NCBI GenBank assembly: GCA_041666045.1 | Contig: JBAYHR010000001.1 | Coordinates: 21,107-85,106, forward strand | Source of the DNA: Minisyncoccota bacterium | GTDB lineage: Bacteria; Patescibacteriota; Minisyncoccia; Phycocordibacterales; UBA9973 | Direction of reading: 5' to 3' | Length of the DNA: 64,000 nucleotides | In this document: positions 1 through 64,000 of the stretch, piece by piece | Position numbering within the stretch: the stretch's first letter is position 1 | Layout: each line of letters starts with the position of its first letter | Program-made: the position numbers and the translations under genes | Notes under the pieces: generated by a model | What the model was told of the DNA's origin: nothing | Databases searched by the model: none | What the model saw: the letters and a program-made list of their open reading frames with translations, nothing else

Positions 1-1452
1 TTCAATTTCAATATGGTTGCTCTTGTTGATGGAGTTCCACAAACTCTTTCTCTTAAATCTATTCTTTCAGAATTTATTTCTCATAGAAAAGAAGTTGTGA
101 AGAGACGCTCTCTTTTTGATTTACGTAAAGCAGAGGATAGAGAACATATTTTGCTTGGATTAAAAAAAGCCCTTGATTTTATTGATAAAGTAATAAAAAC
201 AATTCGTGCATCAAAAGATGGTGCTACTGCAAAAATTAATTTGATGAAAGAATTTAAATTCTCTGATCTTCAAGCGGGAGCTATTTTGGAAATGAAGTTG
301 CAAAAACTTGCAGGACTTGAGAGAAAATTAATCGAAGAAGAATTGAAAGAGAAACAAGCTTTCATTAAAGCAATAAAAGAATTGCTGGCTAGTCCAAAGA
401 AAATGTTGAAAGTTATTTCAGATGAGCTTAAAGAAATTGGAGAAAAATATAGAGATGAACGCAGGACAAGAATAGTTAAGGGTGGAATAAAAGAAATTTC
501 TGATGAAGATTTGATTCCAGATAAAGAAACTATGCTTGTATTTACACAAGGCGGATATGTTAAACGCACAGATCCTTCTGAGTATCGTTCACAAAAAAGA
601 GGTGGAGTTGGTGTTGTTGATCTAGAAACAAAAGAAGAAGATTTTGTGACTATGTTAGTGTCTGGTTCTACTCACAATGATTTACTTTTCTTTACCAATT
701 TAGGTAAAGCGTATCAGATAAAAATGTATGATATTCCAGAAGGAAGACGCGCTACAAAAGGCAAGTCAATCATGAATTTCCTTTCTCTTGCTGGTGATGA
801 AAAAGTGACTTCAATATTGCCAATGCCAAAAGAATTGAAAAAGACCCCTATTTCCCTGATGCTTGTTACAAAAAATGGTACTGCAAAGAAAATGTCCGGT
901 GAAAGTTTTAAAGATGTGCGTCGTTCAGGAATTATTGCAATTAGATTAGATAAAGGAGATGAGCTTGCTTCTGCGCTTTTGACAGATAAAGGAGATGAAG
1001 TAATGCTAGCAACTTCTGGTGGACAATCTATAAGATTTAAAGAATCTGATATAAGAGAGATGGGGAGGACAGCAGGGGGTGTGCGTGGAATGAAGCTTGG
1101 CAAAGGTGATCAAGTTATCGGTGTGGATGTAATAAAGAAAGATAAAAAAGATGGATCATTTTTGACGATGAGCGCTAATGGTTTTGGTAAGAAAACTTCT
1201 TTAAAAGAATATAAAGTTCAGAAAAGGGGAGGATCAGGTATTAAAACAGCGAAAGTAACTCCGAAAACTGGCAAACTTATTGTTGCAAAAGTTTTAGCTG
1301 ATGGCGAAGAAGAATTAATTGCAATGTCAAAGAAAGGACAAGTTATAAGAACTGCTTTGAAAGATATTTCTTCTTTAGGAAGACAAACTCAAGGTGTGAC
1401 GATAATGCGTTTACGCGCAGGGGATGGTATTGCATCTCTTACTTGTGTTTAA
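1..1452 (+). CDS. gyrA: DNA gyrase subunit A, C-terminal part (5' end outside window)
   Basis: Frame is open from position 1. Translation matches the GyrA tail and C-terminal beta-pinwheel region (VALVDGVPQTLSLK..., repeated GG-x-G blades). Stop at 1452. Confidence 0.85.
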   Translation, partial: FNFNMVALVDGVPQTLSLKSILSEFISHRKEVVKRRSLFDLRKAEDREHILLGLKKALDFIDKVIKTIRASKDGATAKINLMKEFKFSDLQAGAILEMKLQKLAGLERKLIEEELKEKQAFIKAIKELLASPKKMLKVISDELKEIGEKYRDERRTRIVKGGIKEISDEDLIPDKETMLVFTQGGYVKRTDPSEYRSQKRGGVGVVDLETKEEDFVTMLVSGSTHNDLLFFTNLGKAYQIKMYDIPEGRRATKGKSIMNFLSLAGDEKVTSILPMPKELKKTPISLMLVTKNGTAKKMSGESFKDVRRSGIIAIRLDKGDELASALLTDKGDEVMLATSGGQSIRFKESDIREMGRTAGGVRGMKLGKGDQVIGVDVIKKDKKDGSFLTMSANGFGKKTSLKEYKVQKRGGSGIKTAKVTPKTGKLIVAKVLADGEEELIAMSKKGQVIRTALKDISSLGRQTQGVTIMRLRAGDGIASLTCV

Positions 1453-1474
1453 TTTACAAATTTAATAAATAAAT

Positions 1475-1993
1475 ATGTTCACTGATCCAATTAAAAATTT
1501 AAAACAATTCGGAATAAGAGAAGATATGATTGTGGCTGATTTAGGTGCGGGAACTGGTTTTTATTCCTTAGCTTTAGCACATATGGTTCCACACGGGAAA
1601 GTTTATGCTATTGAAATACAAAAAGATTTTTTAATAACTATAAAAAACAAAATAAAAGAAGCTAGGTTAAAAAATATAGAATGTTTTTTAGGAAATATTG
1701 AAAAAATTGGTGGAACAAAAATAAAAGATGAAGTGATAGATTCAGTTGTTATATCAAATGTGCTTTTTCAAGCAGAAAATAAAGAAAAATTTATCGAAGA
1801 AGCAAAAAGAATATTAAAATCTAACGGGAAAGTTCTCGTGATAGATTGGGCAGATTCTTCTACTTTAGGAATAAATAAAGGATCAATTATTTCTAAAGAT
1901 AAAATAAAGGATATGTTTGAAAAAAAAGGGTTTGTTTATGACAGAGATATTAATGCAGGAGAGCATCATTATGGTATGATATTTAATAAGTAG
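1475..1993 (+). CDS. class I SAM-dependent methyltransferase
   Basis: Glycine-rich SAM-binding motif VADLGAGTGFYSLALA near the N-terminus. 172 aa. Confidence 0.65.
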   Translation: MFTDPIKNLKQFGIREDMIVADLGAGTGFYSLALAHMVPHGKVYAIEIQKDFLITIKNKIKEARLKNIECFLGNIEKIGGTKIKDEVIDSVVISNVLFQAENKEKFIEEAKRILKSNGKVLVIDWADSSTLGINKGSIISKDKIKDMFEKKGFVYDRDINAGEHHYGMIFNK

Positions 1994-2006
1994 AAAGTAA
2001 TAAAAT

Positions 2007-3296
2007 ATGAAAGGAAATTTTCAAACAATAATTATAATTACATTTATAGCCTTAGCGGTTTTTGGTGTTTTGGTTTTTTCTGGAGCTATAAAAATTGGAA
2101 GTGATAATCAATCTGGAGCATTAGGCACTGTTACATTATGGGGGACTGTAAAAGTGGATGTAATTGCATCAGCGCTTGATGATTTTAATCGTGTCAATAA
2201 AACTTTTATTGTGAAGTATGTTCAAAAATATCCAGAAACTTTTGACCAAGATTTACTTGAAGCATTAGCCTCAGGTCAAGGTCCAGATATGTTTTTCTTA
2301 CCTGATAATTTAGTCTTTAATTATAAAAATAAAATTTATCCTATTCCTTATCAAAGTTTGCCTGTTGCAACATTTGAAAATAGTTTTGCTTCAGCTGGAG
2401 AAGTATTTTTGACTTCAAAAGGTGTTTTGGCTTTTCCTATAGCAATTGATCCTATGGTTATGTATTATAACAGAAGCATTCTTGATGCAAATTCTGTTGT
2501 TTATCCTCCAGTATATTGGGACGAATTTATTAATCTTGTTCCAATTTTAACTAAAAAAGATGAAAATAAAAAAATAATAAAAAGTGGAGTTGCAATGGGG
2601 CAATTTTCAAATATTGACCATTCTAAAGATATAATTTCTATTTTATTTATGCAGGCTGGAAATCCAATTATAACTGAAAAAAATGGATATTTTGTTTCTA
2701 CTTTAAATGAAACTGGGAAATATGACTTAGGTTCTATTTTAAAATTCTATACGGATTTTTCTAATCCTCTAAAAGATGTTTATTCTTGGAATAAAGCTAT
2801 GCCTAATTCCAGTGATGTTTTTAGCGCTGATAATTTGGCATTTTATTTTGGATATGCGAGTGAGCTTCAGACTTTAATTAACAAGAATCCGAATCTAAAC
2901 TTTTTACCTGCGCAAATGCCTCAAATTAAAAATGCCAGTTCTAAACTTACTTCTGCTCGTGTTACTGGAATTGCCATTTCTGCTTTTTCTAAAAATTTAA
3001 ATACCGCTTTTACTGCTGCTGGTCTTTTATCAAGTAGTGATTTTGCTTCTAAATTTGCAAATGCTTTGGGTGTTGCTCCTGCCAGACGTGATCTTTTAGC
3101 TATAAAACAAACAGATGCATATTTACCGACTTTTTATTCTTCAGCTTTATATTCAAGAAGTTGGCTTGATCCATCCTCAAATGATACAGATAATATTTTT
3201 CGTGGAATGGTGGAAGGTGTATTGTCAAATAATATGACAGTTGAAAACGCAGTTAGAGATGCCAGTGCCAAGCTTAGTCTTTTATTAGCCAGATAA
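2007..3296 (+). CDS. extracellular solute-binding protein (ABC-type, family 1-like) with N-terminal membrane anchor
   Basis: N-terminal hydrophobic helix. Size and motifs resemble sugar-type periplasmic binding proteins. No cognate permease is adjacent. Confidence 0.45.
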   Translation: MKGNFQTIIIITFIALAVFGVLVFSGAIKIGSDNQSGALGTVTLWGTVKVDVIASALDDFNRVNKTFIVKYVQKYPETFDQDLLEALASGQGPDMFFLPDNLVFNYKNKIYPIPYQSLPVATFENSFASAGEVFLTSKGVLAFPIAIDPMVMYYNRSILDANSVVYPPVYWDEFINLVPILTKKDENKKIIKSGVAMGQFSNIDHSKDIISILFMQAGNPIITEKNGYFVSTLNETGKYDLGSILKFYTDFSNPLKDVYSWNKAMPNSSDVFSADNLAFYFGYASELQTLINKNPNLNFLPAQMPQIKNASSKLTSARVTGIAISAFSKNLNTAFTAAGLLSSSDFASKFANALGVAPARRDLLAIKQTDAYLPTFYSSALYSRSWLDPSSNDTDNIFRGMVEGVLSNNMTVENAVRDASAKLSLLLAR

Positions 3297-3302
3297 TCAA
3301 TT

Positions 3303-4343
3303 ATGAAAAAAATAACAAAATTTTTAATTTTCTTTTCAATATTAAGTATTTTTCTTTTGCCTAGTATTTCTTTTGCTCAAACTACATCTACTCTCACCAC
3401 TTCAGATCTCACAGCAACTTCCGTTACATTAAATGCAACTGGGTTAACTCCTAATCAAATATATAAATTTAAAATTAATGGAGCTTCTGGTTTAATTGAA
3501 CAGCAATTTACAGCAGATTCTACTGGTACGGGTAAGGTTTCTTTTGGATCTCCGAATTTTCATTTAGAAGTATATAGTGATTTTATTGCTTCGGTAAATG
3601 AATATAATCCTAATACAGGGATTTCATCAAATGCTATTGCCACTTTAAATTTTAAAACATTAGGAGTAAATCTTATTGTATCAGATATTACAAAAAATTC
3701 TGTTACTTTAAACGCAACTGGGTTAACTCCTTCTAGATTACATAAATTTGAAATTGTTGGAGCTTCTGGTTCTCCTACGCAAGAAGTTACAGCGGATGTT
3801 GATAGTAAGGCTAAGGTTACTTTTAATAATTTAGTTTCAGGACATAGTTATGCTGCTAGAGTATATCTTGTAGGATCTGAGACAATTGCCAGAGGTTATT
3901 TTGAGGTTTATTTTACAACATTAGCTTCAGATATTACTCCAATCCCAAACTCGAACCCAAATCCAGATCCCAATCAAAATTCAAGTTCAGACATAACTCT
4001 ATCATCTGGAAATACAAGTTCTGGCGGTGGTAGCAATTTAATTCCTTGTGGGACAACAGCTAATCCTACAGCTTGTGGATTTAATGATTTAATGAAATTA
4101 ATAAATAATGTGGTTAATTTTATTCTTTTTGATATGGTTGTGCCTATTGCGGCTATAATGTTCGCTTATGCTGGTATTCTCCTTATATTTTCTGGTGGTG
4201 ATACTTCCAAGAGATCTAAAGCAAAAAGTATATTTATCAATGTTGCCATAGGATTTATTATTGCAATCGCAGCTTGGCTTATAGTTGAATTTATATTGAA
4301 TCTATTAGGCTATGATAAGACTTGGGATTGGTTTGGCTTTTAA
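3303..4343 (+). CDS. secreted protein with two ~110-aa tandem Ig/FN3-like repeats and a C-terminal pilin-like two-TM domain
   Basis: Signal peptide ending SFAQ. Internal duplication (SVTLNATGLTP...GASG occurs twice). C-terminal hydrophobic-charged-hydrophobic domain is shared with the four downstream small ORFs. Confidence 0.55.
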   Translation: MKKITKFLIFFSILSIFLLPSISFAQTTSTLTTSDLTATSVTLNATGLTPNQIYKFKINGASGLIEQQFTADSTGTGKVSFGSPNFHLEVYSDFIASVNEYNPNTGISSNAIATLNFKTLGVNLIVSDITKNSVTLNATGLTPSRLHKFEIVGASGSPTQEVTADVDSKAKVTFNNLVSGHSYAARVYLVGSETIARGYFEVYFTTLASDITPIPNSNPNPDPNQNSSSDITLSSGNTSSGGGSNLIPCGTTANPTACGFNDLMKLINNVVNFILFDMVVPIAAIMFAYAGILLIFSGGDTSKRSKAKSIFINVAIGFIIAIAAWLIVEFILNLLGYDKTWDWFGF

Positions 4344-4432
4344 AATAGTGTATAATTGATATACTTGTCCCGTTAGAAATTTAATAAGCGGGAGAATAAA
4401 ATAATATGAAAAAAATTAAAATTTCTAATGGG

Positions 4433-4843
4433 ATGAAATTCATTAAGAAAAATCTTTTTGCAATAATTTTATCAATCATTGTTATTTCTGTGCCAATTTT
4501 ATCTTTTGCGCAGAATGGTACAAATGCAATTGGAACAGGAAATGGCACAAATGCTACGGGAACAGGTGGTCTTTCCTCAACGATTGTTAACCCAATAGGA
4601 GTTACAAGCATAACTGGCTTAATTAAAACAATTCTACAAGCTGTCATAAAACTAGGAATACCAATTGTTGCGTTGGCAATAATTTATTGCGGTTTTCTTT
4701 TTGTGAAAGCCTTGGGAAAACCTGAGGAATTAAAAAAAGCAAAAGACGCTTTATTATACACAGTTATAGGCGCGGCAATTTTACTGGGTGCTTGGACGAT
4801 CGCCCAGCTTATATCAGATACAGTTTTAGAAATAGCTAAATAA
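4433..4843 (+). CDS. small secreted/membrane pilin-like protein, paralog 2 (T4SS-pilin/VirB2-TrbC-like architecture)
   Basis: Start chosen at the ATG directly after the conserved hairpin arm; the track ORF starts at 4406. Signal peptide ends SFAQ. C-terminal IPIVALAIIYCGFLFVKALGKPEELKKAKD...ILLGAWTI forms a two-TM hairpin. Confidence 0.5.
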   Translation: MKFIKKNLFAIILSIIVISVPILSFAQNGTNAIGTGNGTNATGTGGLSSTIVNPIGVTSITGLIKTILQAVIKLGIPIVALAIIYCGFLFVKALGKPEELKKAKDALLYTVIGAAILLGAWTIAQLISDTVLEIAK

Positions 4844-4848
4844 AATTT

Positions 4849-5253
4849 ATGAAGATAAATAAAATAAAATATTTTGCATTTGTTATAGTTATGTTTTCTT
4901 TTTTATATATGCCAAGTATTTCTTTGGCTCAACAACAACCTGAACAATCTAGTTCAAGGGGTGTTTTATGCAGTTTAGTTTCAAGTCCAAAATTGGGAGA
5001 TTTATTAGGTTATATTACTTGTATTATTAGCAAGTCTGTAATTCCTTTAATTTTTGCTTTAGCTATTGCTTCTTTTATTTGGGGAGTTGTGCAGTATGTA
5101 ATAAATAATGATGATGAAGCAAAAAAAGCAAAAGGCAAGATGTTTATGATCTGGGGAATTATAGCTTTGACAGTGATGGTTTCTGTTTGGGGATTGGTAA
5201 GTATTTTGGGAAATACTTTTGGAATTCTTAATGTAATACCGCAACTTAAATAG
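4849..5253 (+). CDS. small secreted/membrane pilin-like protein, paralog 3
   Basis: Signal peptide ends SLAQQ. C-terminal WGVVQYVINNDDEAKKAKGKMFMIWGIIALTVMVSVWGLV motif. Confidence 0.5.
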   Translation: MKINKIKYFAFVIVMFSFLYMPSISLAQQQPEQSSSRGVLCSLVSSPKLGDLLGYITCIISKSVIPLIFALAIASFIWGVVQYVINNDDEAKKAKGKMFMIWGIIALTVMVSVWGLVSILGNTFGILNVIPQLK

Positions 5254-5372
5254 TAATCCACATAGGTGTGATTTTGTCTTATCTTTATGGTATAATACAA
5301 AAAGCTTAATAAATTTAGGCAAATTATTATTAGTTTTAAGGTCGCTCAATTATTATTAATTATTAAAAAAAT

Positions 5373-5747
5373 ATGAAAAATAAATTAGCTATTTTATCTG
5401 GTTTTGGATTAGTTTTTGCTCCATTATTAGCTTTTGCTCAACAATCAAATGGTTGTGTCAATGCAATACCTGGAACAATACAAAAGGTAATCTGTACAAT
5501 AGGAAATATTTTAGATACTGTTATTCCAGTTCTTATTGTTTTAGGAATCGTATATTTTGTTTGGGGAGTTGTTCAGTATGTAATGGCTTCTGAAGAAGAG
5601 GCAAAGAAAGTAGGAAGAGAAAGAATGATATATGGTATTATTGGTTTAGTTGTTATTGTAGGTATGTGGGGTCTTGTTGGTATTGTTACTAATACTTTCA
5701 ATTTGTCTGGTACTACAACATATACTATTCCAACAAGTCCTTTCTAG
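5373..5747 (+). CDS. small secreted/membrane pilin-like protein, paralog 4
   Basis: Signal peptide ends AFAQQ. C-terminal WGVVQYVMASEEEAKKVGRERMIYGIIGLVVIVGMWGLV motif. Extended -10 TGGTATAAT upstream. Confidence 0.5.
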   Translation: MKNKLAILSGFGLVFAPLLAFAQQSNGCVNAIPGTIQKVICTIGNILDTVIPVLIVLGIVYFVWGVVQYVMASEEEAKKVGRERMIYGIIGLVVIVGMWGLVGIVTNTFNLSGTTTYTIPTSPF

Positions 5748-5753
5748 TAATAT

Positions 5754-6095
5754 ATGGATTTATTTTTTACAAATATTGCTTACGCGAGCGTAGATTCTGT
5801 TATATCAAAGATTAATACGCTTATAATAAATCCGCTCATTATTTTGCTTTTTGCTTTAGCATTAATGTATTTTCTTTATGGTGTATTTGAATTTCTTTCA
5901 AATGGAGATAATGAAGAAAAAAAGACAACTGGCAAGAAGCATATGATTTGGGGTATTGTTGGACTTACTGTTATGATGGGTGTTTGGTTTATTCTTGGAG
6001 TGATTTTAGATACTTTCAATATAACCGGAATAAATCCTCAGGAGGGAACTGTTCAATTAGATGAATATAATCCTTCATATCCGCAAGTAAAATAA
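5754..6095 (+). CDS. small membrane pilin-like protein, paralog 5
   Basis: Same C-terminal motif: NGDNEEKKTTGKKHMIWGIVGLTVMMGVWFILGV. Confidence 0.45.
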   Translation: MDLFFTNIAYASVDSVISKINTLIINPLIILLFALALMYFLYGVFEFLSNGDNEEKKTTGKKHMIWGIVGLTVMMGVWFILGVILDTFNITGINPQEGTVQLDEYNPSYPQVK

Positions 6096-6101
6096 TAAAA
6101 A

Positions 6102-6148
6102 ATGAAATAGGAATTAAAAAAAGCGATTCGTTAAAAACGAATCGCTTT
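6102..6148. terminator. bidirectional intrinsic terminator between convergent genes
   Basis: aaaaagcgattcgttaaaaacgaatcgctttttgtttt: perfect GC-containing hairpin with T-runs on both sides. Confidence 0.6.
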
Positions 6149-6169
6149 TTGTTTTACCACTTTAGGTAA

Positions 6170-6637
6170 TTAATAAATTTGATACCAATAGAAAATAATT
6201 TTATCTATACCTTCCGGATAAATTAGATAATTTCCTGCTGGCATTAGTGCCCAATCTTTTATTTTTGAGTTGTGTTCAGGTTTTTCGTTACAAATGAAAA
6301 ACCTAGATGGATCCGATTCTAATACATATTTTCCGTTACCTGGACCAATAATTCGTGTATTAGTTTTAGTAGGATCAAGATAAGCTCTTACTGGTTTATC
6401 CATTGTCGCTACCTCTTTTCCGCTCATTGGGTAAGCTACGAATAAATTTGAGAATGAAGTGTTTTCAGTTTTATTTGAGTTCTTGTTTGTTTGTTTTATT
6501 AGACTAAATATATCATTGCGATATATTAACAATAAAACAAGTGCAACAATTAAAACTACCCAAATTAGTAATTTACTAAATTTCAAGCCAAATAACAATA
6601 TAAAAGGCATACCTAAAATTTTTAATAACTTAATCAT
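6170..6637 (-). CDS. membrane protein, possible NfeD-like partner of the upstream SPFH protein
   Basis: N-terminal TM then soluble C-terminal domain. Strong SD aaggagga precedes the ATG. Translationally coupled to the SPFH gene. Confidence 0.3.
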   Translation of the reverse strand: MIKLLKILGMPFILLFGLKFSKLLIWVVLIVALVLLLIYRNDIFSLIKQTNKNSNKTENTSFSNLFVAYPMSGKEVATMDKPVRAYLDPTKTNTRIIGPGNGKYVLESDPSRFFICNEKPEHNSKIKDWALMPAGNYLIYPEGIDKIIFYWYQIY

Positions 6638-6653
6638 AATTGTTCCTCCTTTT

Positions 6654-7688
6654 TTATTTAGTTTGTGCGTTTACCATTGGTACTACAGGTGAAGCTCCAG
6701 TTCCATAAGAAAGAAGATGGGTTTTAGATACCTGTTCAAGATTTGCAAAACTAGAGATATTTTCAACTCCAATTATTTTTGAAATCTCTTCAAGATATTT
6801 CTTTATGCCTTCTCCTTCAGCTTGTTTTGCTAGAGCCATCTTTTGGGCGAAAAGAATTTTAGCATTTCCATCAAGTTCAGCTATTTTTTGAGCCATTTGA
6901 GCTTTTTGAAAATCTTCATCACCTTCTTCCCCTTTACTTAAGTCATAAAATTTCATTTCTATTAAATCTGCTCTTAAATGAAATTTATTTTCAATAATCT
7001 TATTTGTTTCTTCAATTACATTTTTAACAAAAGGAGAATCTGGGTCGGATTTGTTAGTTGTATTGCGAAAATCACTATAAGAAAGAAGTTTACATTGTTC
7101 TTGAATTGCTCCAGCAAAACCAGTTTCAGCTTGTGCAAGGATAATACCATCAGGTTTTATTTTAAAAATTACCTGAATAATGTTTAAAACTTCAAAAGTT
7201 ACTAGAAAGACTAAGTCAATTTTGGATCCGTCGTTTAATTCTACTCTAAGGATTTCAATTGCATGAGTATAAACTCTTTTAAAATAATCAAGTTTTTCAT
7301 TTTTTTTAATTATTTCATAACTAATTTGTTCTCCTTTTACTCCCTTAGCTTTTTTTTCTGTATACTCATTCCATTCTGAAGAAAATTGGTAAATATTTTT
7401 AATTGGTGTTATACCAAAAAAAATAATTCCAAATTCTTTAAATAAAGATCCATTTTTTTTAGGATTAATTGCTTTTACAAGTTCACCATTATTGTTGTAG
7501 TAAAGTCCTTTCATATTAGATAAAACTTCAACAACATTTTCTTCTTTCATTACGAGTTTTCCTTGTTCATTTCCAAGACGGGTGAAATGTGTGTTCCTTT
7601 TTGCTAGATTTTTCATCCCGATAATAATACAAGCTGAAAGTAGTGATATTAAAATTACACTACCTAAAATGATTAAAAAAATTGTCAT
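6654..7688 (-). CDS. SPFH/band-7 (flotillin/stomatin-like) membrane protein
   Basis: N-terminal TM. Core resembles the SPFH fold. C-terminal alanine/glutamate-rich coiled region AQMAQKIAELDGNAKILFAQKMALAKQAEGEG. Confidence 0.45.
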   Translation of the reverse strand: MTIFLIILGSVILISLLSACIIIGMKNLAKRNTHFTRLGNEQGKLVMKEENVVEVLSNMKGLYYNNNGELVKAINPKKNGSLFKEFGIIFFGITPIKNIYQFSSEWNEYTEKKAKGVKGEQISYEIIKKNEKLDYFKRVYTHAIEILRVELNDGSKIDLVFLVTFEVLNIIQVIFKIKPDGIILAQAETGFAGAIQEQCKLLSYSDFRNTTNKSDPDSPFVKNVIEETNKIIENKFHLRADLIEMKFYDLSKGEEGDEDFQKAQMAQKIAELDGNAKILFAQKMALAKQAEGEGIKKYLEEISKIIGVENISSFANLEQVSKTHLLSYGTGASPVVPMVNAQTK

Positions 7689-7823
7689 AATTTGGTTCCT
7701 CCATTTTTAGTTATTAATTTAAATAATTTGTTTATTTTAAAGGCTACAAAAATTAAATAGGGAAGTAGCCACTCAAATAAACAAACTATTTAAACTTATT
7801 TTCAAATAACTTTTTACTCGTAA

Positions 7824-7852
7824 AGTATAGCATATAGAATCTAAAAAGTCAA
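7824..7852 (-). promoter_or_regulatory. sigma70-type promoter TTGACT-N17-TATACT for the SPFH gene
   Basis: Minus-strand sequence TTGACTTTTTAGATTCTATATGCTATACT, immediately after a terminator hairpin. Near-identical copy at 8842-8870. Confidence 0.5.
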
Positions 7853-7928
7853 CCTTATTTGGTAATGTGTACACACATTAAGCATAAAAAATACCTCAGA
7901 ATCTATAAAGATCTGAGGTATTAAATAT

Positions 7929-8738
7929 TTAATTTCTGTGTCCATAGTAACTGTTGTTACCATTTCCACTAGAATGGTTATTGCTGTATCCATTACCATG
8001 ATTATGGCTACAATTTCCACCATAATGGTTTGAATAAGAACTTGCCCCGAATGGAGCTGTTACAACTTTTTGAATACTATAACCACCATATCGTTGATAG
8101 TTGTTGCGATAATAAATTGGTGGATCTGGTATAAAAACTGCACCAGTTCTAACTGTAACTTGTTTTCCGTAAACAATGTTTTCTTGTTGGTAGTTTTGAT
8201 TGTTAATAGAATTATTTTCATTAACGTAAACTTTCCCAACATTGTCATTGTTTACATTTGCATTAGTTTCTTGTTTGGGTATTTTTATTTTTTCAACTCT
8301 TGTTACGGGTACTGCGAGAATATTTCCGCATTTACTTCTTATTATAATAATTGAAAATGTTCCAATTCTGAAGACCCATGCAAACTCACTACCAGTAGGA
8401 TTTTTATGCCCGATGCTTTGGACAATTTTTTTAGTTTTAGGATCCCATCCAGAATTCATATAACCACCTTCTTCTAAATAAACTTCTTCAAGATAAAGAT
8501 GATTAAAGATTTCATTTATTCTAGTATTAGAAACTTTAAATATTGTATCTTTTAATCCAGCATTTATGTTTTCAATAAGAGAATTTCTGAATGCGAAACC
8601 TTTTGCAGTTTCTTGGAAAGCTAATTCTTTTAATTCTTCTTTTGAAGGAGAATTATATTTTGGAAAAATAGCTTGTACTTGTCCAAAAGAGCTGAGCTCG
8701 ATCCCAAAAAGGAGAGCAAAAATAATTAAATTTTTCAT
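7929..8738 (-). CDS. secreted protein with G/N/Y/H/S-rich C-terminal tail
   Basis: Signal peptide MKNLIIFALLFGIELSSFGQVQA. C-terminal low-complexity HNHGNGYSNNHSSGNGNNSYYGHRN. Confidence 0.4.
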   Translation of the reverse strand: MKNLIIFALLFGIELSSFGQVQAIFPKYNSPSKEELKELAFQETAKGFAFRNSLIENINAGLKDTIFKVSNTRINEIFNHLYLEEVYLEEGGYMNSGWDPKTKKIVQSIGHKNPTGSEFAWVFRIGTFSIIIIRSKCGNILAVPVTRVEKIKIPKQETNANVNNDNVGKVYVNENNSINNQNYQQENIVYGKQVTVRTGAVFIPDPPIYYRNNYQRYGGYSIQKVVTAPFGASSYSNHYGGNCSHNHGNGYSNNHSSGNGNNSYYGHRN

Positions 8739-8841
8739 ATTTTTTAGGTTTTAATTTGTTTACTTTAAAAGCCAAAATTTAGCATCTAAAATAAACAAAC
8801 TAAAACTTAATATTTTTCAAACAACTTATTTATCTGCCTAA

Positions 8842-8870
8842 AGTATATCACATAGAAACTAAAAAGTCAA
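8842..8870 (-). promoter_or_regulatory. sigma70-type promoter TTGACT-N17-TATACT overlapping a terminator hairpin
   Basis: Minus-strand sequence TTGACTTTTTAGTTTCTATGTGATATACT. The hairpin aaaaagtcaacccttttggttgacttttt (8861-8889) terminates the upstream gene. Confidence 0.5.
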
Positions 8871-8911
8871 CCCTTTTGGTTGACTTTTTAGTGTTAATTA
8901 TAAGATTGTTT

Positions 8912-9661
8912 TTATTCGTGTTTTAATGGTGTTTCTTTATATTTTTCATCTTTTTTGTAAGCTTTCCTGAATAATATAACTCCTAAGAAAACTAAGACTA
9001 AAAGCATAAGCCATTGAATGAAACTTTTTGGCATAAATCCATTGTCACCGAATATTGCATTAGCTGCGAGATTACTATTGTTCTTTTCTCTGTCGTTAAA
9101 GGTTATAGAATTTGAAGTACCTCCACCTGGAGCAGGGTTAAATACGGTTATGGTAATTGGCTTACCACTGGATAAATCTTCTTTTGTTAAATCCATTGTA
9201 AGGATAGTAGACTTAAAACGATTAACTCCATTTATCTTTTCGTAGACATAATTAGTAGTTCTATTTTCACCATTTACTCTGCCTATTGATCCAACTATGA
9301 ACTTTGATCCAGTGACAGTGATAGTTATTACTTCAGTATTTGCGGGTGCTTTGGAAGGGGATATTTGAGAAATAGTAGGTACAGGATTAAGGTATGTTTG
9401 AGTATTTGTGTTTGTATTGTTTGTATTATTGTTTGTATTATTGTTTGTATTATTGTTTGTATTATTATTGTTCGTATTGTTTGTATTATTATTGTTTGTA
9501 TTTGGAGAAATATGATTATAATCATTTGGATCAAAAGTACTTCCTGAATTAACTGTAACAGTACAATTAGTACAAGCAAAAGCTGGTAATGCAAAAGAAA
9601 ACCCAAAAATAAAGACTAAAATTGCGGGAAGGGATATTAAGTTTTTATTTATTTTATTCAT
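8912..9661 (-). CDS. surface-anchored secreted protein with Asn/Thr-rich tandem repeat and C-terminal TM anchor
   Basis: Real start is the MNKINKNL methionine at 9661. The track ORF extends to 9775 only by running through tRNA-Leu. Signal peptide present. NNTNNN repeat is encoded by a 12-nt tandem DNA repeat. C-terminal hydrophobic anchor followed by KKDEKYKE. Confidence 0.5.
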   Translation of the reverse strand: MNKINKNLISLPAILVFIFGFSFALPAFACTNCTVTVNSGSTFDPNDYNHISPNTNNNNTNNTNNNNTNNNTNNNTNNNTNNTNTNTQTYLNPVPTISQISPSKAPANTEVITITVTGSKFIVGSIGRVNGENRTTNYVYEKINGVNRFKSTILTMDLTKEDLSSGKPITITVFNPAPGGGTSNSITFNDREKNNSNLAANAIFGDNGFMPKSFIQWLMLLVLVFLGVILFRKAYKKDEKYKETPLKHE

Positions 9662-9667
9662 ACTGGT

Positions 9668-9696
9668 ATGATAGCATGTTTGAAAATAAATGTCAA
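9668..9696 (-). promoter_or_regulatory. strong promoter TTGACA-N17-TGCTATCAT, leaderless or near-leaderless
   Basis: Minus-strand sequence ACACTTGACATTTATTTTCAAACATGCTATCATACCAGTA followed directly by ATG. Member of a three-copy module; see 17498-17526 and 18296-18325. Confidence 0.55.
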
Positions 9697-9699
9697 GTG

Positions 9700-9781
9700 T
9701 GCTGGAGGAGGGACTCGAACCCTCAAGCCTTGCGGCACTAGTTCCTAAGACTAGCGCGTATACCAATTCCGCCACTCCAGC
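9700..9781 (-). tRNA. tRNA-Leu (anticodon TAG)
   Basis: Manual cloverleaf: acceptor GCTGGAG/CTCCAGC, anticodon stem CTAGT/ACTAG, loop CTTAGGA, long variable arm, T-loop TTCGAGT. Confidence 0.85.
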
Positions 9782-9832
9782 ATATTAAAATATTTAAGTT
9801 AAAAAATTTAAATAATAAAATTTTTTAACTTG

Positions 9833-9906
9833 TGCGCCCTGAAGGGATCGAACCTTCGACCTTATCCTTAAGAGGGATCTGCTCTACCAGCTGAGCTAAG
9901 GGCGCA
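9833..9906 (-). tRNA. tRNA-Lys (anticodon CTT)
   Basis: Acceptor GCGCCCT/AGGGCGC, D-arm GCTC-AGCTGGTA-GAGC, anticodon loop CTCTTAA, T-loop TTCGATC. Confidence 0.85.
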
Positions 9907-9924
9907 TAATATTATTTAATTTTG

Positions 9925-10006
9925 TGCCCGGAGTGGGAATCGAACCCACATCCCTTGCGAGACACGATTTTAAGTCGTGCGCGTATACCAGTTCCGCCAT
10001 CCGGGC
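9925..10006 (-). tRNA. tRNA-Leu (anticodon TAA)
   Basis: Acceptor GCCCGGA/TCCGGGC, anticodon stem CACGA/TCGTG, loop CTTAAAA, long variable arm, T-loop TTCGATT. Confidence 0.85.
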
Positions 10007-10047
10007 ATTGCAGAAGATTTATGTATTATAACAAAAAATCTTCTTTG

Positions 10048-10119
10048 AGGCCTGGGCCGGAATTGAACCGGCGTATATTCCTTTTGCAGAGGAATGCCTT
10101 ACCACTTGGCTACCAGGCC
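10048..10119 (-). tRNA. tRNA-Cys (anticodon GCA)
   Basis: Acceptor GGCCTGG/CCAGGCC with discriminator U, anticodon stem TTCCT/AGGAA, loop CTGCAAA, T-loop TTCAATT. Confidence 0.8.
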
Positions 10120-10159
10120 GATATTTATCTAACTAAAACCACTTCATCTATTAATTCAA

Positions 10160-10225
10160 GGTCTGCGCAGAGGAATGACATATTATAACTTCGCTACGCT
10201 CATGCCACTTGGCTACCAGGCCGTG
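10160..10225 (-). pseudogene. truncated duplicate of the tRNA-Cys 5' half (tRNA-like remnant)
   Basis: 19 nt identical to the tRNA-Cys 5' end (GGCCTGGTAGCCAAGTGG), plus the anticodon-stem fragment TTCCTCTGC. The T-arm and acceptor 3' strand are missing. Confidence 0.35.
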
Positions 10226-10233
10226 TTTTTATA

Positions 10234-10557
10234 TTACTTTTCTCTAAGCAATTCGTCAATTTTTTGTCTGTTCTTTTCTCCTTTGTCTATTTCTATATCA
10301 ATAAATGGAATTATTTTTATTTCCATATTCTTTTTAAGAAATTCTCTTAATTCTTTTCTTTTGCGTTTTGCAAAATCTAGCGCAGTGTGTTCTTTTGAGT
10401 CGGGAAGTACTGTTATAAAAATTGTCGCGCGTTTTAAATCTGGTGATGTTGAACAAGAGGTGACTGTGATTAAAGAAGTTCTATTGTTTTCTCGTCCTAA
10501 AAATTGAGCTGAAAGCTCTTTTACCAAATTTCCTATTTTTTCATTTCTTTGCGTCAT
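10234..10557 (-). CDS. rbfA: ribosome-binding factor A
   Basis: 107 aa. Motif LITVTSCSTSPDLKRATIFITVL matches the RbfA KH-like core. Conserved position downstream of infB. Confidence 0.8.
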   Translation of the reverse strand: MTQRNEKIGNLVKELSAQFLGRENNRTSLITVTSCSTSPDLKRATIFITVLPDSKEHTALDFAKRKRKELREFLKKNMEIKIIPFIDIEIDKGEKNRQKIDELLREK

Positions 10558-10560
10558 TTT

Positions 10561-12060
10561 TTATTTTTGTGTAATTGAAAAAGATTCAAGAACATCTCCA
10601 GCTACAATTTCTATTTTTGATTCAACCATAGCACCAAATTCAGATCCTTCTTCAACTGTGCTTGTTTTTGCTTTACTTTTTTCCAAATTTACTATTTTAC
10701 CTTTTCCTATTTCAAATTCTCTTCGCATTATTTTAACAGTTTCACCAAATGATATATTTCCTTCAATAACTTTTCCTCCAACTATTTGCCTGTCTTTTGT
10801 TCTACTGAAAGCTTTTATTATTTTTGCTCTTCCTTTTATTTCTGTAGTTTCAATTCTTGGTCTTCTTTTTTCCATTTCTTCAGCTAGCCATTCAGTCATT
10901 TTATAAATAATATCAAAGAAGGAAATCGTTATACCTCTTTTTTGTGCCAGTTCTGTCACACTGTTGTCAGATTTAACATTGAATCCAATAACAATAGCAT
11001 CTTCACATGAAGCAACGGATTTTATGTCTGATTCTGAAACAGGGCCTACTCCTTTTTGGACAATTCTAAATTCAGCATTTTCATCTTTTATTTTATTGAT
11101 TTCTTTTTCAATTGCTTCTATGGATCCCCAAACATCAGCTTTTAATACTATTGGAATTATTTTTTTATTTGTTTCTTTTGAAATTTCTTCACATAATGTT
11201 TCCTTTTTTATATTTTCAGCGTATTCTAAAGCTTCATTCTTTTTTGCAAAGGATTTAAATTCTGCTCCTATTTTAGGCATTTTATCAAAACCCACAAGAC
11301 GAATAGGGGAAGAGAAACTCGCTTCATTTATCATTTTTCCTAAAAAATTTTCAATTATTCTTGTAGAACAAATGGCATCTTCTACCGCGATGGTCATTCC
11401 TTTTTTGATTGATCCATTTTTTATTAAAAGTGTTGCCTGGATTCCACGTTTTGGATCTAAATTTGTTTCTATAACAAGACCTGAAGCATTTTCGTTTATG
11501 TTTCCAGTGAAATTTTCCATTTCAGCTAGAATTAAAATTAATGACAATAAACTATCCACACCAGTTCCATTTTTTGCAGAAATTTCTGTGAAAGGTATTT
11601 TGCCTCCATAATTTTCTAAATAAATTTCATTCTCAGCCAATTCTTGTTTTGTTTTCTCAACATTTGCTCCTGGTTTATCTATTTTATTAATTGCAACAAC
11701 ATATGGAATATTACTTTCTATTATTGTTTTATATGCTTCAATTGTTTGAGGTTTTACTCCATCTTCAGCAGAAACAACTAAGATGGCAATATCTGCAATT
11801 TTAGCTCCGCGTTCTCTCATTTTTGAAAAAGCTTCATGTCCTGGAGTATCTAGAAAAGTTATTTTTTTATCTTTTCCATTTTCATCTTTATGTACAACTT
11901 CATAGGCTGAAATATGTTGAGTGATACCTCCGGCTTCACGATCCACAATATTTGTCTTTCTTATGTAATCAAGAAGAGTTGATTTTCCATGGTCAATATG
12001 ACCCATTACTACTACAACAGGGGGACGCTCAATATTTGTTTGTTCATTTTTTTTATCCAT
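10561..12060 (-). CDS. infB: translation initiation factor IF-2 (short form)
   Basis: G-domain [29 protein letters not shown]. 499 aa, lacking the long N-terminal extension. Confidence 0.9.
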
Positions 12061-12065
12061 TTTTA

Positions 12066-12524
12066 TTATTTTACCGTTGCTTTTTTGATTGCTTCTTTTT
12101 CTTCGTTTGTTAATTCATAGTTTGATTTTCCATTTTTAATAGGTTTTGCGAATATGCTCATTCTTTCTCGAGAGTATAAGCTTGAGATTACAACACCATC
12201 TTCCTCTTCATTTAACATTCCAATTGCAAAACTTTGATTACTGCCTTGGTCAGGGAATGGGTTGAAACGAATTGTTTCAAGTCCTCTAATACTCTTTTTT
12301 AATTTTTGATTTATTGTAGTTATCTCTTTTTCTGCTTTTTCTTTTGCTTGTTTTAATTTGGCAATGTCATTTTCTAATACAATGATAGTATCTTCTAAAT
12401 CTTTAGCTTTTTTACCAATAAAAAATCTTTTTAAACGCTTTTCTGTTTTTATAACCCAAATAACGCCAATTAGAATGGTTATTCCATACAAAATAAAAAA
12501 AGCGATTTCGAGCTTTGTATTCAT
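12066..12524 (-). CDS. DUF4446-like membrane protein
   Basis: N-terminal TM, coiled-coil, then RFNPFPDQGSNQSFAIGMLNEEEDGVVISSLYSRERMSIFAKP, which resembles the DUF4446 family. Confidence 0.4.
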   Translation of the reverse strand: MNTKLEIAFFILYGITILIGVIWVIKTEKRLKRFFIGKKAKDLEDTIIVLENDIAKLKQAKEKAEKEITTINQKLKKSIRGLETIRFNPFPDQGSNQSFAIGMLNEEEDGVVISSLYSRERMSIFAKPIKNGKSNYELTNEEKEAIKKATVK

Positions 12525-12548
12525 ACAATTTCAATATATACTATTTTT

Positions 12549-13703
12549 ATGAAGAAATCAAAGAAAATTTATTTAGATTATGCTTCAAGCGCTTCAGTAG
12601 ATTCTGCAAATCCGGGTGCAATACATGAATTGGGAATAAAAGAAAAAAGTAAATTAGAAAATGCTAGAAAAAATGTAGCAGATGTTTTAGGCGCGCATTC
12701 TGATGAAATAGTTTTTACATCAGGGGCTACTGAAAGTAATAATTTAGCTTTAATGGGAGTAATAGAAAAAATATCTCAAACATTTTTTCCTCATATTATT
12801 ATAACAAACATAGAACATGCTTCAGTGCTTGAAGTTTGTAAACATTTAGAAAAAACAAAACAAGCTGAAGTGACTTATGTGCCAGTTGAAGAAAATGGAA
12901 TAGTTGATCCTAAGAAAATTAAGAAAGCTATAAAAAAAAATACTATTTTAGTTTCTGTAATGTATGCTAATAATGAAATTGGAACAATACAACCAATAGG
13001 AGAAATTGCAAAAGAAATTAGATATTTTAGAAAACATAAAACGTCAATCTTTCCTTTGTTTCATACAGATGCTACACAGGCTATAAACTATTTGCTAATA
13101 AAAGTTGAGAAGCTTGGAATTGATTTAATGTCTTTTAATGGAGCAAAAATTTATGGGTCAAAAGGTGTTGGAGTTTTGTATGTAAAAAGAAAAACACCAA
13201 TTAGTTCTATTATGTTTGGAGGAAATCAAGAGTTTGGATTAAGACCGGGGACAGAAAATGTGGCTGGAGTTGTTGCATTAAAAGATGCTTTACAAGTTGT
13301 AGAAAAAATAAAAGAAAAAGAAGTAAAGCGTCTTACAAAACTTAGAGATTATTTTTTAGATCAATTAAACTATTCTAAAATTCTAACGAATTATAGAATA
13401 GTTTTGAATGGCGATTTAAAAAATAGATTACCTAATAATATAAATATCACAATTCCTAAAATTCCCAGCGATCTTCTGGTTTTAGAACTTTCGGCTCGCG
13501 GAATTTATATTTCTGAAAAAAGCGCTTGTAAATCAGGTGATGGGAAAGCTTCAGGTGTTATAAAAGCAATTAATCCAAATGGAAATGAAAATGATGGATC
13601 TTTAAGATTTTCGTTGGGGAGACAAACAAAAAAGACAGATATTGATTATACGATTAAGTCTTTAAAAGATATTTTGAAAAAATTAAAAAAATGGTATGAT
13701 TAG
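12549..13703 (+). CDS. cysteine desulfurase (class V aminotransferase, NifS/IscS-like)
   Basis: PLP-lysine region SFNGAKIYGSKGVGVLYV. Conserved active-site loop SEKSACKSGDG. Confidence 0.8.
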   Translation: MKKSKKIYLDYASSASVDSANPGAIHELGIKEKSKLENARKNVADVLGAHSDEIVFTSGATESNNLALMGVIEKISQTFFPHIIITNIEHASVLEVCKHLEKTKQAEVTYVPVEENGIVDPKKIKKAIKKNTILVSVMYANNEIGTIQPIGEIAKEIRYFRKHKTSIFPLFHTDATQAINYLLIKVEKLGIDLMSFNGAKIYGSKGVGVLYVKRKTPISSIMFGGNQEFGLRPGTENVAGVVALKDALQVVEKIKEKEVKRLTKLRDYFLDQLNYSKILTNYRIVLNGDLKNRLPNNINITIPKIPSDLLVLELSARGIYISEKSACKSGDGKASGVIKAINPNGNENDGSLRFSLGRQTKKTDIDYTIKSLKDILKKLKKWYD

Positions 13704-13710
13704 GGTATGG

Positions 13711-13832
13711 ATCCCGTTAGAAGTCTCTCAGTTAATTGAAGTTGCGGGAAGTACCATAAAGAATATATTTCTATAGTCGTTATTAATAAATTAACTACGG
13801 AAATCTAAAGATTTCCTACTTCTAACGGGATG
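13711..13832 (+). promoter_or_regulatory. 5' leader hairpin element, variant copy (CCCGTTAGAAGT ... ACTTCTAACGGG-ATG)
   Basis: 12-bp inverted repeat separated by about 90 nt. The 3' arm ends at ATG 13830. ATGGAT flanks both arms. Confidence 0.5.
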
Positions 13833-14378
13833 GATTTAAAAGAACTAAACAAATCACAGCTTATATTATTAGCAATATTATTAAGTTTTGTAACTTCTAT
13901 TGCTACAGGGATAACAACTGTGACATTAATGCAACAAGCTCCTTCGTCAGTGACTGTGCCTATTAATCGTATTATTAGACAGACTGTTGAAAAAATTGTT
14001 CCAGTAGATACTGTATCTAATAATCAAATTTTATCGGAAGATCAAAAAAAATTACTTGAAGAATTGAAAGCAATTAAACCACTAACTGTAAGTTTATTTT
14101 TGAAAGGAGAAAAAGAAGATAAAATTCTCGGAACAGGATTATTTTTAGGTGACAATAAAGTTGTTATAGCATCTCTTATTGAACCACCAAAAGAAGGTGA
14201 GCAGTATGTAGTTAAAAGTGTTTTAGGTGAACAAAAGGTATCAAAGGTAACACAAGAAAAAGATTTTACCATTATTGAATTAATTGAAGTTGATACTGTT
14301 CCTGTTGTTGATACTACTATTTCAACTACTGACACAACGACAGACATTATAGTTCCACCAGTTGTTCCAACACCATAA
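13830..14378 (+). CDS. membrane-anchored protein with Thr/Val/Pro-rich C-terminus
   Basis: N-terminal TM LILLAILLSFVTSIATGITTV. C-terminal low-complexity TTISTTDTTTDIIVPPVVPTP. Confidence 0.4.
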   Translation: MDLKELNKSQLILLAILLSFVTSIATGITTVTLMQQAPSSVTVPINRIIRQTVEKIVPVDTVSNNQILSEDQKKLLEELKAIKPLTVSLFLKGEKEDKILGTGLFLGDNKVVIASLIEPPKEGEQYVVKSVLGEQKVSKVTQEKDFTIIELIEVDTVPVVDTTISTTDTTTDIIVPPVVPTP

Positions 14379-14413
14379 AAATAATTTTCATTCGTAATTG
14401 ATAATTTTAATTT

Positions 14414-17107
14414 ATGCCACCATTAAATAGATTTACAACTAAAGCTAAAGATGCAATTAAGAAAGCTCACGAGCTTGCTATTGAACGTGGACAGAACCAT
14501 GTTTCTTCTTCACATTTACTTGCATCACTCTTGCTTCAAGAAGAGAGTATGGTGAATTCTATTTTAGATAGATTGGAAATAGATACAATGCTCTTAACTG
14601 ATTCAGTTTTAGAATCAATTGAATTGCCAGAATCACAGAGCACTCTTTCTCCTTCATATCAGATTTATTTGAATCCTGATTTGGCGCAAGTGATAGAACA
14701 TTCTGCAAAATTAGCAGAATATTTAAAAGATGATTTTGTTTCAACAGAACATCTTTTTGTAGCAATGCTTGAAGTTACTGGTGAAGCGCGAGAGATTTTA
14801 GCGCGATTTAAAATTCATAAAGATCTTGTAATGAAAGTTTTAGAAGAACTTCGCAGTCAAAATATTACAGATGTTTCTGAACCAAAAAAATTTCGTTTAC
14901 TTTCTAAATATACTCGCAATTTAACTAAATTAGCTAAAGAAGATAAATTAGATCCAGTAATAGGACGTGATAATGAAATTATGCGTATTATGCAGATCCT
15001 TTCTCGTAGAACGAAGAATAATCCTATTTTAATAGGTGAGGCCGGTACTGGTAAAACAGCCGTTGTTGAAGGATTAGCGCAAAGAATAGCAAAAAATGAA
15101 GTTTCAGAATCTTTAAAAGAGAAAGAATTAGTATCACTAGATTTAGGTTCTCTTATAGCTGGTACTAAATATCGTGGAGAATTTGAAGAAAGATTAAAAG
15201 GTATTATGAAAGAAATTGAAAGAGCTGATGGAAAGGTGATTCTTTTTATTGATGAAATTCACACTATCGTTGGAGCAGGTGGAGCAGAAGGAACTATGGA
15301 TGCTTCAAATATGTTAAAACCAGCGCTTGCTCGTGGAGAATTACGCGCGATAGGTGCGACAACTTTAAGAGAATATCAAAAACATATTGAAAAAGACCCA
15401 GCGCTTGCTCGTCGTTTTCAACCTGTTTATATAGATGAACCATCTCCAGAAGATGCTATTGCAATTTTACGAGGACTTAAAGAAAGATATGAACTTTTCC
15501 ATGGTGTGCGTATTACAGATGATGCAATAGTTTCTGCTGTGAATCTTTCTATTCGTTATATTACAAATAGATTTTTACCAGATAAAGCTGTGGATCTAAT
15601 AGATGAGGCTTCTTCGTCTTTGAAAATTGCTCTTGAAAATAAACCTCCAGTGTTAGAAGATGCGCATAGAAAAATAATGCGTCTTGAAATTGAAAAAGAA
15701 GCATTAAAAAAAGAAAGCGAAGAAAATAAAAAAGCTAAAATACGAGTAAGAGAAATAGATAAAGAAATAGGTAATCTCCGTGAAAAAACGAAGGAACTTG
15801 AACTTAAATGGAAAAATGAGAGAGAGATAGTGCTTGAAATTCGTTCTATTAAAAAAGAACTTGAGACTATGCGTCTTGAAGCAGAAAATGCAGAAGCTCG
15901 CGCTGATCTTTCTCGCGTGGCAGAGATTCGTTATGGGAAAATTCCTACTCTTAAAAAAGAACTTGAGACGAAACTTTTACGTTTGAAAAAATTACAAAAA
16001 TCTCGAAGAATTTTAAAAGAAGAAATTACCGCAGAAGATATTGCAGAAGTTGTAGCTCGTTGGACAGGAATTCCTCTTACAAAAATGTTAGAAGGTGAGC
16101 GTGAAAAATTAGAAAGAATGGAAGATGAATTAAATAAACGTGTTGTTGGGCAAAATAATGCAATAAAAAGAGTGGCAGATGTTATTCGTCGTTCACGCGC
16201 TGGTATTTCAGATCCAAATAGACCAATAGGTTCTTTTATCTTTTTAGGGCCAACAGGTGTTGGTAAAACAGAGCTTACTAAAGCATTGAGTCAATTTATG
16301 TTCAATGATGATAGAGCTCTTATTAGAGTAGATATGTCTGAATATATGGAGAAACATTCTGTTTCAAAACTTATCGGTTCACCTCCAGGATATGTTGGTT
16401 ATGATGAATCTGGACAACTTACAGAATCTATCAGGCATCGTCCTTATGCTGTGGTTTTGTTTGATGAAGTTGAAAAAGCTCATCCAGAAGTTTTCAATAT
16501 GCTTTTACAACTTTTAGATGAAGGAAGATTGACTGATGGAAAAGGAAGAGTGGTTAATTTTAAAAATACGATAATTATTCTTACTTCAAACATTGGTTCA
16601 CAATTCGTAGAAAAAATGGAATCAATTGGTTTTTCAAATAATTCTGACAAACAAGATTATGGAAATATGAAAGAAAAAGTTTTAGAAGCGATGAAAGATA
16701 ATTTCCGCCCAGAATTCTTAAATCGTCTTGATGAAATTATTGTTTTTGATGTTCTATCAGAAGAAGCTATTAAAGAAATAGTTAATTTGAGAGTGAAGGT
16801 TGTAAAAGATAGACTTCAGACAAAAGAAATTGATTTTAAAATTTCTGATGAAGCTTTGTCGTATTTAGCAAAAGAAGGATACAATCCACACTATGGAGCA
16901 AGACCACTAAATCGTCTAATTCAAAATAAGATTTTAAACCAAGTTGCTTCTTATATAATTTCAAATGGAGTAAAAGCAGGGGATACTGTTGTTGTAACAG
17001 TGAAAAATAATGAGCTTTTAATTGAAACAAAAAAAGGCCATGTCAAAGGACAGGCAGGGAAAATAAAAAGTAATTTTGTTGCTAAAAAATTAACTAGAAA
17101 ATATTAA
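14414..17107 (+). CDS. clpB: ATP-dependent chaperone ClpB
   Basis: 897 aa. N-domain, two AAA+ modules ([15 protein letters not shown]; [14 protein letters not shown]) and a middle coiled-coil domain. Confidence 0.9.
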
Positions 17108-17120
17108 TTTTATAGAAATA

Positions 17121-17150
17121 AAAAGTCATCTTTGTGAGATGACTTTTTGG
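17121..17150 (+). terminator. intrinsic terminator after clpB
   Basis: aaaagtcatctttgtgagatgactttttgg hairpin followed by a T-run. Confidence 0.6.
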
Positions 17151-17167
17151 TAAAAACTAAAGTTAAT

Positions 17168-17380
17168 TTATTCGCTAGCTATTGGATTTAAAACAATACC
17201 AGCAAGGCCACTAAAATCAATTTTTTTGATACTCTTTTTTAGTTCTATTCTGTTTTTTGCTTTAAAACATAAATAAGAACCTTTTCCTTTTTGTCCACGA
17301 GCAAGGATATTTTCATCAAAATCAATACCATACTGAAAAGCTTTTGATACTGTGGTGATTTTTAAATAAAACGTTTTCAT
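17168..17380 (-). CDS. small hypothetical protein (70 aa)
   Basis: ORF with a long conserved leader shared with the 17620-18174 gene. No recognisable domain. Confidence 0.3.
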   Translation of the reverse strand: MKTFYLKITTVSKAFQYGIDFDENILARGQKGKGSYLCFKAKNRIELKKSIKKIDFSGLAGIVLNPIASE

Positions 17381-17497
17381 ATTAATAATTTTTAAGTTAA
17401 TAAATTTATTTTAGGTCGTCTTAACTTCCTTAAAGAAACTAAGACGACCAAATAAATAATTAATTAAAAATTACAGTCAAAGAACTACCATTGCTTG

Positions 17498-17526
17498 ATG
17501 ATAGCATGTTTATATTAGTTTGTCAA
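17498..17526 (-). promoter_or_regulatory. strong promoter TTGACA-N17-TGCTATCAT (copy 2 of 3)
   Basis: Minus-strand sequence GCACAAATTGACAAACTAATATAAACATGCTATCAT, followed by the conserved TAGTTCTTTGA leader motif. Confidence 0.5.
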
Positions 17527-17582
17527 TTTGTGCAACGTCTGGGACGAAGTCGGAACCGTGATTTTAGAGAGGAAATAAAAAA

Positions 17583-17612
17583 ACCACTTGATTAATCAAG
17601 CGGTTTTTAAAA
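17583..17612. terminator. bidirectional hairpin terminator
   Basis: aaaccacttgattaatcaagcggttttt with flanking A/T runs. Follows the stop of the 17620-18174 gene. Confidence 0.5.
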
Positions 17613-17619
17613 AAGTTTT

Positions 17620-18174
17620 TTATAAATCTATAAGACTAGCAATAACACTAATCCATTTATTGTCTGGGACAAATTCCTTTTGTATTCTATATGCTTCATA
17701 TTTTATTAAAGAACGAAACATATTACTTACTACAAATAATTCAATGTTTGAATCTTTATTTTCATTACTAATAAGTTTTTTGGCAATTAACCATAAAATG
17801 CTTATAGCTTCATCAACCATAGATTCATGACCTGAAACACCTGCACAAAAAGTTCCTGAGGGTGTTTTAATTGCAAAGGCACCGGGATATTGTTCTAAAT
17901 CATTGTTTTCAAAATTTTTGGAACGTATTGCATTTTTTTGTAACGTTTGGGTTACTTTTTTGCATGCAAAATGTAGATATTTGAAATCTTTTTCTGCTGG
18001 GACTGTTCCAATTTTTTCGGTAATTAGTGTGTTTTTTTTAGGATTATAATAAGCTAGATAAAATCCTTCACACATTGGTTTAGGATTATTAGGTAAATTC
18101 TCAAGTGCTTGTTGTAAATAAACCAAAAATGAATTCATCAAGGGATGTGCCTTGGAAGAAAATTTATTGTTCAT
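17620..18174 (-). CDS. hypothetical protein (184 aa)
   Basis: ORF with a strong upstream promoter. Contains CAGVSGHES. No confident family assignment. Confidence 0.45.
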   Translation of the reverse strand: MNNKFSSKAHPLMNSFLVYLQQALENLPNNPKPMCEGFYLAYYNPKKNTLITEKIGTVPAEKDFKYLHFACKKVTQTLQKNAIRSKNFENNDLEQYPGAFAIKTPSGTFCAGVSGHESMVDEAISILWLIAKKLISNENKDSNIELFVVSNMFRSLIKYEAYRIQKEFVPDNKWISVIASLIDL

Positions 18175-18295
18175 AATTTTAAAGATTTAAGTTTAACAAT
18201 ATAATTAGATTATTTTTATTCCCAAATTTTAGAAACAAAAATAATCTAATTAATGCAAACCTAAAATTCAAATATCAAAGAACTATCACTGTTTA

Positions 18296-18325
18296 ATGAT
18301 AGCATGTTTATATTTTTTTTGTCAA
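18296..18325 (-). promoter_or_regulatory. strong promoter TTGACA-N18-TGCTATCAT (copy 3 of 3)
   Basis: Minus-strand sequence CACAATTGACAAAAAAAATATAAACATGCTATCAT, directly 3' of tRNA-Tyr. Followed by the GATAGTTCTTTGA leader motif. Confidence 0.5.
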
Positions 18326-18328
18326 TTG

Positions 18329-18411
18329 TGCGCCGGGTAGGATTTGAACCTACGTAGCCCGAAGGCGACAGATTTACAGTCTGTTGTAATTGACCACTCT
18401 ACCACCGGCGC
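18329..18411 (-). tRNA. tRNA-Tyr (anticodon GTA)
   Basis: Acceptor GCGCCGG/CCGGCGC, anticodon stem ACAGA/TCTGT, loop CTGTAAA, long variable arm, T-loop TTCAAAT. Confidence 0.8.
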
Positions 18412-18569
18412 ATAGATATAAATTACCATAAAATATATTTTTTTGCACCTTTAATTATAACAATATATTACATTTAAAAAATAAGATCAATATTTTTTGC
18501 TTACAAATTATGGTGGTGATTATGATGATGATTAAAATAAAAAAAATCGCGATTTCTCGCGATTTAATG

Positions 18570-19109
18570 TTATAGTTTTTGAATTATAAATTTATCCTCC
18601 GGTGTAAATGGAGGGATAGTGTATCTTAGTTGATAACTATCTATTCTAATGGTGTTACTTTTGTCTTTTTTTAAAATAATTCCTTTGGATTTACACTCGT
18701 CACCCTCTTTTGGGGGAATGGGTTCTGAAGCTATTTTTAGTTCTTCAAATGTAATTCCTTGTTTTTTTAATGCCATTGGCAAAAAAATTCCAGTTGCTTT
18801 TGGGGCCAACAGTAATTCTTTTTTGTTTAGCAATAAAATAAATTCACCAAAAGACATTCCATTTTCAACACCAATCTCTTTTCCGATTGTTTCCCATAAA
18901 TTTAGTTTTTCAGGAAGATCATCACACAGTCTTGTTAGATTTGTATAACGTAAAGAAAAATCAATACAGGAAACATTTGAAAGTTCTTGATATTTTTGCC
19001 ATTCAATTTTTTTATTAAAACCAAATGCATAATTGGTAAAATCCTCAAATAGAGGTTCTAAAAAACTATCCATAAATAAAAGTGGTTTAAAACAAATAAT
19101 TTTTTTCAT
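18570..19109 (-). CDS. hypothetical protein (179 aa)
   Basis: ORF with promoter TTGACA-N16-TACTAT upstream and a 9-bp perfect hairpin terminator (aaatcgcga/tcgcgattt) downstream. Confidence 0.4.
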   Translation of the reverse strand: MKKIICFKPLLFMDSFLEPLFEDFTNYAFGFNKKIEWQKYQELSNVSCIDFSLRYTNLTRLCDDLPEKLNLWETIGKEIGVENGMSFGEFILLLNKKELLLAPKATGIFLPMALKKQGITFEELKIASEPIPPKEGDECKSKGIILKKDKSNTIRIDSYQLRYTIPPFTPEDKFIIQKL

Positions 19110-19304
19110 AAGTTTTTATTTTTTAAAGGTTAAAATTAATTTAACGGGGAGTATCCCCAACAAGTTCTGTAATATAGTAGCAGAAAAAATTATTTTGTCA
19201 AATTTTTTATAAAAAAGTTGTTATTTTTAAAAAAGTATGATATGATATGTTTACTTAATAAAGCCTTTCGGCTTTTTTTGTTTAATTAACAATAAATTAA
19301 AATT

Positions 19305-21119
19305 ATGGAGATTAGAAATATAGCTATTATTGCGCACGTGGACCACGGTAAGACTACTCTAACCGATGCTTTAATGAAGCAAAATGGTGGTTTGCAAGAC
19401 GAAGGAATATCAATGGATTCAAACGCTCTAGAAAAAGAGCGTGGTATTACTATATATTCTAAAAATACTTCTATTAATTATAAAGATACTAAGATAAATA
19501 TAGTGGACACTCCAGGACACGCTGATTTCGGTTCTGAAGTAGAACGTGTTTTAAGAGCTATTGATTCTGTGCTTTTACTAGTTGATGCTGTAGAAGGTCC
19601 TATGCCTCAGACTAGATTTGTTCTAAAAAAGTCATTAGAGCTAGGTATTAAGCCTATAGTAGTAATAAATAAAATAGATAAACCAGCAGCAAACCCAAAC
19701 AGAGTACATGAAGAAGTTTTGGAATTATTTTTTGAACTTGGAGCAAACGAAGAACAAGCAAACTTTAAAACAGTTTTTGCAATAGGAAGACAAGGCATAG
19801 CAAAGAAAAATCTTTCTGATGAATCTTCAGATTTATCACCACTACTTGATGTTATTTTAGAAAATGTGAAACCTGCTTCAGGAAGAGAAGATGAAAAAAT
19901 GTCTGCGCAAGTTTTTAATCTTGGTTATGATAATTTTTTGGGTAGAATGGCTGTTGCAAGAATTTATTCCGGAAAGATTAATTCTGGGAGTCAGATTTTT
20001 GTAAAAAATGATGAAGGTACACGAACAGGTAAAATAACAAAACTTTTTAGTTTCGAAGGAATAAATAGAAAAGAAGTTTCTAGCGCTACATCTGGTGATA
20101 TAATTTTACTTGCCGGAATTCCAGATATTTATATTGGAGAAACTTTATGTGAAGATCAAAGTGTAGAGGCAATGCCACATATTGCGATAGATGAACCCAC
20201 TATATCTTTAAATTTTTTAGTTAATGATTCTCCATTTGCAGGCAAAGAAGGAAAATTTGTTACATCAAGACAAATAAAAGAAAGATTAGAAAAAGAATTA
20301 GAAATAAATGTTGGGCTTAAAGTTGATTTCTCTCCAGATCAAGGAGAGAAAAATATGGGTCCAAGTTTTTTTAAAGTTTATGGAAGAGGAGAATTGCATA
20401 TAGCTATTCTTTTAGAAAATATGAGAAGAGAAGGATTTGAGATGCAAGTGTCTCAACCTGAAGTTATTATAAAAGAAGAAAATGGAATTCAAACAGAACC
20501 TTTTGAAGAATTAGTGATAGATGTTCCTGTAGAATCTTCTGGAGCAGTTATAGAAAAAATTGGTAAGCGTAGAGGTATTATGAAAGACATGGTTGAAAAA
20601 GAAGGTATAGTTAGAATTATTTTTGATATACCAACTCGTGGACTTTTGGGATATAGAAGTGAATTTATAATAGATACGAAAGGGGAAGGTATAATGTCTT
20701 CACGTGTAACTGGTTTTAAAGAACATGCGGGAGAAATAAAGAAAAAAGAGTATGGATCTATGACCTCTATGGTTTCTGGTAAAGCAGTTGCTTTTTCGCT
20801 TGCAAATTTACAAGAACGTGGTATACTCTATATAGAGCATGGAACAGAAGTATATGAAGGAATGGTTATAGGTAATGTTTTGAAAGGAGAAGAGATGTCG
20901 GTAAATCCCACAAAAGGCAAGCAACTTACCAATATGCGAGCATCGGGTACTGATGAAGCTTTATTTTTAAAGCCTGCTTTCATTTTAAGCATAGAACGTG
21001 GGCTTGAAGTTATGAATGAAGACGAGTATTTAGAGATTACTCCAAAGAGCGTTCGGCTTAGAAAAAAGTATTTAACAGAGCTTGATAGGACAAAAGCAAA
21101 CAGAGGAGGTAAAAATTAA
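19305..21119 (+). CDS. typA: translational GTPase TypA/BipA
   Basis: [30 protein letters not shown]. 604 aa with EF-G-like domains. Confidence 0.9.
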
Positions 21120-21208
21120 CGTATATTCATTTGACATCAAGTTAAGTACATGTATAATTAAGAAAGCAATATAAATTTATCATTAATAGAATTTTTATAA
21201 ATTAGTTT

Positions 21209-22237
21209 ATGTCAACAATTTCATTTAAACCAAAACAAGTTACAAAGAAAATAACATCACATCTTCATGATCGTGCGTCTGATGTTATTATGAATCGTTT
21301 TGGCTTGACTGCTGATTCTAAGAAAAAAACTCTTGAAGAGATTGGAAAAAAATATTCTATTACAAGAGAGCGTGTAAGACAAATAGAAGATGCAGCCTTA
21401 AATTTAATAAAAAAGTCTGAAGCTTTTAAATCTGAAAAGGCTACTTTTGATGAGATTGAAAAATTAATACATTCCTTAGGTTCAATTGTTGCAGAGCATG
21501 AACTTCTTGCTCATGTATCAAAAGATAAAGCAACTCAAAATCACATTCATTTTTATTTAGTATTAGGAGATTCTTTTAAAAAGCATAAAGAAGATGAAAA
21601 TTTTCATACTCGTTGGAGTGTTGATGATGAAATGGCATCCAAGGTTCATGATTCTCTTAAGAAACTTTATTCTGGATTAAAAGATGAAGATCTTGTTCCT
21701 GAAAGTGAAATGATTAAAAAGTTTTTTGATCAAATGAAAGATGTTTCTGATGAATATAGAAATGAGGAAATTGCTCGCAGATGGCTTGCTATGTCAAAAT
21801 CTGTTTCTAAAAATCCATTAGGAGAATGGGGAAAATCTACATCACCAAATGTGCATACGCGTGGAGTTAAAGATTATGCATTTTTAGTTATGAGACGTCA
21901 TGGTTCCCCTATGCATTTTAGAGAAGTAGCAGATGCTATTACTAAAACTTTTGGAAGAAAAACTCATTATGCAACTTGTCACAATGAACTTATAAAAGAT
22001 TCAAGATTTGTTCTTGTTGGACGCGGATTATATGCGCTTGCTGAATGGGGATATAAGACTGGTATTGCTCGTGAAGTTATTAGTGATATTTTAAAAAAAG
22101 AAGGTCCTCTTTCAAAAGAAAATGTTGTTGAGAAAGTAATGAAAGAAAGGTATTTTAAGAAAAATACTATTTTAGTTAATATTCAAAATCCAAAGTATTT
22201 TAAAAAGAATAAAAACGGTCTTTATACTTTAGCTTAA
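21209..22237 (+). CDS. sigma-70 region-4 HTH domain protein with unknown C-terminal domain
   Basis: N-terminal KKTLEEIGKKYSITRERVRQIEDAALNLIKK is a region-4-like HTH. Promoter TTGACA-N16-TATAAT upstream. Confidence 0.5.
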   Translation: MSTISFKPKQVTKKITSHLHDRASDVIMNRFGLTADSKKKTLEEIGKKYSITRERVRQIEDAALNLIKKSEAFKSEKATFDEIEKLIHSLGSIVAEHELLAHVSKDKATQNHIHFYLVLGDSFKKHKEDENFHTRWSVDDEMASKVHDSLKKLYSGLKDEDLVPESEMIKKFFDQMKDVSDEYRNEEIARRWLAMSKSVSKNPLGEWGKSTSPNVHTRGVKDYAFLVMRRHGSPMHFREVADAITKTFGRKTHYATCHNELIKDSRFVLVGRGLYALAEWGYKTGIAREVISDILKKEGPLSKENVVEKVMKERYFKKNTILVNIQNPKYFKKNKNGLYTLA

Positions 22238-22252
22238 ATTTTTTATTTAAAT

Positions 22253-22387
22253 ATGAAAAGAAATAGAGGTGTTGTTCATATTTTTCTAGTTATTATAGGG
22301 ATTGTAATAGTATTAGTTATTTTAGGTTTTTTCAATTCTGTTGAAAGAAATTGGAATACAATAATTCCATCTAATTTAAAAAAGTGA
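22253..22387 (+). CDS. possible small single-TM protein (44 aa)
   Basis: MKRNRGVVHIFLVIIGIVIVLVILGFF... Not in the ORF track because it is under 60 aa. Confidence 0.25.
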   Translation: MKRNRGVVHIFLVIIGIVIVLVILGFFNSVERNWNTIIPSNLKK

Positions 22388-22439
22388 TATATCCACAAAT
22401 TACTTTGTTTTGTTGCCATTTTGTATTAAAATATAAGCT

Positions 22440-23768
22440 ATGGTTGATTCAATAGCTTATTTTATTTACAATGCTGTCTCGTTTTTTATATCTGGATTGT
22501 TTTTTCTTTTTTCTACGCCTTGGCTTTTATGGCTTTGGTCTTTAATAGGCACGGTGTTGCTTGGTTATATTGCATGGAAACTTTGGATGCATTATATACG
22601 GCAGAATTTTATTTCTGGCATTGATTGGGTTTTGCTTGAAATTATTCCACCTAGAGATGTTTTGCGTTCACCAAAAGCAATGGAACTTTTTATTACCAAT
22701 GGTCTTTATCATTTTAGTAATAAAGGTGGAAGAGAAACATATTGGCAGGGAGCAGTTTGGTTTTGGTTTTCTTTAGAAATAGTTTCTATTGAAGGACAAG
22801 TGCATTTTTATCTTCGTACGCCATCTCGTTTAAAAGAATATATTGAAACTCAAATGTATGCGCAATATCCTCAAGCTCAAGTGAAAGTAGTTGATGATTA
22901 CACTTTGGCTGTTGATGAGATTACTCCAAAGAGTGCTTGGAATCTTTATGGATGTGAATTTGGATTAGAAAAACCTGAAGCATATCCTGTTAAAACTTAT
23001 ATTGATTATGGACTAGATAAGGATCCAAAAGAAGAATTTAAAGTTGATCCAATCTCTCCAGTAGTAGAGCTTTTTGGTTCACTTCAAAAAGGGGAACAAA
23101 TGTGGTTGCAAATAGTTATTACTCCATCTAAAAAAGAATATAAAACCAAAGGCACTTATTTTGGGCATCATAATTGGATAGAAGAAGCGCAATTAGAAAT
23201 AAAAAAATTATTAAAACCTTTTACTGCTGAAAAAGATGAAGGAGCTAGAATAGAAATTCGTGTTCCAGATTTTTATAAAAAACCAGTGGAAGGAATAACT
23301 GCAAAGATGTCAAAACTTGGTTTTGATACCGGAATTAGAGTTTGTTATGTTGCAAAAAAAGAAGCATTTAAAGTAAACAGCAGAAGAAATTTACGTCTTA
23401 TTTTTCGCCAATATCAAAATTCTTATTCAAATGGTTTTAAACGCATTAATGGCACACAAGCAGACGCATATAGTGGGTATTTTATCGCTTCTCCTAAAAC
23501 AATTATGATGCTTGCGAATAGAATGCTTCATGAGTATAGAAATCGTACTTTTTTTCATCCACCGTTACGACACAAACTTTTTAATAAACATAATATTTTT
23601 TGGCCTCTTTCTATGTGGTTTAAACCCTATTTTCATTCTGAAACTTTTGTTTTAAATACAGAAGAATTAGCAACAATTTGGCATTTCCCTGGTCAGATAT
23701 TGAAAGTTCCTACTTTGGAACGCATAGAGTCAAAAGAAGCCGCTCCACCTACAAATTTGCCTATTTAA
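22440..23768 (+). CDS. membrane protein of unknown function (442 aa)
   Basis: Two N-terminal TM helices, then a large soluble domain. No family recognised. Confidence 0.5.
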   Translation: MVDSIAYFIYNAVSFFISGLFFLFSTPWLLWLWSLIGTVLLGYIAWKLWMHYIRQNFISGIDWVLLEIIPPRDVLRSPKAMELFITNGLYHFSNKGGRETYWQGAVWFWFSLEIVSIEGQVHFYLRTPSRLKEYIETQMYAQYPQAQVKVVDDYTLAVDEITPKSAWNLYGCEFGLEKPEAYPVKTYIDYGLDKDPKEEFKVDPISPVVELFGSLQKGEQMWLQIVITPSKKEYKTKGTYFGHHNWIEEAQLEIKKLLKPFTAEKDEGARIEIRVPDFYKKPVEGITAKMSKLGFDTGIRVCYVAKKEAFKVNSRRNLRLIFRQYQNSYSNGFKRINGTQADAYSGYFIASPKTIMMLANRMLHEYRNRTFFHPPLRHKLFNKHNIFWPLSMWFKPYFHSETFVLNTEELATIWHFPGQILKVPTLERIESKEAAPPTNLPI

Positions 23769-23769
23769 C

Positions 23770-24714
23770 TTGCTTATGGAAAACTTTTCTTCTTCAAATG
23801 AGGTAATTAGTCTTATTGATAATTTGCCTAAAAATAGTTCTTTTAAAAAAATAATTATTTTTTCTGCTGTTAGTTTGATTGTTTTTATTTCTCTTTTTTA
23901 TTTTCTATTTTTAAGCGCGCCATTAAGTTTTCCTAAAGGGAAAATAATAAATATAGAGGAGGGTACAAGTCTCAGGCACATATCTGGTGATTTTAAAACA
24001 AATAAGATAATTCGTTCAAGAATTGCTTTTGAATTTTTTGTGATAATTTACGGTGGAGAAAAACATTTAGTGTTGGGAGATTATTTATTTGAAGGTAAAT
24101 TACCAGTTTTTGAAGTTGCAAGAATTGTTTCAAGAGGTGAACATAATTTAGCTCCAGTTAAAGTGACTATTCCAGAAGGTTTTAATGTTGTTGATATTGC
24201 GGAATCTTTTTCTGTAAGATTGTCATCTTTTAACAAAGATAAATTTCTTTTAGAAGCGAAACCAAAAGAAGGATATCTTTTCCCCGATACTTATTTTTTC
24301 TTTACCGATTCAAACGAGGAGGATGTTTTAAAATATATGAGTGATAATTTTAATAAAAAAACAGCTGATATTTTTTCTGTCTCTTTAAGTAGATCTAAAA
24401 AAGATATTATAATTATGGCATCTATAATAGAGAAAGAAGCAAAAGGAGATTCTGACAGAGAAATTATTTCAGGAATTTTATGGAATAGAATTTCAAAAGG
24501 AATGCCACTTCAAGTGGATGTGGCTCCTGATACTTATAAAACAAAAGGTTTGCCAGACAGTCCAATTTGTAACCCAGGTCTCGAAGCAATAAAAGCGGCT
24601 ATTTATCCAAAGAGTTCAAATTATTTTTATTATTTACATGATAAAAATGGCATAATACATTATGCTAAGACTTTTGAAGAACATAAACAAAATAAATTTA
24701 AATACTTAAAATAG
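23770..24714 (+). CDS. mltG: endolytic murein transglycosylase MltG (YceG-like)
   Basis: N-terminal TM. C-terminal LQVDVAPDTYKTKGLPDSPICNPGLEAIKAA matches the YceG catalytic region. Confidence 0.65.
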   Translation: MLMENFSSSNEVISLIDNLPKNSSFKKIIIFSAVSLIVFISLFYFLFLSAPLSFPKGKIINIEEGTSLRHISGDFKTNKIIRSRIAFEFFVIIYGGEKHLVLGDYLFEGKLPVFEVARIVSRGEHNLAPVKVTIPEGFNVVDIAESFSVRLSSFNKDKFLLEAKPKEGYLFPDTYFFFTDSNEEDVLKYMSDNFNKKTADIFSVSLSRSKKDIIIMASIIEKEAKGDSDREIISGILWNRISKGMPLQVDVAPDTYKTKGLPDSPICNPGLEAIKAAIYPKSSNYFYYLHDKNGIIHYAKTFEEHKQNKFKYLK

Positions 24715-24716
24715 GA

Positions 24717-24826
24717 CTTGTCCCGTACTAAATTTTTGATTAAGTACTATAATTATAAAATATGATTAGAAAGATAAAAATAAATGAAAATTATTAATAA
24801 AAATTTAAAATTTTAGTACTGGGATG
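24717..24826 (+). promoter_or_regulatory. 5' leader hairpin element (CTTGTCCCGTACTAAATTT ... TTTTAGTACTGGG-ATG)
   Basis: Inverted repeat with one G-U pair. The 3' arm abuts ATG 24824. Confidence 0.5.
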
Positions 24827-25369
24827 AGAAAACATAATTTAGCTTTTATAGATATAGAAACAACAGGGCTTAACATGATAGAACATGAAATTATTGAAAT
24901 TGGTGGAGTTATTGCAGATCAGAAATTAAACATATTAGAAGAATTTGAATTAAAAATAAAACCTGAGCATATTGAAAATGCTGACAAGACCGCTCTTAAG
25001 ATAAATCATTACAATAAAAAAGATTGGGAAATCGGATATACATTAAAAGATGCTTTTGAAATTTTTTCTCTAAAAGTTAAAGATTGCATTATGGTTGGGC
25101 AAAATATTTGTTTTGATGCGGGATTTTTGGAATATAATTTAGAAAAATTAAAATTGCCTAGCACTATGCATTATCATAAATTAGATACGATATCTATTGC
25201 TTGGGCGAAACTTCACAGAGAGCCAGATTTGGACCATTTTTCTTTACGAGAAATGTGTAAGCGTTTTGGTATAGAAAATAAAAATCCACATAGTGCGCTA
25301 TCAGACGCCCGCGCAACTTTTGAGCTTTACAAAAAGCTTATGTCTCTATATAATCAAAATATCTTTTAA
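24824..25369 (+). CDS. DEDD-family 3'-5' exonuclease (DnaQ-like)
   Basis: Exo I motif LAFIDIETTGL, Exo II CIMVGQNICFDAGFL, Exo III HSALSDARATFELY. Confidence 0.7.
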   Translation: MRKHNLAFIDIETTGLNMIEHEIIEIGGVIADQKLNILEEFELKIKPEHIENADKTALKINHYNKKDWEIGYTLKDAFEIFSLKVKDCIMVGQNICFDAGFLEYNLEKLKLPSTMHYHKLDTISIAWAKLHREPDLDHFSLREMCKRFGIENKNPHSALSDARATFELYKKLMSLYNQNIF

Positions 25370-25402
25370 AAACCGCACATAATTTTCTGCTGAAAATTTG
25401 CT

Positions 25403-26698
25403 ATGCTAGGCCCGTCGGCCTGCGCAATGCTTTTTAAAAGATATTTTGATTCTATGATTAAAAGTATAAAGAAAAAATTAGCTTGCGGTGAGCAAAGTCG
25501 AACCGTTTTTGTTGGAATGTCAGGAGGTGTGGATTCGAGTGTGTCTGCAGCACTTCTTAAAAAACAAGGATATGATGTCGTTGGTGTTTTTATTCGTACT
25601 TGGCATCCAGATTTTTTAAAATGTAACGAAGAAGAAGAGCGTCGCGACGCTATGCGCGTCGCGACGCATTTAAACATTCCTTTTCTTACTTTTGACCTTG
25701 AAGATGTCTATAAAAAAGAAGTGGCAGATTATATGATTTCTGAATACAAAGCTGGCAGAACGCCAAATCCTGATGTTATGTGTAATAAAGAAGTGAAGTT
25801 TGGTGCATTTCTTAAAAAAGCTATTTCAATGGGTGCTGATTTTGTGGCTACTGGGCATTATGCTCAAATTACAAATCACATAGCACATAACATAAAACAT
25901 AAAAAACAAAAAATAAAATATAAAAATGTTACGTGTTATGAGTTATGCGTCTCCTGTGATAAATCAAAAGATCAAGCTTATTTTCTTTGGACTCTAAAAC
26001 AAGAACAACTTTCTAAAATTCTTTTTCCAGTGGGACATTTAAATAAAACAGAAGTTCGTAAATTAGCAAAGAAATTTAAATTACCAGTTGCAGAAAAGAA
26101 AGATAGTCAGGGGATTTGTTTTTTAGGAGCAGTAGATTTAAAAGATTTTTTGAAACATTATATAAAAGAAAAAAGAGGCGAGGTAATCCTCGTTCCGAGC
26201 GAAGTCGAGGAAAAGAAAAAAAATAATGTGATAGGTTGGCATACAGGAGTAGTTTTTCATACACTCGGTGAACGTCATGGTTTTACTATTACTAAAAAAA
26301 GTCCTAATGACGGGGCATATTATGTTGTTGGAAAAGATATTAAGAAAAATATTTTATATGTTTCGCAGAACAGAAATTTTACCCCCTCCTTAGTTAAGGA
26401 GGGGGTTGGGGGTGGTAATTCAAAAAATCACCACCTCGCCCTAAAGGGCACTCCTCCTCAAAAAGGAGGAGAAGAAATTAAATTAAAAAACATAAATTGG
26501 ATTTCTGGAGTTCCAAAAGAAAGTAAAAGTTATAAAGTACAGATTCGTTATCATGGAGAATTTTTGCCTTGTAAAATTAAAATCACTGGGAAAAGTACAG
26601 CTGAAGTTATTTTTCAAAAACCAGTGTTAGTAGCTTCTGGTCAATCTTGTGTTTTCTATGATAAAGATATTTGTTTAGGTGGGGGAGTTGTTATATAA
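25403..26698 (+). CDS. mnmA: tRNA-specific 2-thiouridylase MnmA carrying in-frame insertions
   Basis: PP-loop VFVGMSGGVDSSVSAALL, KDQAYFLW, C-terminal barrel. Likely true start at 25454 (MIKSIKKK). Extra segments include the 26382-26471 repeat element. Confidence 0.8.
   Translation: MLGPSACAMLFKRYFDSMIKSIKKKLACGEQSRTVFVGMSGGVDSSVSAALLKKQGYDVVGVFIRTWHPDFLKCNEEEERRDAMRVATHLNIPFLTFDLEDVYKKEVADYMISEYKAGRTPNPDVMCNKEVKFGAFLKKAISMGADFVATGHYAQITNHIAHNIKHKKQKIKYKNVTCYELCVSCDKSKDQAYFLWTLKQEQLSKILFPVGHLNKTEVRKLAKKFKLPVAEKKDSQGICFLGAVDLKDFLKHYIKEKRGEVILVPSEVEEKKKNNVIGWHTGVVFHTLGERHGFTITKKSPNDGAYYVVGKDIKKNILYVSQNRNFTPSLVKEGVGGGNSKNHHLALKGTPPQKGGEEIKLKNINWISGVPKESKSYKVQIRYHGEFLPCKIKITGKSTAEVIFQKPVLVASGQSCVFYDKDICLGGGVVI
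26382..26471 (+). repeat. GC-rich palindromic element inserted in frame in mnmA (copy A)
   Basis: cccctccttagttaaggaggg ... ctcctcaaaaaggaggag. About 95% identical to the reverse complement of 43406-43493. Encodes KEGVGGGNSKNHHLALKGTPPQKGG. Confidence 0.7.
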
Positions 26699-26803
26699 AT
26701 TTTTATAATATTACTTTAGATACTTTACTTTTAAGTTATTTGTGGTATTCTTTTGATAGATAACGATATTGTTATTTATAACTAAATTAAAGGAGGACAA
26801 ACC

Positions 26804-27574
26804 ATGAACAATGGAACAGAATCTGAAAAAACGAGCTTGCAAGATAGAATGCAACAACTCGGAATGCTTGCTGGATTTATCGTAGATTTTCTAGCAACTA
26901 TTTTATCTTATGAACAGGTGAAATACTGGCTTGAACACAAAACCGAGCTAAAGAAAAAATTGCGTGAAGTTTTTTCAATTGTAGATGAGTATGCTAGTAT
27001 CCGCGAAGAATGGCAGAAATTTTACAAAAATCATTTCGGCTGGGATGTAGATTTTAGCCAAGTGATTATTCCTGCTATTCCGACAAATGGGAAATGGAGA
27101 TTGCTTTTTATTTCAAAAGGAATGACGCTGAATTTTGCTTTTAAGATTTGTGAAAAACTTTTTGTAAGTTCGAAGTATTATGATGATTTAGATAAAGCAA
27201 TTTCTAAAAACATTCGTAACACAAGCAGTCACTATGCAGTATGGGTTCGCGATGAAGTTGAACCAGATGCTGAAACTTTAGGAAAATCTACTCGTCAAGC
27301 TGACCCTGATATGAAAATTGGTATTACATTACTTGAAAGAATTATTTTTGAAATTAAGTATTTTACTGAAACAGGGAATCATCTTGATGTTAAAGGAGTT
27401 ACTTTTTGTTCCGGTTCTCGCGATTCCGATGGTGATGTGCCGAGCACGTACTTGGACGACGATGGCGAGTTCGAGGTGCACTGTCACTTTTTGGACGATT
27501 CCTACTCGGACTATGGTATCCGTTCAGTAGTTGAATTAGATGTCATTGTTGGCAGACGTTTACCACCAGAATAA
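26804..27574 (+). CDS. hypothetical protein with GC-rich acidic C-terminal tail
   Basis: Strong SD aaaggagga. Last ~150 nt are about 50% GC, far above the local background. Confidence 0.5.
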   Translation: MNNGTESEKTSLQDRMQQLGMLAGFIVDFLATILSYEQVKYWLEHKTELKKKLREVFSIVDEYASIREEWQKFYKNHFGWDVDFSQVIIPAIPTNGKWRLLFISKGMTLNFAFKICEKLFVSSKYYDDLDKAISKNIRNTSSHYAVWVRDEVEPDAETLGKSTRQADPDMKIGITLLERIIFEIKYFTETGNHLDVKGVTFCSGSRDSDGDVPSTYLDDDGEFEVHCHFLDDSYSDYGIRSVVELDVIVGRRLPPE

Positions 27575-27675
27575 TTTTAAAAAAAAGTATAGAAATAGAG
27601 GACCTATGTTTACGAAAGTAAATATGGGTCTTTTTTTATTTGTATAAATCATTAGTACAAGTTATAATATAAACA

Positions 27676-27747
27676 CTTGTCCCGTTAGAAATTCGACTGA
27701 CGTGGAATAAGTATAAGAATTATTAATTTAAAATTTCTAATGGGATG
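27676..27747 (+). promoter_or_regulatory. 5' leader hairpin element (ACTTGTCCCGTTAGAAATT ... AAATTTCTAATGGG-ATG)
   Basis: 13-bp stem, about 37-nt loop. TATAAT box 6 nt upstream of the 5' arm. The 3' arm abuts ATG 27745. Near-identical to 31089-31160. Confidence 0.55.
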
Positions 27748-28209
27748 ACACAATTTTTTACACAAAATAGTGAAGTGATTATAAGATTAGCAGTAGCAAT
27801 TGGTTTAGGTATGTTGATTGGCGCTGAGCGTCTTTTAGTGCATAAAGAAGCTGGTATGAAAACGCACGCTCTTGTTTCTATGGGTTCAGCTCTTTTCATT
27901 ATTATTTCCGAATACTTAGCAATAAAATATTCAGGGTTGAGCGGTTTTAATCCTGCGATGATAGCGTCAAATATAATAGTTGGTATTGGATTTTTGGGAG
28001 CCGGTTCTATAATATTTCAAGGTTCTCGTTTAAGCGGGCTTACGACCGCTAGCGGTCTTTGGGTGACAGCTGGTATTGGTATGGCAGCTGGTTTTGGACT
28101 TCTTGGTCTCGCTGTTATTTCCACTGTTTTAGTGCTTCTTATTTTTATAATTATGAATATTTTTGAAAAGCCAATTAAAAGAATTTCTGGAGACGACTTA
28201 CATCAGTAA
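27745..28209 (+). CDS. MgtC/SapB family membrane protein
   Basis: IIRLAVAIGLGMLIGAERLLVHKEAGMKTHALVSMGSALF matches the MgtC N-terminal domain. Confidence 0.7.
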   Translation: MTQFFTQNSEVIIRLAVAIGLGMLIGAERLLVHKEAGMKTHALVSMGSALFIIISEYLAIKYSGLSGFNPAMIASNIIVGIGFLGAGSIIFQGSRLSGLTTASGLWVTAGIGMAAGFGLLGLAVISTVLVLLIFIIMNIFEKPIKRISGDDLHQ

Positions 28210-28229
28210 AATATTTAATTTCATATTGT

Positions 28230-29879
28230 ATGCAATCTAATGAAATAAGAGAGAAGTTTTTAAAATTTTTTGAATCAAAAGGACATAAAATAATGCCTTC
28301 TTCTTCGCTTGTTCCAGAGAATGATCCATCTGTGCTTTTTACGACGGCAGGGATGCAACAATTTAAAAAATATTATTTAGATCCAAGTTTAGCTGATAAA
28401 GAATTAGGAAGTAAAAATATCACAACAGTTCAAAAATGTGTTCGCACAGGAGATATTGATGAAGTTGGAGACAATACACACAATACTTTTTTTGAAATGC
28501 TCGGTAATTTTTCTTTTGGTGGATATGGAAGAAGAGAAGCTATTACATATGCATATGAATTTATTACAAAAGAAATGAATTTGGAAATTTCTTATGTGAC
28601 AGTTTATCAAGGGAGTGAAAATGTTCCAAAAGACGAAGAGTCAAAAAACATTTGGCAAGAACTTGGTTTGAAAGATATTAAAGAAGAAGGAGCTGATGTG
28701 TTTTGGGGTCCGACTGGAGATTCTGGTCCTTGTGGCCCAACGACTGAAATATATTGCAAAAATGCATCTGGTGAAGATGTAGAGATTTGGAATATAGTTT
28801 TTAATGAATATTTTTGTGATGGATCAAGAGAGCAATTAGATAAAGGTGAAGCAAAATTAGAAAAACTTTCAATTCTTGGAGTTGATACAGGAATGGGATT
28901 AGAAAGATTGGTTATGACAGTTCAAAAAAAAGAAAGTATATACAGTACAGATTTATTTAATAATGAAAAAACAAAAGAAGAAAGAATTATTGCGGATCAC
29001 ATTAGAGCATCTTTGTTTATGATTTCAGATGGAGTGTTGGCTTCAAATACAGGAAGAGGATATATTTTACGTCGTCTGATTCGTCGCGCTGTGAGATTTT
29101 CAAAAGATCCTAGTGAACTAGAAAAAATAATTGAAAGAAATAAAAAGCTTTATAATGGAGTTTATAAATTAGATGATAATGGTGAAATAAATAAAGAAGA
29201 AAATAAATTTAGAGAAACTTTAGAAAAGGGTATGAAAGAATTTGAAAAAGGGGTAGATCCATTTGTTCTTTTTACTACTTATGGTTTTCCAATAGAATTT
29301 ACATTAGAACTTGCAAAAGAAAATGGAATAAAGATAGATATCGAAGATTTTAATAAAAAAATGGAAGAACATCAAAAACTTTCTCAGACAGCTTCCGCTG
29401 GCATGTTTAAGGGAGGGCTTGCTAGTCATAGTGAAAAATCTACAAAACTTCATACAGCACATCATCTACTTTTAGCTGCTTTAAAGAATGTAGTTAGTCC
29501 TGAAATTAAACAAAAGGGAAGTAATATTACAGACGAGCGTTTGAGGATAGATTTTTCTTTTGATAGAAAATTAACAGATGAAGAAAAGAAAAAAGTGGAA
29601 GATTTAGTAAATGAAAAGATAAAAGCTGGTCTTGATGTTGTAAAAAAAGAAATGCCGTTAGAAGAAGCTAAGAAAATAGGGGCAGAAATGGAATTCGGAA
29701 CTAAATATCCTGATATTGTTTCTGTGTATATGGTGTTTGATAAAAATGGAGATGCTTTTTCTAAGGAATTTTGTGGTGGTCCACATGTTGCCAATACTAG
29801 TGAATTAGGAACTTTTAAAATACAAAAAGAAGAAGCAAGTTCTCAAGGTGTTCGCAGAATAAAAGCTATACTGATATAG
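28230..29879 (+). CDS. alaS: alanine--tRNA ligase, short form (catalytic and editing domains, no C-Ala domain)
   Basis: N-terminal FLKFFESKGHKIMPSSSLVPENDPSVLFTTAGM. Editing motifs HTAHHLL and CGGPHV. Only 549 aa. Confidence 0.8.
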   Translation: MQSNEIREKFLKFFESKGHKIMPSSSLVPENDPSVLFTTAGMQQFKKYYLDPSLADKELGSKNITTVQKCVRTGDIDEVGDNTHNTFFEMLGNFSFGGYGRREAITYAYEFITKEMNLEISYVTVYQGSENVPKDEESKNIWQELGLKDIKEEGADVFWGPTGDSGPCGPTTEIYCKNASGEDVEIWNIVFNEYFCDGSREQLDKGEAKLEKLSILGVDTGMGLERLVMTVQKKESIYSTDLFNNEKTKEERIIADHIRASLFMISDGVLASNTGRGYILRRLIRRAVRFSKDPSELEKIIERNKKLYNGVYKLDDNGEINKEENKFRETLEKGMKEFEKGVDPFVLFTTYGFPIEFTLELAKENGIKIDIEDFNKKMEEHQKLSQTASAGMFKGGLASHSEKSTKLHTAHHLLLAALKNVVSPEIKQKGSNITDERLRIDFSFDRKLTDEEKKKVEDLVNEKIKAGLDVVKKEMPLEEAKKIGAEMEFGTKYPDIVSVYMVFDKNGDAFSKEFCGGPHVANTSELGTFKIQKEEASSQGVRRIKAILI

Positions 29880-29903
29880 TTTTCTTTGTGATATAATTAA
29901 ATC

Positions 29904-31085
29904 ATGGGGATTTTTTCAAAAGATAAAAAGAAAAAAGATCTTACTCTAATATTTGATATTGGTTCATCTTCTGTTGGCGGAGCGCTTTGTTATATTGAAA
30001 ATTCTGGTACTCCAAAAATAATTTATTCTATTCGTGAGCCAATCTCAATTCAAAATGAAGTTAGTTTTGATACATTATTATCTTCAATAATGAAATCTCT
30101 TGATATTGTGGCAAATAAAATTTGTACGATGGGTTTTGGAAAACCCGATAAAATTTTTTGTTTTCTTTCGTCTTTATTATATGGTTCACAAACTAGAACC
30201 ATTAAATTAGAGAAAAATAATTCTTTTATTTTTACTTTAAAAATTGCTGATAGTCTTATTAAAAAAGAGATAAGTCTTTTTGAAGAAGAACGTTTAATAA
30301 AACATATTCATTCTAATGAGCAAATTAGACCGATTGAATTAAAAAATATGAAAACTATGCTCAATGGTTATGCCGTTGATAAACCTTTAGATAAAAAAAT
30401 TAAAGAAATTGAAATGAATGTTTTTATTTCAATGAGTTCAGATGAAATACTTAAAAAAATAGAATATACAATAGGTAAATATTTTAATCCTAAAGATATA
30501 AAATTTTCTTCTTTTCTGATGGCATTTTTTACTGTAATTCGTGATATGTTTGCATACCATGAAAGTTTCCTTTTAGTTGATATTGATGGGGAAATTACTG
30601 ATATTTCAATAATAAAAAATGATGTATTGTGTGAGTCAATTTCTTTTCCTAATGGACTTAATTTTATAACACGTGGAGTTGCAAATTTTTTAAATTTATC
30701 ACTAGATGAAGCAAAGTCGCTTATCTCTCTTTATAAAGATGATTATATGGAAGAGCAAATAAAAAAGAAATTTGATCCAGTGATAAATAAATTAAAAGAA
30801 GAATGGCTGAAAAAATTTCAAGAATCTTTATTTAATATTTCAAATAATATTTCTATTCCATTAAATATTTTTTTAATAAGCGATAAAGACTTTTTAGATT
30901 TTTTTACAAAAATAATTAAAACTGAAGAGTTTAATCAATATGCTTTAACTCAATCAAAATTCAAAATAACTTCTTTAAACACAAAAGAACTTCACGGCAT
31001 AGCAACTTTTAAGGAAAATATATATCGTGATCCTTTTCTTACTATTGAATCTATTTACATTAATCGTCTTTCTGATAAAATATAG
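29904..31085 (+). CDS. actin-like ATPase domain protein (FtsA/PilM-like)
   Basis: Phosphate-1 LIFDIGSSSVGGAL and phosphate-2-like LLVDIDGEITDISI. 393 aa. Confidence 0.4.
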   Translation: MGIFSKDKKKKDLTLIFDIGSSSVGGALCYIENSGTPKIIYSIREPISIQNEVSFDTLLSSIMKSLDIVANKICTMGFGKPDKIFCFLSSLLYGSQTRTIKLEKNNSFIFTLKIADSLIKKEISLFEEERLIKHIHSNEQIRPIELKNMKTMLNGYAVDKPLDKKIKEIEMNVFISMSSDEILKKIEYTIGKYFNPKDIKFSSFLMAFFTVIRDMFAYHESFLLVDIDGEITDISIIKNDVLCESISFPNGLNFITRGVANFLNLSLDEAKSLISLYKDDYMEEQIKKKFDPVINKLKEEWLKKFQESLFNISNNISIPLNIFLISDKDFLDFFTKIIKTEEFNQYALTQSKFKITSLNTKELHGIATFKENIYRDPFLTIESIYINRLSDKI

Positions 31086-31088
31086 TTA

Positions 31089-31160
31089 CTTGTCCCGTTA
31101 GAAATTCGACTGACGGGCAATAAAGATAAAATTATTAATATTTAAATTTCTAATGGGATG
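31089..31160 (+). promoter_or_regulatory. 5' leader hairpin element (ACTTGTCCCGTTAGAAATT ... AAATTTCTAATGGG-ATG)
   Basis: Same stem as 27676-27747. Loop begins with the shared CGACTGACG motif. The 3' arm abuts ATG 31158. Confidence 0.55.
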
Positions 31161-32444
31161 TCAAAAAATTTACTTCAAGATATAATAAAAGTTAAATATG
31201 TAAAAAAGGAGAAAGAGGAAGTTCCACAAAGGATTGAACGTCCGGAATCTCGTATTTTTTCTCGTCCAAAATTTTCTGAACCAGAATTTACTGAAGAAGA
31301 GGATAATAAAAAACCGCGTTATTCTTTATGGATTGTAGCTTTGGTTTCAATTGTATTTCTTTTTTTTGCAATTTCCTTTTTATTTTCTGGAGCAAAAATC
31401 ACAATTAATCCTAAAACAAAAGATATTTCTTTGAATCAAAACTTTTCTGCGGTGAAAGATTCTAACAATAGCGATACTTTATCTTTTGATTTAGTGGCTA
31501 TTTCTGGTGAAGAAAATAAGATAGTTCAAGTAGATGAAGAAAAAGATTTATTGGTAAAAGCAGAAGGTATTGTTGTAATTTATAATGCTTTTAATTCTTC
31601 TTCTCAAACTCTTGATATAGATACACGTTTAGAAGGATCAAATGGAAAAATTTACAAAACTAAAGAAAAGATAAAAGTTCCAGGCATGACAAAAGATGGT
31701 AAACCAGGTTCTGTTGAAGTTGGCATATATGGGGTAGAAGCTGGGGAAGAATACAATAGTACTCCGCTTGATTTTAAAATTTTTGGTTTTAAGGGAAGTT
31801 CTAAGTATGATAAGTTTTATGCAAGATCAAAGGGAGAAATAATTGGGGGTATTATTGGTAAATTTTATCAAATTTCTGATACTGAAAAAGTAGCAGTTGT
31901 GAATGAATTAAAAGATACACTTAAAACAAAACTTTTAGAAAAAATAAACGATCAAATTCCAAATGGCTTTGTATTATTTAAAGATGCTGTATTTCTTAAT
32001 ATAAATAATGAAAATCAAAGTTTTGTTTCTAAAGATAATCAAGTGCCTGTCAATATAAAAGGCACGCTTTACGGTTTTTTATTTAATGGAGAAAAATTAA
32101 CAAAGAAAATTATTGAAACTGATGTTGAAGATTATGATGGCAGTGATGTTTACATATCTAATCTTAGTAATTTAATATTTTCTATTTCAGGTGGAGAAAT
32201 TGCCTCATTTAAAGATGTAAAAAATATTGATTTTAATTTATCTGGTACTGCTAAAATCGTTTGGAATTTTGATGGAGAAAAACTTATTACAGATCTTTTA
32301 GGAAAGAAAAAGAAAGATTTTAATCAAATTTTAACGCTATATTCCAATATAGAGTCTGCAGATTTAGTAATTAAACCTGCTTGGAAAAATTCTTTTCCTG
32401 ATAAAAGTAAAGATATAAAAATTATAGTGAATTATCCTAATTAA
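31158..32444 (+). CDS. membrane-anchored protein of unknown function (428 aa)
   Basis: Single TM near residue 60, then a large extracytoplasmic domain. Follows the FtsA-like gene. Confidence 0.45.
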   Translation: MSKNLLQDIIKVKYVKKEKEEVPQRIERPESRIFSRPKFSEPEFTEEEDNKKPRYSLWIVALVSIVFLFFAISFLFSGAKITINPKTKDISLNQNFSAVKDSNNSDTLSFDLVAISGEENKIVQVDEEKDLLVKAEGIVVIYNAFNSSSQTLDIDTRLEGSNGKIYKTKEKIKVPGMTKDGKPGSVEVGIYGVEAGEEYNSTPLDFKIFGFKGSSKYDKFYARSKGEIIGGIIGKFYQISDTEKVAVVNELKDTLKTKLLEKINDQIPNGFVLFKDAVFLNINNENQSFVSKDNQVPVNIKGTLYGFLFNGEKLTKKIIETDVEDYDGSDVYISNLSNLIFSISGGEIASFKDVKNIDFNLSGTAKIVWNFDGEKLITDLLGKKKKDFNQILTLYSNIESADLVIKPAWKNSFPDKSKDIKIIVNYPN

Positions 32445-32500
32445 TTTTCCACTTTTATATTTGACTTTATATTTAATTTTGTTAGAATTATTAAATCCAA

Positions 32501-32770
32501 ATGAGTGATCTGAAAAATGAAAAAATTTTAACAGCACATGGTTTTATAACTGAAGCCTTGCCCAGTACTTTGTTTAGAGTAAAGATATCTGCCCGAAATG
32601 CTTCGCATAGCGATGCAGGCGGGGAAGACAAAGTGGAAGGTGAGAAAGAAATCCTTGCTTACCTTTCAGGTAAAATGCGAATGCATAGGATTAAGGTTTT
32701 AATTGGAGATTCTGTTGAAGTGGTTTTAGATCCCTATGGTGGAAAAGGAAGAATAGTTAAAAGGTTGTAA
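32501..32770 (+). CDS. infA: translation initiation factor IF-1 with an ~18-aa in-frame insertion
   Basis: S1 domain LPSTLFRV...LSGKMRMHRIKVLIGDSVEV...GKGRIV. Extra SARNASHSDAGGEDKVEGEK is absent from canonical 72-aa IF-1. Confidence 0.85.
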   Translation: MSDLKNEKILTAHGFITEALPSTLFRVKISARNASHSDAGGEDKVEGEKEILAYLSGKMRMHRIKVLIGDSVEVVLDPYGGKGRIVKRL

Positions 32771-32882
32771 TTTTTTTAATAATGGTGTATCATAGTAATT
32801 ACGGTTTTTAAAAAATGAAAAAGATTGAAAAATAAGGGTTTCCCCCTTGTTTTTATCTTGTTTTGAATAAAAATGTATTTTT

Positions 32883-32993
32883 ATGAAAATTAAATCAGCA
32901 GTAAAAAAAATTTGTGATAATTGTAAAATAGTAAAACGCCAAAGGCATTTGCGAGTAATTTGTTCTAACCCAAAACATAAGCAAAAACAATAA
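32883..32993 (+). CDS. rpmJ: 50S ribosomal protein L36
   Basis: [36 protein letters not shown]. Zinc-ribbon CxxC...C...H pattern. Missed by the track because it is only 36 aa. Confidence 0.8.
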
Positions 32994-32996
32994 TTT

Positions 32997-33377
32997 ATGA
33001 GAATTCTTGGAATAACAGTACCAAATGAAAAGAGACTTGAGATTGGATTAACATGCCTTTATGGTATTGGCGTTTCTTCTGCTCGTAAGATTTTAGATCA
33101 AGTTGGAATTGATCATGGTAAAAAAGCAAAAGATCTAACTGATGCTGAAGAAAATAAAATTCGTGCAATAGTTGAAGGAATGACGATAGAGGGAAATTTA
33201 AAAAGAGAAGTTTCTGCAAATATTAAAAGATTGAAAGATATAAAATCTCACAGAGGTGTTCGTCACATGAAGAGATTACCAGTAAGAGGTCAAAGAACTA
33301 AAACAAATTCAAGAACAGTTAGAGGAAATGTTAGAAAAACAATGGCATCAGGTAAAAGAAAAGAAAGTAAAACATAG
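32997..33377 (+). CDS. rpsM: 30S ribosomal protein S13
   Basis: MRILGITVPNEKRLEIGLTCLYGIG... Confidence 0.9.
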   Translation: MRILGITVPNEKRLEIGLTCLYGIGVSSARKILDQVGIDHGKKAKDLTDAEENKIRAIVEGMTIEGNLKREVSANIKRLKDIKSHRGVRHMKRLPVRGQRTKTNSRTVRGNVRKTMASGKRKESKT

Positions 33378-33410
33378 TTCGACAAGCTCACTATAAATAA
33401 ATTAATTAAA

Positions 33411-33842
33411 ATGGGAAAAACAAAAATTACAACAGAATCAAATACAGAAACACCAAAAGAAGAAAAGGTGGTACAAACAAAAACTTCAAAGAAGAAAATA
33501 ATTTCCGGTGTTTTGCATGTTGATGCAACTTTTAATAATACCAAAGTTCTCTTTTCTGATAAATTAGGTAATTCATTATTTTGGTCAAGTTCCGGTTCTT
33601 TGGGTTTTAAGGGTGCAAAAAAAGGAACTCCATTTGCAGCATCTAAAGTTGGCGATATTATTGGAAGTAAAGCAGAAATACTTGGAGTAAAAGATTCAGA
33701 TGTTGTAGTACGAGGAGTTGGATCTGGACGTGAACCAGCAATTAGAGCATTTATGGCTCATGGCATAGAAATTACTTCTATCAAAGACGCTACACCAGTA
33801 CCACATAATGGACCAAAAGCTAAGAAGCCAAGACGTGTATAA
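33411..33842 (+). CDS. rpsK: 30S ribosomal protein S11
   Basis: GVLHVDATFNNTKVLFSD...VRGVGSGREPAIRA. Confidence 0.9.
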   Translation: MGKTKITTESNTETPKEEKVVQTKTSKKKIISGVLHVDATFNNTKVLFSDKLGNSLFWSSSGSLGFKGAKKGTPFAASKVGDIIGSKAEILGVKDSDVVVRGVGSGREPAIRAFMAHGIEITSIKDATPVPHNGPKAKKPRRV

Positions 33843-33868
33843 AAGTTTACAAATAAAATAAATTAACA

Positions 33869-34474
33869 ATGATATCAAAACCAAAATTTAAAATTTGCAG
33901 AAGATTAGGACCAGGAGTTTATGACAAATGTCAAACTTCTAAGTTTTCTTCTGCTTCTGGAAAATTTGCTGGACCCGGAGCGCGTCGCCCAAAGGCTCTT
34001 TCTGAATATGGAGCTCAACTTGTTGAAAAACAGAAAATTCGTTTTTCTTATGGAATAACTGAACGTCAACTTTCAAATTATGTTAAAAAAGCTTCACATA
34101 TAAAAGGAGCTGGAACTGCAGAAAAATTTTATGAAGAACTTGAATCTCGTCTTGATAATGTAATTTATAGAATGGGACTTGGAAATAGCAGACGCGCAAC
34201 AAGACAAATGGTTTCCCATGGACATTTTATTGTTAATGATCACAAAGTTACTATTCCTTCATACGAAGTGAAAGTTGGGGATGTAATAAAAATACGTGAA
34301 GGATCTAAGACTAAGAAAATTTTTGAAAATTTAGTTGAGAAAGTTAAGGATTATAATCCTCCAGCATGGGTTTCATTTGATGCAGTTAAGATGGAGGGAA
34401 AAGTTTTAGCTAAACCAAAAAATACAGAGATATTTCTTGATTTGAATGCTGTGCTTGAGTTCTATAGTCGTTAA
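33869..34474 (+). CDS. rpsD: 30S ribosomal protein S4
   Basis: RQMVSHGHFIVNDHKVTIPSYEVKVGDVIKI is the S4 domain. Confidence 0.9.
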   Translation: MISKPKFKICRRLGPGVYDKCQTSKFSSASGKFAGPGARRPKALSEYGAQLVEKQKIRFSYGITERQLSNYVKKASHIKGAGTAEKFYEELESRLDNVIYRMGLGNSRRATRQMVSHGHFIVNDHKVTIPSYEVKVGDVIKIREGSKTKKIFENLVEKVKDYNPPAWVSFDAVKMEGKVLAKPKNTEIFLDLNAVLEFYSR

Positions 34475-34526
34475 TTTTTTTTGAATTTGTTTTTATTATT
34501 AACTTTTAAAATTTTTATAAAAAAAT

Positions 34527-35516
34527 ATGCCTGAATATAAAATAATTATGCCTTCTAAACCACGTGTTGTTTTAGAAGAAGGAAATAAGGGAGTATTTGA
34601 AATAGACGGTTTGTATCCTGGATATGGCCATACGTTAGGAAATAGCTTAAGAAGAATTATTCTTTCTTCTTTGCCGGGCGCTAGTATTACATCTATAAAA
34701 ATTGATGGTGTTTCTCATGAATTTTCAACAATGGAAGGAGTTAAAGAAGATGTAATAGTAATAATTTTAAATTTGAAAAAAGCTCGTTTTAAAATGTTGT
34801 CTGATGAATCTCAGGTAGTTACTTTATCAATAAAAGGACCAAAAGATGTTACAGCTGGAGATATAAAGACTGGTGGACAAGTAGAAATTTTAAATCCAGA
34901 TCTTCACATAGCTTCTGTTACAGGTAAAGTTAATTTAAATATTGAAATGACAATAGAGAAAGGTTTAGGTTTCATTGCAAAAGAAGTTTTGCAAAAAGAA
35001 AAAGTAGACGTAGGCACAATTAATGTTGATGCTATTTTTACTCCTATTCGTAGAGTTTCTTATGAAGTAGAAAATATGCGTGTTGGTGACAAAACGAACC
35101 ATAATCGCTTAAGAATTTCTATTGAAACAGATGGAACGTTAACTCCTCGTGAGGCTCTTTCAAAATGTATTGAAATAATGATAAATCAACTTAAAGCTAT
35201 TATTGATTTTAAGGAACCAGAGGAAGAAATTAAAATACCTGCCCGCAATGCTTCGCATGGCGATGTAGGTGGGGAAAAGTCTGACTCTGAAGATAAAAAA
35301 GGAGATGATTTTACTGATGTATTAAAAACTAGAACAGATAGTCTAGATCTTTCTACAAGAACCTTAAATGCCTTAACTGCTGCAAATATCAGAACACTTG
35401 GAGGTCTTGCAAGAAAAAAGAGAGAAGATTTGCTTGAAGTAGAAGGTATTGGAGAAAAAGGAATAACAGAAATAAAGAAAGTATTAAGTAAATTTGGATT
35501 AAACCTTAAGGAATAA
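34527..35516 (+). CDS. rpoA: DNA-directed RNA polymerase alpha subunit with in-frame insertion in the interdomain linker
   Basis: NTD and CTD (HhH TRTLNALTAANIRTLG) recognisable. The linker contains PARNASHGDVGGEKSDSEDKKG, whose DNA matches the infA insert. Confidence 0.9.
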   Translation: MPEYKIIMPSKPRVVLEEGNKGVFEIDGLYPGYGHTLGNSLRRIILSSLPGASITSIKIDGVSHEFSTMEGVKEDVIVIILNLKKARFKMLSDESQVVTLSIKGPKDVTAGDIKTGGQVEILNPDLHIASVTGKVNLNIEMTIEKGLGFIAKEVLQKEKVDVGTINVDAIFTPIRRVSYEVENMRVGDKTNHNRLRISIETDGTLTPREALSKCIEIMINQLKAIIDFKEPEEEIKIPARNASHGDVGGEKSDSEDKKGDDFTDVLKTRTDSLDLSTRTLNALTAANIRTLGGLARKKREDLLEVEGIGEKGITEIKKVLSKFGLNLKE

Positions 35517-35549
35517 ATTACTAGAATCTAGCAACTAGAACCTAATTAT

Positions 35550-35903
35550 ATGAGACACCATAATAGTAAAAGAAAATTTGGAAGAGAAAAAAATGAAAGA
35601 AAAGCCTTGCTTAATTCTTTGGCGCTTAATTTGATCATACGTGAAAAAATTAAAACAACAGAACCAAAAGCAAAAGAATTAAAACCTTTTATTGAAAAAC
35701 TTGTAACTCGTGCAAAAAAGGGAGATTTAGCTACACGTAGAACAGTTATATCCAAACTTTCAAATCGCAGTCGTGAAGTTAAAAAGCTCTTTGAGGTGAT
35801 AGCACCAAAGTATGCTGACAAAAAAGGAGGATATACAAGAGTTTTGAAATTAGGAGCAAGAAAGTCTGATGGAGCAAAGATGGCAATAATAGAATTTGTG
35901 TAA
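35550..35903 (+). CDS. rplQ: 50S ribosomal protein L17
   Basis: MRHHNSKRKFGREKNERKALLNSLA... Confidence 0.9.
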   Translation: MRHHNSKRKFGREKNERKALLNSLALNLIIREKIKTTEPKAKELKPFIEKLVTRAKKGDLATRRTVISKLSNRSREVKKLFEVIAPKYADKKGGYTRVLKLGARKSDGAKMAIIEFV

Positions 35904-35933
35904 TTTTAATAAATGATTTAGTATCAAATATAT

Positions 35934-36290
35934 ATGAAAAAGACAGAAGACAAAGTAATAGATGCAAGTGGAAGAACTCTGGGAAGAGTGGCTAGTGAAG
36001 TAGCTACAATTTTGATGGGTAAAAATAAGCCTACATTCGAAAGACATGCTTATACCGGCTTTCCAGTTAAGGTTGTAAATGCTTCAAAACTTCGCATAAC
36101 AGCTAAAAAATTAGAAAGTATATATCACCAAAGATATTCAGGAATGAGAGGAGGTTTGCGTACTTTTAAAGGTACAGAAACAGCAGAAAAGAAAGGATTG
36201 AAAGAATTAATAAAACTTGCAACTTTCCAAATGCTTCCTGATAATAAAATAAGAAGAGAAATGATGAAGCATTTAAAAATAGAAGATTAA
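35934..36290 (+). CDS. rplM: 50S ribosomal protein L13 (short)
   Basis: VIDASGRTLGRVASEVATILMGKNKPTF... Synteny with rpsI. Confidence 0.75.
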   Translation: MKKTEDKVIDASGRTLGRVASEVATILMGKNKPTFERHAYTGFPVKVVNASKLRITAKKLESIYHQRYSGMRGGLRTFKGTETAEKKGLKELIKLATFQMLPDNKIRREMMKHLKIED

Positions 36291-36307
36291 AATTTATTTA
36301 TATAATT

Positions 36308-36730
36308 ATGGCAGAAAAAAAATCAACAGAAAAATATATTGAGGCAATAGGTAGAAGAAAAACTTCAACTGCGAGAGTTCGTATTACTGAATCTTCAAAA
36401 GCAAGTTTTACTGTAAATGGTAAAGATGCAAAAGATTATTTTCAAACAGAAGATGAACGTCGTTTGATTCAAGATCCTATGGTTAAAGGTTTAACTACTG
36501 GTAAGACAGCTGTAAAATGGAGTATTGAAGTTAAAGTTTCTGGTGGAGGAATTCATTCTCAAGCAGAAGCTGTACGTCATGGACTTTCTCGTGCTTTAGT
36601 TGTGCATGATGCAGAACTTCGTGGAAAATTAAAAACATTAGGATTCTTAAAGCGTGATCCAAGATCAAAAGAACGTAGAAAATTTGGACTTAAGAAAGCA
36701 AGAAAGGCCCCACAATGGAGTAAACGATAA
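36308..36730 (+). CDS. rpsI: 30S ribosomal protein S9
   Basis: GGGIHSQAEAVRHGLSRAL...RRKFGLKKARKAPQWSKR. Confidence 0.9.
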   Translation: MAEKKSTEKYIEAIGRRKTSTARVRITESSKASFTVNGKDAKDYFQTEDERRLIQDPMVKGLTTGKTAVKWSIEVKVSGGGIHSQAEAVRHGLSRALVVHDAELRGKLKTLGFLKRDPRSKERRKFGLKKARKAPQWSKR

Positions 36731-36822
36731 TTGATTATCGTTTACTGAGGTCCGCGAAGCGGAATTACCGATGTGAGTGTAAGCGAACAGGTAATAACGG
36801 GCCAAAACGTTAATTTCAAAAA

Positions 36823-36846
36823 CCCCCGAAAGGGGGTTTTTATTTT
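36823..36846 (+). terminator. intrinsic terminator
   Basis: aaaaacccccgaaagggggttttt followed by a T-run. Confidence 0.7.
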
Positions 36847-36870
36847 ATAAATTTGTGTTAAAATAAGTTC

Positions 36871-37485
36871 ATGAGTGATGAAGAAATAAAAAAATCTGAA
36901 AATATAGAAGAAATTCCTGTTTCTCCTGAAGAAGTTGATTCTGAGGTTGTAGAATTTGAATTTAATGATGATGGGGAAGAGGATTTAAAGAAGACCCTAA
37001 AGAAACTTAGAGCTGATTTAAAAGTTTGTAGAAAAGAAAAGGAAGAGTATTTAACTGGTTGGCAGAAAGAGCGAGCAGAATTTGCTAATTATAAAAAACA
37101 AGAAGAAGACAGAAAAGCAAACTTTTCGGAAGGCTTGCGAGAAAGAATACTTTCAAGATTTCTTACTGTTATAGATAGTTTCAATATGGCTTTTGCAAAT
37201 AAAGAAGGCTGGGAAAAAGTTGATGAAAATTGGCGTAAGGGTGTGGAATATATTTATACGCAGATGAATAATATTTTTGAAGAATATGGAGTAAAACCAG
37301 TAGGAGAAATAGGGGAATCTTTTGATCCAAGCATGCATGAATCAATAGAAATGGTACCAACTGATAAAAAACAAGATGATCATAAAGTTTCTCAAGTGGT
37401 TCAAAAAGGTTACAAATTAGGCGATCGCATTATTCGTCCAGCTAGGGTGAATATATTTGAATATAATGAATCAGCAGGAAAGTAG
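36871..37485 (+). CDS. grpE: nucleotide exchange factor GrpE
   Basis: Coiled-coil N-terminus. C-terminal GESFDPSMHESIEMVP...GDRIIRPARV. Confidence 0.8.
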   Translation: MSDEEIKKSENIEEIPVSPEEVDSEVVEFEFNDDGEEDLKKTLKKLRADLKVCRKEKEEYLTGWQKERAEFANYKKQEEDRKANFSEGLRERILSRFLTVIDSFNMAFANKEGWEKVDENWRKGVEYIYTQMNNIFEEYGVKPVGEIGESFDPSMHESIEMVPTDKKQDDHKVSQVVQKGYKLGDRIIRPARVNIFEYNESAGK

Positions 37486-39124
37486 AAATTGTGAACACTG
37501 TAATCAAAAATTCTCAATATCTGAGGGTGAATTATCTTTATATAAAAAAGTTGGTATTGAACTGCCAACAATATGTTTCTTTTGTAGAGTAAAACAACAT
37601 TTATCTTTTTGGATGTTTGGAAAATTTAGAAAAGGGAAGTCGGATCTTTCGGGAGAAAGTTTGATTACAGTTTTACCAGAGAAAAATAGATATCCTATTT
37701 ACACATTGCATGAATGGCACAGTGACGCGTGGGACGCTATGGATTATGGTCAAGATTATGATTCATCAAAATCATTTTTTACTCAATTACAAGAACTTCA
37801 AGAAAAAGTTCCTCATTCTCATCAAAATGGTGCTAAAAATACAAATTGTGATTGGTGCGATGATGTATGGAATTCAAAGAATTGTTATTTATCACGTTCT
37901 ATGGAAACGTGTGAAGATTTATATTATTCATACAGAAATTTATGGGTGAAAAATTCAATTGATGTATCAGTTTGTTTTTATTCAGAGAAATGTTTTGATT
38001 GCGTAAATTGTTATAATTCTTACAAATTATTTTATTCTAGGAATTCCAAAGATTGCATTGATTCATATTTTTTACAGGATTGCAGAAATTGTCAGAATTG
38101 TTTTATGTGTTGGAATCTCAGGGGTAAATCATATTGTATAGAAAATATTCAATACACCAGGGAAGAATATTTAGAAAAATTAAAAACTTTTAAGCTTCAT
38201 TCGTATAATTCAATTCAGAAATATAAAAGACAGTTAGACAAAATAGCTCAAAACGAAGTAGTTCACAGAGAAAATTTTAATCTCAAAACTTATAATTCTG
38301 ATGGAGACAATTTAACTAACACAAAAGACTGCTACAATTGCTTTACAATTAATGATTCTGAAGATAGCTATAATTGTATTAGGGGAATGAAACAAAAATC
38401 AGATATTGATACTAATGGTTGTTGGTATTCTGAATTATTAGGCAATTGCAGTTGTTGTCTAAACAGTTATGCAGAAAAATATAGCGTGTGGTCTTCGTCT
38501 AGATATTCTGAGTATTTAGATTTATGCATAGAATGTGAATATTGTTTTGGTTGCGTAGGTTTAAAAAAGAAAAAATATTGTATTTTAAATAAACAATATG
38601 AGAAAGTTGAATATGAAAAACTTCGTGAACAAATTATTTCAGATATGAAAAAGCAAGGTGAATATGGCAAGTTTTTGCCTTATTCTATGTCCGCCGGACC
38701 ATTCAATTTTTCTACTAGTTTTTTGTATTTTCCAGATGTTAAAAAAGAAGATATTTTGAAACTTGGTGGTTATTGGGAAGATATCAACGAAAGCCACATA
38801 GATGGAATGCCCACAAGTGAATTACCTGATTCTATAAATGACGTATCCGATGATATTTGCTCTAAGGCTCTTATTTGTCCTGCCACTGGTTGGCGTTTTA
38901 ATATCGCTCAAAATGAGCTTTCTTTTTATAGAGAAAACAATATTCCATTACCGAGATATCATTTTGATGTACGAATAAAAGATAATATGAAATATACAAC
39001 TGTTTTACAAGCTTATCCTTATAAATGTTTTTATTGTAAAAAAGATATAAATGCATATTATCCACCAGAATGGGAATATAAAAAAATAGCTTGCGAAGAA
39101 TGTTATAAACAAAATATAAGTTAA
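37457..39124 (+). CDS. large cysteine-rich protein, paralog A (zinc-ribbon-like termini, internal duplication)
   Basis: 555 aa with dense CxxC / CxNCxNCFxC motifs. Two internal copies of C..CFGCV.L....YCI.NKQY.KEEY. N- and C-terminal E.EL.FY.....LP..C..C modules. Confidence 0.5.
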   Translation: MNIMNQQESRNCEHCNQKFSISEGELSLYKKVGIELPTICFFCRVKQHLSFWMFGKFRKGKSDLSGESLITVLPEKNRYPIYTLHEWHSDAWDAMDYGQDYDSSKSFFTQLQELQEKVPHSHQNGAKNTNCDWCDDVWNSKNCYLSRSMETCEDLYYSYRNLWVKNSIDVSVCFYSEKCFDCVNCYNSYKLFYSRNSKDCIDSYFLQDCRNCQNCFMCWNLRGKSYCIENIQYTREEYLEKLKTFKLHSYNSIQKYKRQLDKIAQNEVVHRENFNLKTYNSDGDNLTNTKDCYNCFTINDSEDSYNCIRGMKQKSDIDTNGCWYSELLGNCSCCLNSYAEKYSVWSSSRYSEYLDLCIECEYCFGCVGLKKKKYCILNKQYEKVEYEKLREQIISDMKKQGEYGKFLPYSMSAGPFNFSTSFLYFPDVKKEDILKLGGYWEDINESHIDGMPTSELPDSINDVSDDICSKALICPATGWRFNIAQNELSFYRENNIPLPRYHFDVRIKDNMKYTTVLQAYPYKCFYCKKDINAYYPPEWEYKKIACEECYKQNIS

Positions 39125-39165
39125 TACATATATACGCTATAGCGTATATATGTAAATTAAAAAAA

Positions 39166-40950
39166 ATGAGCAAAAACAATGAAAAAAGAATATGCCAAAA
39201 CTGTAAAAAAGATTTTGTTATAGAACAAGAAGATTTTAACTTTTATGAAAAAATAAAAGTCCCAGCACCAACTTGGTGCCCAGAGTGTAGGTTAATAAGA
39301 AGATTAGCTTATCGTGAATCTAGACCTTTGTATAAAGATATTTGTGATAAATGTGGGGAGGAAATTATAAGTATTTTTGCAGAAAATTCTGAAATTATAG
39401 TTTATTGTAGTTCCTGTTGGTGGGGAGATAGCTGGGATGCAATGGATTATGGAAAAGATTATGATTTTTCTAGACCTTTCTTTGAACAATTTTATGAATT
39501 ACAAAAATTAGTACCTCGTGAAGCTACTGGTCAAAAAAATTCTGAAAATTGTCAATATTCCAATGGTGATGTTCGTTGTAAAAACTGTACTTTAACTTTT
39601 GATTGTCTTGAGGCTATTAATTGTTATAATTCTCAAATTGCCATATTTTCTAAAGATTCAATAGATTCAGATAGCGTTATGAATGCTGATCATACTTATG
39701 ATAATTTGTGTTCAAATGGTATTTATAATACAAAATTTATTTATTATTCTGATGAATGTCTTGATTGCTCTTTTCTTTTTTATTGCTTAGGGTGTACAAA
39801 TTGTTTTGGTTGTGTAAATTTAAGAAATCAAAAATATTGTATTTGGAATAAACAATACACAAAAGAAGAATATAAAAAAGAAATTGAGAAATGGGATTTG
39901 GGTAGTTATAAAACTATACAAAAAGCAAAGGAAAAATTTATGGAACTTTATTATAAAATTCCAAGGCGTTTTGCTTTTATAACAAATTCCATTAATGTTA
40001 CTGGAGAAGATATTATAAATAGTAAAAATTGCAAAAATTGTTTTTTTACTAGGCATGGAGTAGAAAATTGTAAATATATTTTTTCATGTGGTTTGCTCTT
40101 AAAAGATAGTTATGACGCTACTTTTGGAGGAGATAAATCAGAAATATTTTATGAAACAAATGGCGGAATGCAATCCCAAAGATGTTTTTTTAGTCGTGCA
40201 CCTAATGGTTCTAAGGACATAGAATATTCCGATAGAGTTTTTAACTGTTCTAATTTATTTGGTTGCGTAAATTTGAGAAATAAAAGTCATTGTATTTTTA
40301 ATAAGCAATATACTAAAGAAAAATATTTTGAAATGGTAGAAAAAATAAAAAGGCAAATGAATGAAATGCCATACATTGATAGAATGGGCAGAATTTATAA
40401 ATATGGAGAATTTTTTCCTAGTGAGTTGTCCCTATGGGCATATAATAAAAGCTGGGGACATGAATTTTTTCCATTAAACAAAGAAGATATTTTAAAAAGA
40501 GGATTTAATTGGCAGGACGACCCCAAAAGAGATTATGAAATAACTATTAAATCAAAAGATTTACCTGATCATATTAATGATGTTTCAGATGATATTTTAG
40601 ATGAAGTAATAGAATGTGAACATAATGGAAAAGATTGTAATCAGCAATGCACTACAGCTTTTAGGATTTTACCGAATGAATTGCAATTTTACAGGCAGAT
40701 GAATTTAGCTTTACCAAGGTTATGTCCAAATTGTCGCCACTATGAACGAATTAAAAAAACAAACCCACCAAAACTTTGGCATAGAAAGTGTATGTGTAAT
40801 GGCGTAGAATCAAGCAATAAGGAATATAAAAATACTATTAAACATTTTCATGGAGATAAACCATGTTCCAATGAATTTGAAACTGCTATAAGTGATGAAA
40901 GAAAAGAGATAGTGTATTGTAAAGAATGTTATCAAGCTGAATTTATATGA
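39166..40950 (+). CDS. large cysteine-rich protein, paralog B
   Basis: 594 aa. Same architecture as 37457-39124: CTNCFGCVNLRNQKYCIWNKQYTKEEY and CSNLFGCVNLRNKSHCIFNKQYTKEKY. Confidence 0.5.
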   Translation: MSKNNEKRICQNCKKDFVIEQEDFNFYEKIKVPAPTWCPECRLIRRLAYRESRPLYKDICDKCGEEIISIFAENSEIIVYCSSCWWGDSWDAMDYGKDYDFSRPFFEQFYELQKLVPREATGQKNSENCQYSNGDVRCKNCTLTFDCLEAINCYNSQIAIFSKDSIDSDSVMNADHTYDNLCSNGIYNTKFIYYSDECLDCSFLFYCLGCTNCFGCVNLRNQKYCIWNKQYTKEEYKKEIEKWDLGSYKTIQKAKEKFMELYYKIPRRFAFITNSINVTGEDIINSKNCKNCFFTRHGVENCKYIFSCGLLLKDSYDATFGGDKSEIFYETNGGMQSQRCFFSRAPNGSKDIEYSDRVFNCSNLFGCVNLRNKSHCIFNKQYTKEKYFEMVEKIKRQMNEMPYIDRMGRIYKYGEFFPSELSLWAYNKSWGHEFFPLNKEDILKRGFNWQDDPKRDYEITIKSKDLPDHINDVSDDILDEVIECEHNGKDCNQQCTTAFRILPNELQFYRQMNLALPRLCPNCRHYERIKKTNPPKLWHRKCMCNGVESSNKEYKNTIKHFHGDKPCSNEFETAISDERKEIVYCKECYQAEFI

Positions 40951-41118
40951 ATAAATTAAAACTAAAATTAGAATCATTAAAATATTTAATTCCAATATTG
41001 TTAAAAACAATCAAATTTCGTATTGTAGTATTTTTTCATAAGATTTTTAAATAGTAATATTTAATTTAATGTGGTATAATAAAGATGAGGCATAAAAATT
41101 GTCTTATTTTTATTTTAT

Positions 41119-42900
41119 ATGGAAAAAGAAAAAGAATATACAAATTTGCACCGAGGCTTGGTGCTTAAATATTTTTGGCAAGTTATTAAGAAATTTAAAG
41201 TTTCGTTTTTTGCTGTTATTTTTCTTACCATAATTGCTTCAAGTCTTGATGTTTATATACCACTCCAATATTTGAAATTGTGGAATGTTTTAAGTAAAAA
41301 TGATTTTACTTTTATAAATACTGCACAATCAATTATACTTTTAATTTTAACTTTAAATCTTACCCGTTGGGTTATTCGTAGATCTAGTACTTTTTTAAAT
41401 GTATATTTTGAAGCTGGGGTTATGGCTGGACTTCGTGAGCAAGCTTTTTCATACATGATAGGGCACTCACATTCATTTTTTACAAATAATTTTGGAGGGT
41501 CATTAACTCAAAAAATAAATAAATATGCTAGAGCATTTGAAAAATTAACTGACAGAATAGTGTCTGATTTATTACCGCTTATTGTTCGAGGAATTGGAAC
41601 AGTTATTGCTGTTTATACTTTGCTTCCAAAATATTCTTTAATTTTAGGAATATTTTGTATTGTATTTTTATTGACTGTTTTTATTTTTACTCGTTATAAA
41701 CTTAAATATGATATTGCAGCATCTATGGCAGACACTAAAACCACAGGAGCTATATCAGACTCTATTGGTAATCATTCTTCAATACAATTATTTACTGGTC
41801 ATGAATATGAAAAAGAACGTGTTGGTGGTGTTATACAAAAGCAAAGAAAAGCTTCTCTTTTAAATTGGTATTTATGGGAAACGCTTGCTTTAATTGAAAG
41901 TTTTTATTCTATAGTGATTGAATTTATTATTTTCTGGATTGCTCTTGGAGATTGGAAACTTGGCATTATAGGCTTGCCTGTAATGGTATTACTGCAAAGT
42001 TATATTATTCGTCTATTGGAGAATTTATGGAATTTTGCTGGTTTTGTTCGCGCTTTTTATGAAGCTTTTGCTGATGCAGAAGAAATGGCAGTTATTTTAA
42101 ATACACCTTATGAAATTGTTGATAATTCTAAAAAAGTTGTTAAAAACGTAAAGGGAGACGTTGTTTTTGATAATATTACTTATGTATATAAGAATAATAA
42201 TGTTAAAGTATTTGATAATTTTTCATTAAAAATTTCTTCAGGACAGAAGATAGCAATTGTTGGTTTTTCTGGAGCAGGAAAGACGACTTTTGTTCGTTTA
42301 TTGATGAGATTATTTAATCTTACTTCTGGAAAGATTTTAATTGATGATATTGATATAAATAGTATTAGTCAGAAAAATCTTAGAGAGCAGATTGCTTTTG
42401 TGCCTCAAGACCCAGTACTTTTTCATCGTACTTTAATGGAAAATATTCGTTATGGTAAACGTGATGCGACAGACGAAGAAGTATTAAAAGCTAGCTCTCT
42501 TGCGCACTGTGATGAATTTATTAAATTTTTACCGAAAGGTTATGAAACTTATGTTGGTGAAAGAGGAGTAAAATTATCTGGCGGGGAACGTCAGCGTGTA
42601 GCTATAGCTCGTGCAATTTTAAAAAATGCACCAATACTTATTTTAGATGAAGCGACGTCATCGTTAGATTCTCATTCAGAATCTTTAATTCAAGATGCTT
42701 TTAAGAAATTGATGAAAGATAAAACGACAATTGTTATTGCTCATAGACTTTCAACTATTAAAGAAATGGATAGAATTATTGTTATTGAAAATGGAAAAAT
42801 TATTGAAGATGGTACTCATGTTAAACTCACAAATAAAAAAAGCGGACTTTATAAAAAACTTTGGGATCTACAAGCCGGAGGATTTAAAAAAGAAATTTAA
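41119..42900 (+). CDS. ABC exporter, fused permease and ATP-binding protein (MsbA-like)
   Basis: Six-TM N-terminal half. Walker A GFSGAGKTT, signature LSGGERQRVAIARA, Walker B ILILDEAT. Extended -10 TGGTATAAT upstream. Confidence 0.85.
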   Translation: MEKEKEYTNLHRGLVLKYFWQVIKKFKVSFFAVIFLTIIASSLDVYIPLQYLKLWNVLSKNDFTFINTAQSIILLILTLNLTRWVIRRSSTFLNVYFEAGVMAGLREQAFSYMIGHSHSFFTNNFGGSLTQKINKYARAFEKLTDRIVSDLLPLIVRGIGTVIAVYTLLPKYSLILGIFCIVFLLTVFIFTRYKLKYDIAASMADTKTTGAISDSIGNHSSIQLFTGHEYEKERVGGVIQKQRKASLLNWYLWETLALIESFYSIVIEFIIFWIALGDWKLGIIGLPVMVLLQSYIIRLLENLWNFAGFVRAFYEAFADAEEMAVILNTPYEIVDNSKKVVKNVKGDVVFDNITYVYKNNNVKVFDNFSLKISSGQKIAIVGFSGAGKTTFVRLLMRLFNLTSGKILIDDIDINSISQKNLREQIAFVPQDPVLFHRTLMENIRYGKRDATDEEVLKASSLAHCDEFIKFLPKGYETYVGERGVKLSGGERQRVAIARAILKNAPILILDEATSSLDSHSESLIQDAFKKLMKDKTTIVIAHRLSTIKEMDRIIVIENGKIIEDGTHVKLTNKKSGLYKKLWDLQAGGFKKEI

Positions 42901-42977
42901 AACATAAAAAATCTAATTATCAAAAGTTTTCTGGCGAACAAAACGAAGCCAGTGTTCGCAGGCGAAAACTTTTATAA

Positions 42978-43595
42978 TTATATTTTTTTAACATTTTCTA
43001 AAAATGCTTTATTTGTTTCTGGGTCAAGTTTATCTGTAACTATTATCATAAGTTCTGTGGAGAGCTCAAGATCTTTTTTGATATTTGTAAATAAGTTTTC
43101 ATAAGGAAAAGGTGAGACCCAAACAGTATTTTTTATACAAACAAAATTTGCTTTCTTTAAAAGATAACGCAATGATTCTCTTTCTGATTTTCTTTCTTCT
43201 GGAAGGTCTAGAATTATAATTCTCCAAAATCCATCCCAAGTAGTTGAGACTAGGGCATCTTCACCTTCGAGTTTTATGCAGTTTAATTTAGATTTTCCTT
43301 TTTTAGTTATTTTCAAATAGTCTTGATTATCCGAATGAACCATTTCAGCGCAACCTGATTCTATTAGATTTTTAACAGAACGGGTTATTGCGTAACCAGT
43401 TTTATCTCCTCCTTTTTGAGGAGGAGTGCCCTTTAGGGCGAGATGGTGATTTTTTGAATTACCACCCCCAACCCCCTCCTTATTAAGGAGGGGAGTTTTA
43501 TTCTCCATTTTTTTATTTAATTCACCAATAGAAATAGCTGGCTTTTCAGCTAATACTTTTAAAATAACCTTTTGTATATTAGGTTTTTTAAACAT
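42978..43595 (-). CDS. PaaX-like winged-helix regulator family protein carrying an in-frame repeat insertion
   Basis: C-terminal W.GFWRIIILDLPEERKSERESLRYLLKKANFVCIKNTVWVSPFP resembles the PaaX C-domain. Start set at MFKK, which follows the TGCTATAAT box. The track ORF begins at 43631. Confidence 0.45.
   Translation of the reverse strand: MFKKPNIQKVILKVLAEKPAISIGELNKKMENKTPLLNKEGVGGGNSKNHHLALKGTPPQKGGDKTGYAITRSVKNLIESGCAEMVHSDNQDYLKITKKGKSKLNCIKLEGEDALVSTTWDGFWRIIILDLPEERKSERESLRYLLKKANFVCIKNTVWVSPFPYENLFTNIKKDLELSTELMIIVTDKLDPETNKAFLENVKKI
43406..43493 (-). repeat. GC-rich palindromic element inserted in frame (copy B)
   Basis: Reverse complement matches 26382-26471 apart from about 4 substitutions. 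Same reading frame and peptide KEGVGGGNSKNHHLALKGTPPQKGG. Confidence 0.7.
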
Positions 43596-43741
43596 AATAT
43601 AAATTATAGCAAATATTAGTAATTTTAACAACTATTTCGCGACCACGAAATACTTGTCAAAAAATTAGGCTTAGTATATAATAGGGCTATTAATTATTAA
43701 CCCTGATTATCGGGTCAGGAAATTTAAATAAAATATATATT

Positions 43742-45658
43742 ATGTCAAAAATATTAGGTATAGACTTAGGTACAACAAATTCGGCTTTTGCTGTAATAGA
43801 AGGTGGAGAGCCAAAGATTTTAGAAAACTCTGAGGGGATGCGCACGACTCCTTCGATAGTAGCAGAATCAAAAACAAAAGATCGTATCTTTGGAATTTTA
43901 GCAAAACGTCAAAGTGTGACAAATCCCAAAAATACAATTTTTCAAATTAAAAGATTTATTGGTCATACATTTGATGAACCGGGTGTTCAGAAAGATATTC
44001 AGACAATTCCTTTTGAAACAAGAAAATCTGAAAATGGTGGAATTGAAATAAAAATGGGAGATAAATTTTATCGTCCAGAAGAAATCTCTGCTATGATTTT
44101 GCAAAAAATTAAAGCAGACGCAGAAGCACGAATTGGAGAAAAAATAACAGAAGCTGTGATAACAGTCCCTGCATATTTTAATGATTCACAAAGACAAGCT
44201 ACAAAAGATGCTGGAAGAATCGCAGGTCTTGATGTAAAAAGAATTATAAACGAACCTACTGCAGCAGCTCTTGCATATGGATTTAATAAAAATAAAAATG
44301 AAAAAATAGCAGTGTTTGATTTCGGAGGAGGAACATTTGACGTGTCTATTCTTGAAGTTGGTGATGATGTTGTGGAAGTAAAATCTACAGATGGTGACTC
44401 TCATTTAGGAGGAAAAGATATTGATCAAAAAATTATGAATTGGTTGGCTGAAGGTTTCCAAAAAGAAAATGGTATTGATTTAAGGAAGGATCCATTGGCT
44501 CGTCAACGTTTAGATGACGCAGCAGAAAAATCAAAAATAGAACTTTCAACAGCTGTTGAAAGTGAAATAAACATTCCATTCATTACATCAAGTGATGCAG
44601 GTCCACTTCACCTTGTACGCACAATGAAGCGTGCAGAGTTGGAAGAAATTTGTAGAGAATTTGTTGATCGCGCAATGAGTATTACAAAAAGAGCTATGGA
44701 AGCTTCGCCTTTTAAAATAAATGAAATAAACGAGGTTATATTAGTTGGAGGACAGACAAGAATGCCTATGATTCAAAAGGCAGCTGAAGATTTCTTTGGA
44801 AAGAAACCACATATTGGCGTGAATCCAGATGAAGTTGTAGCGCTTGGTGCTGCAGTGCAAGCTGGAGTATTGCAAGGAGATGTTAAGGATATTCTTCTTT
44901 TGGATGTTATACCACTTTCTTTAGGTATTGAAACATTAGGAGGAGTTGCAACTAAATTAGTTGAAAGAAATACAACTATCCCTAGTTCTAAATCACAAAT
45001 ATTCTCAACTGCAGCAGATAATCAAACTTCAGTAGAAATTCATATCGTTCAAGGTGAACGTCCTATGGCATCTGACAATAAATCTCTCGGAAGATTTATA
45101 TTAGACGGAGTTCCACCATCTCCTCGTGGTATGCCTCAAGTAGAAGTGACTTTTGATGTTGATGCAAATGGAATTTTAAATGTTAAAGCATTAGAGAAAT
45201 CTTCTGGTAAAGTTCAATCAATTAGAATTGAGGCAAGTTCTGGTCTTAAGGAAGAAGATATCAAAAAAATGCAAGCTGATGCAGAAATTCATGCTGAAGA
45301 AGATAAAAAGAAAAGAGAAGTTGCTGATATAAGAAATACTGCTGAGATGACTTTGTATACAGCAGAAAAAGCATTGAAAGATAATGAAACAAAAATTCCT
45401 GAGGAATTAAAAAATGAAGTTAATAATAAAATAACTGCATTACGCACAGTGAAAGATGGTGTTGATGTAGAAGCAATTAAAAAAGCTATGGAAGAACTTT
45501 CTTCTGAAATGTCTAAGATCGGGGAAGCTCTTTCTAAAGCATCACAAAATACACAAAATGAAGCTTCAGCCGGAGAAACCAAAGAAGAGGATAATGTACG
45601 AGATGCAGAATTTAAAGAAGGGGAAAATCCTGAATCTGGGGAGGTAAAAAAAGAATAA
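43742..45658 (+). CDS. dnaK: molecular chaperone DnaK
   Basis: [26 protein letters not shown]. 638 aa. Promoter TTGTCA-N17-TATAAT upstream. No CIRCE inverted repeat seen. Confidence 0.95.
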
Positions 45659-45664
45659 TTTAAT

Positions 45665-45692
45665 TTACTAAAAAGCCCACTTTTGGGCTTTT
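45665..45692 (+). terminator. intrinsic terminator after dnaK
   Basis: aaaaagcccacttttgggctttttag. Confidence 0.7.
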
Positions 45693-45725
45693 TAGTTTAA
45701 TATATATTTGGTATAATTTAAAAAT

Positions 45726-47846
45726 ATGGAATTGTCAGAAATACCTAAAAATAAAGATCTCACATACCTTGGGCTTACCACATTTCGTGATAAAAATAGA
45801 CTTTTTGGCATAAAGCGCAAAGATAGACGTCAGCATGTTTATGTTCTTGGAAAATCAGGTACAGGTAAATCTGTGCTTATGTTTAATATGGTTATTCAGA
45901 ATGTTGTAAATGGCGATGGTGTTTGTGTTGTAGATCCTCACGGTGAACTTGTGGAAGCAGTATTGTCTGCTATTCCACCACATAGATTAAAAGATGTTGT
46001 TTATTTTAATCCTGCTGATACAGATTACCACATTGGTTTTAATGTTTTAGAACTTGCTGATCCTAAATATAAACATTTAGTTGCATCAGGTCTCATGGGA
46101 ATTTTCACAAAGATTTGGGCAAATGCTTGGTCTGCTCGTATGGAATATATTTTAAACAATGCAATTTTAGCCTTACTTGATACTCCCGGGACGACACTTC
46201 TTGGTATCCCTAGAATGTTAGTGGACAAAGATTACAGACAGAAAATTATTTCAAATTTGAAAGATCCTGTTATTAAAGCTTTTTGGGTTCACGAATATGA
46301 AGCTTGGCAAGATAAATTCAGAAATGAAGCTATCGCGCCTATTCAGAATAAAGTTGGACAATTTCTTTCCAGTTCAATAATTCGTAATGTTGTTGGTCAA
46401 TCTATAAGTACAATAAATATTTTTGACATAATGAATGAGGGAAAGATTTTCCTTGTGAATGTTTCAAAGGGACGTATTGGTGAAGACAATTCTGCATTAT
46501 TAGGAGGAATGTTAATTACGAAAATTCAGCTTGCCGCTATGGAGCGCGTGCGTATTCCAGAAGATGACAGAAAAGATTTTTATTTATATGTTGACGAATT
46601 TCAAAACTTTGTTACTGATTCTTTTGCAAGTATTTTGTCAGAAGCTAGAAAATACAGATTGAATCTTACTGTTGCCCATCAATACACCGCTCAGCTTGTT
46701 TCAGACAAAAGTTCCAGCGTGCGTGATGCGGTTTTTGGAAACGTTGGAACAATGATAATTTTTCGTTGTGGCGCCGATGATGCTGATTTTTTAGAAAAAG
46801 AATTTGATCCTGAATTTACTCCGCAAGATATTGTAAATTTGCCAAACTATAAAGTTTATTTAAAACTTATGATAGATGGTGTAACATCAAGGCCATTTTC
46901 CGCAAAAACTTTGCCTCCGATGGTGAAGTCGGGAAATAAAGAAATAGAAAATGAAGTTATTAGATCTTCTCGGGCTCTTTATTGCAAATCAAAAGAAGTT
47001 GTTGAAAGAGAAATCAATAATTGGTCTGGAATGTCCATTGGAAATGAAAACGAGACAGGTAATATGGAGAAATTTAGCGCCAAATGTTCAATTTGTTTTA
47101 GTGATACTTTTGTTCCATTTAAACCAGAACCAGGAAGGCCAGTTTATTGTAGAGATTGTATAGCTAAAATGAAATCAGGGGAATTGAAACCGTTAAAAGG
47201 TTCAATGAAACAAATTTCTTATGATGAAACTAAATTTTTCAAACCTTTGGCTGATTTGGGTATAGAATTTCAACAAAAGGATACTTTAAGCAGTAAGCCC
47301 GAAGAAGAAAGATATTCTGAAAGAGTTAATAAACAAATTGCACATAATCAGGTTAATAAAAGTGGAAATAATAAACCAGGGATTTTTTCAGCAATTAAAA
47401 AGGTATTTACACCGCCTTTTGCAAGAGACAGGTTTAATAAAAATATTCCACCAAAACATATTCGTTCTGGCGAGGAAAATTTAGCATTAAGAGATATTTT
47501 AAACAAAACTCTTTCAGAAAATAAAGTTTTTGAAAATAAAAAAGAAGAGGTTAAGGAGATTGAAGAAGTAAAAAAAGAAACACCAGCACCGATTTCTTTA
47601 AATGAATTGGGAAATTCAAAACCTGCAACTCAATCAAAATTGAAAGATAGATCTGCAAGTAATGAAAAAATGAATAATTTAAAAAATTTAATTTCAGAAA
47701 AAACAAAAGAACAAGAAAAGCAAAAAGAAGAAAAAGTTGAAATAAAAAAAGAGCCAGAAATTAAAAAAGAGGAAAAGCCCACTATTCCACAAAAAGAGAA
47801 AGTGAAAGAAGTACCAGAAGACGTTTTAAGAAAAATTTTAGAATAA
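45726..47846 (+). CDS. FtsK/HerA-superfamily P-loop ATPase (DUF87 / VirD4-TraG-like) with zinc ribbon and K/E-rich tail
   Basis: Walker A VLGKSGTGKS, Walker [12 protein letters not shown], sensor [14 protein letters not shown]. CxxC...CxxC ribbon (CSICF...CRDC). Long lysine/glutamate-rich C-terminus. Confidence 0.6.
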   Translation: MELSEIPKNKDLTYLGLTTFRDKNRLFGIKRKDRRQHVYVLGKSGTGKSVLMFNMVIQNVVNGDGVCVVDPHGELVEAVLSAIPPHRLKDVVYFNPADTDYHIGFNVLELADPKYKHLVASGLMGIFTKIWANAWSARMEYILNNAILALLDTPGTTLLGIPRMLVDKDYRQKIISNLKDPVIKAFWVHEYEAWQDKFRNEAIAPIQNKVGQFLSSSIIRNVVGQSISTINIFDIMNEGKIFLVNVSKGRIGEDNSALLGGMLITKIQLAAMERVRIPEDDRKDFYLYVDEFQNFVTDSFASILSEARKYRLNLTVAHQYTAQLVSDKSSSVRDAVFGNVGTMIIFRCGADDADFLEKEFDPEFTPQDIVNLPNYKVYLKLMIDGVTSRPFSAKTLPPMVKSGNKEIENEVIRSSRALYCKSKEVVEREINNWSGMSIGNENETGNMEKFSAKCSICFSDTFVPFKPEPGRPVYCRDCIAKMKSGELKPLKGSMKQISYDETKFFKPLADLGIEFQQKDTLSSKPEEERYSERVNKQIAHNQVNKSGNNKPGIFSAIKKVFTPPFARDRFNKNIPPKHIRSGEENLALRDILNKTLSENKVFENKKEEVKEIEEVKKETPAPISLNELGNSKPATQSKLKDRSASNEKMNNLKNLISEKTKEQEKQKEEKVEIKKEPEIKKEEKPTIPQKEKVKEVPEDVLRKILE

Positions 47847-47866
47847 TATTAACCTTTTATTTAACA

Positions 47867-48106
47867 ATGACAGCTATTTTAATAATTGTAATAATTTCAT
47901 CTGTTTTAATAATTCGTTTTTTAGGTTCTACTGTATTTTTTTGGTGTATTCCAATTGCAATATTGGGGGTGCTTATTGCTTTTTTCTATCCAATTTTTAG
48001 AGATGAAGGTTGGGTTCCAGATGCTTCAAAACTGCCAAAGAAAATTTGGAAAAGATATTTAAAATGGGAATCAAAATTTTTCAAATGGCTAGATCGTTAT
48101 TTTTAG
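47867..48106 (+). CDS. small two-TM membrane protein
   Basis: 79 aa. Hydrophobic helices IIVIISSVLIIRFL and IPIAILGVLIAFF. Sandwiched between the ATPase paralogs. Confidence 0.35.
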   Translation: MTAILIIVIISSVLIIRFLGSTVFFWCIPIAILGVLIAFFYPIFRDEGWVPDASKLPKKIWKRYLKWESKFFKWLDRYF

Positions 48107-48154
48107 ATTATGATGGAGAATAAGTTGAAATTATAGTAAAATAGGCAAATATAT

Positions 48155-49684
48155 ATGGCAAAGACGAATCGGGTTCAGATAATCAAATATGCTCCGCCTC
48201 CACCAGAATTACCTGTTTTTGGAAAGGTAAAACCAGAAGAGGTTTCTTTTATTGGGCGTACGAATTATGTCGCTGCTCTTGAAGAAAAGAAGTTTATTTT
48301 CGGTATAAAGCGTGTTGACCGCCGAAGGCACCTTTATATTATTGGAAAGTCTGGCGTTGGTAAGACCAAGCTTCTTGAGCTTATGATTAGACAAGATGTT
48401 ACATATGGCCATGGTATGTGTTTAATTGACCCACATGGTGATGTTATTGATGCAATGCTGGATTATATACCTAAAGAGCGTATTGAAGATGTTTGCATTA
48501 TAGATCCTTCAGATGTTGATTTCCCAGCTTCTTTCAACCCTTTGGCAAATGTTGATCCAATGTTTAAATTTCAATTGACTCAAGGTTTGATTGAAGTTCT
48601 ACAAAAACAATTCGGGGCAAATTGGACTCCAAGACTTGAGCACGTTTTTCGTTTTACATGTTTAGCCTTACTTGATTATCCTCATGCGACAATGCGCGGA
48701 ATGATATCAATGCTTACAGATAGAAATTATAGACAGAAAGTTGTTGAATATATTACAGATGATATGGTTAAAAGATTCTTCGCAATCGAATTCGCGGATT
48801 GGTCTGAAAAATTTGATACAGACGCCATTATTCCGCTTGTAAATAAACTCGGACAATTTTTGTCTGATCCTTTGCTTCGTAATATTTTCGGACAAAAACA
48901 AAATAAAATAGATATTAGCAAATTGATGAATGAGCAGAAAATAATTTTTATTAATTTATCTAAGGGACGTATCGGTGAGGAAAATTCGTCTTTCTTTGGT
49001 TCAATGTTTTTAACAAAAATAAAACAAGCTGGAATGGAACGTGCTGCTATTCCTGAAAATGAGCGCAATGATTTTTATCTGTATGTAGACGAGTTCCAAA
49101 ATATAGTTACTCAAACATTTGAAAATATTTTGTCAGAAGCTAGAAAATATGGTTTGAATTTAACTGTTGCTCATCAATACGTAGGACAGATTTTACCAAA
49201 AGTTCATCAAGCTGTGTTAGGAAACGTGGGTAGTGTTATTACTTTCCGTGTTGGAGGAGAAGATGCTGTAAAATTAAAACCAGAATTTGCTCCAATATTC
49301 GAAGTTAAAGATATGATCAACTTAGCTGTTGGTGAAATTTATGTCAAGATGACAATTGATGGAGAATCTTACGATCCATTTTCTGCTGAAACTTTAAGAG
49401 TTTTACCGCCAACGCATCCATCATATAAAAAAGAAATTATTGAAGCTTCTCGTAAAAAATATTCAATTTCAAAAGATGACGCACAAAAGCTTATTTCAGA
49501 AGAAGAAGCAACGATTATAAGAAGTGCTGAAGAAAAAGCAATTATAGAAGGAAAAGCAAAAAGGAAAGCGAAAGAAAATAAGAAAGAAATAGAAGAAACA
49601 GATGAAGAAGAAGAAATAGAAGAAGAGAAAGAAAAAATAGTACAAAAAATAAAAAAAGATGGCGAATCTGAGCCAATGATTTAA
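48155..49684 (+). CDS. FtsK/HerA-superfamily P-loop ATPase, paralog of 45726-47846
   Basis: [38 protein letters not shown]-rich tail. About 40% identical to the upstream paralog by eye. Confidence 0.6.
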
Positions 49685-49694
49685 TTTTAAATAT

Positions 49695-50342
49695 ATGAGT
49701 AAAGATTATTACAACATTTTAGGTGTGAAAAAAGATGCTTCTAAAGACGAAATAAAGAAGGCTTTTTATAAATTGGCGCATAAATATCATCCCGATAAAA
49801 AAGGCGGAGATGAAGTTAAATTTAAAGAAGTAAATGAAGCTTATCAAACTCTTTCTGATGATTCTAAGCGTTCAAAATATGATCAATTTGGATCAGGTTT
49901 TGAAAATATGCAAGGAGGACAAGGAGGTTATCAACAAGGTGGATTTGGTGGTTTTGATTTTTCTGGCTTTCAGAATGGAGGAGCTGAATTTGATTTTGGA
50001 AACTTAAATGATATTTTCTCAGATTTTTTTGGAGGTGGAAGGGGTGGCTTTAGAGCACGAACTCCTCGTGGACGGGATTTCCAAACTGAAATTCAAGTTT
50101 CTTTTATAGATTCTATTTTAGGAACAGAGAAAAAAATAATTATAACTGGGCATAAAGAAATAACAATTAAAATACCAGCAGGTATTCGCAGTGGTGAAAG
50201 TCTTAAAATGACAGGTTATGGAGAGACAGTTAAAAATGGAAAAGCAGGGGATTTGTATATAAAAATAAATGTAAAAATGCCAACTAAGATTTCTAAAAGA
50301 GCCCACGAGCTCTTAGAAGAACTCAAAAAAGAGGGGATTTAA
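49695..50342 (+). CDS. dnaJ: DnaJ-like co-chaperone lacking the CxxCxGxG zinc-finger domain
   Basis: J-domain DYYNILGV...HKYHPDK, G/F-rich linker, C-terminal peptide-binding fragment. Only 215 aa. Confidence 0.75.
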
Positions 50343-50499
50343 TCAAAAATATCCTTATTTATAAGGGTAAAAAAGCTTGACTTTTGTATTTTAATATGCT
50401 ACCATTAAAAGGTATTTTAGATCTTTGATATTGGTTTTTATTGGTGACTAGAGAAGGTTTATAAAAATCTTTTGTAGTCACCAATTAAACTTAATTATT

Positions 50500-50754
50500 A
50501 TGGAAACAAATCAAATTTTAATGATTTTAATTTGCGGGATGCTTTGGATTATTTCAGGGTTATTTACCGCATTTTTGATGGTTTTTTCAGATCTTAAATC
50601 AAATGAACTTGTAACAAATTTTACAGAACGATGGATTTTGGATAAAAAATATCCTTTTTATTCAGTATGTCTTTTGATTATTATTGGTCCAATTTCATTA
50701 TTTTTAGGAATTTTAATTCTTATTTTTTTTATTGATAATATTGCAAGAAAGTAA
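50500..50754 (+). CDS. small membrane protein
   Basis: 84 aa with two hydrophobic helices. Followed by the terminator aaaagctgagtttttaactcagcttttttt. Confidence 0.35.
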   Translation: METNQILMILICGMLWIISGLFTAFLMVFSDLKSNELVTNFTERWILDKKYPFYSVCLLIIIGPISLFLGILILIFFIDNIARK

Positions 50755-50841
50755 GAATATAAAAAATTTTTTTTAAAAGCTGAGTTTTTAACTCAGCTTT
50801 TTTTATTTACTTATTTTAATATTTCTTGCTATGATTAATAA

Positions 50842-51426
50842 ATGCTTCCGGAAAAAATTATTTATATTGGAGTTGCAGTTAATCTTTTGTTTACTTTTTG
50901 GTATATAAAAAGTATTTTTCGTGGTGGCACTCGACCAAATATGGTTTCTTGGATTATTTGGTCCTTGGCGCCTTTTGTAGCTGTATTTTTAGGTTATAAA
51001 GCCGGAGGAGGAATTTCACTTTTGGGTGCTTTTATGTCTGGGTTTACTCCACTTTTAGTTTTTATTTTCTGTTTATTTAAAAAAGATTGTTTTTGGAAGA
51101 TAGGGTTGCTAGATATTTTTTGTGGGGTTTTATCAATTTTTGCCCTTGTTTTTTATATATTAACAAATAATTTATGGATATCAGTTCTTTTCGCTATTGC
51201 GAGTGATTTATTGGCATTTTTACCTACTTTTATAAAAACATGGAAATATCCTGAAACAGAAAATAGTTTCGTGTATTTAGGTGGAATTTTCAATAATATA
51301 ATAGCATTACTTATTATTAAAGATTGGTCTTTTACAGTATATTCTTTTAGTTTTTATATAGTTATTGCAAGTACTTTAGAAATTTTCTTTATTTACCGCA
51401 AGAGAATTTTTAAGAAAGCAATTTAG
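50842..51426 (+). CDS. polytopic membrane protein
   Basis: 194 aa with 5-6 predicted TM helices. Confidence 0.4.
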   Translation: MLPEKIIYIGVAVNLLFTFWYIKSIFRGGTRPNMVSWIIWSLAPFVAVFLGYKAGGGISLLGAFMSGFTPLLVFIFCLFKKDCFWKIGLLDIFCGVLSIFALVFYILTNNLWISVLFAIASDLLAFLPTFIKTWKYPETENSFVYLGGIFNNIIALLIIKDWSFTVYSFSFYIVIASTLEIFFIYRKRIFKKAI

Positions 51427-52369
51427 TTTTGAATTTATTTGCCATTATTTTATAGCAAATTGAGGCTGCGCCAAATTCTGTCAGAACACAATCTTTTTGG
51501 GGAGATACTTCTACTATATCCACACCGATGACATTTTTTGCTTCTATAATTTTTTCTATCAAATCTAAACCATATTTCCATTTAAGGCCTCCTTGGACAG
51601 GTGTTCCAGTGCCTGGCATACAGGAAGGATCAAATCCATCAACGTCGATAGTCAAATAAACTTTTTTTGTTTTTATTGATGAAATTATTTCACTTATTTC
51701 TGGAGGATTTTTAGTTTTTTTAGTCCATTCAAATACACTAATTGTTTTTTTATTTGCTTGCCAATATTCATATTCATTTTTTGAAAAAGTACGAATACCA
51801 ACTTGAACTAAATTAAAACCTAATTCATGTGGTCTACGCATTGCGCAAGAATGTGCATATTTTGTAGGGTGAGAACTATAATCACTATTGTCATCACGCA
51901 AATCTTGATGAGCATCTATTTGCACTATAGTTATATCTTTTGGATTTTCTTTTTTTGAAATTGCATCAAATGCGCCGATGGATACCGTATGTTCACCACC
52001 AAGCATAATGATAAATTTATTATCATTAAATGACTTTGTATATTCTTCAGATATTTTTTTAATAGCTTTTTCTGGAGAAAGTTTTTTTATATTAGTAATT
52101 TCTTTATGATATGTTTTTAGTTTTTTTGCTGGCTCACAAAGAAAATTAATATCAAAAAGTTCTAGATTGTTATTCAAACAATCCAATATTTTTTTAGGTG
52201 CTTTTGAAGTACCACCCATAAAAGAAACACCTTTTTCATAAGGAGCACTTAATATCACCACATCAGCCTCTTTTAAATTTTTTGTGTTTATAACTGTATC
52301 TATCATAAAAATGATATTTGTTAGCAATAGAATTAATGATACTAAATAAAGCTTCTTTTTGCAAAACAA
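51410..52369 (-). CDS. arginase/agmatinase-family ureohydrolase
   Basis: Mn-binding motifs GGEHTVS, QIDAHQDLRDD, IDVDGFDPSCMPGTGTPVQGG. N-terminal signal/TM. Confidence 0.7.
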   Translation of the reverse strand: MFCKKKLYLVSLILLLTNIIFMIDTVINTKNLKEADVVILSAPYEKGVSFMGGTSKAPKKILDCLNNNLELFDINFLCEPAKKLKTYHKEITNIKKLSPEKAIKKISEEYTKSFNDNKFIIMLGGEHTVSIGAFDAISKKENPKDITIVQIDAHQDLRDDNSDYSSHPTKYAHSCAMRRPHELGFNLVQVGIRTFSKNEYEYWQANKKTISVFEWTKKTKNPPEISEIISSIKTKKVYLTIDVDGFDPSCMPGTGTPVQGGLKWKYGLDLIEKIIEAKNVIGVDIVEVSPQKDCVLTEFGAASICYKIMANKFKTKLLS

Positions 52370-53648
52370 TTGTTGTATAATGGTTCCTATGAAATATGAT
52401 ATAAAAAATATAGATTTAGCAGAACAAGGTTTGAAGAAGATTAAATGGGCTTCTAATGATATGCCAGTATTAGATGGAATATCAAAAGATTTTAAAAAAA
52501 GAAAACCTTTTAAAAATAATACAATTGGTGCGTGTTTACACGTGACAGCAGAGACAGCGAATTTAATGATTGCTTTAAAGGAAGGTGGCGCGAATGCGGT
52601 ATTGTGCGCTTCGAATCCTATGTCTACTCAAGACGATGTAGCTGCTGCTCTTGTTAAATTTTATAAAATTCCAGTTTTTGCAAAAAAAGGAGAAAATAAT
52701 AAAGAATATTTTTCACACATAAATGCAGTGCTTGATTCAAATCCAGATATTACTATGGATGACGGAGCTGATTTAGTTTCTTTGCTTCATAGTGAAAGAC
52801 CAAAACAATTAGGGAAAATAAAAGGAGGGACAGAAGAGACGACAACGGGAGTAACAAGATTAAAATCAATGGCAAAAGAAGGCGCTTTGTTGTTTCCAGT
52901 GATTGCGGTGAATGATTCAATGACAAAACATTTTTTTGATAATAGATATGGCACAGGACAATCTACTTTAGATGGAATTATTCGCGCGACAAATAAACTT
53001 ATTGCCGGATCAGTTTTTGTCGTGGCTGGTTATGGATGGTGTGGAAAAGGTCTTGCTATGCGAGCACGTGGAATGGGTGCGAATGTTATTGTCACAGAAA
53101 TAGATCCTATTAAAGCTATCGAAGCATCTATGGATGGTTTTCGTGTGATGCCTATGAGTAAAGCTTCTAAAGAAGCAGATTTTATTTGCACTGTTACTGG
53201 TAATATAAGTGTGGTAAACGAAGATACTTTTAAAAATATGAAAAATGGATGCATCATTTCAAATTCAGGACACTTTGATGTTGAAATTGATTTGATAGCT
53301 TTACAAAAAATAACAAAACAAAAAAAGACATTAAGAGATTTCGTTGAAGAATATACGCTTAAAGATGGTAGATCTATTTTTGTTTTAGCCGGTGGACGCT
53401 TGGTAAATCTTGGAAGTGCTGAAGGACATCCAGCTTCTGTGATGGATATGAGTTTTGCGAATCAGGCTTTAGCAGGAGAATTTATTTTGAAAAATTACAA
53501 AACATTATCTAAAGATGTGCATGTTTTGCCAGAAGATTTAGATAGAAAAATCGCAGCTTTAAAACTGGATAGTTTTGGGATAAAAATAGACAGCTTATCT
53601 ACTCGTCAGAAAGAATATATTTCTGGATGGCGTGAAGGGACAAAATAA
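52359..53648 (+). CDS. ahcY: adenosylhomocysteinase
   Basis: HVTAETANLMIALKEGGANAV. NAD-binding GYGWCGKGLAMRARGMGANVIVTEIDP. Probable true start a few codons downstream (MKYDIKN). Confidence 0.85.
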   Translation: MQNNCCIMVPMKYDIKNIDLAEQGLKKIKWASNDMPVLDGISKDFKKRKPFKNNTIGACLHVTAETANLMIALKEGGANAVLCASNPMSTQDDVAAALVKFYKIPVFAKKGENNKEYFSHINAVLDSNPDITMDDGADLVSLLHSERPKQLGKIKGGTEETTTGVTRLKSMAKEGALLFPVIAVNDSMTKHFFDNRYGTGQSTLDGIIRATNKLIAGSVFVVAGYGWCGKGLAMRARGMGANVIVTEIDPIKAIEASMDGFRVMPMSKASKEADFICTVTGNISVVNEDTFKNMKNGCIISNSGHFDVEIDLIALQKITKQKKTLRDFVEEYTLKDGRSIFVLAGGRLVNLGSAEGHPASVMDMSFANQALAGEFILKNYKTLSKDVHVLPEDLDRKIAALKLDSFGIKIDSLSTRQKEYISGWREGTK

Positions 53649-53653
53649 ACTTT

Positions 53654-54514
53654 ATGAACAAAAAAGGGGAAATTATTGTCATAGGTTCTATTGTTCGTGA
53701 TATTGTAGAATTAACAAATGGAAAGAAAAAAGAGTTTTTAGGAGGAACAGGAGCTAATATTTCTTATGGGCTTGGGGTTTTAGGATTAAATCCAACACTT
53801 ATTTCTGTTGTAGGAAAAGATTTTAGTAAAAAAATTAAAGAATATTTTAAAAAAAATAAAATTAACTTGAACATCTTTAAAGATAAAAAAGAAGATACAG
53901 CTGTCTTTTCTGTTATTAAAAAAACAAAAGGCAAAGATATTGAAATATGGAAACCTAATGTTTTTAATAAAATTGAAAAATTATCATTATCTTATTTTTT
54001 AAATAAAAAAGAGCTTGAAAAAGTTAATATTATTATATTTTCTCCCGGAACTCCAATAAGTACACATTTACATTTAAAACAATTTTATGAAAAAGGAAAT
54101 AAAGATGCTGTTGTTATATTTGATCCAGGACAGATGACAAATATGTATACAAAAAAGCAATTTACAGAATGCTTGAAGTTTTCAGATATTTTAATTTTAA
54201 ATGAATTAGAATTTAAACAAGCTGAAAAAATTATAAAAAAGAAAATTTTGGAAAGTTTTAAAGATAAAATAATAATCAAAACACTTGGACATAAAGGAAG
54301 CGCAATTTATAAAAATAAAGAGGTATTTAATATACCTATTGTAAAGCCGAAAAAGGTTGTCAGTGCTGTTGGCGCAGGAGATGCATACAGAGCTGGACTT
54401 ATTTTTGGTATTTTAAATAAAATGAGTTTAGAAGAATCTTGTAAACTAGGCGCAAAACTAGCTTCTAAGAATGTTGAATTTTTAGGTTGCCAACAATATG
54501 ATTTTTCGTTATGA
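53654..54514 (+). CDS. PfkB-family carbohydrate/nucleoside kinase (likely adenosine kinase)
   Basis: C-terminal VSAVGAGDAYRAGLIFGIL anion-hole motif. Between ahcY and metK. Confidence 0.65.
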   Translation: MNKKGEIIVIGSIVRDIVELTNGKKKEFLGGTGANISYGLGVLGLNPTLISVVGKDFSKKIKEYFKKNKINLNIFKDKKEDTAVFSVIKKTKGKDIEIWKPNVFNKIEKLSLSYFLNKKELEKVNIIIFSPGTPISTHLHLKQFYEKGNKDAVVIFDPGQMTNMYTKKQFTECLKFSDILILNELEFKQAEKIIKKKILESFKDKIIIKTLGHKGSAIYKNKEVFNIPIVKPKKVVSAVGAGDAYRAGLIFGILNKMSLEESCKLGAKLASKNVEFLGCQQYDFSL

Positions 54515-54550
54515 TGATACAAGTTTAATTTATTAATTTAATTTTTTTTT

Positions 54551-55615
54551 ATGTTCTATAAACACAACAATAATTATACAGTTGAAAGTGTGACATCTGG
54601 ACATCCAGATAAAGTTTGCGATCAGATTTCAGATGCGATATTAGACGCATGTTTAAAACAAGATTCTAAAAGTAGAGTAGCGGTAGAAACATTTGGTGGA
54701 CATGGAAAGCTTATAATAGGAGGGGAAGTCACATCAACTGCAAAAGTTGATTATGCTCAAATAGCTCGGGATGTTTATAAAGAAATTGGTTATGATGAAA
54801 ATTTAGAAATTATTGTTAATGTTGTTACACAATCTCCAGATATTGCTATGGGTGTGGATACTGGAGGAGCAGGAGATCAAGGAATAATGTATGGTTATGC
54901 TACAGATGAGACAAAAGAATTTTTGCCTAAAGGAGTTGTGTTGGCGCACAAGCTAGCTTCTGGTTTAGAAAAATCAAGAAAGAGTGGTGAAATAAAATGG
55001 CTTCGTCCAGATGGAAAAACTCAAGTGACTTATTCAAATGGTGAGCTTCAAACAGTTTTAGTAAGTACACAACATGCGAAAGAAATATCTCAAGAAGAAA
55101 TTAAAAAAGAAATAACAGAAAAAATTATTAATCCTTTACTTTCTGAAGAAGAAAAAAAGACTGTTAAAATTTTAGTGAATCCTACAGGATTGTTCGTTCA
55201 AGGAGGATTCGAGGCTGATACAGGTTTAACTGGAAGAAAATTGATGGTGGATACTTATGGAGGTTTGATTCCTCATGGAGGCGGATGTTTCTCTGGAAAA
55301 GATTCTACGAAAGTGGATCGTTCTGCTGCATATATGGCTCGTTTTGCTGCGAAGAATTTAGTAGCCGCAGGTTATGGGAAAGAATGTTTAGTGAGTGTTG
55401 CTTATGCTATAGGTATGGCTGAACCTTTAATGATAGAAGCGATAAATGAAAAAGGGGAAGATCTTGCAGAAATAGTAAAAAAGAATTTTGATTTTCGTCC
55501 AAAATCTATAATAGAACGTTTAGGTTTACAAAATCCTATTTTTCAGCAAACTGCAGCTTATGGGCATTTTGGTGAGAGTAACTTGCCTTGGGAAAAAATT
55601 GAGAAAATAAACTAG
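54551..55615 (+). CDS. metK: S-adenosylmethionine synthetase
   Basis: ESVTSGHPDKVCDQISDAILDA, GGGCFSGKD. Confidence 0.85.
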   Translation: MFYKHNNNYTVESVTSGHPDKVCDQISDAILDACLKQDSKSRVAVETFGGHGKLIIGGEVTSTAKVDYAQIARDVYKEIGYDENLEIIVNVVTQSPDIAMGVDTGGAGDQGIMYGYATDETKEFLPKGVVLAHKLASGLEKSRKSGEIKWLRPDGKTQVTYSNGELQTVLVSTQHAKEISQEEIKKEITEKIINPLLSEEEKKTVKILVNPTGLFVQGGFEADTGLTGRKLMVDTYGGLIPHGGGCFSGKDSTKVDRSAAYMARFAAKNLVAAGYGKECLVSVAYAIGMAEPLMIEAINEKGEDLAEIVKKNFDFRPKSIIERLGLQNPIFQQTAAYGHFGESNLPWEKIEKIN

Positions 55616-55639
55616 ATTATTGTGTTATAATTTATCTAT

Positions 55640-56560
55640 ATGACATGGTTTTTTTTAGCGCTAGTTGCTCCATTTTTATGGGGAATAGTAAATATTGCTG
55701 ATAAATATTTAGTTTCTAAATATTCAGAAAAAGAAAAGGAACGTAGTTCTGGGGGGCTAGTTTTATTTTCTAGTTTAATTGGTATTTTTATCGCTATTTT
55801 AATATGGGCTTTTTCTTCTGATGTGTCTCATATTCCAATTTTAGACAAATTACTTTTGATGCTTACTGGGGTCATTACTATTGTATGGATTATTTTATAT
55901 TTATTTACTCTTGAGACAGAAGATATATCGACAGTCGTTCCATGGTTTTTAACTGTGCCAATATTTGGTTATGTTTTAGGATATATATTTTTAGGTGAGA
56001 CACTTTCTGGTCAACAAATCATAGGATCTTTTGTAACGTTGTTTGGTGTATTTTTAATTTCTTCAGATTTTTCTGAAGAAGGGAAGAAATTTAAATGGAG
56101 ACCAGTTATTTATATGATGGTTGCTTGTTTTTTAGTAGCAATTTCTGGAATTTTATTTAAATATGTGACAGTTGAAAATAATTTTTGGATATCATCTTTT
56201 TGGGAATATGTAGGTCTTGGACTTACTGGTATGATTATATTTTTATTTATTCCAAAATATAGAAGAGAATTTATGCATATGAACAGGGCAGGGGGTAAGA
56301 AGATTTTTTTTGTTAATATTGCAAGTGAACTTATGACAATATCTGGGAATCTTTTAACAAATTTTGCCTTGCTTTTAGCTCCTGTATCTATGGTGTATCT
56401 TGTAGGAAGTTTCCAGCCAGCAATAGTTTTATTCTTAACAATTTTATGCACAAGTTTCTTGCCACACATTGCAAAAGAAAATATGGACAAATATGCAATT
56501 TTTCCTAAAATAGCTGCTGTTGGAATCATGATTATCGGAAGTATTATATTGTTTATGTAA
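55640..56560 (+). CDS. EamA/DMT-family transporter
   Basis: Ten predicted TM helices in two repeated halves. Confidence 0.6.
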   Translation: MTWFFLALVAPFLWGIVNIADKYLVSKYSEKEKERSSGGLVLFSSLIGIFIAILIWAFSSDVSHIPILDKLLLMLTGVITIVWIILYLFTLETEDISTVVPWFLTVPIFGYVLGYIFLGETLSGQQIIGSFVTLFGVFLISSDFSEEGKKFKWRPVIYMMVACFLVAISGILFKYVTVENNFWISSFWEYVGLGLTGMIIFLFIPKYRREFMHMNRAGGKKIFFVNIASELMTISGNLLTNFALLLAPVSMVYLVGSFQPAIVLFLTILCTSFLPHIAKENMDKYAIFPKIAAVGIMIIGSIILFM

Positions 56561-56565
56561 AATTT

Positions 56566-56676
56566 ATGATAAAAGCAATTGCCTTTGATTATGGTGGAGT
56601 TATAGAAATAGAAGAAGGAGACTCAATACAAGAAATTAAGAGAAGAATTATTAGAGATATTGTAATAAAATTATGA
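56566..56676 (+). pseudogene. possible HAD-hydrolase N-terminal remnant (36 aa)
   Basis: MIKAIAFDYGGVIEIEE resembles HAD motif I, with the nucleophile Asp degenerate. Overlaps the next start. Confidence 0.2.
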
Positions 56677-56915
56677 AAAAAGTTTTTACAGAAATAGGTA
56701 TTGGAAATGATACATTTTTTTCGACAGAATTTGAAGAAGAAAATTCTGAATATAGAATTTCAAAATTTATTTTGCCAAATAAAATAACTGGATTTTACTT
56801 TCGTTTTTGGTTATTCAAAAAAGTTTTCATTTTATCTTCAAATAAGGGTTTTGAAATAGTTAGAAAAGATAGAAATAGATTAAAAATATTATTTGGAATA
56901 AGCGGAAAAACTTAA
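56673..56915 (+). CDS. hypothetical protein (80 aa)
   Basis: ORF followed by a hairpin terminator at about 56985-57025. Confidence 0.3.
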   Translation: MKKVFTEIGIGNDTFFSTEFEEENSEYRISKFILPNKITGFYFRFWLFKKVFILSSNKGFEIVRKDRNRLKILFGISGKT

Positions 56916-57041
56916 AATTTATGAGAAGTTAAATTGAACCATCAAAAAAAATTACAAGAATCGTTATTGCGAACTAAAAAAGGTAGATTTATATTATAAA
57001 TCTGCCTTTTATTTTTAATTTATTTCACAAACAAAGTAAAC

Positions 57042-58091
57042 TTATTTACCCCAAATAATTTCTAAAATTTCTTTTCTTAATTTATCAATTAATTGAGGCG
57101 ATTCCCTTGAGGGATGTACTCTGTTAGTTAATAATATAAAGTACGTATTATCGTCTGGATAAATCCACATACTAGTACCAGTGAAACCATAATGACCATA
57201 TATAGTTTTACTGTCTTCAGTGAAAATATTCCATGCAATTCCTCTAGACTCATTAAGCCCTTCGGTAGAATTAACTAATGATGCTTTTATTGATTTACAC
57301 TCTAAAATCTTTTGGTTTTTAAAGTTTCCGCAAGAAAGTATCATTTGACAAAAGTTGCTTAAATCCTCACTATTAGAGAAAACCCCAGCATGACCAGCTA
57401 TACCACCCAACCAATCTGCATTTTCATCATGAACAACGCCACGCTTACAAAAAGTTAGATCATTGTTACATTCGGTTGAAGCTATTTTTGTAGTAATGTA
57501 GTCAGGTGGAATAAACATTGTATTATTCATTCCTAAGGGTTGCCATATGTTTTTCGTAACATATTGACTTAAAGTCATACTAGTGATTTGTTCTATAATA
57601 AAACCCAATAATATAAAGGGTCTATTACTATATACAACTTTTTCTCCAGTAATATAATCAGTATCAGCATTAAGAATACCAGATAAAATATCTTCTTTCT
57701 TGCTACCATACTGTTTTAGATAAGTTTTTGCTTGCAATCCTGATGTATGGGTTAAAAGGTGTTTGATAGTTATTTGGCCAACAGTGGAATTTACCACTCC
57801 TGGAAAAAATTTTTCTAATTTATCATCAAAACTCAATAATCCCAAATCAATTAATTTAATTACACTTGGCCAAGTAGCGATAATTTTTGTCATTGAAGCA
57901 ATGTCAAATATAGTATCAAGTTCCATAACTTCCTTTCCGTTTTCTTTTGGAAATTGTTTTTTATAGCCAAAAGCACGGTGTAACAAAATTTGATCTCCTC
58001 TTCCTACCTTAATTACAGCACCAGATATACCATCTTTTTCAACGGCATTTTTTACCACTTCAACAATTTTTTCAATTTTCTCTGATTTCAT
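57042..58091 (-). CDS. serine hydrolase, beta-lactamase/DD-peptidase family
   Basis: SxxK FDIASMTK, YxN YSNRPF, HAG-type box GHAGV. Confidence 0.7.
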   Translation of the reverse strand: MKSEKIEKIVEVVKNAVEKDGISGAVIKVGRGDQILLHRAFGYKKQFPKENGKEVMELDTIFDIASMTKIIATWPSVIKLIDLGLLSFDDKLEKFFPGVVNSTVGQITIKHLLTHTSGLQAKTYLKQYGSKKEDILSGILNADTDYITGEKVVYSNRPFILLGFIIEQITSMTLSQYVTKNIWQPLGMNNTMFIPPDYITTKIASTECNNDLTFCKRGVVHDENADWLGGIAGHAGVFSNSEDLSNFCQMILSCGNFKNQKILECKSIKASLVNSTEGLNESRGIAWNIFTEDSKTIYGHYGFTGTSMWIYPDDNTYFILLTNRVHPSRESPQLIDKLRKEILEIIWGK

Positions 58092-58101
58092 TTTTTTAAT
58101 T

Positions 58102-59070
58102 TTACAATGTTATTTCTGAAGAACCATCTAAATATAGTTTCCCGATAATGGAGCCATTCTTATTAACAAATGGTACCCAAAAATCGTTTCTAGTACTCAC
58201 CATCTGGTTTGGAAAATAATTTTCTGCAAAAATTTTACAAATGCGATGAACAACTTCTGCTGTAACATGCCTTCCGTCTTCTTGCCAAATCTTAAAGTTT
58301 CTTTCAACAAAGGACTGCACAATTTCATAAGATGGAAAATATATCACATTTTTATAAATCTCACAAACCTTCTGTATCGCAGCATGTAATAATGATTTGG
58401 AAAGATTGTTCGCAACTCTAATGTCTAAACCAGAAGCCGTGTATTTTAATGGTACAGGCGAAAGGGTTAAAAAAAAGATCATATCATCTCTTATGTATTT
58501 TCTTGTGAGATCAATAATTTCACTCAATGAAAAAATCGTTTCATCATAAGAGGCAAATTTATTACACCATTTATCCTCTCCTTCCATTAAGGCTCTCAAT
58601 GGGACTTGATTAAGTATAATTGATTCATTGTATTTATCAAACCATACTTCTGACAACCCTAGTGTAATCAAGATAGAATTACAAGAAAATAAAGACTCTT
58701 TGGCTATCTGATCAAATTCAAGATTTTTTTCCGTAAGCAATTGAATGGATGCTTCTTTAATACAACTTCTCCACGGATCACAATAAATTATCTTTTTATT
58801 ACGATGTTCCGTTACTATGCCTTGTTTCCAATCTAAGTTACCAAGTAATCGTTTGAACTCAGAATTTATTGAAAAAGAATTATACAATATATCCCAAGGT
58901 TGATTAAGACAAGAAATATTATTATGCAATAACCATCTTGAAAAATTTCTAGAAAAACAGCTTCCCATCGTTACCATCTTTTTAGGATCAATGCATGTAT
59001 TTATATGTATTGATTTATTAATCTTAGGTTCAATATCTATCCCCCAAGAATCAGTAAATATTTTTCTCAT
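58102..59070 (-). CDS. GSCFA-family protein
   Basis: N-terminal MGSCFSRNF, the motif that names the GSCFA family. 322 aa. Confidence 0.4.
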   Translation of the reverse strand: MRKIFTDSWGIDIEPKINKSIHINTCIDPKKMVTMGSCFSRNFSRWLLHNNISCLNQPWDILYNSFSINSEFKRLLGNLDWKQGIVTEHRNKKIIYCDPWRSCIKEASIQLLTEKNLEFDQIAKESLFSCNSILITLGLSEVWFDKYNESIILNQVPLRALMEGEDKWCNKFASYDETIFSLSEIIDLTRKYIRDDMIFFLTLSPVPLKYTASGLDIRVANNLSKSLLHAAIQKVCEIYKNVIYFPSYEIVQSFVERNFKIWQEDGRHVTAEVVHRICKIFAENYFPNQMVSTRNDFWVPFVNKNGSIIGKLYLDGSSEITL

Positions 59071-59072
59071 TT

Positions 59073-60374
59073 TTATGAATTTTTAATTTCTATAGAAATT
59101 CCAAGCTTTTGAAAATCATTAACAATATTTTCATAACCCCGAAATATTTGTTGACAATTTTCCAAAATAGCTACTCCACGTCTTCCAACTGCTCCAATTA
59201 TAGCAGCAGCCCCAGCACGAATATCAGGAACTTTAACATTTAATGATTTTTTTATCATATTATGTTTTCCAGATATCTGCGTTAGTTGTCCTATCCCTGA
59301 TATTTTATATCCCATTTCATCTAAAATAGAAACATGAGATAGTCTTTTGTCATAGACAGTATCAAAAATTGTTGTAACTCCAGGAAAACAACATAGAGCA
59401 GCAGCAACCACAGGTCCAACATCTGTCGGTAACCCAGGCCATGGTTCGCACATTAAATAACCAGGATGCCGAAGATCTTTTTGATTAACCCTTATCCTAA
59501 TACCAGGTTCCGTATTTTCATAAAAAACTCCTAAATTTTTTAAAAGTTTTTTCATAAAAAGTGGGATACGATGTACATCTTGAAATACAATGTCTGCCTT
59601 ACCGCAAGCAATTCCTGCACAAACATAGGTAGTTATAATTGTATAATCATATGGCACATTTACCTGAATATTCTTATGTGCATTTTCTGTTTTAGTTGCT
59701 GGACCTAGATAAATTGATCTACCAGTTTGCACAATTTTTCTATTATCAACTGATCTGAGTAAATCAACCAGGGTCTGTACAGCTGGTTCTAAAGCGCAAT
59801 TGTTTAGAATCATTGTATTGTTATATATCAATGAAGCAATCAGCGCATGACAGGTTACACCAACACTCTGACCAAAATTAGTAGAGCAGTCAAATTCAAT
59901 CTGCTGAGGAATTTTTTCTAAAGTAAAAGTGAACAATTGATCTACTTGATTTAAATTTCCTCCAAACGCAAAAAGAAGTTCTAAATGTTTCCCTATTGGA
60001 CGGTTAGTAAAATTACAACCACCAACATTTGAGAAAAAGCTGACCGAACCATACTTAAGCATACATGCTGAAGTTAGACAGATACTTCCCCTAATATGAG
60101 ATATTTTAGTTAGATCAATTTTATTATTATGATCAATTACTAAAGTTTCAAAATAACCATCTTCGGATTTAAAGTCAAAATTTAAACTTTTGTTAAGCCA
60201 TGCTTTTAAGCTTTGCACATCTTCACATTTAGCCAAATTTCTAATCCTTAAATTATTTGTCATCATAGTTGAAGCGAGAAGTAGATGAACTGAGGCAATC
60301 TTATCGCCATACCCATTTACTAATCCTGAAAAAGACAGAGTCTTTTCACTTTTAATTTCTAGTACTTTATCCAT
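59073..60374 (-). CDS. enolpyruvyl transferase family protein (MurA-like)
   Basis: Length and two-domain pattern. C-terminal DIRAGAAAIIGAVGRRGVAILENCQQIFRGYENIVNDFQKLG resembles the MurA tail. Confidence 0.5.
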   Translation of the reverse strand: MDKVLEIKSEKTLSFSGLVNGYGDKIASVHLLLASTMMTNNLRIRNLAKCEDVQSLKAWLNKSLNFDFKSEDGYFETLVIDHNNKIDLTKISHIRGSICLTSACMLKYGSVSFFSNVGGCNFTNRPIGKHLELLFAFGGNLNQVDQLFTFTLEKIPQQIEFDCSTNFGQSVGVTCHALIASLIYNNTMILNNCALEPAVQTLVDLLRSVDNRKIVQTGRSIYLGPATKTENAHKNIQVNVPYDYTIITTYVCAGIACGKADIVFQDVHRIPLFMKKLLKNLGVFYENTEPGIRIRVNQKDLRHPGYLMCEPWPGLPTDVGPVVAAALCCFPGVTTIFDTVYDKRLSHVSILDEMGYKISGIGQLTQISGKHNMIKKSLNVKVPDIRAGAAAIIGAVGRRGVAILENCQQIFRGYENIVNDFQKLGISIEIKNS

Positions 60375-60640
60375 AATTTACAGTATTTTTTTTATCAATG
60401 AGCAATATTACTCACTCAAAGAGTACCATACTTGGTAATAAAATACAATAGCTGTTTTTTCTTAAATTAAAAGAATTTTTTTTTTTTAATATTTTTATTT
60501 TTTATGTTATAATAAATTTATGCTACCAGAATTTCCAAAAATGAAATCCATAGAACTTTCAGACAGGGAAGATGTGGAAAAAATAACTAAAAAATATCCT
60601 CCATATTTAATATGTTTTATTTTTATGTTATAATGACTCT

Positions 60641-61081
60641 ATGGAAGAAGAAGTAATAAAAAAAGAAGAAAAAGGTCATAATATTTTTTTATATATAATG
60701 TTAGCAGGGTGTCTTATTACAATAATCACTTCTTTTTATTTTTTTTATTTTAAAAAGGATTATGATTTTTTTGTAGAAACAGAATGTAATTCTGAAACAG
60801 AAACTTGTTTTTATCGTGATTGTGAAAATGAACCTGATATATGTCCGCCAAATAGTTTTTCTTATTACAATCAATACACTATTTCTGCTAATGATTTTAA
60901 ATATTGTGGCAATAATGAAGATTGCACAGAGGCTTGTGCTACTGGTCTTATAAATTGTGAAAAAGTAGAATGTACTGAGGTGGATATAGCTGATGGTATA
61001 TGTTTAGAACCTATTTTAAATACTGAAAATATAGAAATTACAGAAGATAATATTGAAAATATTGATAATTTAGAGAATTAA
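60641..61081 (+). CDS. small acidic cysteine-rich membrane-anchored protein
   Basis: N-terminal TM then about 14 Cys in 100 aa (CNSETETCFYRDCENEPDICPP...). Confidence 0.4.
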   Translation: MEEEVIKKEEKGHNIFLYIMLAGCLITIITSFYFFYFKKDYDFFVETECNSETETCFYRDCENEPDICPPNSFSYYNQYTISANDFKYCGNNEDCTEACATGLINCEKVECTEVDIADGICLEPILNTENIEITEDNIENIDNLEN

Positions 61082-61084
61082 CTA

Positions 61085-61103
61085 CTTGTCCCGTACTAAA
61101 TTT
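61085..61103 (+). promoter_or_regulatory. orphan 5' arm of the leader hairpin element (CTTGTCCCGTACTAAATTT)
   Basis: Identical to the 5' arm at 24717-24735. No complementary 3' arm found before ATG 61160. Confidence 0.35.
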
Positions 61104-61159
61104 TTGAATAAAAACATTACGATTAAATATAATTAGAAAAAAATGAATAAATATTATTA

Positions 61160-62404
61160 ATGAAAATAAATAATGAAAAAATAAATACTGACCCTGTTGT
61201 TCCTGAGAGTGTTCTTAATATGTATAAAATTGATGGGCAAGAAAATGTTTACTACGAACATTATGTAAAGAGTAAGAGACTTTTTGAATCTAAAATTGAT
61301 CATTCTGAAATTTGCAAAGAAGACGAGTCTTTAATAATAAAGACTAGAAATGAAATTTTAAGACAACCTAAGGATCAAATTATTTTTTATATTATAAGAG
61401 CATTAGAAAATAGTAATATTGAAATACAAAGAATTGGAGCCTCTTTAATAAAAAATGTGCCAAAAGAACAAAGAAAAGATTTGAGTATTCTAGTTTACAA
61501 AAAAGTCATCGACGACTTAAATAACAAAAATATACAAATACAAAGAATAGCAATGAATATGATTCAGTTTATTCCAGAAGATAAACAGGAACAACTAAGG
61601 GAAATTGTTTTGGAAAAGATTATTGATGCATTTAATTCCAGTAATGTGGATGAATGGAGAATTATGGCAAAAAAAATTAATTTTGCACCAAATAGAGAGC
61701 AAGATAATTTGCACGAAATTGTCTACGGAAAAGTAATTGATGCACTTAACCAAGATGATTTAAGAATTCAAAGATTGGCCGCTGTTATGGTACGATATGC
61801 GCCTACCACCAAGCAAGTTGAATTAGAAAATCTTGTTAAAGATAAATTTGAATTGGCCAAGAGAGAAGGAAAATCTAAAGAAATTATAGAGTCACCTCTA
61901 TATATGAAAAGTGAGGAAGGTAGAAATTCAACTTTTTCCCGTGAGATTTTTTCAAAAACGGGTTCTGAAACTACATTATTACTTGGAAAACAATTTAGAG
62001 ATAATTTAATTTTTAGACACATAGAAGAGTCATCTTTTTTAGCATGGAAAAATGCATATGAAAGTCACATTAATTGGCTAAAAGCTGGTTTTGATTATGT
62101 ACCCATCGAACCAATGTATTCATTTCATTATGATCATAATAATAAATTAGTTAATGTTGCATCTGGTGTTTTGGATATAAATCTAGAAGAATGGTATGCA
62201 TTTTCAGGCAATACTTTTAAAAACGACTTAGACAAACAAAAAAATAAAATTCTTGATGTATTAACAGGTTTAAGTATAAATCATGGTCATCCAAATGATT
62301 CAAACTTCTGTTTGCGTTTTTATAGAGATAAAAAAGGAAAGGTTGATATTAATAAAATTCCAAAAATCTATTTGATAGATTTTGATAAAGCTACAAAGCA
62401 ATAA
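61160..62404 (+). CDS. alpha-helical repeat protein (HEAT/ARM-like ~36-aa repeats)
   Basis: Four or five repeats of IQRI(A)..MI...P..Q..L...V..K.ID.LN. Confidence 0.45.
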   Translation: MKINNEKINTDPVVPESVLNMYKIDGQENVYYEHYVKSKRLFESKIDHSEICKEDESLIIKTRNEILRQPKDQIIFYIIRALENSNIEIQRIGASLIKNVPKEQRKDLSILVYKKVIDDLNNKNIQIQRIAMNMIQFIPEDKQEQLREIVLEKIIDAFNSSNVDEWRIMAKKINFAPNREQDNLHEIVYGKVIDALNQDDLRIQRLAAVMVRYAPTTKQVELENLVKDKFELAKREGKSKEIIESPLYMKSEEGRNSTFSREIFSKTGSETTLLLGKQFRDNLIFRHIEESSFLAWKNAYESHINWLKAGFDYVPIEPMYSFHYDHNNKLVNVASGVLDINLEEWYAFSGNTFKNDLDKQKNKILDVLTGLSINHGHPNDSNFCLRFYRDKKGKVDINKIPKIYLIDFDKATKQ

Positions 62405-62468
62405 GTTTTTTTATTTATATAAACCTTAAAATATTTGTTATTGTTATATTTTATGTTATTATATTTTT

Positions 62469-63032
62469 ATGACTAAATATATTTTTGACTTTGATGATGT
62501 GTTATTTTTTAATACAGAGAAATTTAAAAAACATATGTATAAGTGTTTCGAGGAGATTGGAGTTCAATATGATACAGTAAAAAAATACTATAGGATTGAA
62601 AAAGAAAAAGGTTGGGTTCTTCATAATTTAGTCGCTTCAGTTTTGAAAGGCGAAAACTTGAATTTAATCAGTAAAGAGGAATTAACCGAAAAAATAATGG
62701 GAGAATGCAAAAATTTTATTAATAAAGAACTTATTGATCAAATAAAGCAATTGGAGACGGAAAATTGCTACATGGTTACTCATGGTGTAAAAGAATATCA
62801 GCTTGAAAAGATAAATAGAACTGGACTTAAACCACTTTTTACTCAAATATTTATTGTTCAAGATACAAAAAAAGGGCCAGTGGAAATGATCTGTGAACAG
62901 TTTAAGGATAATGAAGTTGTTTTTATTGACGATAAGGAAAAAAGATTTGCGGACTTAGATTTTGTAAAATATACAAATTTACGAAAAGTGCTATATGTTG
63001 GACCAAAAAGTATAGCTGAAATTTTTCAATAA
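62469..63032 (+). CDS. HAD-superfamily hydrolase
   Basis: Motif I YIFDFDDVLF near the N-terminus. C-terminal FIDDKEKRF resembles motif IV. Confidence 0.6.
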   Translation: MTKYIFDFDDVLFFNTEKFKKHMYKCFEEIGVQYDTVKKYYRIEKEKGWVLHNLVASVLKGENLNLISKEELTEKIMGECKNFINKELIDQIKQLETENCYMVTHGVKEYQLEKINRTGLKPLFTQIFIVQDTKKGPVEMICEQFKDNEVVFIDDKEKRFADLDFVKYTNLRKVLYVGPKSIAEIFQ

Positions 63033-63040
63033 AGATAAAT

Positions 63041-64000
63041 ATGGAAAAATTCGACAAATTGATACCATTAGATAAATCTTGGCTTACAAGAGTTGGGGTT
63101 TTAGATATCATTAATAATTATACTGATATTGAAAAATTTATTGATAGTCAAGAAGATACAAATGATGATATTTTAGCTATTAAAAATGCAAGCACAGCGT
63201 GGCGGAACAATCAGCGAATAGATGTTGGAGAGTCAGCGACATTATACAGGCTTCTTAAATTTGCATCATGGAAATTTAAGATTAGTAAGACTTTTATTAA
63301 AAAAGGAAGTTTAAAAGATAGAAAAATTACTGATAATCCAAATATTGTAAATTTTAATCAAACTAAACTTTTAAAGCTTGATAATGGAACAACTCAATGG
63401 GCTACTGCCACAGTGATCTGTGGAGATAAAGAAAGATTAACTAATCCGCCATTAAAATTAAAAGAAACGTATAATGCAGTTGAGCATTGGAAAATACGAC
63501 GTAAAAAAGGTTTATGTTGGGAGCCAAAATATGATGAGTCAATTGAAAAACAAATCAAAGCTTTTTTAGATTTGTTAAATAATAAAGAAATAAATTATAC
63601 ACCTCTATGTTCAGACGATTATTGCTTTGCCAGAGTTTTTAATTTTATAAATAAAGAGAATGGAGAAAAATTTTGGCCAAGTTTGATTGGACATGAAACT
63701 AATAGAATAGAAGAAATGGAGTATGCTATAAAGGATGCTGAAGAAACTGGTAACATAACCTCAAAAGATCACAGAGTCATACAAGCACTTGCAATGTGGG
63801 GAGTAGCTAATAATAAAAAGCTTATTTTTGAAAATCCTAACTCTGTAAATAAATCATGGCCCCAATTTTGGAATTTTTTAATATTGGTTAAAAAAAAGAA
63901 AGGTAATTATATATATGACAATAGGATAAATAAACCTAGTCAAAAATACGAAAAATTATCTGATAAAAAAATCATTAATTTAATTTCTAACGAAGTTAAA
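63041..64000 (+). CDS. hypothetical protein (3' end outside window)
   Basis: Open frame of 320 codons from ATG 63041 to the window end. No stop. Absent from the supplied track. Confidence 0.4.
   Translation, partial: MEKFDKLIPLDKSWLTRVGVLDIINNYTDIEKFIDSQEDTNDDILAIKNASTAWRNNQRIDVGESATLYRLLKFASWKFKISKTFIKKGSLKDRKITDNPNIVNFNQTKLLKLDNGTTQWATATVICGDKERLTNPPLKLKETYNAVEHWKIRRKKGLCWEPKYDESIEKQIKAFLDLLNNKEINYTPLCSDDYCFARVFNFINKENGEKFWPSLIGHETNRIEEMEYAIKDAEETGNITSKDHRVIQALAMWGVANNKKLIFENPNSVNKSWPQFWNFLILVKKKKGNYIYDNRINKPSQKYEKLSDKKIINLISNEVK

Follow-up and report, generated by a model that had tools for sequence, protein, structure and literature searches.

Do five consecutive genes for pilin-like proteins in a patescibacterial genome provide a surface structure that can be varied, as the initial annotation of this locus suggested, or do they encode a fixed set of different subunits? 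Much of the uncultured bacterial diversity belongs to Patescibacteria, which are ultrasmall and spend their life attached to host cells. The genome studied here is labelled a Candidatus Paceibacterota (CPR/Patescibacteria) MAG by NCBI, and its relatives are labelled Nomurabacteria or Minisyncoccia. We analysed a 64-kb stretch of it (the window); the gene search also included 6.7 kb before and 9 kb after the window, in all about 80 kb of the 265.6-kb contig.

Five co-directional ORFs on the + strand span positions 3303-6095 of the window, with exactly the boundaries given in the initial annotation, and each encodes a C-terminal two-helix hydrophobic hairpin (Table 1). In a Pfam search, all five proteins exceeded the gathering score of PF18895 T4SS_pilin (26.6 bits), with E-values of 1e-10 to 5e-8. 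These matches are far beyond chance and agree with the precomputed annotation of the contig; "pilin" is also NCBI's existing name for array proteins. Hydropathy analysis found in every member a leader and, towards the C-terminus, two hydrophobic helices separated by a short, charged loop rich in Lys, and with AlphaFold models it yielded the structure expected of PF18895 (a leader and two hydrophobic helices with a short charged loop). The hydrophobic/charged-loop/hydrophobic module described earlier was thus found in all five proteins, whose common architecture is leader, exposed N-terminus, helix, Lys-rich loop, helix. A VirB2-like array of Patescibacteria has been defined as at least two PF18895 or PF04956 genes in tandem or with one non-pilin gene between them (PMC12102498), and the five adjacent PF18895 matches in this Patescibacteria genome fall within that definition.

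Table 1. Features of the pilin array and its flanks (positions are those of the window).
Feature	Position (nt)	Strand	Remarks
Membrane-anchored solute-binding protein (SBP)	2007..3296	+	429 aa; SBP_bac_8 and SBP_bac_1 matches
Type A pilin (member 1)	3303..4343	+	346 aa; PF18895 41.9 bits
Type A signal peptide	3303-3380	+	aa 1-26; predicted cut SFA↓Q
Type A FN3 domain 1	3381-3656	+	aa 27-118
Type A FN3 domain 2	3657-3926	+	aa 119-208
Type A Pro/Ser/Asn-rich disordered linker	3927-4046	+	aa 209-248
Type A Cys249...Cys258 loop and two-helix pilin module	4047-4340	+	aa 249-346
Type B pilin (member 2)	4406..4843	+	145 aa; PF18895 38.3 bits
Type C pilin (member 3)	4849..5253	+	134 aa; PF18895 34.3 bits
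TGGTATAAT, extended -10 promoter-like element in C-D spacer	5288..5296	+	
Type D pilin (member 4)	5373..5747	+	124 aa; PF18895 33.4 bits
Type E pilin (member 5)	5754..6095	+	113 aa; PF18895 36.8 bits
Hairpin GCGATTCGTT / AACGAATCGC then T-run, between convergent genes	6105..6163	.	

A signal peptide ending (S/A)(F/L)AQ had been read into all five genes. It is present in the four members with a classical leader (members 1-4: SFA↓Q, SFA↓Q, SLA↓Q and AFA↓Q; arrows mark the predicted cut), but member 5 carries a conserved 11-residue leader ending AYA↓S. Members 1-4 share the A-x-A↓Q motif with nine of nine reference plasmid VirB2/TrbC sequences. Type IV pilus (T4P) pilins were considered and rejected: their leader is of class III, cleaved by prepilin peptidase (G↓F/M-x-x-x-E), and their one hydrophobic helix is N-terminal, whereas the array proteins have A-x-A↓Q or A-x-A↓S leaders, two C-terminal helices and no matches to T4P pilin families.

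Pairwise identity between the modules of the array was 14-40%. The consensus proposed earlier (WGVVQYV...EEAKK...MIWGII...VWGLV) describes members 3-5, which are mutually 32-40% identical, but not members 1 and 2, which share only 14-23% with the rest. At the DNA level, the longest stretch of similarity between array genes was 93 nt at 62-74%. The genes are packed in an operon-like manner with gaps of 5-119 nt, and an HMM built from the five modules found no sixth copy in a six-frame translation of the window. Invertible segments, silent cassettes and long near-identical repeats were all absent from the region.

The pilin family call made at the outset was right, all five proteins being members of PF18895, and the name of this family and hits to TrbC below threshold link the array to TrbC/VirB2. 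The HMM search suggested at that time gave a divided result, however: PF18895 was above cut-off for all five proteins, but TrbC (PF04956; gathering score 27.9 bits) was below it for the window proteins, with 24.7 bits for member 1, 25.6 for member 2 and 15.0 for member 4 (E-values about 1e-5 for members 1 and 2; 1.5e-5 for member 2). Among positional orthologues of type B, three passed the TrbC cut-off (31.7, 32.3 and 28.0 bits) and three fell below it (27.4, 26.5 and 25.1 bits), and the match spanned nearly the whole model. By these scores, type B appears to be the array member nearest to canonical TrbC/VirB2. Alignment of the type B profile with nine plasmid VirB2/TrbC sequences of the Agrobacterium type by hhalign was not significant (probability 0.5%, E 0.12), a result that we regard as weakly negative because both profiles are shallow (Neff 2-3); despite this score the helices were aligned in register. 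The type D profile aligned with VirB2 only at the leader cleavage motif. Homology to canonical VirB2 is distant. Profile searches matched no pilin among PDB sequences, and Foldseek with the type D model (mean pLDDT 68) gave no significant match, a helical hairpin being a poor query. The best NCBIfam match of all five proteins was Mbov_0395 (NF045849) at 23.7-35.5 bits, below the cut-off of 40, with type D scoring highest (35.5 bits); there was also a weak NCBIfam match to the pLS20 conjugation transmembrane protein. Weak relatives on haloarchaeal plasmids adjoin conjugation ATPase genes.

From about -6.7 kb to +73 kb of the window, no homologues of virB4, virB6 or virB3 were found, and our tie of the array to a T4SS machine is therefore assumed from the phylum-wide pattern. 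The only relatives of machine genes in this span encode soluble VirD4-like ATPases, two in number and 40 kb from the array. A separation of the pilin genes from virB4 is seen in roughly 40% of assemblies (PMC12102498).

Comparison across genomes bears most directly on the question of variation. The order gyrA-methyltransferase-SBP-A-B-C-D-E was fixed in 80 species-level genomes, with 5 to 6 pilin genes in the patterns A-B-DC-D-E (32 genomes), A-B-C-D-E (25) and A-B-D-DC-D-E (13). When seven genomes were compared gene by gene, all 36 pilins matched their positional orthologues best, with scores 2-4 times above those of any same-genome paralogue. For type D, identity was 53-81% over a set of more than 100 protein clusters. 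The five paralogues appear to be old, each conserved as an orthologous group of its own. Since gene order is fixed and orthology is positional, these comparisons argue for a fixed heteromeric set and not a variation cassette; together with the lack of inversion sites and silent cassettes in the region, they speak against the earlier suggestion that the array may vary the surface structure displayed. A fixed order of orthologous types is not described in the array publications consulted, which speculate about variation instead.

The conservation extends to the surroundings of the array. The SBP, which has a single N-terminal hydrophobic helix, is encoded directly upstream of type A in 77 of 77 related loci containing type A, and its gene ends 6 nt before type A here. 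Downstream lie convergent unknown genes. The gyrA-to-infB neighbourhood was syntenic in all related genomes compared. As the intergenic gaps between gyrA, the methyltransferase gene, the SBP gene and the array are only 6-22 nt, the array would probably be expressed constitutively with these three genes, and the SBP gene is probably co-transcribed with it.

Within this stable set, the first gene stands apart. Type A matched Pfam fn3 (33.1 bits, E 6.5e-8), and its two FN3 halves share 57% identity over 51 aa (E 1e-17). Two tandem Ig/FN3-like repeats of ~110 aa had been proposed for this member; the two FN3 domains were recovered, but the repeat unit is 93 aa, and the gene contains a direct DNA repeat of 144 nt at a spacing of 279 nt. 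In the AlphaFold model of type A (mean pLDDT 83.8), residues 30-205 contain the strands and residues 260-296 and 301-334 the helices. The model shows two beta-sandwiches (pLDDT above 90), a disordered linker and the hairpin; the beta-sandwiches matched tandem FN3 structures in Foldseek (E 4e-9). An adhesin role for this large member is consistent with its FN3 pair, which would lie outside the membrane at the end of a flexible linker. Cys249 and Cys258 were invariant across 51 homologues. The type A module is 44-78% identical between genomes, whereas the ectodomain was unalignable in 14 of 21 genome pairs. Lengths of type A range from 122 to 743 aa, with fewer than 200 aa, and no ectodomain, in 52 of 77 loci; in others the ectodomain has been swapped. 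The N-terminal domains of the homologues vary between fn3, DUF5018, Flg_new_2 and Big_3_5. What varies is the first gene's ectodomain, from species to species, and not the array within one genome.

The other members are smaller. In type B the signal peptide is followed by a Gly/Thr/Asn-rich exposed N-terminus. Type C has a Cys41/Cys58 pair N-terminal of the hairpin, and its orthologues are 43-82% identical; its place is taken by a single gene with fused pilin modules (D-like + C) in 50 of 80 related loci, one of which has D-like twice plus C. Elsewhere, we observed polypeptides with 2-15 fused pilin modules. Type D, with a Cys28/Cys41 pair, is the most conserved array member: 493 cluster representatives matched it at E<=1e-3, the top 120 being 53-81% identical, and the exact protein carries the NCBI name 'pilin'. 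Its model is a helical hairpin with helices at 36-71 and 75-108. Type E has the 11-residue leader MDLFFTNIAYA↓SVDS in place of a full signal peptide; the reading frame is closed directly upstream by TAG TAA, the short leader is kept in 6 of 7 orthologues, and 11 aa was the commonest leader length in 78 species.

Types D and E follow a spacer that is 119 nt long here and 119-193 nt across seven of seven aligned genomes. At the equivalent position of this C-D spacer, all seven have a TGnTATAAT-like motif, exact in four and shifted or with one mismatch in three, and we infer from this that TGGTATAAT is a candidate internal promoter for the two genes.

We consider it rather probable that the locus is a chromosomal pilin cassette of a Patescibacteria-type T4SS, whose five members are ancient paralogues within the VirB2/TrbC superfamily and cannot stand in for one another. 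Each protein is predicted to be exported by Sec and then cut by signal peptidase I after A-x-A, which would leave four mature proteins starting with Gln, like Agrobacterium VirB2. Every subunit would form an N-out/C-out membrane hairpin with its basic loop in the cytoplasm, and a VirB4-type ATPase machine, with its genes in another part of the genome, would extract the subunits from the membrane. The extracted subunits could then build a pilus-like filament or a channel where the bacterium touches its host cell; that the array proteins form a pilus is what we infer. The five types would have distinct roles, in which B and/or D are candidate bulk subunits, since B resembles TrbC most closely and D shows the strongest conservation and is preceded by the conserved promoter-like element, and type A may be a minor adhesin-bearing subunit whose FN3 pair, displayed outside on the flexible linker, would contribute host specificity; this division into major and minor subunits is conjectural throughout.

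A more far-reaching version of this proposal, which we rate as rather doubtful, is a heteropolymeric T4SS pilus on a monoderm, ultrasmall epibiont with type A as a modular determinant of host specificity. The five orthologous subunit types would have fixed structural roles, and type A would offer a permissive insertion site between its leader and the conserved disulphide loop, at which lineages might have inserted, swapped or lost adhesin domains (FN3, DUF5018, Ig-like or Cys-rich repeats). To our knowledge, T4SSs keep pilin and adhesin on separate proteins (VirB2 versus VirB5, PrgB or TraN).

The array proteins might instead be T4SS components that form no extended pilus, as membrane hairpins of a translocation channel or assembly platform, with type A as a membrane-anchored adhesin. 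We rate this as doubtful. In its favour, Patescibacteria machinery is of the Gram-positive MPF-FATA type, which is normally pilus-free (PMC12102498), the nearest NCBIfam family (member 4, 35.5 bits against a cut-off of 40) comes from Mycoplasma ICEs with pLS20 as a further weak match, profile searches of the PDB and Foldseek matched no solved pilus subunit, and fusions of 2-15 modules fit a simple helical homopolymer poorly unless they are processed. Five to seven distinct subunits kept over many species are, however, more than known channels use, VirB2-like A-x-A↓Q leaders with exposed variable N-termini are a pilin pattern, orthologues reach the Pfam cut-off of TrbC/VirB2, and a review of the essential Southlakia array leans, speculatively, to a pilus (PMC12857230). 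A diversified repertoire that varies the exposed structure, by antigenic or host-range variation or by use of alternative major pilins one at a time, seems unlikely to us. The low identity within the array, the species-dependent number of genes (5 to 6) and the analogy to VirB2 paralogue arrays of Bartonella and Anaplasma drawn in PMC12102498 would suit it, but one-to-one positional orthologues, an order fixed in 80 species, modules that are conserved and not diversifying, a region free of inversion sites, silent copies and long identical repeats, and packing into one operon-like unit would not.

If the hairpin were a mere membrane anchor, the proteins could be surface proteins unrelated to type IV secretion that act with the SBP in nutrient capture or envelope organisation. 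The array always lies directly downstream of the membrane-anchored SBP in the same orientation, any T4SS ATPase of this genome is far from it, and an adhesin role would not be general, given that every small member and half of the orthologues of type A have almost no ectodomain. We nevertheless consider this highly improbable: SBP adjacency weighs little because the whole gyrA-infB neighbourhood is syntenic in these genomes, the PF18895 and TrbC matches are specific with no competing family, the haloarchaeal-plasmid relatives sit beside conjugation ATPase genes, and VirB2-like arrays of Saccharibacteria form part of the T4SS cluster and share its essentiality (PMC10633639, PMC12102498). Holin-like or bacteriocin-like small membrane peptides would also be small proteins with two transmembrane helices, but Pfam and NCBIfam gave no holin, bacteriocin or immunity family even at E<=1, and the neighbourhood, conserved in 80 species, is a housekeeping one and not a phage or lysis context. 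This identity is effectively refuted, and the outcome named in advance as fatal to the pilin call (no pilin profile, and a holin-like family in its place) did not occur.

Arrays of this kind are known from the same phylum: 441 VirB2 arrays of 2-11 genes were reported in 383 Patescibacteria assemblies, with a mean identity of 25% and a maximum of 54% (PMC12102498), and an 'array of small signal-peptide proteins' was noted in Saccharibacteria (bioRxiv 10.1101/258137), whose VirB2-like arrays were detected with the same Pfam models as used here (PMC10633639, PMC12102498). In Southlakia epibionticum, epibiotic growth requires a pilin array located within the T4SS cluster (Wang et al. 2023, PMC10633639), and this T4SS, including the array, is so far the only one shown to be essential to its bearer (PMC10633639). 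A review speculates that Patescibacteria T4SSs produce a pilus, while leaving open which structure the pilins form (PMC12857230); no T4SS pilus has yet been observed on any Patescibacterium, and T4SSs of the Gram-positive type are normally pilus-free (PMC12102498, PMC10633639). The array described here resembles the Patescibacteria arrays of Quinonero-Coronel et al. (2025, PMC12102498) in its PF18895 matches with TrbC as second match, its phylum, its tandem arrangement, its Sec-type leaders and its internal identity (14-40% against their mean of 25%). Unlike them, it lies outside a T4SS cluster, at least 58 kb from any candidate machine gene on one side, its first member carries FN3 domains, and its orthologous types have a fixed order where published accounts speculate about variation.

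With VirB2/TrbC (Agrobacterium T-pilin, IncP TrbC; PF04956), the proteins share a long leader with a predicted A-x-A↓Q cut, a pair of hydrophobic helices with a short charged loop, a predicted N-out/C-out topology and a size of ~70-100 residues after cleavage. They differ in scores just under the TrbC cut-off and in the non-significant profile-profile match to alphaproteobacterial VirB2, and their locus contains five distinct genes where VirB2/TrbC has one, lacks an adjacent virB1, virB3 or virB4, and belongs to a monoderm host. One member also carries a 220-residue ectodomain; we know of no canonical VirB2 with one so large. Bartonella (Trw) and Anaplasma phagocytophilum are likewise host-dependent bacteria with several tandem virB2-type genes, but, according to the work cited in PMC12102498, those arrays are recent amplifications thought to give surface variation, whereas the paralogues here appear old, 14-40% identical and each in its own orthologous group. 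The Mbov_0395 family (NF045849; Mycoplasma ICEs) shares a monoderm T4SS origin and a match over almost the full 80-residue model; it is encoded by one gene within the conjugation module of an ICE, and the array proteins, scoring below 40, are non-members.

As tandem VirB2-like arrays in Patescibacteria have already been published, the locus adds no new kind of system. It points instead to five subunit types kept as a stable set in fixed order in the Paceibacteria / Nomurabacteria lineage, away from machine genes and within a housekeeping operon, with fast change confined to the first subunit's ectodomain; such a combination argues against antigenic variation and makes type A the gene to inspect for host-specificity signals. 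If the modular reading of type A is true, it would combine pilin and adhesin functions in one protein and provide a host-range marker readable from sequence in uncultured Patescibacteria.

Two smaller points concern gene ends. By analogy with its orthologues, the true start of type B may be Met10 (nt 4433). Behind type E, the hairpin GCGATTCGTT / AACGAATCGC is an inverted repeat with 28-nt arms, 79% complementary, and a 3-nt loop, which is likely to be a bidirectional terminator closing the operon.

The initial annotation had described, at 3303-6095 of the window, five tandem genes for secreted proteins that share a C-terminal two-helix module. The array is real: five consecutive, co-oriented open reading frames occupy exactly these positions on the + strand (members 1 to 5; see table), with intergenic gaps of 62, 5, 119 and 6 nt, and each encodes a hydrophobic hairpin. 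Identical proteins occur on a 265.6-kb contig of JGI metagenome 3300037810, whose source carries the NCBI label Candidatus Paceibacterota (Patescibacteria/CPR). In NCBI, member 4 is called 'pilin', and member 1 bears the name 'fibronectin type III domain-containing protein'. The window has a G+C content of ~30% and contains the housekeeping genes gyrA, infB, clpB, dnaK/dnaJ/grpE, rpoA and alaS as well as ribosomal protein genes. Upstream of the array, gyrA, a methyltransferase gene and the gene of a solute-binding protein (SBP) follow in succession with gaps of only 22, 13 and 6 nt, the last one in front of member 1, so that the whole run from gyrA to the array looks like a single transcription unit. 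The SBP has an N-terminal membrane anchor, and neither an ABC permease nor an ATPase gene is adjacent to it.

Features of the pilin-like array, its surroundings and other loci (window coordinates)
Feature	Position	Strand	Product
SBP gene	2007-3296	+	
Member 1 (type A)	3303-4343	+	346 aa
Member 2 (type B)	4406-4843	+	145 aa
Member 3 (type C)	4849-5253	+	134 aa
TGnTATAAT-like element	5288-5296		
Member 4 (type D)	5373-5747	+	124 aa
Member 5 (type E)	5754-6095	+	113 aa
Hairpin and T-run, between array and convergent downstream genes	6105-6163		
Convergent gene 1	6170-6637	-	small membrane protein
Convergent gene 2	6654-7688	-	344 aa, one N-terminal helix
Convergent gene 3	7929-8738	-	secreted, 269 aa, Asn/Gly/Tyr-rich
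Surface protein ORF	8912-9775	-	
tRNA-Leu	9699-9781		
Four-tRNA cluster (Leu, Lys, Leu, Cys)	9699-10119		
DUF8128 protein gene	22440-23768	+	442 aa
CxxC-rich paralogue 1	37457-39124	+	555 aa
CxxC-rich paralogue 2	39166-40950	+	594 aa
VirD4/TraD-like ATPase 1	45726-47846	+	
VirD4/TraD-like ATPase 2	48155-49684	+	

In all five proteins the C-terminus consists of two hydrophobic helices around a short loop that is first acidic and then basic. [quoted passage not shown] A hidden Markov model built from the five modules detected no further copy in the window. The consensus string proposed for the module fits members 3 to 5, which are 32-40% identical to one another, but not members 1 and 2, which share only 14-23% with the rest; profile comparison still joined the two groups firmly (probability 99%, E 7e-18). 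The claimed leader ending (S/A)(F/L)A before Q holds for the Sec-type leaders of members 1 to 4 (SFA↓Q, SFA↓Q, SLA↓Q and AFA↓Q). Member 5, however, starts with the short leader MDLFFTNIAYA↓SVDS directly downstream of stop codons, and its orthologues have short leaders too, most commonly of 11 residues. The two FN3 repeats of member 1 were confirmed by Pfam, by self-alignment, by structure prediction with fold search and, at the DNA level, by a 144-nt repeat that recurs at a spacing of 279 nt; their unit is 93 aa rather than the ~110 aa first given.

We compared the window with six loci fetched via homologues of member 1. All seven have the order gyrA, methyltransferase, SBP, pilins, convergent unknown genes, rbfA and infB. 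When the 36 pilin modules of these genomes were compared all against all, the best matches of each were the genes at the same position elsewhere (73-179 bits; the best paralogue within a genome reached 33-100 bits). Judged by these sequence scores, the five genes are five old orthologous groups, A to E. The TGnTATAAT-like element, a promoter candidate, occupies the same place in the spacer between C and D in all seven aligned genomes. This candidate comes from the cross-genome alignment and not from the consensus promoter and terminator scan, which was uninformative since it returned no more sites than shuffled sequence.

Screening GTDB with one genome per species, we found a relative of type D in 172 species and typed the 80 best loci. 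Among these best 80 of 172, the arrangement was A-B-DC-D-E in 32, A-B-C-D-E, the form of the window, in 25 and A-B-D-DC-D-E in 13, where DC is one gene with two fused modules; the other 10 were minor variants or truncated by contig ends. Gene order was never altered, and the SBP gene preceded type A in all 77 typed loci that contain it. Type A is 122-743 aa long and has no exposed N-terminal part (ectodomain) in 52 of the 77. Between the seven genomes its module is 44-78% identical, but in 14 of 21 genome pairs the ectodomains cannot be aligned; fn3, DUF5018, Flg_new_2, Ig-like or Cys-rich domains occur at the same place in homologues, and two invariant cysteines lie directly ahead of the module.

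Fused modules sit at position 3 in 50 of the 80 related loci (for example L024:7263 and L031:7169), and proteins elsewhere (P0220, P0268, P0351) consist of 3, 6 or even 15 modules head to tail (1,775 aa). We saw no such 'polypilins' described in the literature cited here. They are topologically possible if each module is N-out/C-out.

How might these proteins act? They would be exported by Sec and cleaved at A-x-A, and each subunit would sit N-out/C-out in the membrane with its Lys-rich loop inside, as the positive-inside rule and the analogy with VirB2 predict. A VirB4-type machine encoded elsewhere would then extract the subunits and, at the point of host contact, assemble them as a filament or channel. 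In solved conjugative pili, as in the F-pilus structure, both termini face outward, so the FN3 pair of type A would be exposed at the surface on its disordered linker of 40 residues. That the orthologous set is fixed speaks for different structural roles of the five types. We guess that B and/or D are the bulk subunits and A a minor, adhesin-bearing one.

The main rival reading is that the proteins never leave the membrane and are part of the channel, which we regard as unlikely, with a probability of about a quarter. The initial annotation had further proposed that the array looks like a diversified locus that may vary the surface structure. As a variation cassette the array is disfavoured: the 36 modules of seven genomes are orthologous by position, gene order is constant in the 80 typed species loci, and a search for signals of phase or antigenic variation, such as inverted repeats and cassettes, found none. 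The observation behind the initial annotation is confirmed with three small corrections; its interpretation is partly supported, for the pilin family and not for surface variation. Readings of the proteins as holins or as type IV pilus components were rejected on the Pfam and NCBIfam family scans and on leader type.

The kinship with canonical VirB2 is distant. The Pfam TrbC/VirB2 model matched members 1 and 2 just under its cut-off (E ~1e-5), and three of the six positional orthologues of member 2 exceeded the cut-off with nearly the whole model matched. In all of nine authentic VirB2/TrbC proteins from conjugative alphaproteobacterial plasmids (L012-L020) the leader ends in A-x-A↓Q, the same cleavage motif as in members 1 to 4. 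The mature N-terminal Gln takes part in the head-to-tail cyclisation of the Agrobacterium T-pilin, and with this common motif cyclisation of the Patescibacteria pilins is worth considering. The hhalign comparison with a profile of the nine proteins was not significant, so that for direct homology to Agrobacterium VirB2 we claim nothing more than Pfam shows. With the type D and type B alignments as queries, searches of PDB sequences returned only chance matches to GPCR helices and no pilin, and Foldseek did not find solved pilins. The relationship rests on the Pfam models, the common architecture and the genomic context that other studies report.

A tblastn search with member 2 against 72,556 plasmids gave only six weak matches (E 0.2-0.9), all haloarchaeal, of which four fall on genes annotated 'pilin'. 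One of these, on Natronorubrum aibiense plasmid NZ_CP045489.1 (8932-9267; L010), lies 4 kb upstream of genes for a 'conjugal transfer protein' of 1,100 aa and for a coupling protein with a TraM-recognition domain. These genes may be relatives that serve archaeal conjugation-type systems, a lead rather than evidence.

Loci of this type are already known. For Saccharibacteria, a preprint of 2018 described four to six small proteins with signal peptides, related to VirB2 and encoded in an array (bioRxiv 10.1101/258137), and Wang et al. 2023 showed that a series of predicted pilins within the T4SS cluster of Southlakia epibionticum is essential (PMC10633639). Quinonero-Coronel et al. 2025 ran the PF18895 and TrbC/VirB2 Pfam models on 3,035 Patescibacteria genomes and counted 441 arrays, of 2-11 pilin genes each, in 383 assemblies (mean identity 25%), with pilin genes apart from virB4 in roughly 40% of the assemblies having both (PMC12102498). 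Whether these monoderms have a pilus is an open, exciting question according to a 2025 review (PMC12857230). The module family is large, as our profile search of 1.84 billion proteins matched 18,475 cluster representatives at E≤1e-3. What is new, to a modest degree, is that the cassette has five types in fixed order, that the ectodomain of type A is modular, that relatives have a gene of two fused modules and that type E has a short leader.

When 48 ORFs (most window ORFs of at least 110 aa) and the flanks were scanned with Pfam and NCBIfam, no VirB4, VirB6 or VirB3 homologue was found between ~6.7 kb before the window and 9 kb past its end. Two paralogous VirD4/TraD-like ATPases (44% identical) are encoded between dnaK and dnaJ; both are soluble, without membrane helices, and in addition the first carries a CxxC-x17-CxxC zinc-finger domain. 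The pair fits the 'T4CP homologues' of the phylum, of which there are about two per genome, usually away from virB4 and perhaps with other functions (PMC12102498).

Several other genes deserve mention. The 442-aa protein with N-terminal membrane helices bears PF26449 DUF8128 in precomputed annotation and had no match in the Pfam and NCBIfam copies that we scanned. The two adjacent CxxC-rich paralogues (34% identical, E 2e-78), which had no Pfam or NCBIfam match, sit between grpE and an ABC transporter gene. For the three convergent genes directly 3' of the array, four of the six loci that were inspected gene by gene have counterparts of similar size in the same position, without family match (partial in L005, fewer in L007 and L008), and BLAST found counterparts in only a minority of the 80 typed loci. 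Beyond them, the ORF of a surface protein that has a long Asn/Thr repeat and, at its C-terminus, a membrane helix overlaps tRNA-Leu; translation therefore probably begins at the internal MNKINKN. The four-tRNA cluster follows.

Follow-up and report, generated by a model that had tools for sequence, protein, structure and literature searches.

A widespread hairpin element on gene starts of ultra-small bacteria and its probable insertion into a start codon

Bacterial MITEs, such as the Correia/NEMIS elements of Neisseria, MITEAba12 and the Rickettsia palindromic elements, are small and non-coding, have terminal inverted repeats (TIRs) and a target-site duplication (TSD), and are present in many copies per genome, polymorphic for insertion and transcribed into hairpin RNA next to genes. 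The RAYT-mobilised REP and REPIN sequences are short, abundant palindromic hairpins with stem-keeping covariation; REPINs carry a conserved GTAG head, lie between genes and make no target duplication. The IS1380 family has ends that start with CC and a duplication of 4 to 5 bp. In the bypass elements of T4 gene 60 and of Magnusiomyces mitochondria (byps), a hairpin insert stands in the reading frame, accompanied by matching codons, and the mitochondrial byps are themselves thought to be mobile. As to position, typical MITEs are intergenic, and the Rickettsia palindromic elements lie in frame inside genes (PMC10969869); the words "start codon" do not occur in the text of that review of bacterial MITEs. 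For piggyBac, the target is the 4-bp sequence TTAA, with TAAA, TCAA and TATG as reported variants, excision is seamless, and the prokaryotic relatives are the IS1380 family (PMC7351741, PMC10813416).

The sequence described here resembles bacterial MITEs in each of the features listed above. Unlike them, it has ends that are identical across many Patescibacteria classes, Omnitrophota and Planctomycetota, rather than within one genus or family; its copies are placed on start and stop codons, and the duplication rebuilds the codon; and no parent IS is known for it. It was analysed within a stretch of 64,000 nucleotides (the window; positions count from its first letter) of contig JBAYHR010000001.1, Minisyncoccota assembly GCA_041666045.1. 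We consider it very likely that this sequence is a non-autonomous, hairpin-forming, MITE-like transposable element that landed on a start codon and rebuilt it.

The element at 13712-13830 and its empty sites

The initial annotation saw an element bracketed by ATGGAT, read the two hexamers as a target-site duplication around inverted repeats, and took the second for the start of the downstream gene. The hexamer does occur at 13707-13712 and again at 13830-13835 (ggtATGGATcccgttagaagt…acttctaacgggATGGATtta), and the second copy opens a 182-aa ORF: the N-termini of 1187 homologues align at MD(L/V/I)K, the window reading MDLKEL…. The geometry also stands, but the duplication is really 4 bp long (TGGA), not 6. 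The inverted-repeat ends include the T of the left hexamer and the A of the right hexamer, so the 6-nt match consists of the duplication, the element ends and one native base per side. The arms are CCCGTTAGAAGT (13713-13724) and ACTTCTAACGGG (13818-13829); the TIR is perfect over 13 bp and, with the outer bases, the inverted repeat runs 14 bp (ATCCCGTTAGAAGT/ACTTCTAACGGGAT), so that the stem takes in the AT that closes the left ATGGAT and the AT that opens the right one. The interval originally delimited, 13711-13832, runs from the outer AT of this stem to the ATG. The locus comprises the following features.

12549-13703, plus strand: upstream gene, class-V aminotransferase / cysteine desulfurase-like (ORF and domain search)
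13707-13739, plus strand: relic start codon and 10-codon upstream ORF (uORF), MDPVRSLSVN-stop, which enters the left arm (read from the sequence)
13708-13711, plus strand: left copy of the TSD, TGGA, 4 bp (empty sites have A-TGGA-T once)
13712-13830: inserted element, 119 bp, T-CCCGTTAGAAGT…ACTTCTAACGGG-A, non-coding and hairpin-forming
13712-13724, plus strand: left TIR, TCCCGTTAGAAGT (sequence; covariation across family copies)
13745-13749, plus strand: internal CGGGA motif, a partial copy of the right end (…CGGGA) (sequence)
13799-13816, plus strand: internal hairpin GGAAATC-TAAA-GATTTCC adjoining the right arm, the hallmark of a sub-family (fold)
13818-13830, plus strand: right TIR, ACTTCTAACGGGA (sequence; covariation across family copies)
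13831-13834, plus strand: right copy of the TSD, TGGA, which is bases 2-5 of the gene (same basis as the left copy)
13830-14378, plus strand: target gene, encoding a 182-aa membrane-anchored protein of unknown function (ORF; the ClpB gene is next downstream)

The last base of the right TIR, A13830, is also the first base of the working start codon. At the other end, A13707 and the left TGGA form the relic of the original start codon, with an upstream ATG at 13707; the accidental 10-codon uORF is the only coding content of the 119-bp element. The 182-aa protein has no Pfam match.

The predicted RNA fold of the element has a free energy of -37.2 kcal/mol, with z-scores of -3.2 to -4.0 on the plus strand and -4.45 on the minus strand. 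The two-arm pattern is found four times in the window (4369, 13713, 27681 and 31094) and never in 100 shuffles; when two mismatches per arm were allowed, the same four copies alone were recovered, against a shuffle mean of 0.5. At the Rfam gathering score, the whole window yielded five tRNAs and no other match, which excludes a curated riboswitch, leader or ribozyme, and a permissive Rfam scan of 13650-13900 gave best sub-threshold matches of 17-20 bits with E about 1. BLAST of the element against phage and plasmid collections returned no match. Other repeats of the window include a 12-nt unit similar to TGTTTGTATTAT, repeated about nine times at 9391-9502 (some repeats have 15 or 9 nt), within a long minus-strand ORF (8912-9775) and just upstream of a tRNA cluster (9699-10119), and two adjacent large paralogous proteins with repeated Cys-rich segments (repeat families D3 and D8) at 37457-40950.

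Comparison with an empty site in related genomes had been proposed as a check, and such sites exist. Orthologous loci share the order IF-2 / DUF4446 / aminotransferase / gene / ClpB, and 10 of 12 distinct loci lack the element while being otherwise collinear base for base. In the window the aminotransferase stop TAG (13701-13703) lies 3 nt ahead of the relic ATG, and this stop-nnn-ATG junction is also present in the empty loci, where ATGGAT is single (…TAG-nnn-ATGGATTTAAAAGAA). Indeed, L258, L134/135, L136, L132/133, L259/260, L261/263, L262 and L264/265 all have a single …TAG/TAA/TGA-nnn-ATGGA(T/C)…. The nearest relative, L258 (93% amino acid identity, 83% at third codon positions), is among the empty loci: it reads …tggtatgatTAGtatATGGATTTAAAAGAACTAAAC, with the junction …aaaaaatggtatgatTAGtatATGGATTTAAAAGAACTAAAC, where the window reads …aaaaaatggtatgatTAGggtATGGAT-element-ATGGATTTAAAAGAACTAAAC, and the flanks are almost base-identical between the two. 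The filled allele is …gatTAGggtA-TGGA-[T…A]-TGGA-TTTAAAAGAA.

The only other filled orthologous locus, L137, carries at the same site a copy that is 90% identical to that of the window, against only 57% identity between the two at third codon positions of the adjacent gene. The element is therefore either younger or more constrained than its flanks. Moreover, with two of 12 loci filled at a single site, either the site is a hot spot or an old insertion has repeatedly been lost without a trace. At L262, about 1425-1495, a different palindromic insert (GCCCGGTAGTGAGTTTTGGCAAGG…CATTGCCAAAATCTACTAACCGGG) lies upstream of the orthologous 186-aa gene; it interrupts the end of the aminotransferase gene, beside GGTAT/TAT, and is absent from the near-identical L261. 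It may represent a second, related hairpin-element family with a CCCGNTAG head.

The element is non-coding, shorter than about 500 bp and bounded by TIRs, its TSD has a characteristic length, copies are dispersed, and sites are filled or empty in related genomes. Structurally it qualifies as a MITE in all respects but the parent element, of which none is known.

Ends, targets and codons across the family

More copies with direct repeats, the other check proposed in the initial annotation, are found at hundreds of loci in other genomes and metagenomes. A scan of GTDB species genomes with exact arms (CCCGTTAGAA…TTCTAAYGGGATG) matched at least 120 stretches; its pattern demanded GGGATG and is biased towards start codons. 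A second scan, of metagenomes, was run without the ATG in the pattern, again matched at least 120 stretches, and supplied an unbiased sample of 130 copies. The GTDB matches listed comprise 134 copies from about 108 different assemblies, counted by accession prefix. Among the matches listed, hosts include Paceibacteria and Parcubacteria lineages, Saccharibacteria, and Kaiser-, Levyi-, Kerfeld-, Doudna- and Moranbacteria, with Omnitrophota and some Planctomycetota MAGs outside Patescibacteria. The family is thus very widespread across ultra-small candidate phyla bacteria, on gene starts. Searches of the literature on the arm sequences, candidate-phyla MITEs, MxPVR N-termini and leaderless translation in Patescibacteria did not return a description of it, and it appears to be undescribed, although absence from the literature is no proof.

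Copies range from 27 to 134 bp and have the ends (T/C)CCCGTTAGAA…TTCTAACGGG(A/G). The ten terminal bases are identical in the listed matches across phyla with 28-55% G+C, which is unusually strong conservation for a selfish repeat; the G+C labels in the MAG names run from about 30 to 59. In a set of 175 copies, positions 1-10 were set by the search pattern; beyond these, arm positions 11 and 12 covary with the opposite arm in 96-97% of the matches listed, and the outer T pairs with A in 171 of the 175 listed start-codon copies. The sub-family with the internal hairpin (n=12) has the compensatory variants GAGAATC/GATTCTC and GGAAGTC/GACTTCC; nine of its members are oriented to the gene as in the window and three are inverted (L026, L084, L087).

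The unbiased sample defines the unit of insertion. In 124 of the 130 copies listed, CCCG…CGGG is bordered by complementary bases (C..G in 84, T..A in 38), and the next 4 nt form an exact direct repeat in 81 of these 130, where 13 are expected. Counted with their reverse complements, the duplicated 4-mers are TAAA/TTTA (32), TGAA/TTCA (29), TCAA (8) and TGGA/TCCA (6); the target consensus is T-N-N-A, and TTAA accounts for just one of the 81 exact repeats. Complementary end bases followed by a 4-nt repeat indicate a unit X-CCCGTTAGAA…TTCTAACGGG-X' with a 4-bp T-N-N-A duplication, and hence the parse of the window locus as A13707, TGGA (13708-11), T13712…A13830, TGGA (13831-34) and then T. A duplication of 5 or 6 nt plus a T was ruled out on these grounds. 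Of the 175 non-redundant start-codon copies listed, 102 repeat 4 nt after the A, 10 repeat 3 nt and 3 repeat 5 nt; a further 19 have a repeat with a single mismatch.

The GTDB copies agree with this unit. An NTG lies six bases upstream in 87 of the 134 listed, and in 80 of these 87 the two bases after it are those that follow the downstream ATG. In 2000 shuffled pairings the mean was 28 and the maximum 41, which rules out a chance origin. Duplications also occur away from ATG (ATTGAT/ATTGAT, ACTAAT/ACTAAC, CCATG, TTAAC). Site-specific integration with a fixed core was dismissed, and no guide-like link between arm extension and target 4-mer was seen in the copies compared.

Further signs of mobility come from individual loci. 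A 27-nt mini-copy with a 3-nt interior is nested in another copy in L107, with a TTAAC repeat, and L109 has another nested pair; L017 has a tandem pair with three ATGAAY copies. One MAG (L083, L098) carries three roughly 95%-identical copies at different genes, with the duplications TGAA and TGCG, and both orientations relative to the gene occur in the family.

The position of the copies with respect to codons is equally regular. Of the 38 T..A-ended copies listed in the unbiased sample, 36 lie directly against the ATG of a real ORF. ORFs of 50 aa or more (median 238 aa) start at 92% of the ATGs that follow an element, versus 27% of random ATGs. C..G-ended copies at start codons have the form ATGAAC[E]GTGAA, in which ATGAA becomes a GTGAA start. 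For 22 of the 130 copies listed, a long upstream ORF has its stop codon within the duplication, as in gagTAAAC[E]GTAAAG; such duplications include ATGA overlaps, where the stop is kept in the left copy and the start in the right. A peak of -10 hexamers lies 6-7 nt before the relic ATG across the family (46 of 174 listed). The downstream genes are functionally unrelated (pilin, MgtC, RuvC-like, MurG, LepA and others). Family uORFs that start at the relic ATG have 6-47 codons and no conserved frame relative to the gene (46/22/20 by mod 3). Translational coupling through the uORF stop was rejected, since in the window that stop is 90 nt ahead of the gene and neither frame nor length of the uORF is conserved. 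A Shine-Dalgarno sequence right after C..G-type copies was likewise rejected as a general feature (18 of 88 only), and an outward promoter inside the element gave neither a positional peak nor a consensus match in the copies scanned.

Annotation of such loci is affected. In L173 (7246-8457, minus strand), MurG is called from the relic ATG as MNPVRN…, and other loci have MDPVRS…; copies of a length that preserves the frame are taken for N-terminal extensions, likely a systematic annotation artefact. Copies in L173 lie at the start or end of several consecutive genes.

On this evidence, the element entered the start region of the 182-aa gene at bases 2-5 (TGGA) and duplicated these 4 bp. As this sub-type ends in …GGGA, its terminal A and the duplicated TG rebuild an in-frame ATG for an intact gene; the original ATG is left behind and opens the short uORF. 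The initial annotation suggested that the element supplies a start codon, which is right for one base, the terminal A; the TG comes from the duplication. The family prefers T-N-N-A targets, and the copies that survive are placed where the duplication preserves a gene boundary, whether a start codon, a stop codon (TAAA) or an ATGA overlap. We infer that the distribution reflects target preference together with purifying selection in very compact genomes. In the window, a Shine-Dalgarno-like motif precedes 4 of 59 long ORFs, a TATAAT-like -10 box lies 5-8 nt before the ATG of 18 of the 59 genes (a leaderless arrangement), and most of the remainder have plain A/T-rich sequence upstream. The T..A-ended sub-type is presumably dominant in Patescibacteria because their genes are mostly leaderless or without Shine-Dalgarno sequences and need AUG. 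In the mRNA, the first two bases of the AUG are inferred to be paired within the 14-bp basal stem; the gene would probably be translated by Shine-Dalgarno-independent initiation, like its neighbours, and ribosomes on the uORF may help to open the stem.

Copies without a duplication and competing readings

Three shorter copies in the window, all on the plus strand, belong to a distinct subclass.

4363-4433, plus strand: ACTTGT-subclass copy before a T4SS-pilin gene (arm pattern; -10 box)
27675-27745, plus strand: ACTTGT-subclass copy before the MgtC gene (arm pattern; empty site in L266)
31088-31158, plus strand: ACTTGT-subclass copy before a gene for a 428-aa protein of unknown function (arm pattern)

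Each begins with ACTTGT exactly 6 nt past a -10 box, at the predicted transcription start; CCCG pairs with TGGG (G·U), and there is no flank duplication. Relative to the close relative L266, the MgtC copy is a 70-nt insert (ACTTGTCCCG…CTAATGGG) without duplication; the empty locus in L266 reads TTATAAT-ataagc-ATGACACAA, and none of L266-L269 has the insert ahead of MgtC. The predicted folds would sequester the entire start codon in two of the three copies, through pairing of UUGU with AUGA. Across the family, A-CYTG-T takes the place of the left duplication in 22 of the 175 start-codon copies listed, including three of the four in the window; these copies carry several different interiors, often with a G·U stem pair. 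CCCG·UGGG pairing is present in 12 of 23 listed ACTTGT-subclass copies versus 2 of 87 in the other class. The initial annotation also suggested that the leader family had spread as a mobile element. This is borne out for the copy at 13712-13830; the three short copies were inserted, but without duplication, and because of such insertions the simple MITE picture does not fully cover the short leader copies.

At 4406-4432, in the loop and 3' arm of the first copy, an ATG is in frame with the pilin (MKKIKISNG-MKFIKK…) and has GCGGGAGAA ahead of it, so that the true start of the pilin gene is ambiguous (4406 or 4433). Five paralogous T4SS-pilin-like genes (repeat family D4), two of them confirmed by Pfam, lie at 3303-6095. 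Eleven viral contigs have the arms without a duplication. In five related IMG/VR contigs (L121:1880-1970, L122, L123, L126 and L128), a 91-nt hairpin that has these 10-nt arms (CCCGTTAGAACG…CGTTCTAACGGG) lies between two genes without flank duplication, with GGAGG-N8-ATG inside it on one strand.

The interior of the element is oriented relative to the gene at about 10:1 (61 versus 6; 48 versus 5), and the ends are symmetric; the second count is that of internal YGGGA among 170 listed start-codon copies, 48 sense against 5 reverse complement. Such a bias implies selection or a strand-specific step beyond simple cut-and-paste. Together with the subclass that lacks a duplication and the viral arm copies, it suggests an RNA-level role layered on the mobile element; no functional data bear on this. 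A stronger form of this idea, that the family is a mobile pan-Patescibacteria module that adds start-codon-sequestering 5' hairpin leaders to leaderless or coupled genes, with the interior and the ACTTGT subclass as exapted regulators, is possible but in our judgement doubtful. Its most exotic version would have ribosomes from the relic AUG shunt or hop over the hairpin. A related reading, to which the same doubt applies, is that ultra-small bacteria widely harbour an active but unidentified piggyBac/IS1380-like enzyme that excises seamlessly.

We consider it improbable that the hairpin is instead a vertically inherited cis-regulatory RNA leader which sequesters the start codon, the ATGGAT repeat being incidental. 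Such a leader would account for the exact start-codon position and the stable basal stem, for the 10:1 orientation of the interior, and for an ACTTGT subclass that begins at the predicted transcription start with G·U pairs that exist only in sense-strand RNA. However, presence and absence differ between close relatives at both loci tested, and the flank repeats vary yet match in pairs, at non-coding sites and stop codons as well. Nested, tandem and inverted copies, functionally unrelated downstream genes and the lack of an Rfam family match also speak against it. As an exclusive explanation the RNA leader fails; as an added layer, mobile copies may act as leaders or have been co-opted as such.

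Still less probable is a programmed translational bypass, in which ribosomes initiate on the upstream AUG, leave the message at codon 2 and resume on the matching codon beyond the hairpin. The element does share with the known bypass elements a hairpin insert in a reading frame and matching codons: upstream and downstream AUG-NR agree in the 80 of 87 listed copies, with a stable hairpin between them, and many of the upstream AUGs still stand in their native promoter or coupling context. Unlike those elements, it is inserted after codon 2, its matching codons accompany a matching ATG, and many family copies have no usable take-off site. The target duplication fully explains the match, which extends to untranslated sites (TAAA, TTAAC, CCCGC), and the third codon position matches in only 31 of the 87 listed. 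Moreover, the upstream ATG has decayed in several copies (ACGCGT, ATAGAT, ATTCAT), the ACTTGT subclass precedes intact genes without having one, and neither a stop codon nor a conserved nascent-peptide signal follows the take-off site. Finally, an inverton, with the inverted repeats as recombinase crossover sites that flip the 90-bp interior, is scarcely credible: inverted repeats do surround a short segment by a gene start and a sub-family exists in both orientations, but the two orientations were seen at different loci, not at one, no sense or antisense promoter peak was found inside the element, inversion leaves the flank duplications and empty sites unexplained, and mini-copies with a 3-nt interior exist (L107).

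Candidate enzymes and significance of the family

For the mobile, MITE-like element that we favour, about 1.8 Mb of sequence from loci around small copies, the window's own genes excluded, yielded neither a transposase nor an autonomous copy. Arm pairs 0.4-5 kb apart with a matching duplication enclosed NusA, LepA, MurG and similar genes and no transposase, and long-range arm pairs without a matching duplication likewise enclosed ordinary genes only. As in piggyBac, the duplication is 4 bp long and fits T-N-N-A, and the ends are comparable to piggyBac ends that begin with CCC; the piggyBac end TTAA/CCCTAGAAAGATAGTC may be compared with TNNA/(C/T)CCCGTTAGAA(A/G)(T/C), exemplified by CCCGTTAGAAAGATTTG in L038, and the unbiased copies listed end in CCCC… or TCCC…. 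Seamless excision of the piggyBac type would fit the clean empty sites. Unlike piggyBac, the element has a degenerate target (TAAA, TGAA, TCAA, TGGA, TGAG) rather than TTAA, the first end base is T in the Patescibacteria sub-type, and no transposase of any kind was found near the copies in the loci searched. We therefore treat the putative resemblance of the ends and the 4-bp duplication to piggyBac/IS1380 as a lead only, not as membership.

With REP/REPIN sequences the element has in common that it is a short, abundant palindromic hairpin with stem-keeping covariation; unlike a REPIN, it has the head CCCG, a 4-bp duplication and copies on codons, and identity with REP/REPIN was ruled out by the duplication, the head and the start- or stop-codon position. 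An integron attC site was also rejected: the arms GTTAGAA…TTCTAAC, on both strands, are in the opposite order to RYYYAAC…GTTRRRY, and the neighbours are housekeeping genes.

What is new here is a widespread element variant, and its unusual property is the rebuilding of start codons. As a result, thousands of candidate-phyla genomes probably carry wrongly placed start sites and N-termini. Ends that do not vary from phylum to phylum suggest a transposase that has yet to be identified and may be seamless; such an enzyme could aid the genetics of bacteria that are hard to manipulate. One gene with and without a 119-nt hairpin at its AUG, in an organism that makes little use of Shine-Dalgarno sequences, amounts to a natural experiment on translation initiation, and cultivated Saccharibacteria are possible test organisms for the effect of the hairpin. 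For the family as a whole, the finding suggests how mobile DNA may persist in extremely compact genomes: by landing only where the duplication and the terminal base restore the start or stop codon.

Follow-up and report, generated by a model that had tools for sequence, protein, structure and literature searches.

The Rickettsia palindromic elements (RPEs) described by Ogata et al. (2000 Science, via PMC10969869 and PMC3184786) are palindromic repeats of ~100-150 bp that lie in frame within Rickettsia genes. REPs, as characterised in PMC3733652, are extragenic sequences of 20-40 nt that have GTAG or CGTC as their head. The element investigated here was found twice in the window (the whole 64 kb stretch of Patescibacteria DNA that was analysed), once in mnmA and once in a gene for a PaaX-like regulator (Table 1). 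We put the probability at roughly three in four that it belongs to a non-autonomous, MITE-like, GC-rich repeat family with RPE-like behaviour, which survives only where it can be translated at permissive sites.

The initial annotation had noted a GC-rich segment of ~90 nt in two places, ~95% identical. This is correct, with 96-97% identity measured: a repeat search returned the two copies as an 83-nt inverted repeat pair with 96% complementarity, and their cores are 96.6% identical. They are also each other's best match among 72 copies compared. Their GC content is 50-57%, against 30.5% for the window. The 21-nt and 31-nt sub-motifs of the element each occur exactly twice in the 64 kb, whereas none of 100 dinucleotide-preserving shuffles contained a match to them, even with three mismatches permitted. 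A covariance model run on the window with filters off recovered only these two copies, copy 1 at 114 bits (model R1; E = 1.5e-23) and copy 2 at 115.4 bits. Both copies lie in frame and in the sense orientation and encode the identical peptide KEGVGGGNSKNHHLALKGTPPQKGG, as the ORF translations confirm; with its neighbouring residues, the mnmA insert reads (T)PSLVKEGVGGGNSKNHHLALKGTPPQKGG(E) (ORF residues ~327-357) and the PaaX-like insert PLLNKEGVGGGNSKNHHLALKGTPPQKGG(D). Only one of the six frames through the element is free of stops.

Table 1. Positions in the window of the two element copies, their host genes, the hairpins of copy 1 and the direct repeats around copy 2.
Feature	Position	Strand	Details
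mnmA (tRNA 2-thiouridine synthase)	25403-26698	+	Pfam PF03054, PF20259, PF20258
Element copy 1	26382-26471	+	in frame in mnmA; C-run begins at 26382, GGAGGAG closes at 26471
Hairpin 1, copy 1	26381-26406	+	ACCCCCTCCTT / AAGGAGGGGGT, loop AGTT; RNAfold
Hairpin 2, copy 1	26409-26437	+	outer stem GGGGTGGT / ACCACCTC; RNAfold
Hairpin 3, copy 1	26438-26449	+	GCCC-TAAA-GGGC; RNAfold
Hairpin 4, copy 1	26451-26471	+	CTCCTCCT / AGGAGGAG, loop CAAAA; RNAfold
PaaX-like regulator gene	42978-43631	-	PaaX_M, PF20803
Downstream direct repeat	43398-43405	-	ATAAAACT, flush with core
Element copy 2, 88-nt core	43406-43493	-	in frame in PaaX-like gene
Upstream direct repeat	43494-43501	-	ATAAAACT, flush with core; putative target-site duplication

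Two terminal hairpins had been recognised beforehand. Both are present, but they are part of four consecutive hairpins that RNAfold predicts in each window copy (-54 and -48.5 kcal/mol; z = -7.0 and -7.4, with 0/200 shuffles folding equally well). Across the family, the core unit is 85-100 nt long and consists of these four hairpins in series. The stem of hairpin 1 is polypyrimidine on one side and polypurine on the other, with CCTCC and GGAGG inside it. The outer stem of hairpin 2 contains one fixed G.U pair, its inner stem is ATT / AAT, and its loop differs in length between copies. Hairpin 3 varies more than any other module in the family, its variants including GTCC/GGAC, GCTC/GAGC, GCC/GGC, a longer GCTCCGAC..GTCGGAGC, and C(TTCG)G loops. 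The 3' arm of hairpin 4 matches the 5' arm of hairpin 1 as an imperfect inverted repeat (CCCCTCCTT vs CTCCTCCTT). As the outer polypyrimidine/polypurine palindromes are nearly identical, the element's ends form an imperfect inverted repeat of 9-11 nt; taken as 5' CCCCTCCTT and 3' AAGGAGGAG, it is 9 nt long with one mismatch.

Stems are conserved in the family while loops vary. In an alignment of 71 copies, 88.9% of cells are paired, compared with 54-65% when the partners are slid, and changes on both sides of a pair occur in 74 cells vs 42.6 in shuffles (0/500 shuffles reach 74). The helix of hairpin 4 (helix 5) is 99.1% paired, with a compensatory change at pair 99-117, where 56 copies have UA and 14 have CG. 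Hairpin 2 (helix 3) is 96.4% paired, 57 copies having GU and 14 having GC at position 37-71, while hairpin 3 (helix 4) is 92.1% paired and has changed on both sides at 6/8 pairs. Hairpin 1 (helix 2) keeps 92.6% of its pairs across the 71 copies, a figure held down by a 1-nt register shift in ~20 sequences. Aligned as a closing helix, the AT-rich flanks were paired in only 53.5% of cells, which is above random but gives no conserved helix; short stretches that are complementary in inverted orientation, e.g. TTTCCT...AGGAAA, are frequent in them. We also compared G.U with A.C combinations as a measure of strand asymmetry. Once two fixed positions are removed, the excess vanishes (31 vs 28), and hence nothing indicates selection on the sense RNA specifically. 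An Rfam scan of the element gave no family at the gathering threshold. The best matches, all far below threshold, were to the Vg1 ribozyme (25.8 bits against a threshold of 90) and to GOLLD (E = 4e-4, but 21.9 bits against a gathering threshold of 150), which we take to be GC-rich hairpin noise.

Among 185,579 species-representative genomes, a scan gave 21 matches, all 21 in Patescibacteria MAGs, and a scan of metagenomes gave at least 116 loci with the element. More than 100 further copies are thus known beyond the window. The covariance model found ~87 strong sense-strand copies, plus weaker relatives, in 669 kb of fetched loci, while the IMG/VR viral collection, searched with each of the two half-patterns, returned zero matches. 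The matches are labelled Nomurabacteria, Paceibacterota and Minisyncoccia and, as far as sampled here, the family is confined to Patescibacteria (CPR). A peptide search with six concatenated frame pieces found two proteins only; since it missed the window's own proteins, this index is not exhaustive for short motifs. Full-text literature searches turned up no account of such elements in CPR or Patescibacteria, in line with the initial annotation's impression that the element was unreported for genomes of this kind.

The copies lie mostly within genes: 22/23 in the first scan, and 58/80 of the distinct full-length copies, are inside long ORFs, with occasional copies in intergenic DNA. When proteins were clustered with the element masked (unmasked, the shared peptide merges unrelated proteins), the hosts fell into at least 17 unrelated gene families. 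Those confirmed by Pfam are FtsK, UvrB (two sites), UvrA, TopA (two sites), RsmA, RNase R, Tgt, PurD, MurB, PolA, LigA, TsaD, an FAD oxidase, MnmA (two sites) and the PaaX-like regulator. In FtsK, the copy lies in the stretch that joins the membrane region to the alpha domain. The earlier proposal of an RPE-like element that enters ORFs without disrupting them is therefore upheld as a behavioural analogy, with in-frame copies in all of these families.

In MnmA, the insert lies in a linker that is bounded, according to Pfam, by the PRC-barrel domain (up to residue ~322) and the C-terminal barrel (from ~358). In the PDB alignment of MnmA, query residues 323-378 face chain residues 280-311, and the segment is absent from the solved structures. 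An AlphaFold model of MnmA shows model residues 295-335 as coil with pLDDT <50 and no secondary structure, although the mean pLDDT of the whole model is only 67; across the insert itself, pLDDT is 26-36. The middle domain of the same model is also of low confidence. In the PaaX-like gene, the element is N-terminal, ahead of the PaaX_M domain. This protein probably starts at Met13, giving 205 aa, and the 205-aa form matches P0003 (NCBI WC264_01115, Candidatus Paceibacterota bacterium).

It had been claimed that MnmA homologs lack the segment. This is true of the solved structures and of the relatives P0124 (80% identical) and P0127, but ~15/120 Patescibacteria homologs carry the element at the same site. 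A second MnmA site holds it in ~6/120 of these homologs. Different lineages thus have it at different sites, and both sites are filled in P0128 and P0152. MnmA proteins range from 362 to 459 residues in length. Numerous further insert families, of which three or more are palindromic, also occupy these sites in MnmA and PaaX homologs, suggesting that the sites tolerate insertions rather than requiring this structure.

The clearest view of an insertion comes from the PaaX locus, where filled and syntenic empty alleles differ by the 88-nt core plus the 8-bp direct repeat, together 96 nt or 32 codons. In alignment A2, the empty alleles (P0008 and P0010) hold a single ACAAAAAC(A/T). For MnmA, the window's site is empty in its closest relative, P0124, and in P0127; here, however, the sequences are too rearranged, and the filled/empty comparison gives neither clean insertion boundaries nor a duplication. 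Together, the empty PaaX and MnmA alleles bear out the suggestion that the insert is lineage-specific. A clean target-site duplication is seen at the PaaX locus only. Family-wide, flanking direct repeats are not in excess (mean longest shared word 2.67 vs 2.63 permuted), and a flush Hamming test was negative save for a marginal z of ~2.5 for a repeat offset 8-9 nt upstream. An antisense PaaX copy (L147) lies at the same position within ~2 nt, without a direct repeat. The base preceding the core is T in at least 44/71 copies, mostly as ...CT. Roughly 49 matches to the 5' pattern, on low-GC contigs, are without the 3' hairpins, and no matching right end was found within 4 kb downstream of these 49 shortened copies.

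Several other explanations have to be weighed against a translated repeat. The recurrence of the same peptide, in frame, in many proteins could reflect a shared protein module, PLLxKEGxGGG...HHLALKGTPPQKGGE being a short linear motif or linker that was recruited widely; ~52 of the 58 in-ORF copies use frame 0. However, frame 0 dominates because it is the sole stop-free frame, and copies read otherwise yield unrelated peptides: frame variants end in ...LITTSPFGHSSSTRRR rather than ...HHLALKGTPPQKGGE, another frame reads ...NSLITTSPFGHSSSTRRR, and antisense copies (P0021, P0023 and P0024, as well as L147) read SPPFQGG..ITTPNPLLHKEG. Core lengths cover all three classes modulo 3. The codons are invariant and GC-rich in genomes of 30-40% GC, where AT-rich synonyms would be expected, variation follows stem and loop rather than codon positions, and the AlphaFold insert is structureless. 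Orthologs in other lineages do carry the element, which the initial annotation had linked to a shared domain, yet the multi-frame, antisense and intergenic copies and the stem covariation argue against one, and we give a protein module very little credence. The presence of the same nucleotide element in unrelated genes points instead to a repeat that would be translated as an extra loop. Alternatively, the element might be an intervening sequence, either removed like an intron or, on the pattern of T4 gene 60 and the Magnusiomyces elements, bypassed during translation, such that the host protein is made without the peptide. This would fit its very stable fold, and GC-rich hairpin elements are bypassed in Magnusiomyces mitochondria. 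It is nevertheless very unlikely, as the 58 copies in ORFs are open throughout and keep the downstream frame, and length changes are offset so that the frame holds. When the 3' half is read in an alternative frame, the TAA stop in the hairpin 3 loop is swapped, e.g. for TTCG; the in-ORF copies show no bypass signature (an in-frame stop past a take-off codon), and no intron or ribozyme reached the Rfam threshold. An artefact of assembly or sequencing, arising from contamination or from chimeric joining at a repeat, might be suspected from L001, a read-sized contig bearing adapter remnants, and from L002, in which uvrB stops abruptly past the element. But the element occurs on more than 130 independent contigs produced by a variety of studies and assemblers, and sits in frame within long ORFs of contigs as large as 362 kb; the divergence of orthologous copies tracks that of their genomes, and filled and empty alleles are syntenic. 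The concern that the two window copies could be artefactual thus finds no support, and its probability is negligible.

A different view is that the element is a structured nucleic-acid module selected by the host, with mobility secondary or ancient. Its candidate roles would be the slowing of ribosomes at domain boundaries, which would help co-translational folding, protection of mRNA from nucleases, or recognition of the DNA by a binding, uptake or recombination protein. The core is better conserved than the 150 nt of housekeeping coding sequence that flank it (86% vs 67% identity, and higher in 71/71 orthologous pairs), although the retrieval of copies with exact 21-23 nt patterns biases this figure upwards. 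Non-orthologous copies, at 83% mutual similarity, are near the orthologous level. Such high conservation could mean a host-level function instead of selfish persistence, and the element stays at the same site across species with flanks only ~67-73% identical. The compensatory changes preserving hairpins 3 and 4, the frequent C(TTCG)G tetraloops in hairpin 3, and the many copies at inter-domain linkers (MnmA, FtsK) would also agree with it. Against this, the genes are intact in close relatives with empty sites, unrelated insert families occupy the same sites, copies exist in both orientations and between genes, G.U and A.C show no strand asymmetry, and deletion derivatives are common. On balance, we consider host selection unlikely, though well above the three explanations just discussed. 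A broader conjecture, which is similarly doubtful, holds that Patescibacteria contain a large undescribed set of palindromic insert families at hot-spot loops of essential genes, which would move between species by recombination of their conserved flanks. The insert families in this set would be both GC-rich and AT-rich, and the hot-spot pattern is already visible in MnmA and PaaX. In the boldest form of the conjecture, the four-hairpin structure is selected for a cellular role. Speculatively, these naturally competent bacteria, which scavenge nucleotides, could use it as a signal for DNA uptake or recombination, or it could make translation pause at domain boundaries.

If the element is instead a MITE-like repeat, as we favour, it would insert as DNA: the 88-nt core and the 8-bp target duplication at the one comparable locus suggest a staggered-cut, MITE-type insertion with a transposase acting in trans. 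In such gene-dense genomes, most insertions would strike genes, and the distribution of copies shows subsequent filtering, in which a copy persists only where the added length preserves the frame, the frame is free of stops, and the insert falls in a permissive position such as a loop or inter-domain linker. One of the six frames of the canonical sequence is open, and loop changes open others. Retained copies appear, from their sequence, to be translated into a Gly/Pro-rich peptide of ~30 residues that is probably disordered. Copies, along with their flanks, may then cross lineages by homologous recombination, of which one allelic replacement is visible. Between P0004 (filled) and P0012, the flanks are identical over ~45 and 95 nt and the central segment is divergent. 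Hairpin selection, gene conversion or a combination of the two may keep the copies alike. Decay proceeds by the loss of internal segments through deletion between similar hairpin arms; L092 is a deletion between two GGGGGTG repeats.

If this reading is true, the family would be an independent second case of translated selfish DNA in essential genes, beside the textbook RPEs and in a reduced-genome lineage very unlike theirs, and would suggest that compact, AT-rich genomes with scant intergenic space generally give rise to such DNA. The inserts would enlarge and diversify the housekeeping proteins of Patescibacteria (CPR) and generate hot spots of recombination and deletion. They may also mislead orthology calls, alignments, phylogenetic markers, structure prediction, and binning based on GC or k-mers. 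Given the stem covariation, the filled and empty alleles and the visible allelic replacement, the element could serve as a marker of gene flow and recombination in uncultivated lineages. The family is, moreover, a natural experiment that can reveal where proteins accept an insertion of 30 residues.

Among known mobile or repetitive elements, those derived from IS200/IS605 have subterminal hairpins, lack an inverted repeat and a duplication, and insert 3' of a fixed target of 4-5 nt. The present element has hairpins at both ends and most of its copies lack a duplication, but the putative 8-bp duplication at PaaX argues against membership. RAYT-mobilised REPs and REPINs are likewise GC-rich palindromes with stems held by compensatory change, and are possible hot spots for more insertions. 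This element differs from them in being ~90 nt long with four hairpins, mostly intragenic, and without the GTAG/CGTC head. The yeast mitochondrial GC clusters, the double-hairpin elements of Allomyces and the bypass elements of Magnusiomyces are GC-rich mobile hairpins of AT-rich, compact genomes, and such elements occupy intergenic regions, variable rRNA regions and occasionally protein genes. They resemble the present family in their modular hairpins and frequent nested or partial copies, but belong to organellar rather than free bacterial genomes. Furthermore, the Magnusiomyces elements are skipped by the ribosome, whereas this one keeps an open frame and appears, judging by its sequence, to be translated. 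We know of no sequence relationship between these mitochondrial elements and ours.

A further comparison is with bacterial MITEs (Correia, ERIC, RUP, BOX, Nezha). Like them, the element is small and encodes no transposase, its only open frame being that of a 30-residue peptide; it has a terminal inverted repeat, a strong predicted fold, occasional in-frame fusion to ORFs, and a putative target-site duplication, here at one clean filled/empty site. Unlike them, most of its copies are within essential genes, where MITEs are mainly intergenic. The duplication is undetectable family-wide, a search within 4 kb of the shortened copies brought up no parent insertion sequence sharing its ends, and the inverted repeat is short and itself lies within two hairpins.

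As the hosts are Patescibacteria, an unrelated phylum in which no sequence relationship to RPEs is expected, we claim the likeness to RPEs as an analogy only and not as family membership. The element is strongly GC-rich within an AT-rich genome and folds into four separate hairpins, in contrast to the one long fold-back of an RPE. It spans many species of a class-level lineage, where its conservation exceeds that of the genes around it. Its copies occur in either orientation and are read in more than one frame, and at one locus it has a putative 8-bp target duplication. In other respects, the behaviour is parallel. Both are short palindromic repeats with many copies (here a core of 85-100 nt in more than 100 copies), and both lie in frame in unrelated housekeeping genes of a reduced, AT-rich genome. 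The extra peptide of RPEs is placed at sites compatible with the fold, as is predicted for this element from MnmA, and in both several families coexist without an encoded transposase.

Both copies of the element lie where the initial annotation had placed them (see table), in frame and in sense inside two unrelated host proteins, which share the encoded peptide as it had described. The near-identity it reported also holds, with a core identity of 96.6%, and the pair is the longest inverted repeat found by a repeat search of the 64 kb (83 nt, 96% complementary). Each of two sub-motifs (21 and 31 nt) matches the window at exactly two places and none of 100 shuffles, even with three mismatches tolerated; a covariance model with its filters off found no window copies beyond these two. 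The element has a GC content of 50-57% (vs 30.5% for the window), only one of its six frames is free of stops, and both copies fold as a series of four hairpins (-54 and -48.5 kcal/mol; z = -7.0 and -7.4), an energy matched by 0/200 shuffles for either copy.

Positions of the element and of other inserts and repeats in the window and in fetched contigs (L numbers)
Feature	Contig	Position	Strand	Description
Copy 1, mnmA	window	26382-26471	+	from the C-run (26382) through GGAGGAG (last base 26471); in ORF with all three MnmA domains
Copy 2, PaaX-like gene	window	43406-43493	-	in ORF with PaaX central domain
mnmA site A insert	window	25868-25957		90-nt AT-rich palindrome, 24% GC, in frame; encodes ITNHIAHNIKHKKQKIKYKNVTCYELCVSC
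Second GC-rich palindrome, infA	window	32582-32626		ORF 32501-32770; ~45 nt, imperfect, in frame
Second GC-rich palindrome, rpoA	window	35232-35276		ORF 34527-35516; ~45 nt, imperfect, in frame
Other mnmA site A element	L034	8236-8343	minus	108 nt, Paceibacterota MAG, in frame; encodes KQQLFHGSHSNLETIEEHTVAYAEKSSALYF
Second, permuted partial copy, FtsK gene	L026	8835-8918		3' half then 5' half (PPRPSGTPPQRGGE + APLLNKEGVEGGV)
Short form, intergenic	L078	5246-5334, 9567-9669		hairpin 1 + GGGGGTGGTGATAAAAAATCAC; two direct copies 4.3 kb apart
Short form	L121	near 12800 (plus-strand coordinate)		listed likewise
Mini-hairpin, PaaX-like allele P0012	L143	~3085-3110		24 nt, GC-rich (CCCTCCCTACGGACGGGC...), peptide PPYGRASK; P0016 similar
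uvrB copy and frame end	L002	219-340 and downstream		JGI contig
Nextera adapter remnants	L001	1-20, 505-553		ENA contig; CAGATGTGTATAAGAGACAG / CTGTCTCTTATACACATCTGACGCTGCCGACGA

The element belongs to a repeat family that is restricted to Patescibacteria in the sampled collections and lies in frame in many unrelated genes. At the protein level, a query of concatenated frame translations matched fragments of TsaD and UvrB from other metagenomes, both with the peptide. Scanning one genome per species for exact matches to the 3' half-pattern gave 21 loci, 21/21 in Patescibacteria MAGs, whose labels are Nomurabacteria, Paceibacterota, Minisyncoccia, Saccharibacteria or Patescibacteria group. In metagenomes, the 5' half-pattern matched at least 116 loci, and a viral collection had no matches to the element patterns. 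Across 669 kb of fetched loci, the covariance model found ~87 strong sense copies and weaker relatives. Long ORFs contain 22 of the 23 copies from the first scan and 58 of 80 distinct full-length copies. Clustering of host ORFs after masking of the element gave 17 clusters; hosts recognised by Pfam are FtsK, UvrA, RsmA/KsgA, RNase R, Tgt, PurD, MurB, PolA, LigA, TsaD, a FAD-binding oxidase, the PaaX-like protein and, with two sites each, UvrB, TopA and MnmA, while two more host clusters have no Pfam match. Both UvrB sites are filled in L040, and the host in L020 and L022 is presumably UvrC, recognised by eye only. Some 20 copies lie between genes or at gene ends; five of these have no open frame through the element.

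Some contigs carry unusual sequences or other repeats. In L002, the uvrB frame stops eight codons after the element, and what follows is very AT-rich and unrelated, with small ORFs; the gene could be truncated, a larger insertion could be present, or the contig could be chimeric. L001 is essentially one fragment, left untrimmed in a public assembly with adapter remnants at both ends. High-GC soil organisms (contigs L030, L033, L044, L060, L067, L069, L104, L113, L115, L118 and L122; 55-61% GC) have a different repeat, with hairpin 1 and GGGGGTGGTAAT in common and then CACTTCCTCGCAG, often as two inverted copies ~70 bp apart. The infA and rpoA palindromes of the window are 87% identical to each other; the former encodes SARNASHSDAGGE, which interrupts the Pfam eIF-1a match of IF-1, the latter encodes PARNASHGDVGGE, within the RpoA linker that joins the N- and C-terminal domains, and their pattern AATGCTTCGCATRGCGATG is absent from all other fetched loci.

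The conserved feature is the nucleotide-level repeat and its structure, not a peptide or domain. Core lengths range from 79 to 111 nt, with all three classes modulo 3 present. In one of several frame variants, the 3' half reads ...LITTSPFGHSSSTRRR where others read ...HHLALKGTPPQKGGE, because TAA in the loop of hairpin 3 is replaced by TTCG, and the PaaX homologs P0021, P0023 and P0024 (DNA in L147) have antisense copies in frame. When a four-hairpin model is applied to an alignment of 71 distinct copies, the stems co-vary: 88.9% of cells form a standard pair (vs 54-65% with partners slid by 1-3 columns), and 74 cells are changed on both sides (vs 42.6 in shuffles, of which 0/500 reach 74). 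Hairpin 3 has double changes at 6/8 pairs, its variants including GCCC/GGGC, GTCC/GGAC, GCTC/GAGC, a shortened GCC/GGC and an extended GCTCCGAC/GTCGGAGC. At one pair of hairpin 4, 56 copies have UA and 14 have CG, and in the CG subfamily the fixed G.U pair of hairpin 2 becomes G-C. Little variation is seen in hairpin 1 or in the 5' arm of hairpin 2, both of them set in part by the search pattern. There are 129 G.U pairs against 28 A.C pairs, but two fixed positions account for 98 of the former; the remainder (31 vs 28) therefore does not favour sense RNA over hairpins of DNA or of the opposite strand. Rfam has no family near its threshold for the element. The core is more similar than its 150-nt coding flanks (86% vs 67%; higher in 71/71 orthologous pairs), a conservation figure inflated because the search patterns were exact over 21-23 nt and diverged orthologous copies were unsampled; non-orthologous copies have a mean similarity of 83%. 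Such high similarity could reflect selection on structure, gene conversion or recent spread.

The ortholog comparison proposed in the initial annotation revealed both filled and empty alleles (with and without the element) among relatives of the window's PaaX-like protein (P0003; NCBI WC264_01115, Candidatus Paceibacterota): the element is present at 78-88% identity, and absent in relatives of 172-180 residues. We aligned four loci in synteny, all of which include DnaK, the PaaX-like gene and an ABC transporter. The filled allele equals the empty allele plus the 88-nt core and 8 nt, adding 96 nt or exactly 32 codons. These 8 nt (ATAAAACT) are identical to those directly before the core, and ACAAAAAC(A/T) occurs once in empty alleles; we estimate from base composition that a flush 8-mer match has a chance of ~1e-4 per copy. 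Judged from sequence, this difference appears to be the signature of a staggered-cut insertion, at one locus only. Across 72-79 copies, permutation tests found no excess of flanking direct repeats, and the antisense copy in L147 has none, though it lies within ~2 nt of the same PaaX position. At the MnmA site, a clean insertion alone does not account for the differences among the window and the homologs P0124 and P0127. Flanks often have short inverted complementarity (e.g. TTTCCT...AGGAAA), longer in some intergenic copies (L135), and the true termini may lie beyond the GC-rich core.

Between P0004 (filled) and P0012, the central segment diverges and the flanks on either side are identical. 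This pattern points to probable allelic replacement through homologous recombination, by which the element could reach the same site in other lineages. Copies 1 and 2 are reciprocal best matches among 72 copies, and same-contig copies are often high-ranking matches of each other, a likeness that fits recent within-genome copying or gene conversion. Deletion derivatives are common; in low-GC contigs, the 3' hairpins are missing from ~49 matches to the 5' pattern, and the L092 copy is a deletion between two GGGGGTG repeats. The permuted copy in the FtsK gene suggests tandem copies reduced by internal deletion, and the short-form copies of L078 may be terminators or bounds of a segment.

The element's sites in MnmA and the PaaX-like protein are insertion hot spots common to other insert families. 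Two sites are hypervariable in MnmA from Patescibacteria (120 homologs of 362-459 residues), A after ATGHYAQ and B after LYVSQN. The initial annotation held that MnmA homologs lack the segment; this is true of solved structures, which align on both sides of the insert with ~24 fewer residues between, but not of ~15 homologs at site B and ~6 at site A (P0128 and P0152 have both). At either site, many other peptides also recur. The window's own site A insert (-15.4 kcal/mol vs -5.5 +/- 2.1 for shuffles) is common to P0124, and absent from P0127 and solved structures. The L034 element has a ~23-bp terminal inverted repeat (AAAAATATAAAGCAGCAGCTTTTT...) and folds at -36.7 kcal/mol, and its peptide family is found again in many MnmA homologs, at both hot spots. 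The PaaX-like site has at least five different insert types across lineages; the mini-hairpin of L143 lies five codons upstream of it, in an otherwise empty-looking allele. Recurrent, unrelated peptides at these hot spots (among the PaaX-like proteins P0003-P0122 and the MnmA proteins P0123-P0242) include EKSTDIFLLKNSSCSRQSRSQVSF, KNFPAFALGDKRQGTHGSLNFSNF, FSSLRPSPEYRGGTLGKLKI, PPLVRGGK..PPDKGDLGG and SPTPLLTKERGEGV, a diversity that suggests many more in-frame element families in Patescibacteria. In MnmA, copy 1 corresponds to ORF residues ~327-357, between the PRC-barrel and the C-terminal barrel (Pfam). Mapping this insert onto the protein, as had been proposed, gave an inter-domain segment without secondary structure (pLDDT 26-36), in an AlphaFold model that is itself only moderate (82 sequences, mean pLDDT 67, pTM 0.54).

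We consider it probable (roughly 75%) that the element is a non-autonomous, MITE-like palindromic family, persisting in compact genomes only where it is translatable at permissive sites. A transposase acting in trans would insert it, the insert would be translated, and recombination would spread it. The main rival is a structural module selected by the host, which seems unlikely: it is weakened by the empty alleles, by occurrence in both orientations and by the many alternative inserts at the same sites. A shared domain, raised initially as the reading that would overturn a repeat, is contradicted by the unrelated hosts, the several frames, and the antisense and intergenic copies, and an assembly artefact by the breadth of independent assemblies. 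Protein-motif, intron and bypass readings are contradicted by the frame data.

In full-text literature on Patescibacteria, the Candidate Phyla Radiation and Parcubacteria, we found no description of such palindromic, MITE or repeat elements. Rickettsia palindromic elements (RPE) are described as persisting only where translatable at permissive sites (PMC10969869, PMC3184786), and the RPE-like behaviour proposed from the two window copies is matched by the family, carried in frame by many unrelated genes. The element is of a known kind, in-frame palindromic repeat elements, and a new case in Patescibacteria, notable for GC-rich four-hairpin modules in AT-rich genomes, spread over a class-level lineage, the use of several reading frames, and hot spots in common with many other insert families.

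Follow-up and report, generated by a model that had tools for sequence, protein, structure and literature searches.

The Correia elements of Neisseria are miniature inverted-repeat transposons (MITEs) that are co-transcribed as hairpins; they duplicate TA and have no association with start codons. The palindromic elements of Rickettsia lie in-frame inside genes and are translated. Integron attC sites carry R″ (RYYYAAC) at the 5′ end of a hairpin and R′ (GTTRRRY) at its 3′ end, downstream of the cassette gene. An element excised by the piggyBac enzyme retains 4 nt of donor flank as 5′ flaps, which are ligated at the target. piggyBac has CCC ends and a 4-bp TTAA duplication, and its prokaryotic relatives are the IS1380 elements (PMC10813416).

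Six elements in the window, i.e., the whole 64-kb stretch of DNA analyzed here, five of which form hairpins, are probably copies of miniature palindromic, non-autonomous inverted-repeat transposons that insert at start codons. They resemble Correia elements in being ~70–150 bp long, non-coding, multi-copy, gene-adjacent, co-transcribed, and variably present, with inverted repeats that fold the whole element. In contrast to Correia elements, the family described here duplicates TNNA or nothing, sits on A^TG (carets mark points of insertion), rebuilds the start codon, and spans phyla. With the Rickettsia elements they share the character of palindromic mobile DNA in reduced genomes that survives at coding-linked positions; however, they lie just outside the gene, at the first base of its start codon.

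Hairpin elements in the window

The window has a GC content of ~30%, and its AlaRS places it with Paceibacterota/Minisyncoccia/Nomurabacteria, i.e., within the Patescibacteria (Candidate Phyla Radiation, CPR). The sequence ACTTGTCCCGT occurs in it exactly five times, always on the forward strand (at 4363, 24716, 27675, 31088, and 61084), and one related copy at 13712 brings the total to six elements in 64 kb; a search of the window at up to 3 mismatches returned no further copies. A preliminary description had assigned a shared motif to six loci, with coordinates that were one base late. Five of these loci do carry ACTTGTCCCGT, but the copy placed at 13711 is without ACTTGT and reads ATGGAT^CCCGTTAGAAGT...ACTTCTAACGGG^ATGGAT. 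The copies are as follows:

4363–4432, forward strand: A-type copy, with the tail ACTTGT at 4363–4368, the 5′ arm from 4368, and the GGG of the 3′ arm ending at 4432.
13712–13830, forward strand: C-type copy of 119 nt, T-CCCGTTAGAAGT...ACTTCTAACGGG-A.
24716–24823, forward strand: long B-type copy, ACTTGT-CCCGTACTAAA...TTTAGTAC-T-GGG.
27675–27744, forward strand: A-type copy (the locus of the preliminary description), followed by the MgtC ATG at 27745.
31088–31157, forward strand: A-type copy between an FtsA-like stop codon (31085) and an ATG at 31158.
61084–61159, forward strand: decayed B-type copy that retains the 5′ tail, 5′ arm, and loop, with a degenerate 3′ arm.

The earlier claim that five hairpins end at a start codon holds, with GGG directly before ATG in five of the six copies; these hairpins, whose 3′ arm GGG abuts ATG, span 4369–4432, 13713–13829, 24722–24823, 27681–27744, and 31094–31157. 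In the three A-type copies, CCCGTTAGAAATT (at 4369, 27681, and 31094) is complementary to AATTTCTAATGGG located 63 nt further on. In the C-type copy, CCCGTTAGAAGT at 13713 pairs perfectly with ACTTCTAACGGG 116 nt further on, and in the long B-type copy, CCCGTACTAAA at 24722 pairs with TTTAGTAC-T-GGG. The 27675 and 31088 copies, previously called near-identical, are indeed similar, at a measured identity of 90% (64/71), and the 4363 copy is ~80% identical to either.

The downstream genes, which encode a T4SS-pilin-like protein, an RNase T/DnaQ-like exonuclease, MgtC, and unknowns, are as unrelated in function as had been reported. The start codon of the T4SS-pilin-like gene lies at 4433–4435, and the 24716 copy takes up all of the space from the YceG stop codon (24714) to the RNase T/DnaQ-like gene, whose ATG is at 24824. 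The 13712 copy is flanked on both sides by a 4-bp duplication of TGGA (13708–13711 and 13831–13834), and its own terminal A (13830), together with TG, forms the ATG of gene 13830–14378. Upstream of the 27675 copy, an intrinsic terminator (27597–27634) ends the preceding gene.

Gene callers are sometimes misled by the elements, as with the pilin-like gene and the gene called at 61160. For the pilin-like gene (145 aa), the start codon given in the database is an in-frame ATG in the loop (4406) and not the hairpin-adjacent ATG (4433). The ATG called as the next gene's start at 61160, which falls inside the former 61084 element, is created by an A-to-G change relative to the other copies, and positions 61084–61200 may represent a piece of a former mobile element that is now coding sequence. 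The pilin-like gene belongs to a region (3303–6095) in which five T4SS-pilin/TrbC-like genes (PF18895) lie in a row; one of the five also encodes an fn3 domain.

Among the 48 window genes that are not preceded by an element, only three have a Shine-Dalgarno (SD)-like sequence, 18 have a TANNNT box 6–7 nt before the ATG (leaderless geometry), and 37 have T at position −1. The two TATAAT boxes previously placed 6–7 nt before the hairpin both lie exactly 6 nt before the A of ACTTGT (4351–4356 and 27663–27668), so that the two transcripts would begin at the tail, as had been predicted. Deletion of the element at 4363 or 27675 in silico leaves TATAAT, 6 nt, and ATG, which is the same geometry as in the leaderless genes of this genome. 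A strong SD (aaGGAGGa) is confined to three window genes, 6170–6637 (−), 6654–7688 (−), and 26804–27574 (+). The last of these has no Pfam hit and has its own terminator at 27597–27634; it looks acquired, since mnmA and MgtC have no such gene between them in relatives L003 and L005. A 592-aa gene without a Pfam hit lies between the YceG and exonuclease genes of the closest relative (L003:5997–7775) and is found neither in the window nor in L005.

Core structure, folding, and loops

The core element can be written as Y-CCCGT(TAGAA or ACTAAA)...loop...(TTCTAA or TTTAGTAC)YGGG-R, with complementary first and last bases (T..A or C..G). Among the features by which MITEs are recognized, it has terminal inverted repeats with arms of 13–21 bp. 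Stable hairpins are predicted at the RNA level, in line with the leader structures originally proposed: the folds range from −17 to −37 kcal/mol with z-scores of −2.6 to −5.4 versus shuffles, and the T before CCCG pairs with the A of AUG.

In a 15-pair helix aligned across 40 A- and C-type copies, pairing is retained in 94% of cells, and both bases have changed at six pairs (29 cells), a value that none of 500 shuffles equaled. Covariation of the arms, which the preliminary description proposed as a check, is therefore present; however, it is expected equally for an RNA helix and for transposon terminal inverted repeats bound by one transposase. Mismatches, such as G.T at pair 4 in the A-type and T.T plus a bulged T in the B-type, are inherited and not independent, and the copies contain too few independent events for the asymmetry between G.U and A.C mismatches to report on RNA-level selection.

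Just after the 5′ arm, many copies carry a loop motif, (A)CGGG followed by 1–3 nt and ATAAA/TATAAT (in the window at 4388–4402, 27700–27714, and 31113–31127). In L179:3817–3898 this motif is a full second copy of the terminal CTAACGGG, and the loops of L047, L048, L062, and L117 contain a perfect extended −10 box, GTGATATAAT. The motif may represent an alternative right end (or one nested within the element), a site for the transposase, or a promoter. A consensus scan did not support an internal promoter in the loops, the last hexamer position being variable, and secondary recruitment as a promoter is possible in some copies. A self-cleaving ribozyme or processing module was rejected, since neither the length nor the sequence of the loop is constant across subfamilies. 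A different hairpin, CCCGATACACTCTC...GAGAGTGTATCGGG (37 nt apart), present in at least four places of one 3.7-kb contig (L081:603–3150), probably represents a separate family of palindromic repeats that shares the CCCG/CGGG ends.

Family census

The family as a whole comprises non-coding, multi-copy, dispersed elements of 40–135 nt on at least 120 contigs in each of two collections, and appears from these sequence matches to be general beyond the window. The ACYTGT-tailed (A- and B-type) form was censused by a metagenome scan with the 5′ arm alone (ACYTGTCCCGTWMKAAATT), which matched at least 120 contigs. The matches listed contain 121 A- and B-type copies, 110 of them with a recognizable 3′ arm, and in 103 of these 110 (94%) the arm is followed immediately by ATG, far beyond chance; several of the other listed copies have a degenerate 3′ arm and then ATG. 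Their lengths, among the matches listed, cluster at ~65 and ~100 nt.

At 27 of the 103 unique A- and B-type sites listed, a TANNNT box precedes the tail with an exact 6-nt spacer, versus 1–12 sites at other spacings, and most of the remaining listed sites lie 1–5 nt past a stop codon. These counts suggest that about a quarter of the insertions occurred on former leaderless transcription starts and the rest at operon junctions.

Empty and filled orthologous sites

Relatives with 79–90% identical AlaRS share the gene order of the window, and at three syntenic sites their gaps are only 0–9 nt. In L005 the YceG/exonuclease junction is empty (aaaaTAGg^ATGagaaaac), and the window has 108 nt extra exactly at the caret. 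Conversely, two sites that are empty in the window are filled in L005, with a B-type copy preceding the AlaRS ATG and a C-type copy preceding that of GrpE; at the GrpE copy, TGAG is duplicated relative to the corresponding empty site. The site of the 31088 copy is empty in L003 and holds a decayed copy in L005. BLAST searches with joined flanks yielded more than 15 further empty/filled pairs with a clean insertion immediately 5′ of ATG and nothing duplicated. Presence/absence polymorphism at orthologous sites, another feature by which MITEs are recognized, is thus a property of this family, and ~10% of copies are decayed.

Different loop classes occupy one orthologous site in L010 as compared with L040 and L014, favoring repeated excision and re-insertion over conservation in place. 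At orthologous filled sites, the coding flank is 68–81% identical and the element 73–97% identical. In one orthologous trio compared base by base (L012, L068, and L094), the arms are identical and every difference falls within the loop. To judge from these alignments, host constraint on the hairpin could also explain invariant arms beside diverged coding flanks.

The C-type form and its target-site duplication

The sister form, C-type, is Y-CCCGTTAGAA...TTCTAACGGG-R with a 4-bp TNNA target-site duplication. Such untailed copies are flanked by near-repeats (e.g., ATGAGT^...^ATGAGT). They were collected by a scan for the two arms (CCCGTTAGAA..TTCTAAYGGGR) with unconstrained flanks across one genome per species (GTDB), and 123 copies are among the matches listed. 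In 120 of the 123 listed copies, the base next to CCCG on its outer side complements the one next to CGGG (T:A in 61, C:G in 59). Beyond these end bases, a 4-bp direct repeat is perfect in 76/123 listed copies and has at most one mismatch in 91/123, and shifted registers give 0–1 perfect repeats. In the 76 perfect duplications among the copies listed, the first base is T in 71 and the last is A in 67, and the outer flank is a purine on the left in 59 and a pyrimidine on the right in 57. The end-base and repeat counts define the C-type as Y-CCCG...CGGG-R with a 4-bp TNNA duplication in RTNNAY targets. A 6-bp duplication of ATGNNN was considered and dropped because the 4-bp duplication plus complementary end bases explains all mismatches at positions 1 and 6.

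At start codons, the C-type layout is A^TGNN[Y...R]TGNN, in which the original A remains upstream and the last base of the element, together with TG, remakes ATG. An element of the C..G kind remakes GTG, for example ATGAGC^...^GTGAGC in L074.

Hosts of the listed C-type matches range from 30 to 59% GC and include many classes of Patescibacteria, Saccharibacteria among them, as well as Planctomycetota/Pirellulales/Phycisphaerae, Omnitrophota, Deltaproteobacteria/Syntrophaceae/Desulfovibrionales, Edwardsbacteria, and Stahlbacteria. The same 10-nt ends are found in CPR, Planctomycetota, Omnitrophota, and Deltaproteobacteria, an indication that the element has spread horizontally among phyla living in the same habitats. 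The two-arm pattern also appears in six stretches from five IMG/VR viral contigs (L249–L254), and transfer from host to host by phages, or by misassigned host fragments, is conceivable; a BLAST search of plasmids gave no element matches. At L151:2167–5033, two 92-nt C-type copies in opposite orientation surround a 2.7-kb segment, each with its own TAAA or TTTA duplication; the pair resembles a composite transposon and probably represents two independent insertions.

Preference for start codons

Over all listed C-type copies, 57/123 adjoin a start codon. In a comparison of 80 loci (82 copies) with listed host names, the C-type adjoins an ATG or GTG that begins an open frame of 60 codons or more in 33 of 55 CPR-labeled cases (60%) versus 3 of 18 non-CPR cases (17%; Fisher p = 0.002). 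This occupancy may reflect the fit of ATGNA (ATGNAY) to RTNNAY together with purifying selection in compact, SD-poor genomes. In SD-poor hosts, insertion at −1/+1 would not break SD-AUG spacing, and compact genomes would leave few other tolerated sites. However, AT-rich intergenic TNNA sites are present in the window yet unused, and the fourth target position is A in only ~50% of the listed A- and B-type copies, suggesting that target preference plus selection may not fully explain the 94% start-codon occupancy.

Proposed insertion mechanism and the CYTG tail

Precise insertion, presence/absence at orthologous sites, repeated hits on the same sites, the 4-bp duplication of the C-type, and multi-phylum spread were all observed. 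The elements would be moved by a DDE transposase acting in trans. C-type copies, the basal form, would integrate by a 4-bp staggered cut at R^TNNA^Y, which at start codons falls between A and TG; the original A and one TGNN would stay upstream, and the A or G of the element plus the second TGNN would rebuild ATG or GTG. A- and B-type copies would have inserted at the same bond as the C-type, without duplication, and in this respect they depart from the classical definition of a MITE.

The CCC ends, the 4-bp TNNA duplication, and the scar-free empty sites suggest a piggyBac/IS1380-like enzyme. As in that group, the duplication is of a T..A type (TTAA versus TNNA), the ends are CCC...GGG, and the empty sites are consistent with seamless excision; in contrast, the elements have an extra complementary Y/R base outside CCC/GGG, a target relaxed to TNNA, and a tailed form (CYTG) without duplication. 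The element's CCCGTTAGAAA also resembles CCCTAGAAAG, which we take to be the corresponding piggyBac sequence. Membership in piggyBac/IS1380 cannot be claimed, since the window, ~2.7 Mb of fetched loci, and plasmids yielded neither a transposase nor an autonomous copy bearing these ends. No transposase genes were called in the window. The searches of the two collections covered repeats up to 600 nt apart; lone arms and arm pairs 0.5–3.5 kb apart were considered as candidate autonomous copies, and the intervening open reading frames (in L152, L163, and L202) proved to be housekeeping genes.

In the A- and B-type, a constant CYTG occupies the position of the left duplication, and on the right stands TGNN from the target itself. 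In unbiased data, different bases occur immediately 5′ of CYTG (A 13, G 1, and C 1 in T..A elements; G 8, C 3, and A 1 in C..G elements), which argues that this base derives from the target. The tail may derive from a 5′ flap of the donor flank that escaped repair and was ligated, as in piggyBac; we offer this as a conjecture, in which the flap would be mismatched at a relaxed target and the four donor bases would pass to one of the daughter chromosomes. The position of insertion is ambiguous by 1 nt (before or after A), so the tail may equally be 5 nt of the element. Ordinary duplication-type insertions into a CYTG target also exist (L020/L050 and L205). Two other accounts were discarded: a tail fitted to pair with codon 2 was ruled out because tail position 3 and gene position +4 do not covary, and translational bypass (hopping) between duplicated codons was rejected because the tailed form has no duplicate and codon 2 often differs.

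Alternative explanations

The preliminary description interpreted the hairpins as a family of cis-acting leaders, i.e., host regulatory RNAs, selected as RNA, in which the 5′ end of the mRNA pairs with the start codon for translational control or 5′-end protection. Several properties suit such a leader: the stable folds include the A of AUG, the UGU of the tail can wobble-pair with AUG, the arms covary and stay invariant beside diverging loops and coding flanks, only the sense strand can tolerate the G.U pair and the bulged U, and the −10 geometry sets the transcription start at the tail. Nevertheless, it is an unlikely account of the family. Orthologous junctions of housekeeping genes in close relatives are empty (0–9 nt), other genes are hit in those relatives, decayed copies are tolerated, and the downstream genes have no function in common; C-type copies have target-site duplications in several phyla, where they also occur at non-start sites. 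The tail is not adapted to codon 2, and the conserved mismatches (T.T and the bulge) are inherited and not compensated. Rfam gave only chance hits for the whole window at the gathering threshold and for the element regions at E ≤ 10, the leader thus lacking a match even at this relaxed value; literature searches by concept and by repeat sequence likewise retrieved nothing relevant to the element from the library searched, and the two papers that contain both 10-mers appear to be unrelated to it. As far as sequence comparison can tell, a dedicated regulatory-leader reading is not supported.

It is likewise quite improbable that the hairpins are single-strand DNA elements moved without duplication by an HUH/Y1 transposase (IS200/IS605, REP/RAYT-like) or a tyrosine recombinase (attC-, Xer-like). 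Like IS200/IS605-derived or REP/RAYT elements, the A- and B-type combine a hairpin with a short single-stranded tail, are strand-specific, and make no duplication; the tail lies 5′ beside the hairpin, orientation is fixed, and the target is 3 nt, while the variable loop length and conserved stem base resemble attC sites. However, the same arms have clean 4-bp duplications in 76 of the 123 listed C-type copies, and to our knowledge HUH and tyrosine enzymes make no such duplications. Moreover, both termini form one hairpin, unlike the separate left-end and right-end hairpins of IS200/IS605-derived or REP/RAYT elements, and no Y1 transposase was found, nor any HUH or integrase gene nearby. An integron attC site was rejected on the order of its boxes, which is reversed (GTTAGAA in the 5′ arm and TTCTAAC in the 3′ arm; GTTAG/CTAAC is opposite to R″/R′), and on the position of the elements upstream of housekeeping genes. 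A protein-binding operator, terminator, or attenuator of a regulon, suggested by a palindrome directly upstream of genes, is very improbable given that arm spacing varies across copies from 20 to 114 nt, the stem has no following U-tract, the genes are unrelated, and the element is missing in orthologues.

Conclusions

With the hairpins read as start-codon-inserting MITEs, the hairpin at the 5′ end of the mRNA would be a by-product of insertion that may still alter translation or stability, and some effect on the mRNA appears likely. A more tentative possibility is that the family is a seamless, piggyBac-like one that homes to start codons and carries the CYTG flap, and that in CPR it acts as a portable 5′ leader altering translation or mRNA stability of ~10% of genes.

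In about one in ten window genes, the 70–120 nt between the promoter (or the preceding stop codon) and the start codon are mobile DNA. Each insertion would turn a leaderless mRNA into one that begins with an AUG-sequestering hairpin, providing natural experiments on translation initiation in CPR. If true, a transposon that rebuilds the start codon would represent an unusual choice of target with minimal harm to the host, and a possible bacterial counterpart of piggyBac-style seamless transposition.
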